A stretch of 19,817 bases of DNA. Origin: an uncultured cyanobacterium. Lineage in GTDB: Bacteria; Cyanobacteriota; Cyanobacteriia; Leptolyngbyales; Leptolyngbyaceae. The DNA is taken from assembly GCA_963766075.1 (NCBI GenBank), contig CAVYAN010000067.1, positions 1-19,817 of the forward strand, read 5' to 3'. The position numbers were made by a program, and so were the translations under genes. Position 1 is the first letter of the stretch. Each line of letters opens with the position of its first letter. The notes beneath the pieces were generated by a model. That model worked only from the letters and a program-made list of their open reading frames with translations, searched no databases and was not told where the DNA came from. Of this stretch, positions 1 to 19,817 are shown piece after piece.

Positions 1-208
1 ATAGCTTTCAACAAACAAATAAAGCTTCTACAAAGAGTCAGTAATTTCCCCGAATTCTGCCCATTCAATAACCTTTTAAATAGACCCAAATCTTATTTCT
101 CACTTTGCAAATATCAAAATTACACGCGATATGTTGAATCTGTGGGGTTAAACCCCCCAGTCAATCACCGTGCATCAAACAACAAGACCACACTATCGGG
201 ACTAGCCC

Positions 209-355
209 ATGAAAGAAATCACACCTCTCAAAAACGATGGGAAGGACAAGGCCATTCAATTGACCGCTTGGCTCTGGAGCCCACTACCAGAGCGTCACCA
301 AGAAATGCTGAGTGGCGGCGCACCCCGATTTAACGGTGGCATCAAGGGGAGTTAG
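209..355 (+). CDS. Double-Gly-leader small secreted peptide precursor, copy 1 (48 aa; not in ORF track)
   Basis: Manual translation from ATG 209: MKEITPLKNDGKDKAIQLTAWLWSPLPERHQEMLSGG-APRFNGGIKGS*, TAG 353-355. Same leader as downstream paralogs. Ser codons (AGC AGT AGT AGC) continue in the +1 frame across the stop, so the short core may be truncated by a frameshift. Confidence 0.8.
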   Translation: MKEITPLKNDGKDKAIQLTAWLWSPLPERHQEMLSGGAPRFNGGIKGS

Positions 356-465
356 CAGTAGTAGCCGCAGTGCCAAAGACTTCAACGGTTCAGATCTGAT
401 AGCACAACACCCCCAAAAACAACCATTCCCAGCAAACAACTATCAATCAAAAACACAGGAAAACA

Positions 466-664
466 ATGAAAATGCTCAAACCTAACTGCGTTCAATCGAT
501 CCCAATCCTTTGGACCCCGCTACCAGAATGTCAACAAGAGATGCTGAGCGGTGGTGCACCAACGAAAACCGGCGGCAATGGCAATGGATGGTAATGGCGG
601 TGGTAGTGGTGGTGGTAGCGGCGGTAGTAGCGGTACTTCCAGTGCTTCCAACATTAGCGGATAG
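466..664 (+). pseudogene. Double-Gly-leader peptide precursor, copy 2, frameshifted (not in ORF track)
   Basis: AGGA at 457-460, ATG 466: MKMLKPNCVQSIPILWTPLPECQQEMLSGG-APTKTGGNGNGW* (TAA 592-594). A shifted frame from about 588 reads DGNGGGSGGGSGGSSGTSSASNISG* (TAG 662-664), matching the Gly/Ser cores of paralogs. Either real decay or a sequencing indel. Confidence 0.75.
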
Positions 665-730
665 CGGATTTAGGTCTAGTGATAGATGATTTTGCCAGAT
701 AATAATCAATCAAAAAAGTACAGGAGAACA

Positions 731-877
731 ATGACAGCACTCAAACCGAACATCATTCAATCCACCCCTATTTTCTGGATCCCACTACCAGAGTGCCAAC
801 AAGAACTGCTGAGTGGCGGTGCATCGATGCTTACCCGCCCGGCTCCCCCCAGTTCTGACCTACCGGTCACTCAGTAA
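731..877 (+). CDS. Double-Gly-leader peptide precursor, copy 3 (48 aa, Pro-rich core)
   Basis: AGGAG at 722-726 before ATG 731; MTALKPNIIQSTPIFWIPLPECQQELLSGG-ASMLTRPAPPSSDLPVTQ. Start chosen by alignment with paralogs rather than the track start at 686. Confidence 0.85.
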   Translation: MTALKPNIIQSTPIFWIPLPECQQELLSGGASMLTRPAPPSSDLPVTQ

Positions 878-889
878 TACTGCGTGCCA

Positions 890-996
890 GCGACCACATA
901 ATCGACCGTAGCGGCGATCGCCGCCACAAACCCCAACACTTATTTCCAGTTCTTGGCACCATTTGAACCAACAACAGCTCCAGAAAATCCCTCATG
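890..996 (+). repeat. Intergenic/5' repeat of the peptide array, copy A
   Basis: 921-996 matches 1491-1566 with one mismatch in 76 nt. 890-996 also matches 1761-1873 with several indels. Contains the palindrome GCGGCGATCGCCGC (911-924). Confidence 0.9.
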
Positions 997-1182
997 ACAA
1001 CAATCAATCCCAATAGCATTCAACCAACCCCGCTGCTCTGGACCCCACTACCAGAGTTCCAACAAGAACTGCTCAGCGGGGGCGCGCCTTCTGTTGTCCG
1101 CCCACCGCTAACGCTACCACCTGGATCGCCCGGTGCCCCCACTGCCACCAGTTCCGAGATCACTAATCCCAAAAATAGCTAA
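994..1182 (+). CDS. Double-Gly-leader peptide precursor, copy 4 (62 aa, Pro-rich core)
   Basis: LLWTPLPEFQQELLSGG-APSVVRPPLTLPPGSPGAPTATSSEITNPKNS. Confidence 0.88.
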   Translation: MTTINPNSIQPTPLLWTPLPEFQQELLSGGAPSVVRPPLTLPPGSPGAPTATSSEITNPKNS

Positions 1183-1250
1183 CTGATCGTAAACGTGATC
1201 AGCTCAACATAATCGCCAAGAGCGACCAAAAGCACTCTTGAACATTTCAA

Positions 1251-1270
1251 CAACCAACCAACCAACCAAC
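1251..1270 (+). repeat. (CAAC)5 microsatellite upstream of copy 5
   Basis: caaccaaccaaccaaccaac read directly; ends 17 nt before ATG 1288. Confidence 0.85.
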
Positions 1271-1287
1271 CCATCAGAAAATATCTC

Positions 1288-1476
1288 ATGAAGCCAATGC
1301 CCTCGATCAAACCCAACAACAGCCAATCCTCCGCGATCCTCTGGACCCCGCTACCCGACTGCCAGCAAGAACGGCTCAGTGGCGGTGGACCGATTGTGAA
1401 GTCTAGTGGCGGTGTCACCCCCGGTGGCGGTGGTGGTAGCAATGGCGGCAGTGCCGATCCGTTGTCTCCTCAATAG
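1288..1476 (+). CDS. Double-Gly-leader peptide precursor, copy 5 (62 aa, Gly/Ser-rich core)
   Basis: ILWTPLPDCQQERLSGG-GPIVKSSGGVTPGGGGGSNGGSADPLSPQ. Confidence 0.88.
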   Translation: MKPMPSIKPNNSQSSAILWTPLPDCQQERLSGGGPIVKSSGGVTPGGGGGSNGGSADPLSPQ

Positions 1477-1490
1477 CTCACCATGGCTGC

Positions 1491-1566
1491 CCGCCACAAA
1501 CCCCAACACTTATTTCCAGTTCTTGGAACCATTTGAACCAACAACAGCTCCAGAAAATCCCTCATG
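1491..1566 (+). repeat. Intergenic/5' repeat of the peptide array, copy B
   Basis: CCGCCACAAACCCCAACACTTATTTCCAGTTCTTGG(A/C)ACCATTTGAACCAACAACAGCTCCAGAAAATCCCTCATG, exactly 570 nt after copy A. Confidence 0.9.
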
Positions 1567-1773
1567 AAAACAATGACAACAATCAATCCCAATAGCAATC
1601 AATCCACCCCAGCTTCTGGACCCCATTACCAGAATGCCAACAAGAAATGCTCAGCGGCGGTGCACCCAAGAACCAGCCGGTGGCAGCTCGCGGCATACCG
1701 GTGGTGCCAGGAGTGGCGCGGTGGGCGCTAGTGGTTAACCAGGCGGGCGATCCAGATTCCGCGACGCACATAA
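1564..1773 (+). pseudogene. Double-Gly-leader peptide precursor, copy 6, multiply frameshifted
   Basis: ATG 1564 MKTMTTINPNSNQSTP, a 2-nt remnant codon at 1612-1613, then FWTPLPECQQEMLSGG-APKN. Downstream GGT/GGC/AGC/AGT codon runs jump between frames. End placed at TAA 1771-1773 by homology and is approximate. Confidence 0.75.
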
Positions 1774-1873
1774 TCGACCGTGGCGGCGATCGCCGCCCAC
1801 AAACCCCAACACTTATTTCCAGTTCTTGAGAAAACATTTGAACCAGCAACAGCTCAATGGAAAATCCCTCATG
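1761..1873 (+). repeat. Intergenic/5' repeat of the peptide array, copy C (diverged)
   Basis: Aligns to 890-996 with indels; contains the perfect 16-bp palindrome GGCGGCGATCGCCGCC (1782-1797). Confidence 0.85.
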
Positions 1874-2086
1874 AAAACAATGGCAACGATCAAACCTAAC
1901 AGTAATCAATCGACCTCACTCCTCTGGACAGCATTGCCAGAGGACCAACAAGAACTGCTCAGCGGTGGTGCACCGCAAGTGAGTGGCGGCAATGGCGGCA
2001 ATACAGGTGGCGGCAATACAGGTGGCGGTAGCAGTGGCGGCAGTACAGGCACTTCCGTGATTATCTCTACGTACTACAGCCTCTAA
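1871..2086 (+). CDS. Double-Gly-leader peptide precursor, copy 7 (71 aa, Gly/Asn/Ser-rich core)
   Basis: MKTMATIKPNSNQSTSLLWTALPEDQQELLSGG-APQVSGGNGGNTGGGNTGGGSSGGSTGTSVIISTYYSL; start set by the shared AAAATCCCTC-ATG context. Confidence 0.88.
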   Translation: MKTMATIKPNSNQSTSLLWTALPEDQQELLSGGAPQVSGGNGGNTGGGNTGGGSSGGSTGTSVIISTYYSL

Positions 2087-2250
2087 ATGATGGCTGAAGT
2101 GCAACTTATCTAGCCCGTTTATGAAATTGCCGTCTCAGTTGGCTCATATCAACCGGCCTCCATCCACAACATATCCAGGCTTCTCAGGCTAAGTTGCACA
2201 TCGCGGTCAGTTCTTTTCACCCACAATATAAGACAGTCAAAGAACCTCTC

Positions 2251-2493
2251 ATGAAAACAATAAACGATCACAGTCAATCCACCTCCCGCCTCTGGACGCT
2301 ATTGCCAGAGTACCAACAAGAACTGCTCAGCGGTGGCGCACCGAAGAGCAGCGGCGGCGGCAGCGGCGGCAGCGGCGGCAGCGGCGGCAGCGGCGGCAGC
2401 GGCGGCAGCGGCAGTATCATATCCACGGCCAATCAGGGCTCCTCCGGGAATGGCTTAGTGGCCAGCATCACGATTGCCCTCTTCTCAGTTTGA
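2251..2493 (+). CDS. Double-Gly-leader peptide precursor, copy 8 (80 aa, (GGS)6 core, hydrophobic tail)
   Basis: MKTINDHSQSTSRLWTLLPEYQQELLSGG-APKSSG(GGS)6GSIISTANQGSSGNGLVASITIALFSV. Confidence 0.88.
   Translation: MKTINDHSQSTSRLWTLLPEYQQELLSGGAPKSSGGGSGGSGGSGGSGGSGGSGSIISTANQGSSGNGLVASITIALFSV
2356..2409 (+). repeat. Perfect 9-nt tandem repeat (GGCGGCAGC)6 encoding (GGS)6
   Basis: Read directly from the sequence. Confidence 0.92.
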
Positions 2494-2508
2494 TTGCCGA
2501 AGAATCAT

Positions 2509-2538
2509 CAGAGTCCAATTACACATCATTGGACTCTG
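2509..2538 (+). other. Stem-loop after copy 8 (mRNA stabiliser or weak terminator)
   Basis: CAGAGTCCAAT-N8-ATTGGACTCTG: 11-bp perfect stem, no U-tract. Confidence 0.6.
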
Positions 2539-2603
2539 TGCATCAACACTAGAGGCAATCACCAAATCGAAACAACATCACAGAATTCAATAGTGCAACA
2601 CCA

Positions 2604-2861
2604 ATGATGACCATGAGAACAACTACCCAAAACCAGGGTAATCAATTAACTTCCCCCCTCTGGATACCACTACCCGAATACCAACAAGAACTGCTCAGCG
2701 GCGGCGCACCCCGACAGAACGGCGGTAACGGCAGCAACGGTGGCGGCAATAGTGGCGGCGGCACTACCGGCGGCAGACCTAGCAATGGAAATCGGCCTTC
2801 AGAACCAGGGATTATCACCACTGGCAGTCAAGTCTCCCCGGATCGTTGGGATATGGACTAG
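2604..2861 (+). CDS. Double-Gly-leader peptide precursor, copy 9 (about 85 aa, Gly/Asn-rich core)
   Basis: PLWIPLPEYQQELLSGG-APRQNGGNGSNGGGNSGGGTTGGRPSNGNRPSEPGIITTGSQVSPDRWDMD; alternative ATGs at 2607 and 2613. Confidence 0.88.
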   Translation: MMTMRTTTQNQGNQLTSPLWIPLPEYQQELLSGGAPRQNGGNGSNGGGNSGGGTTGGRPSNGNRPSEPGIITTGSQVSPDRWDMD

Positions 2862-2960
2862 GTTACTCGGCGAATTTTGCTCCCTGACTGATCACTAAGT
2901 TTCTTACCGCAAGCTTCTTAACGCACCACAACCTACAAGCATCCTATTGGAGAACTCACC

Positions 2961-3203
2961 ATGGAACCACGACCGGCGATCGCATTGAACAACGACCCAT
3001 TCGCTTCATTACTTTGGACTGTACTGCCCGATACCCAGCAAGAAATGCTCAGCGGCGGCGCACCTAGAGTAACAACATCCGCGACTGGCACAACCACGAC
3101 TAACACAACCACAACGACCTTAACCACAACGACCTTAACCACAACCAGCACAACAGCCGGCAGTAGCGGTACAGCGACAACTGGAGCACGGCTCGCGCCC
3201 TAA
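2961..3203 (+). CDS. Double-Gly-leader peptide precursor, copy 10 (80 aa, Thr-rich core)
   Basis: GGAG RBS at 2949-2952; LLWTVLPDTQQEMLSGG-APRVTTSATGTTTTNTTTTTLTTTTLTTTSTT...; 24 Thr in a 47-aa core. Confidence 0.88.
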   Translation: MEPRPAIALNNDPFASLLWTVLPDTQQEMLSGGAPRVTTSATGTTTTNTTTTTLTTTTLTTTSTTAGSSGTATTGARLAP

Positions 3204-3336
3204 TTTTCAGTCACCATTTCATCCTCCTAGCAAAGGCTCCATAGCCTGATACTACGCATAGTCCGAAGTTATCTATTGAAAACAAATTACTTATGCGAGA
3301 GGCTTCTCCCCCGGGGAGAATCTCGCCCTCGGGAGT

Positions 3337-3374
3337 GCGGGATAAGCAAGTGCTGCTTATCCCGCCATTGTTTT
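3337..3374 (+). terminator. Probable intrinsic terminator closing the peptide array
   Basis: GCGGGATAAGCA-AGTGC-TGCTTATCCCGC (12-bp perfect stem) followed by CATTGTTTT; a second hairpin lies at 3295-3326. Confidence 0.65.
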
Positions 3375-3386
3375 AGCGATCACGCT

Positions 3387-3428
3387 TGCTTGAGATTAGA
3401 TGCTTAAGATTGGATGCTTGAGATTGGA
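3387..3428 (+). repeat. Three imperfect 14-nt tandem repeats upstream of the FHA-like gene
   Basis: TGCTTGAGATTAGA / TGCTTAAGATTGGA / TGCTTGAGATTGGA. Confidence 0.8.
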
Positions 3429-3574
3429 ATTGCGACCCCGTAGTGGATCATCCAAATTGACTAATTTCCGGCGATTAGCGTCCAAATTGATGCACTGAAA
3501 TCGATTACCTGTTAATTGTTTATTTCTCTAGCGATTTTGGCACTCTAGAAACAACTCTATCAACTAGGCATGAA

Positions 3575-6500
3575 GTGACCACTGAACCTGCCGCTAATAC
3601 CCTGTCACAGATTAAGGATTCCCCAATGAGCGCCCCGCCCCGTAAAATCTTGCTTGGTTATCCCCTTGCGGCATGGCTTGTGACATTCAGCAGTTGCCTA
3701 CTGCCTACCCCACTACAGGCCCAAATTGCGGGTGATGCCACAGTGGGCACACGGGTCAACGGTCAACTGACCAATCCCTGTGGTGGCGGAATTTGTACAA
3801 TCACCGGAGGCACTGCGGCGGGGGGCAACCTGTTCCATAGTTTCGATCGCTTTTCCATCCCCACAGGGGGGGAAGCCCGGTTTGACACAACTGGCGTCGC
3901 GGGCATCCAAAACATCATCTCGCGAGTCACAGGCGGATCCCTGTCGGATATTAATGGCACGATCAGCGTCGTCGGCGCGAGCAGTGGCGCAAATTTATTC
4001 TTGATTAACCCCAACGGCATTCTCTTCGGTCCCAATGCCAGCCTCAACCTGGGGGGATCCTTCATTGCCAGCACAGCCAGTAGTCTCGTCTTTGCCGATG
4101 GCAGTCAGTTCAGTGCGGCGACTCCGACCCATTCTCCCTTGTTAACCATTAGCGTGCCCATCGGGTTGCAGTACGGTGCGAATCCCGGCAGCATCCAAGT
4201 CCAAGGCCCCGGCAATAATCTGAGCCTAGATGCATCCTTCGCCTTTGTTCATAGTAACCCGCCACCACCCGGAACGTTATCGGTACAAGCCGGAAAAACC
4301 CTGGCTTTGGTGGGCGGTCCCGTCTCGATCACCGGAGGCAATCTCTTTGCCCTCGGCGGGCAGATTGAAGTGGGCAGCGTCGGTGGTCCAGGCACTGTCA
4401 GCTTAACGCCCAACACCTCAGGCTGGAGTCTCGGCTATCAAAACGTGGGCAGTTTCGGCGATATTACCCTATCCAAAGCCGCGCTGCTGAATGCCAGTGG
4501 CCCCGGGGGCGGTGCCATCCAGGTGCAAGGTCAAACCGTGCGGGTCCTGGATGGTTCACTCATCGTTAGTGATACCCTCGGCAGTGGCACAGGGGCACCC
4601 GTCACCATTAGAGCAGCCAGCGCCTTGGAAGTTTCCGGGTTTGATCCCAAAAATCTGTACACGAGTTCAATTATTACCGATGCCAACCCCAACGCCAGCG
4701 GCAGGGGCGGCGACCTCACTGTCGAGGCGGGCAATGTGTGGGTAAGGGATGGCGGGAGTATTGCCACGACAACCTATGGTCTGGGCACAGCGGGCTCGCT
4801 GATGGTAAAAGCGCCAAATGTCGAGGTCAGGGGCAGCGCTAACGTTGGCTATGAGAGTCTGAGCAGTATCTCGACCTTCGTTTTGCCGGGAGCCAAGGGC
4901 CAAGGCGGCAATTTGACCCTGCAAACCCAGAACCTACGGGTGGCCGATGGCGGCACAGTGTCTACGAATACCTTTGATGCCGGGAATGCAGGCACATTAG
5001 CCGTACAGGCGACAAACATTAGCTTGAGTGGGCAGTCTCCCCTGGATGGGGTTTCCAGTGGACTGTATGCAACCGTTTTCTCGGGGGCGACGGGGAATGG
5101 CGGCAACCTAGCGATCGCCACCCAACAACTCCAAGTGATCGGGGGAGCCAATGTGTCTGCCAGTACCTTTGGTAGCGGCAATGCGGGCACCCTCACCCTC
5201 ACCGCAGCGGATATTGCATTAACCGGCACCTCAACTACGGGTAATCCTAGCGGTGTATTTGCCCAAGTGGGGAGAAACGCCACGGGCCAAGGGGGCAATG
5301 TTGCCATTACTGCCCAAAATTTACACCTGGATCAAGGAGCGAATGTCTCTGCCAGCACCTCGGGAGCGGGCAATGCGGGCACCCTCACCCTCAACACCAA
5401 CCAGATCAGCATCATCGGCACCTCGGATCAAGGCAACCCTAGCGGTGTGTTTGCCCAAGTGGGGAGAAACGCCACCGGGAATGGGGGCAATGTTGCCATT
5501 ACCACTCAGGGTTTGCAAGCCACGGGTGGCGGGACCGTCTCTGTCAATACCTTCGGCAGCGGCAATGCGGGCACCTTAGCGATCAATGCTCAGACCATCG
5601 AGTTAATGGGCATTTCAACCTCCGGGAATCCCAGTGGCTTGTTTGCCCAGGTACGCCCTGGAGCTCGGGGCAATGGAGGCAGTGTGGCGGTGACTACACA
5701 GAACTTGCGTATTAGTGAAGGAGCGACGGTGTCTGCCAGTACCTTTGGCGGCGGCAATGCAGGCACCTTGGGCGTCAAGGCGGCGGATATTGAGATTTGG
5801 GGCACTTCGGCAGCGGGTAATCCCAGTGGGTTGTCGGCTCAGGTGGAAGCGGGATCGACGGGCCAGGGGAATGATTTGCGGGTTGAGACCGATCGCTTGC
5901 ATATCTGGAATGGTGGCCAAATCGGGACCACTACGTTTAGTTCCGGGAATGCAGGAAATCTGACCGTAGCCGCAGGGACAGTGGTGTTAGATGGCACATC
6001 AGCGGAGACACGCAGTGGTTTATTTGCCAGTGCCATTGCGGGAACGGGCGATGGGGGCAATATCGCAGTAACTGCCGACAGCCTGCTGATTCAGAATGGG
6101 GCGGCGATCGGGGTCAGTAATTTTCAAAGTCGCAATACCCTACCGCCGGGGCAAGGGGCCGCGGGCAATATTCAAGTGGATGTGCGATCGCTAAAACTCG
6201 ATCAGGACGGCAGAATTACGGCAGATAGTGCGGGTGGCTCGCGCGGCAACATCGCCATCAATGCCACCGAAGCCACCATCCTGCGGCACGGCAGCATGAT
6301 TAGCACCAATGCTCAAGGCTCCGCCACCGGGGGGAATATTTTCCTCACCACGCCATTTTTAGTGGTGCCTGCCTTAGAAAATAGCGATATCACAGCCAAC
6401 GCCGTCAACAATCGGGGCGGGCAAGTGATTGTGAATGCACGCAGTTTGTTGGGCACGCAGTTCCAACTCCAATTAACCCCCAAAAGTGATATCACTGCCA

Positions 6501-7009
6501 GCTCAACATTAGGCGCTGAATTTAATGGCACGGTGCAAATTAACACCCCTGACGTCGATCCAACCAGCGGCCTCGTCCCACTGCCTGCCGCCCTCATCGA
6601 TCCCCAGGCCCGGGTTGCCACAGCGTGTGAGCGCATCCAGAGCAATACATTTCTAATCACGGGACGGGGCGGCCTGCCGCAGGATGCCGCCCAAGCGCTC
6701 AGAGGGGGCAGTGTGTGGTCGGATTTACGCGAATCGTCAAGCGCAGCAAATTTGAGCCAAACTTCGGGGAGGAAACGGGGTTCCGAACGGGCTGATTCGA
6801 CTGGTTCGGGTGAGATGAGTGCGGGTGGAGGAAGTACGGGTGGAGGAAGTGCGGGGAGATCGCACCGCACCAGTCCCACCGTAGCTCCCGCGCCGTTAGT
6901 GGAAGCTATGGGCTGGTTCCGGAATGAAAAAGGGCAAGTTTTTCTCGTCGCAGGATCCCACAGCCCTAGCCAATCCCCCGGGACTTCAGTTGTACAATGT
7001 CGGAGATGA
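3575..7009 (+). CDS. Filamentous haemagglutinin N-terminal (TPS) domain-containing exoprotein, cyanobacterial type
   Basis: Signal-peptide-like stretch ending LQA-QI; TPS motifs NLFHSFDRF, NIISRVTGG, NLFLINPNGILFGPNA; about 8-9 beta-helical repeats of about 64 aa; C-terminal FLITGRGGLP and LVEAMGW motifs typical of cyanobacterial members. Start may be ATG 3626 instead of GTG 3575. Confidence 0.93.
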   Translation: MTTEPAANTLSQIKDSPMSAPPRKILLGYPLAAWLVTFSSCLLPTPLQAQIAGDATVGTRVNGQLTNPCGGGICTITGGTAAGGNLFHSFDRFSIPTGGEARFDTTGVAGIQNIISRVTGGSLSDINGTISVVGASSGANLFLINPNGILFGPNASLNLGGSFIASTASSLVFADGSQFSAATPTHSPLLTISVPIGLQYGANPGSIQVQGPGNNLSLDASFAFVHSNPPPPGTLSVQAGKTLALVGGPVSITGGNLFALGGQIEVGSVGGPGTVSLTPNTSGWSLGYQNVGSFGDITLSKAALLNASGPGGGAIQVQGQTVRVLDGSLIVSDTLGSGTGAPVTIRAASALEVSGFDPKNLYTSSIITDANPNASGRGGDLTVEAGNVWVRDGGSIATTTYGLGTAGSLMVKAPNVEVRGSANVGYESLSSISTFVLPGAKGQGGNLTLQTQNLRVADGGTVSTNTFDAGNAGTLAVQATNISLSGQSPLDGVSSGLYATVFSGATGNGGNLAIATQQLQVIGGANVSASTFGSGNAGTLTLTAADIALTGTSTTGNPSGVFAQVGRNATGQGGNVAITAQNLHLDQGANVSASTSGAGNAGTLTLNTNQISIIGTSDQGNPSGVFAQVGRNATGNGGNVAITTQGLQATGGGTVSVNTFGSGNAGTLAINAQTIELMGISTSGNPSGLFAQVRPGARGNGGSVAVTTQNLRISEGATVSASTFGGGNAGTLGVKAADIEIWGTSAAGNPSGLSAQVEAGSTGQGNDLRVETDRLHIWNGGQIGTTTFSSGNAGNLTVAAGTVVLDGTSAETRSGLFASAIAGTGDGGNIAVTADSLLIQNGAAIGVSNFQSRNTLPPGQGAAGNIQVDVRSLKLDQDGRITADSAGGSRGNIAINATEATILRHGSMISTNAQGSATGGNIFLTTPFLVVPALENSDITANAVNNRGGQVIVNARSLLGTQFQLQLTPKSDITASSTLGAEFNGTVQINTPDVDPTSGLVPLPAALIDPQARVATACERIQSNTFLITGRGGLPQDAAQALRGGSVWSDLRESSSAANLSQTSGRKRGSERADSTGSGEMSAGGGSTGGGSAGRSHRTSPTVAPAPLVEAMGWFRNEKGQVFLVAGSHSPSQSPGTSVVQCRR

Positions 7010-7204
7010 TGCAGTGGGGCACACAATCCCTAGGAGCCTTGATCAACAGGTCTTGCGCTTGGGCGATGATGTGGGTTCCGGAAAGCTGGGTGATTGTAGG
7101 CTTCGCCAGATCCCTCCCCCGCTGCGGTATCGCCTCGGGCAAACCCTCCTGGTAATCACAGGCAGGCCCGGGCTTTCCAGTCCCCTTGAAATCCTTGAGC
7201 TGGA

Positions 7205-10200
7205 ATGGCACTATTACACGGGAGTTGGCTATTTTCGGGGTCTTCCCCTACCACTGGACCCACTCCGGGTGGATTATTTATTTGGGGAGAAGTTTGGCGA
7301 CGGCTAACCCCCGATCTCGGCTATAGCACCGCAGGCAGTTCCGGCCCCACAGGCGGAGATGCAGCCAATGGTCTTGGTCCGCAGATCATGGCTAATCCCT
7401 ATGCCCTTTCTCCGGTAGAATTGGCCGAATGGTTGCAAACCTGGCAAACAGAGGGAAAACTGCGCTTGCCCGAAGGGATGCTGACGGCGTTGCCCGTCAT
7501 GGTTGCTCCTAAAGGTCGCGCGAAGCGTGCGCGGGCTAGCGTTGCCGCAGACGCGGCCTCGTCCCCGGTCTGGGGGGAACCTTGGCAACTGCGCACACTT
7601 GGCCTGCCCTCTGGCCTGCTCACCGATGGTGAACTATCTGCCCCTGCTACCCTGCCCTACCATTCTGCCGCGTTGGCGGCGGCGGCGGGAGACATTTTTT
7701 TACAGCCCTGGCAAATTGCGGGCCTAGTGCTGAGTCCACCAGAGGCGATCGCCTTCCTCAACTCTCTGCCCCTTAGCTTCATGGCAGATCAGTCCTTTCT
7801 AGCAGACGAGCTGCGTTACTGGTCCCACGTTGCCCGTTGGAGCCTCGATCTGCTGGCTCGGGCCAAGTTTCTCCCCCATCTCGTCCTGCCGCAGCCCGAA
7901 CCATCAATCCCCGAGAAATTGCCCAGAGGGCCGTTGGATCACTCATCGGGGCCACGGGCACAGTGGCAACCGCTGCTCGATAGCGCCACCGATCAACTCC
8001 GCTGGCTCAAGTTTACAGAGTCAATGCCACTCATTTGTCGCTGCGGCCTGCCCGCGACGACCATGGCCTATCCCTATTTGCCCTTGCCAGCGTCGCCCCA
8101 AGCCATTCTGCAGGATTTCCTCAACCAAACACTGGATGGGCAAGTGCGGGCGATCTCCCAAGCCCATCCGTTACCCATCCCCGACCGTCTAGCTCGTGGG
8201 GCTCCAAAACCCGTAGCGATCGCCTCCCCGATTCGCGAATGGCTCCAGGCTCTGGCAGCACCGACGGACATCCTCCCCACTCCCGGCAGTCTGGAGGCAC
8301 TGCAAGCCGCCCTCAACAATTGGATGGCCCCGCTGCAAAATCAACATCAGCAGGCGCTGTTTCGCACATGCCTGAAGTTGGTGCCACCGCAGTACGGCCA
8401 ATCCACTTGGGCCCTGGAATATTTCTTGCAGGCGATCGACGATAGCAATTTTTTAGTGAATGCTGCCACAATTTGGAACAATCCCGTGGAGCAGCTCACC
8501 CTACGCGGCAAAACCATTCCCCGCCCCCAGGAAACCTTCTTGATGGGACTGGGGTTGGCTTCCCGCCTCTATGCGCCCATTGAACCCAGTTTGCAGGCGT
8601 CGCGCCCACAATCCTGCACACTCACGGCCCTGCAAGCCTATGAATTTATTAAATCGGTAACGTGGCGGCTGGAGGATAGTGGGCTGGGCGTAGTGTTGCC
8701 GCCCGGATTGGCGCACCAAAATGGCTGGGCCAATCGACTGGGGCTGAAGATTCAAGCCCAGACGGGCAAGCTGAAAAAAGGCGACAAGATCGGCTTACAA
8801 AATCTCCTGAATTTCCGGTGGGAATTGTCGATTGGCGGGCAAAGCATATCCAAGGAGGAATTCGATCGCCTAGTCGCCCTCAACATGCCCTTAGTCCAAA
8901 TCAATGACGAATGGGTGGAACTGCGGCCCCAGGATATTAAAGCGGCCCAAACGTTCTTTGCCAGCCGCAAGGACCAACCCGCGCTGTCCCTGGAAGATGC
9001 GCTGCGTATCAGTACCGGCGACACCCAAATGATTGAAAAGTTGCCCGTGGTCAGCTTTGAAGCGTCCGGTTCTCTCCAAGAATTGCTGAATACGCTGAAT
9101 GGCAATCGAACGGTGGAGGCGATCGCGACACCCAAAACCTTTCAGGGAGAATTACGCCCTTACCAGGCCCGAGGGGTGGGTTGGCTCAAATTTCTGGAGC
9201 AGTGGAGTTTGGGAGCCTGCCTTGCAGATGATATGGGCCTCGGCAAAACCATTCAACTGATTGCTTTTTTGCTGACCCTGCAAGAACAGAACAGCTTGAC
9301 CGATCCCGTGCTGCTGATTTGCCCCACTTCGGTTCTGGGCAACTGGGAGCGGGAGGTGAAAAAATTTGGTCCCACGCTGGGGGTGTTGCTGCATCACGGC
9401 GACAAACGGCCCCAGGGCAAAGCCCTGGCCAAAGCCGTCCAGTCAAAACAGCTCGTGATTACCAGCTATGCCTTAATCCATCGTGACTTGGATTCCCTGC
9501 ACGCGATCCCCTGGCAAGGCGTGGTCCTAGACGAGGCTCAAAACGTCAAAAATCCCGAGGCTAAGCAATCTCAAGCAGTACGCCAATTGTCGGCGCAGTT
9601 TCGTATTGCCTTAACCGGGACACCCGTGGAAAATCGGCTTGCAGAGCTGTGGTCAATTCTGGATTTTCTGAATCCGGGCTATTTGGGACCCAAAAACTTC
9701 TTCCAGCGTCGTTTTGCCACTCCCATCGAACGCTATGGCGATGCGGCTTCGCTGCAAACCCTGCGATCGCTGGTCCAGCCCTTTATTCTGCGGCGGCTCA
9801 AGAGCGATCGCGACATTATTCAAGATCTGCCGGAAAAGCAGGAAATGACGGTGTTCTGTGGGTTAACAACGGAGCAAGCGGCCCTCTATCAAAAGCTCGT
9901 GGATCAATCCCTGGTGGATATTGAATCAGCTGAGGGCATTCAGCGCAAAGGGATTATTCTAGCGCTGATCGTCAAATTGAAGCAGATCTGCAACCATCCG
10001 GCCCTGTTCCTCAAGGATACAGAACCCTCAGCATCCACCGACGCCGTCTTTCAGGCCCGTTCTGGGAAAGTCCAGCGGTTAGAGGAAATGCTAGAAGAGG
10101 TGGTATTGGAGGGCGATCGCGCCTTGATCTTCACCCAATTCGCCGAGTGGGGCAAACTGCTGCAAGCCCATCTAGAACAGCACTTGGGCCAGAAAACGCT

Positions 10201-10609
10201 GTTCCTCTATGGCGCTACGTCGAAAAAACAGCGGGAAGAAATGATCGATCGCTTCCAGCACGATCCCCAGGGACCCCGGATTTTCATTCTGTCGCTCAAA
10301 GCGGGTGGAGTCGGCTTGAATTTAACTCGGGCCAACCATGTGTTTCATTTCGATCGCTGGTGGAATCCCGCTGTGGAAAATCAAGCCACGGATCGGGTGT
10401 TCCGGATTGGTCAAACCCGCAACGTTCAGGTGCACAAGTTTGTATGCAATGGCACGCTGGAAGAAAAAATTCACGATCTGATTGAAAGTAAAAAAGCCCT
10501 AGCCGAACAGGTCGTCGGCGCGGGTGAAAATTGGCTGACGGAAATGGATACGGATCAACTGCGGAACCTCTTGCTGCTGGATAGAAGCGCCGTAATTGGG
10601 GAAGAGTAA
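7205..10609 (+). CDS. Snf2-family (SF2) helicase/ATPase with long N-terminal region
   Basis: LRPYQ, LADDMGLGKT (Walker A), DEAQ (Walker B), LTGTPVEN, SLKAGGVGLNL, QATDRVFRIGQ (motif VI). Confidence 0.96.
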   Translation: MALLHGSWLFSGSSPTTGPTPGGLFIWGEVWRRLTPDLGYSTAGSSGPTGGDAANGLGPQIMANPYALSPVELAEWLQTWQTEGKLRLPEGMLTALPVMVAPKGRAKRARASVAADAASSPVWGEPWQLRTLGLPSGLLTDGELSAPATLPYHSAALAAAAGDIFLQPWQIAGLVLSPPEAIAFLNSLPLSFMADQSFLADELRYWSHVARWSLDLLARAKFLPHLVLPQPEPSIPEKLPRGPLDHSSGPRAQWQPLLDSATDQLRWLKFTESMPLICRCGLPATTMAYPYLPLPASPQAILQDFLNQTLDGQVRAISQAHPLPIPDRLARGAPKPVAIASPIREWLQALAAPTDILPTPGSLEALQAALNNWMAPLQNQHQQALFRTCLKLVPPQYGQSTWALEYFLQAIDDSNFLVNAATIWNNPVEQLTLRGKTIPRPQETFLMGLGLASRLYAPIEPSLQASRPQSCTLTALQAYEFIKSVTWRLEDSGLGVVLPPGLAHQNGWANRLGLKIQAQTGKLKKGDKIGLQNLLNFRWELSIGGQSISKEEFDRLVALNMPLVQINDEWVELRPQDIKAAQTFFASRKDQPALSLEDALRISTGDTQMIEKLPVVSFEASGSLQELLNTLNGNRTVEAIATPKTFQGELRPYQARGVGWLKFLEQWSLGACLADDMGLGKTIQLIAFLLTLQEQNSLTDPVLLICPTSVLGNWEREVKKFGPTLGVLLHHGDKRPQGKALAKAVQSKQLVITSYALIHRDLDSLHAIPWQGVVLDEAQNVKNPEAKQSQAVRQLSAQFRIALTGTPVENRLAELWSILDFLNPGYLGPKNFFQRRFATPIERYGDAASLQTLRSLVQPFILRRLKSDRDIIQDLPEKQEMTVFCGLTTEQAALYQKLVDQSLVDIESAEGIQRKGIILALIVKLKQICNHPALFLKDTEPSASTDAVFQARSGKVQRLEEMLEEVVLEGDRALIFTQFAEWGKLLQAHLEQHLGQKTLFLYGATSKKQREEMIDRFQHDPQGPRIFILSLKAGGVGLNLTRANHVFHFDRWWNPAVENQATDRVFRIGQTRNVQVHKFVCNGTLEEKIHDLIESKKALAEQVVGAGENWLTEMDTDQLRNLLLLDRSAVIGEE

Positions 10610-10633
10610 AGAAAAGCGAGAGATCTAAACCCA

Positions 10634-11005
10634 ATGCAGGAACCGAATTTGCAGTCCGGACTGACGGCCTTTGCCAACCAAGACTATGGGCACGCCTGGG
10701 AGTTATTGCTGCCCTTTGCCCTGTATGGACAGGCAGAAGCCCAGTGCTTGATTGCCAGCATGTACCATTGGGGTTTAGGTCGCCCCGCAGATCTGCCAAA
10801 GGCGATTGAGTGGTATCGCCAAGCGGCGCACCAGAACTACGGCATGGCCTCCAACAACCTAGCGGCAATTTTGGCCCAGGGTTATGGCAACATGCCACCC
10901 GATCCAGAGACGGCAGATAGCCTCTACGCCAAAGCCCAGGAACAAGGATGGCAACACGCGCCCCAGGCGCTCATCGACTTGTTAGCGGATGTCTCAAAAA
11001 ATTAG
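10634..11005 (+). CDS. Sel1-like repeat (TPR-related) protein
   Basis: AEAQCLIASMYHWGLGRPADLPKAIEWYRQAA and ASNNLAAILAQGYG..AxxLYAKA match the SLR consensus; 24 nt after the helicase stop. Confidence 0.88.
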   Translation: MQEPNLQSGLTAFANQDYGHAWELLLPFALYGQAEAQCLIASMYHWGLGRPADLPKAIEWYRQAAHQNYGMASNNLAAILAQGYGNMPPDPETADSLYAKAQEQGWQHAPQALIDLLADVSKN

Positions 11006-11052
11006 AGGATGTCGCAGAAATTAGGCGATTTCCAGAAAAGAAGCTACCACCC

Positions 11053-11136
11053 AGATTGCTCCCTGAGCGGAGTCGAAGGGAGCAATCTTTCGCTGGCTGA
11101 GCGGAGTCGTAGTTCACTTCCCGCAGGGTAGCCAGC
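11053..11136. repeat. Pair of small palindromic dispersed-repeat (REP/SDR-like) elements between convergent genes
   Basis: AGATTGCTCCCT-GAGCGGAGTCGA-AGGGAGCAATCT (12-bp stem), then GCTGGCT-GAGCGGAGTCG-[20 nt]-AGCCAGC with the same core. Confidence 0.7.
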
Positions 11137-11176
11137 AGAACTCTGATCTAACAGGTATATTATTTCGTAAATCGCC

Positions 11177-11836
11177 TTAATACTCCCGGATCGTGTCGTA
11201 GCCTTCGTTCACCGGCGTTTTCAGTTTGGATTTTGCTTTGGCTGCGCTTTTCTTCAGGGCATCCAGCCGGGTTTCGTATTGCGATCGCAGCTTTTTCTTC
11301 GGGGACTGCTCCACCAAGGTTTTCAGGGCACTGCCCAGACTCTTGTAAGCATTGGGCAAGGTATAGCCAAAACGGGTAGCCAGGGCAATGGCCTTTTCGT
11401 CCGCTTCAATTAAGTCTTTGATCACGCGATCGCCGCCATTCTTTTGATATAACCGCCAGCCCGACACCCCACAAAGCACCAAAGCCAACACCAGCAACAG
11501 CCCATCTTGGACCCACAGTTCGCCAACGGCACCGCCTAAACCGATCGCTAAAGCCGCCATTTCCCAGCCATCCTTAGGAATGGTGTCATTTTGGATGCGG
11601 GCAACCTCATGCCAAAACAGTAGGTTGCGCTGGTCCAAAGCCAACTGCTCCCACTTCACCATGTCCACCTGCACCTCGATTTCATCCCGGCCAATTTCTT
11701 CGCAGGTAACGAGCGGGGGATTAACGGCAGTGGTGACTTCGACCGATACCCAGCTTTGCAATTCTGGCGGCAATAGGCTCCGAAGCCGCCGCAGTTCACT
11801 CATTTCAGCCCTAGCAGACGATGCGTACGATGTCAT
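11177..11836 (-). CDS. Conserved cyanobacterial membrane protein, DUF3318-like
   Basis: MTSYASSARAEMSELRRLRSLLPPELQSWV start, LLFWHEVARIQ, two TM helices, EADEKA; family recognised from memory. Start taken at ATG 11836. Confidence 0.8.
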   Translation of the reverse strand: MTSYASSARAEMSELRRLRSLLPPELQSWVSVEVTTAVNPPLVTCEEIGRDEIEVQVDMVKWEQLALDQRNLLFWHEVARIQNDTIPKDGWEMAALAIGLGGAVGELWVQDGLLLVLALVLCGVSGWRLYQKNGGDRVIKDLIEADEKAIALATRFGYTLPNAYKSLGSALKTLVEQSPKKKLRSQYETRLDALKKSAAKAKSKLKTPVNEGYDTIREY

Positions 11837-12003
11837 GGTAGTCCTGGGAACTCCCAAACTAAATAACTCTATTAAGCATCATAGCGAGCTAGGCTCTTCT
11901 AGGAAATGCCTAGGACGGTAGAGCAAACCGAAACAAGCGGGCCGATCGGGTTCGGTTGCGCAGGGTTTAGGAACAGAAGCGCCCACACAGAAGCCGATCC
12001 CAG

Positions 12004-12243
12004 CTATTCATCGGTGCGGCTAAAAGAATAGGTTGCGGGCTGAGTGGGGTTGGACTCGCCAGAATAGGAAACAATCACCCACAGGGGCACAACTAAGGTC
12101 AGTAGGGCGATCGTTGTTCCCAAAACGTTAGCCCATCGACTGGTGGGACGGTGAGCTGAACGATCCCATGAGTCTTGAGAGGGCATTCCTGATGACTGAG
12201 AGCCTGATGATGTAAAGCCTGATAACTTAGAGCCTGATGACAT
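12004..12243 (-). CDS. Small hypothetical single-TM membrane protein
   Basis: ANVLGTTIALLTLVVPLWVIVSYS hydrophobic helix; start uncertain (12282, 12243 or 12186). Confidence 0.6.
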   Translation of the reverse strand: MSSGSKLSGFTSSGSQSSGMPSQDSWDRSAHRPTSRWANVLGTTIALLTLVVPLWVIVSYSGESNPTQPATYSFSRTDE

Positions 12244-12247
12244 AGAG
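12188..12247. repeat. Four imperfect 15-nt tandem repeats
   Basis: CCTGATGACTGAGAG / CCTGATGATGTAAAG / CCTGATAACTTAGAG / CCTGATGACATAGAG. Confidence 0.8.
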
Positions 12248-12535
12248 CACGCTATAACGTAGAGCACAATTGGTAAAAGCATTCATCTGACTTTTTCCAG
12301 TTATCCCTAGAAAAACAAGAACGCTTCTATTCCCCTCTATCCTAATGAACTTTTTCGGAACTGGGTTACGTAAGGGTAACAATCGCGACCTGCACATACG
12401 GTCTTGACAACGGAGAAATAGCGTAATCGACTTCAGTCAAATGGCGGATTAGCACAATTTAATCATGACCTGAAAATCACGCCCTGCCCCCAGGACAGGC
12501 ATGCAAGTTGTTCGGATTGCCCCGATCAGAAGGCG

Positions 12536-12883
12536 TCACGATCGCACTTTCAACGTTTGATGGATGCCCTGCAACTCCGCCAAGATGGCTTTGAGCAATT
12601 CATGGGTTGGATCTGGCGGCATTTCCCGGACTTCGATCGTCACCTGCTTCAGTTTCAGCACATCTCGGGCGAACCGGGCGACTTCGTTGGGATGGAACAG
12701 CAGCACGTCATCTTTATCTTTACGCAGCTCGGCATTCAAGCGCCGGGGATCGTAGTCGGGGTTCAAGTTACGGACATCGGTGTTGGCATAGCGATAGATC
12801 GAGGCCCGCGATCGATTCAGAGTTTTCTGAACCGCTTCAATATCCATCAGTCCGTTGTGATCGTCGATCTGAACCATGCCCAT
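12536..12883 (-). CDS. Conserved cyanobacterial HTH-like DNA-binding protein (homologs often loosely labelled 'resolvase')
   Basis: LMDIEAVQKTLNRSRASIYRY resembles an AlpA/excisionase-type HTH; AAGGA RBS upstream; no recombinase catalytic domain. Confidence 0.7.
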   Translation of the reverse strand: MGMVQIDDHNGLMDIEAVQKTLNRSRASIYRYANTDVRNLNPDYDPRRLNAELRKDKDDVLLFHPNEVARFARDVLKLKQVTIEVREMPPDPTHELLKAILAELQGIHQTLKVRS

Positions 12884-12959
12884 TCATCCTTATTCGTAAA
12901 ACTAGATTCGGCAGACTAAACGCGGTGAATCTTAGCATGGGAACTTGGAGCGCGAGCAT

Positions 12960-13787
12960 TTAGCCTGCTCTGACGGGATCAAGCCACTGCAAAAGGGTAG
13001 CCTCTAACTGTTCCAATTCGCGATAAACTTCCTGGCGAACAAATTGGGCGATCGCATCAAACGGCGTAAACACCGATCCTGTTTGCCACTTCACATCAGG
13101 ACCTAAAGGAGTCAGGTGCGTGCCGGCCAACCGTTGGGTGCTGACCATCTGGGGGAAGCGGTCCACGAGGAGGTTAGAGAGCGATCGCGTTTGGTCCAGC
13201 GTATCATTGCGAAACTTAACCAGCAGATTGCGGCGGACGCAATAGCTATCCTGAATCAACGCAGCGGTTTCTGCGGGCGAGGGCGTGAATTCCATGGCGA
13301 AGCCCATAGCCCCATCCGTCACCAGCGAGGCGGCGAACGGCGAGGCGGCTAGAAATGAAGACACCTGCTGGGAAACCTGCTGCAGGAGAGGCACAGCTTC
13401 CCGCGCCGAAGAATTGTTGTAGGAAATCAAAATATTTCCGGCCCGCTCCACCGGATAAAGGCTACCAATCAGCAAATGCAGCTTGCAGCCCATACTGTGC
13501 CCCATGCCATAGATCGGCAAGGCGCGGCGGCGCAATACACGGCTTTCCAGGCTATAAAGGGCGCGTTCAAAAGAGCGCAGCACCGCCTGAGCAATATCTC
13601 GGTGATCAAAAGTATTAATGAAGGGCGTGGCTATGATAACGTAGCCTGCATCGGCCAACCGTTCCAGCAGGCGGCGATAGGTTAACTGGGGGGCAGTGGC
13701 AACAAAGGCACCGCCTAAAAAGTGAACGATTGCCACTGGGCGCGGTGGCACAAGTACCCAACTTCCCGAAATTTCCTGCCAGTCCAT
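12960..13787 (-). CDS. DUF1350-like alpha/beta-hydrolase-fold protein
   Basis: MDWQEISGSWVL, HFLGGAFVA, nucleophile elbow GHSMG, GTHLTP. Confidence 0.88.
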   Translation of the reverse strand: MDWQEISGSWVLVPPRPVAIVHFLGGAFVATAPQLTYRRLLERLADAGYVIIATPFINTFDHRDIAQAVLRSFERALYSLESRVLRRRALPIYGMGHSMGCKLHLLIGSLYPVERAGNILISYNNSSAREAVPLLQQVSQQVSSFLAASPFAASLVTDGAMGFAMEFTPSPAETAALIQDSYCVRRNLLVKFRNDTLDQTRSLSNLLVDRFPQMVSTQRLAGTHLTPLGPDVKWQTGSVFTPFDAIAQFVRQEVYRELEQLEATLLQWLDPVRAG

Positions 13788-13839
13788 GCGTATTTTTCGC
13801 CAATATTGGAATCATGCCCAGCCCACTCTGCAATCTTGG

Positions 13840-14991
13840 ATGGAATGGGGCCTAAAGCAAGACGATCGCCTCAGTGATTCTAGCATTTTTGCCATTGCCA
13901 TGGTGTTCGCCCTCGCCTTACGGGGACAATGCCTGAGCTTTGAATCTGTCGATTACAAAACATCCTTGTTAGTGTGGTACGACTTTATCCAAAGTCATGA
14001 CGGCATTCATGCTTTAAAAGAGACTTTTGCGAATTATTCACCGCCCTATTTGTATTGGCTAGTTTTTGCGGCAACGGCGCTGGCAGGGGTTCCCAAGGTG
14101 ATTGCCATTAAGCTGCTGGCCATCGTCTTTGACGGTGTATGTGCAGGATTTGTCTACGGAATCGTTCGATTGAAATATCCCACAGGCAAGCGGGCGATCG
14201 CCGCCTTTTGCACCATTCTGTTTCTGCCCACTGTATTTCTCAACAGTAGTCTATGGGGACAGTGTGACAGTATTTACACCACGGGGGCAGTTGCTTGCCT
14301 CTATTTCCTGTTACGCCAGCGGCCCGTGCCCGCGTTCCTAAGCCTGGGATTAGGCTTTGCCTTTAAGCAACAGGCCCTGTTTCTTGCGCCCCTATTACTT
14401 ATCCTTTGGGCCAAGGGCCGGGTCAAGGGCTGGATGTTTTTGCTGCTGCCCGCCACTTACCTGGTGGCCGTGCTGCCTGCCTGGGCTATGGGGCGATCTC
14501 TGCTGGATCTCCTCCAGATTTACACCGGGCAGATGGAAGGCTATCGCCACCTGACTAAAAATGCCCCGAATCTTTATCAGTGGATCTCGAATCGGTACTA
14601 TGACCTGATGGTGCCCTTGGGCCTAGCTGTAACGGCGATCGTCCTACTGGGGCTGGGCTGGCGCGTTTACCGCAGCCGCACAGAACTGACCCCGGACCGG
14701 CTGCTGCAACTCGCTTTGACCATCGTCTTTTTAGTGCCTTTTCTGCTACCCAAAATGCACGAACGCTATTTTTTCATGGCGGATGTCCTATCCGTCGTGT
14801 CTGCCTTCTATCGTCCTCAATTCTTCTGGATGCCTATCCTCATCCAACTGTCTTCACTCTTAACCTATACGGACTTTCTGTTGGGAGAACGCTGGGTTTC
14901 CTTCAAAGTTCTCTCCCTGGTCCTGATGGTATTTGTGGGCTTTCTCATTAAGTTGCATCTCCATACTTTTGCGAGAGGCGAGACCGCGTAA
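13840..14991 (+). CDS. Polytopic GT-C-type glycosyltransferase (Gpi18/GT87-like mannosyltransferase)
   Basis: Many TM helices; motifs [32 protein letters not shown]. Track start 13786 overlaps the divergent gene, so ATG 13840 is preferred. Confidence 0.75.
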
Positions 14992-15112
14992 AATCCCAGG
15001 GCAAAAAACCTGCGGTACGGTCCATCACCGCTGCTCCAGGCGCTTCTTACCACTGCCCATTGCCCATGCAAGCCGTCTCTGGAAAAATTCTCCCAATCTG
15101 TTCACGGGGATC

Positions 15113-15141
15113 TTGTCGGGAGGGGTATCCTCCATTACACT
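15113..15141 (+). promoter_or_regulatory. Candidate argB promoter with overlapping NtcA-type box
   Basis: TTGTCG (15113-15118)-N17-TACACT (15136-15141); GTA-TCCTCCAT-TAC (15125-15138) fits GTA-N8-TAC. Confidence 0.45.
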
Positions 15142-15173
15142 GCAACTGTTCCACTTGCATCCCCCTGCCGAGT

Positions 15174-16070
15174 ATGTCCAACGCCACCGAACAAATCTGC
15201 GAAGCCGATGCCACCCGAGTTCAGGTTTTGAGCGAAGCCCTGCCTTACATTCAGCAGTTCGCAGGCAAAACGATAGTGATTAAGTACGGCGGTGCTGCCA
15301 TGAAAGACAGCAACCTCAAGGACAAAGTCATTCGCGATGTTGTCTTTATGGCCTGTGTGGGTTTACGCCCCGTGGTGGTCCATGGTGGCGGTCCCGAAAT
15401 TAACACCTGGCTAGACAAGCTGGGGATTGAACCCCAGTTCAAAAATGGCTTGCGCGTTACCGATGCCGCCACGATGGATGTCGTGGAAATGGTCCTAGTC
15501 GGGCGGGTGAATAAGGAAATTGTGGCCTTGATTAATAAGGCGGGGGGTTCGGCGGTGGGACTCTGTGGGATTGATGGCGATCTGATTCGCGCCCGCCCTG
15601 CGGATGAAGAGGGCGTAGGCTTTGTGGGTGAAGTGACCAGTGTGGATATTTCCATCGTTAATTCCCTGGTCAATAGCGGACATATTCCGGTCATCTCCAG
15701 TGTGGCCGCAGACGAGAATGGCCAGTCCTACAACATCAATGCTGATACGGTGGCCGGGGAACTGGCCGCTGCCCTGGGAGCTGAAAAAATGATTCTGTTG
15801 ACCGATACGGCGGGGATTCTGCGCGACTTTAAAGATAAATCCACGCTGATTCATAAATTGGATATTCAGGAAGCACGGCAGTTGATCGAGGATGGCATCG
15901 TCTCGGGGGGAATGATCCCCAAGGTGAATTGCTGCGTGCGATTGCTGGCCCAAGGCGTCCGCGCCGCCCATATTCTGGACGGTCGCCTGCCCCACGCCCT
16001 TCTTTTGGAAATTTTTACCGACCTGGGAATTGGCTCCATGATCGTGGCCTCGGAGTTCATTCGCTACTAG
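15174..16070 (+). CDS. argB: Acetylglutamate kinase (NAGK)
   Basis: [50 protein letters not shown]; start at ATG 15174 gives a typical length of 298 aa. Confidence 0.97.
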
Positions 16071-16845
16071 CCCGGAGTTGCTCATAGGCCGCCTCCACAA
16101 ACCCGCGCCGCCGCAAAAATCCTGTATAGGCTCCCGGACAAATCTTCTGCAGCGTGTCCGGGGTAAATTCTGCCAACAATCGTTGGACACTTTGCTGTTG
16201 CCGAGGCCAGTGGAAGGTCTTAGAGGTACGGAGCGGGCCCACGCCGCCCTCAGAACTGGGCAGCAGATGACGCCCCGAAAACAGCACACCGCCAAACCCC
16301 TGATGATACAAACAGGCGGATCCGGGGGAATGGCCCGGAGTCCAAAACACCCGGCTCTGGGCACTCAAGGTCAGATCGCGATGAAACGGCGTCAGGGGTA
16401 ATCCGGGAAGCAAGTACGCTTCCTGCTCCTGAACGACAATGGGGCAATTCCAGGCCGCTTGAATGGCTCGAACATTGCCCATACCGCCCCGATGGGTGAT
16501 AAATAACCAGTCCACACCGCCCTGCGCCGCCAGGAATGCCTGATTGTCTGCATTCCAGGACGGGCAGTCCACCAAAATGTTGACCTCTTCTACAATAAGG
16601 TAGGCCGTTCCCCCCAGGGTTTCGCGATTGGGTGGAAAGGCAAAGACAGTGTGGTTTGCTGGGGCGGGTTCGTGTAGGATGGTCCGGGGTTGCTTGGTAG
16701 AGGAGTTGTCCTGAGGGGCCACTGGATGTGAAGGGGTTGAGATCAAGGATGTTGGGACTAAGGGTGTTGCGATCAAAGGGGTTGCGATCAAAGGTACTGA
16801 AATATTTACGTCACTGGACTGATTAAGATTAGGCAATGAGCCCAT
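16057..16845 (-). CDS. Metallo-beta-lactamase-fold hydrolase, cyanobacterial type (true start probably downstream, e.g. GTG 16722)
   Basis: [30 protein letters not shown] (degenerate metal motif), [12 protein letters not shown]; 3' end overlaps argB by 14 nt. Confidence 0.85.
16736..16795. repeat. Four imperfect 15-nt tandem repeats
   Basis: GTTGAGATCAAGGAT / GTTGGGACTAAGGGT / GTTGCGATCAAAGGG / GTTGCGATCAAAGGT; reads [20 protein letters not shown] on the minus strand. Confidence 0.8.
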
Positions 16846-18314
16846 TATTTCTACTGCTTTTACTGGGAGTGTTTACTTACTTTATCGTGCAACGGCAGGT
16901 CGCTGGCATGACACGCACCCCAGTGTGGCTGTTGTGGCTGGTGGTCATGACGCCCGCCATCATCTGGATGCTGTGGGCGATCGCCTTTGGTAACACCAAA
17001 CCTCTGCCGACTTGGTTGATCTGGGTCCCCTTTGTGGTCTGTTTGGCGCTCTACTGGAAACTGCTGTACGCTGGCAGAATCCTCCCCCCCGCCGATACTA
17101 AACCAACGCAGCCCGCACTCCCCCCTGTCGAAGCCACTCCGGTCCCCCCACCAGCGCTAGAACCTACCCGGCCTATTAATGCAGATGAAGAGAAAAGTCT
17201 GCAAACTTGTTTCCCCTGGTCCATATATTATTTGCAACAGATTGATTACCGGCCCCAAGCGGTCATCTGTCGAGGACAATTGCGCAGTCAACCTGATGTT
17301 GCCTACAAAACGATTCGAGACAATGTAGAAGGCATTTTTGGCAATCGCTTCTTCGTCATTTTTCAGGAAGGACTCAACGGCAAGCCGTTCTTTGCCCTAG
17401 TGCCGAATACATTAGTCGCAGCCAATAGCCAACAGCCCGCCCTATCACGGCCCGCCATTGCCCTAGGGTTGCTCCTGATAACAGGGCTCACCACAGCCCT
17501 GGGCTGGACACAACTCCAAGGGCAGAGGTTGGATCTGACTGTAGAAACCGTTGCCAACGGACTACCCTATGCCGCAACACTTTTGGGAATTTTGGGCATG
17601 CATGAGCTGGGACATTACCTAGCAGCACGTCGCTATAAAATTCGGGTGACGTTGCCTGCCTTCATCCCCATCATTCCCATGCCATTGTTTCCCTTTGGGA
17701 CCTTTGGAGCATTTACCCAGATGCGATCGCCCATCCCCCATCGCCGCGCCTTGTTTGATGTGGGCCTTGCGGGGCCGCTCTGGGGTGGGGTGATAGCCTT
17801 ACCCTTACTACTGTGGGGATTACGGGTGTCCACGGTGGTTCCACACGTCCAAGCGAGTCCCTCAACGTTTCAAGCCATCGATCCCAATATTTCTATACTG
17901 CTGACTCTATTCAGTAAGCTGGTCTGGGGCGACACCCTAACCCCGGATACGGCGCTTCATTTGCATCCGATCGCCTTAGCCAGTTGCCTCGGATTAATCA
18001 TCACGGCCTACAATCTCATGCCTGTAGGACCATTGGACGGAGGACGGATGATGCATGCGATGTTTGGACAGCGCACCGGGGCCATCATTGGGCAAATTTT
18101 TCGGCTGCTGCTGTTGGGCCTTTCATTTCTCCAACAGCATTTGTTAATCTGCGCGATTTTACTGCTCCTGTTGCCCGCCGTTGACGAACCCGCGCTCAAC
18201 GATGTGACTGACCTGGATAATCGCCGCGACCTGTGGGGGCTTCTGGCCATGGGCATCCTCTTGCTGATCATTTTGCCCACCCCCGGCTTTCTCAGCCGAT
18301 TGCTCAATGTTTAA
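16836..18314 (+). CDS. Site-2 protease family (M50) intramembrane zinc metalloprotease, EGY-like
   Basis: HELGH, LAGP, NLMPVGPLDGG motifs; multiple TM helices; ICRGQLR soluble domain. Confidence 0.93.
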   Translation: MSPLFLLLLLGVFTYFIVQRQVAGMTRTPVWLLWLVVMTPAIIWMLWAIAFGNTKPLPTWLIWVPFVVCLALYWKLLYAGRILPPADTKPTQPALPPVEATPVPPPALEPTRPINADEEKSLQTCFPWSIYYLQQIDYRPQAVICRGQLRSQPDVAYKTIRDNVEGIFGNRFFVIFQEGLNGKPFFALVPNTLVAANSQQPALSRPAIALGLLLITGLTTALGWTQLQGQRLDLTVETVANGLPYAATLLGILGMHELGHYLAARRYKIRVTLPAFIPIIPMPLFPFGTFGAFTQMRSPIPHRRALFDVGLAGPLWGGVIALPLLLWGLRVSTVVPHVQASPSTFQAIDPNISILLTLFSKLVWGDTLTPDTALHLHPIALASCLGLIITAYNLMPVGPLDGGRMMHAMFGQRTGAIIGQIFRLLLLGLSFLQQHLLICAILLLLLPAVDEPALNDVTDLDNRRDLWGLLAMGILLLIILPTPGFLSRLLNV

Positions 18315-18397
18315 GCCCAATGGCCCATTGCCTGGTCCTGGCGTTCAGTCACCCGTGCCGCAATCCCCGATCCCCCCATCCCCCATCCAAAATCCCC

Positions 18398-18844
18398 ATG
18401 TCCCAAGATGTCGCCCAGTGGCTCGCCGAAATTAAAGTGCTAAAGCAGCAGATTTCTGACCTGCAAGCGCAATTGCAACAGGCTTATCTGAGCACGGATA
18501 ACTGGCAGCGGCGCTACGAGATTGAGGCCCAACAGCGCCGAGTAGAAGTCCAACAAGCCCAGCAAGCCCTTGACGCACACCAGCAGGAAATTCAGCGGCT
18601 TCAGGGAAATGTGGACCTGACGGCAGCAGACCAAGCAGACGCTCTACAGCATCAACTCGATCCCGCAATATCACCCGAGGAACTACGGCGACGCTTAGTC
18701 GCGGTGCTGATGAAGCGCGATCGCCTCACTGCTGCCCTAGCCAAAGAACAAGAGGCGCATGAAGAAACCCGCCACAATTTGACCACCGCCTTGGGGGATG
18801 CGATCGCCCTGCTGTCTAAAGGAAAAGCAGCGGAGGAAGAATAG
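18398..18844 (+). CDS. Coiled-coil hypothetical protein
   Basis: MSQDVAQWLAEIKVLKQQ...HEETRHNLTTALGDAI; Q/E/L heptad pattern; track start 18233 overlaps the upstream gene. Confidence 0.8.
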   Translation: MSQDVAQWLAEIKVLKQQISDLQAQLQQAYLSTDNWQRRYEIEAQQRRVEVQQAQQALDAHQQEIQRLQGNVDLTAADQADALQHQLDPAISPEELRRRLVAVLMKRDRLTAALAKEQEAHEETRHNLTTALGDAIALLSKGKAAEEE

Positions 18845-18962
18845 TCCCGCTTTAACCGAGAGCGACCACATCAAGAGAGCCGTGTTGCGGGCCACCAATC
18901 CAGTGTAGGGTTATAAATGGTGGGTGCAACAGGCGGTAATTGGCCAGTGGGCGGCGAAACCG

Positions 18963-19007
18963 ATGATAGACAGATTCGTAATAGACAGCTCCATGATAAA
19001 CAGATCC
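18963..19007 (+). repeat. Three imperfect 15-nt tandem repeats
   Basis: ATGATAGACAGATTC / GTAATAGACAGCTCC / ATGATAAACAGATCC. Confidence 0.75.
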
Positions 19008-19037
19008 ATGGGCCTTAGAAGACTAATCCGACCCAGT

Positions 19038-19457
19038 ATGATGGTGCTGCGTCGGCTTTGTGTCATTGCGTTGGCAGTATTGATCACGGCCTGCGGCAGC
19101 GTGGGCAAGGGTCCAACCCGCCAATTAGTGGAACAGGCGATCGCCCTACAGCTCAGCCAAACCCAGCAGGCCCTCGGCAAACAACTGAAGCTTAGCCCAG
19201 TAGACAGCACGATCGCCGTGCAGCATGTCACCGTCACCGCGCAAACACCGCTGATCATCGACAGCTTGCCCGCCTTTCGCGTCCAGGGAATCTATGATTT
19301 CACTGTGAAACTCCCCACCCGCGAAGTCTCCCAGCGCCAAAATCCCTTTGAAGTCTACCTCCAACGCCAAGCAGAAGGCAAAACCTGGCGGGCGGCCCGG
19401 TTAGAAACCGACGAGGTCGGTGCACCGATTTGGATTACCCAACGGTTGCCCTACTAG
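19038..19457 (+). CDS. Hypothetical lipoprotein
   Basis: MMVLRRLCVIALAVLITA-C lipobox signal; NPFEVYLQRQAEGKTWR C-terminal motif; start uncertain. Confidence 0.75.
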   Translation: MMVLRRLCVIALAVLITACGSVGKGPTRQLVEQAIALQLSQTQQALGKQLKLSPVDSTIAVQHVTVTAQTPLIIDSLPAFRVQGIYDFTVKLPTREVSQRQNPFEVYLQRQAEGKTWRAARLETDEVGAPIWITQRLPY

Positions 19458-19543
19458 GGCAATGTGCGATCGAACCAGGACGAAGACCCCGCTCGCAAGT
19501 GACCCCGTGATTTCCTGCCCCTCCTATCATTTTTCGTTGCCTC

Positions 19544-19817
19544 ATGCTAACTATTGCTTTGCCAAAAGGCGAATTGTTGAAAAATAGTGTCCGACTGTTA
19601 CAGGCCGTAGGACTGGACTTTAGTTTGGCCTTAGACAAGTCGAATCGACTGCTGCAAATTCCAGATCCCACCCACACTGCCAAGATTTTGCTCGTGCGGA
19701 ATGCCGATGTCCCTGTATACGTTGAGTACGGCCAAGCGCAACTGGGCATCGTCGGCTATGACTTACTCCGGGAGAAAAAGCCTCAGGTGGCGCATATGGT
19801 GGATTTAGGGTTTGGCT
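19544..19817 (+). CDS. hisG: ATP phosphoribosyltransferase, 5' part (runs off the window; not in ORF track)
   Basis: Manual translation from ATG 19544: [27 protein letters not shown]...[28 protein letters not shown]...DLGFG. Confidence 0.95.

Follow-up and report, generated by a model that had tools for sequence, protein, structure and literature searches.

The ten small genes at positions 209-3203 of the window (the whole stretch of 19,817 nucleotides analysed here, from an uncultured cyanobacterium whose assembly is called G000 below) are a cyanobacterial secretion array of known type that carries an uncatalogued peptide family. Very probably, they are the substrate set of a short-type C39-ABC exporter of the PteB family and its HlyD partner. 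The exporter, encoded on contig C124, would bind the leader, cut after the GG and send the core out through HlyD/TolC; the products would be unmodified peptides of 11-51 residues, mostly starting x-Pro-Arg/Lys. The features of the locus are:

15-163, no strand: conserved non-coding sequence preceding the array, 70% identical to the C39-peptide intergenic region of Leptolyngbya BL-A-14
209-355, + strand: precursor 1, 37-residue leader and 11-residue core
466-594, + strand: precursor 2, truncated by a frameshift, 12-residue core
731-877, + strand: precursor 3, 18-residue Pro-rich core
895-1004, + strand: intergenic/5' repeat unit, recurring ahead of copies 994, 1564 and 1871
994-1182, + strand: precursor 4, 32-residue Pro-rich core with counterparts P0010 and P0029
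1288-1476, + strand: precursor 5, 29-residue Gly/Ser-rich core
1564-1829, + strand: precursor 6, disrupted; the ATG frame does not read the leader motif (1617-1661)
1871-2086, + strand: precursor 7, Gly/Asn/Ser spacer, then a beta-prone tail
2251-2493, + strand: precursor 8, Gly/Ser repeat, then a hydrophobic tail
2604-2861, + strand: precursor 9, 51-residue Gly/Asn-rich core whose start is common to P0001
2961-3203, + strand: precursor 10, 47-residue Thr-rich core; the sole copy with a CTB match (sub-threshold, 18.6 bits)
3337-3365, + strand: terminator-like hairpin separating array and TPS gene, a consensus match only
3575-7009, + strand: TPS-domain (filamentous haemagglutinin-like) exoprotein of 1144 residues (PF05860, 203 bits; TIGR01901, 71.5 bits)

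Ten leader motifs lie on the same strand, in the copies starting at 209, 466, 731, 994, 1288, 1564, 1871, 2251, 2604 and 2961. A looser form of the pattern run over the 126 contigs of the assembly returns those 10 matches and no others, and the strict form gives 0 matches in 300 shuffles of window positions 1-3600, which confirms the ten co-oriented leaders of the preliminary description. Its constant columns (W, L, P, Q, E, L, S, G, G) and its AP directly after GG in 8 of 10 copies are also correct; its claim of ten genes read from their ATGs stands for nine leaders, while that of copy 1564 is out of frame, the shift falling between the ATG and the Trp codon, with the core apparently shifted too. 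The leaders are 29-37 residues long and end in GG, and the motif with hydrophobic positions -4 and -12 in a dense array, the criterion for group III clusters, is present. Their dN/dS (0.115 over 45 non-independent pairs) indicates that they are under purifying selection. The subfamily is rare: the leader HMM proposed in the preliminary description finds strong matches in 2 of 401 genomes of the class.

Where is the exporter? In the complete BL-A-14 genome, a divergent C39-ABC gene (714 residues, short type), three precursors, a TPS gene and HlyD are physically linked. Orthologues of this exporter lie on C124 of G000 (80-88% identity for C39, 67-68% for HlyD), where the C39-ABC pieces match PF03412, ABC_membrane and ABC_tran; catalytic Cys14, His90 and Asp106 are invariant in all 34 aligned rows, G000 included. 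The C39-ABC substrate layout claimed earlier is thus upheld, as the orthologous exporter keeps its catalytic residues and adjoins precursors in a complete genome, and the neighbourhood search suggested with it recovers both C39-ABC and HlyD. Window positions 15-163 align to the BL-A-14 intergenic region with a score of 115 (shuffle maximum 36) and are probably, judging by this conservation, a promoter region common to the array and the divergent C39-ABC gene. The left end of C124, collinear with the same stretch, scores highest against that region among 252 contig ends (49; next 34). In G000, the linkage between exporter and array would therefore span a contig gap without sequence overlap. The other two C39 genes of G000, on C22 and C10, are 28-29% identical to that of BL-A-14 and were discarded as candidates for the cognate exporter. 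Promoter and terminator scans stayed within chance (8 terminators found versus 5.0 expected).

Several genes of the system are broken in G000: single-base shifts interrupt both exporter genes (C39 and HlyD) and two precursors, whereas 3 of the 39 loci examined for comparison are frameshifted. In copy 466 the Gly/Ser continuation runs to 664 in a different frame, and an intact 64-residue allele (P0036) exists on an independent public contig. The background breaks include psaB, which points to indel errors in the assembly; that the breaks are real is possible, though rather doubtful. The locus may be decaying in G000. An extreme version, in which the array is a relic whose copies arose as side products of expanding repeats and have lost export, would account for the shifts, but we consider it very unlikely: the psaB break suggests assembly error, the leaders show purifying selection, and intact loci and alleles exist elsewhere, so that decay would at most concern the strain and not the whole family.

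The exporter ties the array to systems already described. According to the available text of Wang, Fewer and Sivonen 2011 (PMC3140520), the short C39-ABC and HlyD of group III clusters are accompanied by densely packed GG precursors, as many as sixteen, whose cores are diverse, and frameshifts are frequent there too; the array resembles them in its exporter, its dense precursors, its Gly/Ser/Thr-rich cores and the lack of a tailoring enzyme. It differs in the rare leader subfamily, the conserved TPS neighbour and the constant x-Pro-Arg/Lys start, and a search for the leader motif strings in the supplements of that paper was negative, the precursor-table rows in the available part carrying no sequences. 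The characterised member of group III is EbfG1-4/PteB of Synechococcus elongatus, in which PteB secretes the EbfG biofilm proteins (PMC4997328, as far as the accessible sections go). The array's exporter is 53-60% identical to PteB of locus L044, where the mature EbfG peptides seen by mass spectrometry (accessible portion of PMC4997328) stand at the start of four small ORFs. Both systems have tandem GG precursors, and EbfG cores are, like those expected here, unmodified, rich in small residues and cut after GG (available parts of PMC4997328, bioRxiv 10.1101/2022.07.13.498973 and PMC12267927). The "undescribed system" of the preliminary description is therefore an overstatement, its layout being that of group III with EbfG1-4/PteB as the characterised case (on the accessible text of PMC3140520 and PMC4997328).

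The kinship has limits. EbfG has a different leader, which is not among the best 45 leader-HMM matches, and longer cores (60-77 residues versus 11-51); its exporter gene lies downstream, whereas that of the array is divergent and accompanied by a TPS gene; and in quick IQ-TREE and FastTree phylogenies the PteB branch is not sister to the array's exporter clade. In the loci of the exporters closest to that clade, cores are aromatic or rich in Tyr; one of these loci, L103, showed a TPS gene and no GG peptide. Closer in leader is the CTB family (NF038167; Pfam PF28158 per the Atlas listing), in which cyanobacterial GG precursors in tandem accompany an exporter of the same family and have a related leader end, Gln-Gln-Glu-Leu-x-Gly-Gly: its locus L019 is the best non-family leader-HMM match. 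Yet NF038167 matches 1 of the 10 copies, at 18.6 bits where the cut-off is 32, and none of 12 relatives (positive controls: L019 71.5, L047 64.9, L040 33.1 bits), and CTB-like copies (L125) have a conserved core of ~60 residues, which the array copies do not.

No peptide matched Pfam, NCBIfam (NHLP/Nif11 leader families included) or PHROGs above cut-off, so that the database comparison proposed earlier places the array in no catalogued family, while the weak CTB match supports the likeness to cyanobacterial tandem leaders noted at the time. Two cores and the family profile, searched against PDB sequences, found nothing beyond chance, plasmids and viral contigs contained no match to the peptides, and the ESM Atlas leads were an unnamed "bacteriocin family" cluster (0.85) and CTB (0.81). 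Four of 18 representative matches were dropped: P0016, an unrelated repeat protein, and P0014, P0015 and P0017, proteins of >1000 residues matching over just 9-11. Weak leader-HMM matches in G020, G049 and G531 were not counted as family (G531 is a CTB-like array and the G049 match contains a stop); at locus L008, followed up from such a match, there is no small GG gene.

Could the peptides be modified? Linear azole-containing peptides of the microcin B17 type also have a Gly/Ser-rich core after a GG-ending leader. As RiPP precursors, the copies would be modified in trans, for example by Ser/Thr O-glycosylation or heterocyclisation: 28% of the residues in the window cores are Ser or Thr, an enzyme might recognise the long conserved leader, and the accessible text of PMC3140520 describes a stand-alone LanM that works in trans. 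Against this, the window cores lack the Cys, and the system the YcaO, of the microcin B17 type: YcaO was not found in G000 (85% complete) or in any of 5 clade genomes including complete G099 (controls matched in 5 of 14), and the two loci have no conserved enzyme. A LanC search gave no match in G000, nor in its controls. Modification appears highly improbable, and neither the RiPP option raised in the preliminary description nor its suggested search for modifying enzymes gained a pointer.

The cores themselves are neither free nor random. Pro occupies +2 in 35 of 37 distinct family cores and Arg or Lys +3 in 29, so similarity continues past the GG, contrary to the earlier statement; counterparts of several cores also exist in other organisms, which makes "hypervariable" too strong. 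Nine of 11 residues of core 1 equal the start of the P0012 core, 10 of 12 residues in the precursor 8 tail match a stretch of P0003/P0007, and core 3 weakly resembles the P0033 core (shuffle test p=0.043, uncorrected). In place of the diversified library proposed before, these comparisons suggest a partly conserved repertoire. The array would change by unequal crossing-over in shared intergenic and leader units and by slippage in Gly tracts, core types being kept: positions 921-1004 and 1491-1574 are 98% identical over 84 nt, and upstream-plus-leader identity reaches 79-83% among copies 994, 1564 and 1871 (50-67% in other pairs). A repeat unit ahead of unlike cores may reflect recent duplication or homogenisation.

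What would such a repertoire do outside the cell? The reading preferred here, held tentatively and at somewhat less than an even chance, is that the unmodified peptides are surface or matrix material that serves adhesion and biofilm building together with the TPS exoprotein, like EbfG1-4. Near-neutral peptides rich in Gly, Ser, Thr, Pro and Asn, some with beta-prone tails, would form a redundant cocktail on the surface or in the matrix; small residues (G, S, T, N, P, A) make up 0.51-0.87 of window cores and 0.58-0.64 of EbfG cores. A TPS gene is present in the locus of all 5 other members of the exporter clade (support 99) versus 8 of 62 loci overall, and the exoprotein, which lacks a VENN motif, is 63% identical to its BL-A-14 neighbour counterpart; the linkage is weak evidence for joint function because TPS genes are common (24 tblastn matches in G000) and the clade consists of two lineages, four of its rows coming from one genus. 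Against the matrix stand the cores: the EbfG amyloid hotspot (Ala-hydrophobic-Asn-Ile-Gly/Ser) occurs in 0 of 37, no hydrophobic tail ends 27 of 37, and several are Pro-rich or just 11-18 residues, a poor scaffold.

Might the peptides instead kill competitors? Unmodified class II bacteriocins and microcins classically combine a GG leader with C39-ABC/HlyD (available text of PMC3140520), Gly-rich cores and the hydrophobic tails in 10 of 37 would suit them, and an array would widen the target range; microcins can, in the accessible part of PMC13188072, be antibacterial and amyloid matrix at once, which is compatible with the matrix reading. Yet the cores are mostly hydrophilic and nearly uncharged (net charge 0 to +2 and no Cys in any of the 10), EbfG/PteB is not reported as antibiotic in the available sections on it, and the 41-164-nt gaps separating copies hold no convincing immunity ORF; very small genes could escape, and three short antisense hydrophobic frames lie in the gaps, of which two overlap the intergenic repeat. 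We regard this function as unlikely.

The constant start raises another possibility, judged only slightly less unlikely: the peptides would be ligands, a cocktail of signals, decoys or mimics with x-Pro-Arg/Lys as recognition element, and the cores would mimic low-complexity proteins on the surface of neighbours, grazers or hosts. Besides the +2 and +3 residues, an 11-residue core conserved between organisms, too short as a scaffold, and cores with housekeeping motifs behind similar leaders in two other exporter clades speak for it. However, none of the 37 cores matches the six-frame proteome of G000 under low-complexity masking (the 11 unmasked matches are all Gly runs), Pfam, PHROGs and PDB gave no meaningful match, the two loci lack the receptor or AraC gene of motif-copying loci, and the constant residues may merely reflect the cleavage preference of the peptidase.

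The motif-copying clades deserve a description of their own. In two neighbouring exporter clades with similar Leu-Trp-type leaders, cores reproduce motifs of PsaB, AtpH, CpcB, porin, thioredoxin, EF-Tu, pilin and S10, often keeping the N-terminus of the copied protein at the N-terminus and its C-terminus at the C-terminus. Synonymous sites are saturated, the protein being conserved and the DNA not; recent DNA capture of host genes was rejected, with no DNA match below E 0.2 outside the locus. A candidate serine-protease-like core reaches only E 1.3, and some others may be Hcp-like or DUF1559-like. One proposal, which we think improbable, is that PteB-family exporters secrete "epitope libraries", mixtures of peptides resembling other proteins; the window array would be the low-complexity arm, Gly-, Pro- and Thr-rich look-alikes of surface proteins behind the constant start, acting on grazers, hosts or kin as decoys or lysis-mimicking signals, perhaps in concert with the TPS exoprotein. 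Copying in the neighbouring clades is seen at the level of sequence; the same function for the window array would be conjecture.

Cyanobacterial GG precursors are labelled bacteriocins by the hundreds, while the characterised set found for the PteB exporter family builds biofilm matrix. The array is a second test set for matrix, signal and antibiotic roles: its peptides are short, unmodified and synthesisable, its core types are conserved across organisms, and a TPS exoprotein is co-inherited. Self-mimicry by secreted peptides was not found described in a literature search; if true, secreted cores whose photosystem I, ATP synthase, phycocyanin and EF-Tu motifs are kept exact by selection on the protein would amount to it. 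The motif-copying cores of the neighbouring clades would then matter more than the array itself, and are the more surprising lead.

The ten leader motifs lie on the plus strand between 209 and 3203, with the invariant positions and the AP pair in 8 of 10 copies exactly as the preliminary description gave them, and even a looser pattern matches nowhere else in the assembly (5.05 Mb in 126 contigs, 85% complete), in which the window is an entire contig; the motif appears in none of 300 shuffles of window 1-3600.

Features of the window
209-3203, plus strand: ten leader-bearing precursor copies, named here by their starts
3575-7009: TPS gene (filamentous haemagglutinin-like exoprotein), 63%, orthologue of the one in Leptolyngbya sp. 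BL-A-14
within 7205-19817: SNF2 helicase
within 7205-19817: Sel1 protein
within 7205-19817: DUF3318 protein
within 7205-19817: DUF1350 protein
within 7205-19817: GT87-like glycosyltransferase (weak)
within 7205-19817: amino-acid kinase, which we take to be ArgB-like
within 7205-19817: metallo-beta-lactamase-fold protein
within 7205-19817: M50 peptidase
within 7205-19817: start of what is presumably a HisG-like gene

Leader length is 29-37 residues, core length 11-55. For the 17-codon stretch that runs from the Trp to GG+2, pN is 0.107 and pS 0.553 (45 non-independent pairs), and the resulting dN/dS of 0.115 argues that the repeat is kept at the protein level. The motif is present in 10/10 copies. 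The leader is in frame with its own ATG in nine of them, the exception being copy 1564, whose core appears to be shifted a second time; and copy 466 meets a stop after 12 core residues, its Gly/Ser continuation sitting in a different frame. A 64-aa allele of copy 466 on a public contig (P0036) reads through this continuation. A perfect short palindrome (G-run, TTAA, C-run) at 145-158, within a conserved stretch upstream of the array, is retained in BL-A-14 only in part.

Where is the exporter? The complete BL-A-14 genome holds, in order, a divergent C39-ABC gene, three precursors, a TPS-domain gene and HlyD; the proposed neighbourhood check thus finds exporter and precursors physically linked there, and the orthologous C39-ABC, its peptidase catalytic triad intact, and HlyD of the window's organism on another contig, C124. 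The BL-A-14 intergenic region aligns first to the left end of C124, which outscores all others of 252 contig ends, and further on to window 15-163, and this collinear match suggests that C124 most likely adjoins the left end of the window across a gap without sequence overlap. None of the genes at window 7205-19817 is seen at the BL-A-14 locus. On C124 (L126:2513-4899), HlyD lies beyond C39-ABC, facing toward the exporter gene, with a DUF4351 gene in between; its position after the TPS gene in BL-A-14 versus beyond C39-ABC here is a rearrangement.

Single-base shifts interrupt both C39 and HlyD of this assembly, and two precursors are broken. Probing with long ORFs from other genomes reveals five frame-split loci among 41, these two included; psaB (C31 66254-68480), split over two frames, is among the other three, so the assembly contains indel errors. 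The exporter/array locus is nevertheless affected above this background, and real decay in this strain is possible, if rather doubtful. That the array is a relic is improbable: the family is intact in other organisms.

The exporter also identifies the cluster type. Its family is common (matches at E 1e-150 or lower in 83 of 301 genomes of the class). At one locus, L044, four small ORFs begin, past GG or GA, with the three mature peptides whose detection is described in PMC4997328, and after them comes a C39-ABC that shares 53-60% identity with the array's exporter; Synpcc7942_1134 is a group III entry in the PMC3140520 supplement. Together, these similarities place the array, as judged from sequence, among group III clusters of the PteB family, and it would work like the EbfG/PteB system of Synechococcus elongatus. 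The window and BL-A-14 exporters are sister to those of one genus from another family (support 99; both trees). In three of the four sister loci there are GG precursors of the Leu-Trp type whose cores are aromatic, Pro-rich or Tyr-rich; no GG precursor is seen in the fourth, L103. The sister-clade loci L038:11500-15655, L102:2376-6526 and L103:2493-5944 contain a second C39-ABC, on a long branch and with an HlyD of its own, which faces the first.

A TPS gene is present in 5/5 other members of the exporter's clade versus 8 of 62 loci overall, a non-random sample chosen for similarity of the exporter out of 122 and 26 listed matches. TPS genes also occur near C39 exporters outside this clade (L030, L031, L111 and C22 18000-41700 of the window's assembly, where a TPS gene lies near a three-gene exporter of the NHLM type that has one GG precursor); the TPS/peptide-exporter linkage is a repeated one.

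The cluster type is therefore known, and the “undescribed system” of the preliminary description shrinks to its precursors, which are a real, uncatalogued family. In the suggested comparison with family models, no peptide reaches a cut-off in Pfam, NCBIfam or PHROGs; the sole relevant match is CTB (NF038167) to copy 2961, at 18.6 bits against a cut-off of 32. The peptides are not members of CTB, of EbfG or of the azole RiPPs, and probably not of the lanthipeptides. CTB genes are induced by phosphate limitation, according to PMC9846622, in which their function is assumed. A literature search covering few subscription papers returned nothing relevant on the leader string or on TPS-linked clusters. 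From 1.84 billion representatives, a profile of the ten leaders picks out 18 proteins, and 14 of these belong to the family; a wider alignment finds 24 among 8000 candidates. The leader is rare: strong matches are confined to the window's genome and BL-A-14 (90 genomes of the order; 401 of the class), and one metagenome contig carries three further copies.

Similarity does not, as had been thought, end right after the GG: Pro occupies +2 in 35 of 37 distinct cores and Arg/Lys +3 in 29. Nor are the cores simply hypervariable; they differ within the array, but several types recur across organisms. The copy 209 core shares 9/11 residues with P0012, the copy 2251 tail 10/12 with P0003/P0007, and the copy 994 core is similar to P0010 and P0029, that of copy 731 weakly to P0033 (all proteins of other organisms). 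The shuffle test on the cores goes no lower than p=0.0033, makes 27 comparisons for each core and is inflated by runs of Gly, which is why this recurrence rests on the direct identities. Non-coding and leader DNA before copies 994, 1564 and 1871 is 79-83% alike, including 84 nt at 98%; with unlike cores behind such similar DNA, the array is evidently reshuffled via its shared units.

In two other exporter clades (a label that takes two changes on the tree), the post-GG cores reproduce motifs of abundant proteins.

Precursors with mimic cores
L025:5480-7920 (G115)
L026:12893-13060 (G230)
L027:11502-16416 (G134)
L028:11715-12094 (G169)
L034:11718-13731 (G144)
L104:4109-6274 (G399)

Against the six-frame proteome of the window's assembly, 13/81 cores match at E 0.05 versus 17/405 shuffled; in a larger set, 13/149 candidate cores match at E 0.005 versus 1/447, ten of them in six of these loci and three in apparent stray ORFs. 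None of the 37 cores of the window's family matches this (masked) proteome. L034 reproduces 18/18 residues of the cluster-binding stretch of host PsaB, and the C-terminus of an L027 peptide 13/14 residues of that of AtpH; others match thioredoxin (13/15), porin (13/15), pilin (12/17) and S10 (10/14). NCBIfam recovers PsaA/PsaB, ATP synthase c, S10 and porin, all sub-threshold. The copies are often terminus to terminus and mosaic: one core joins the first residues of phycocyanin beta to porin- and AtpH-like pieces, and another starts with the EF-Tu N-terminus (E 0.21, weak alone). Codons differ at 59 of 85 identical non-Met/Trp residues (eight peptide-host comparisons, two pairs landing on PsaA excluded), the same level as between atpH genes of different families (7/12 and 7/13), and no DNA match appears in the host genome; both observations point to conservation at the protein level. 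AraC genes adjoin the array in the two mimic loci checked. No description of such mimicry was found in literature that covered few subscription papers.

In a second exporter clade (L058:5606-7954 in G285; L107, L108 and L109 in G404, G406 and G367), cores resemble separate protein pieces, presumably of Hcp, of a prepilin motif of the DUF1559 type and of a motif from the trypsin family, labels that database searches did not confirm. Extreme cores (Arg-rich, Tyr-rich, Gly/Trp repeats) occur in further exporter clades (L041, L042, L043, L049-L051, L054, L116, L117, L120, L121, L019:15305-15478).

What would the window's peptides do? Modification by an enzyme acting in trans is highly improbable: neither this locus nor that of BL-A-14 contains a tailoring enzyme, YcaO is absent from this assembly and five clade genomes, and the window cores (charge 0 to +2) lack Cys. 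By analogy with PteB/EbfG, the exporter would very probably cut after the GG and release unmodified cores. The cores might instead be a signal or decoy cocktail, which is unlikely, or class II bacteriocins, also unlikely and, as PMC13188072 indicates, compatible with a matrix role. Arguing against that role, the EbfG amyloid motif is found in 0/37 cores, many of these are rich in Pro or short, and TPS genes are frequent. In its favour, the sole characterised relative found acts in this way, core composition is EbfG-like, hydrophobic tails end 10/37 cores, and an adhesin-like gene is co-inherited; TPS proteins are established adhesins in other bacteria, and ShlB-type transporters are present. 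The likeliest reading, at somewhat under even chances, is thus that the exported cores serve as surface or matrix material alongside the TPS exoprotein.
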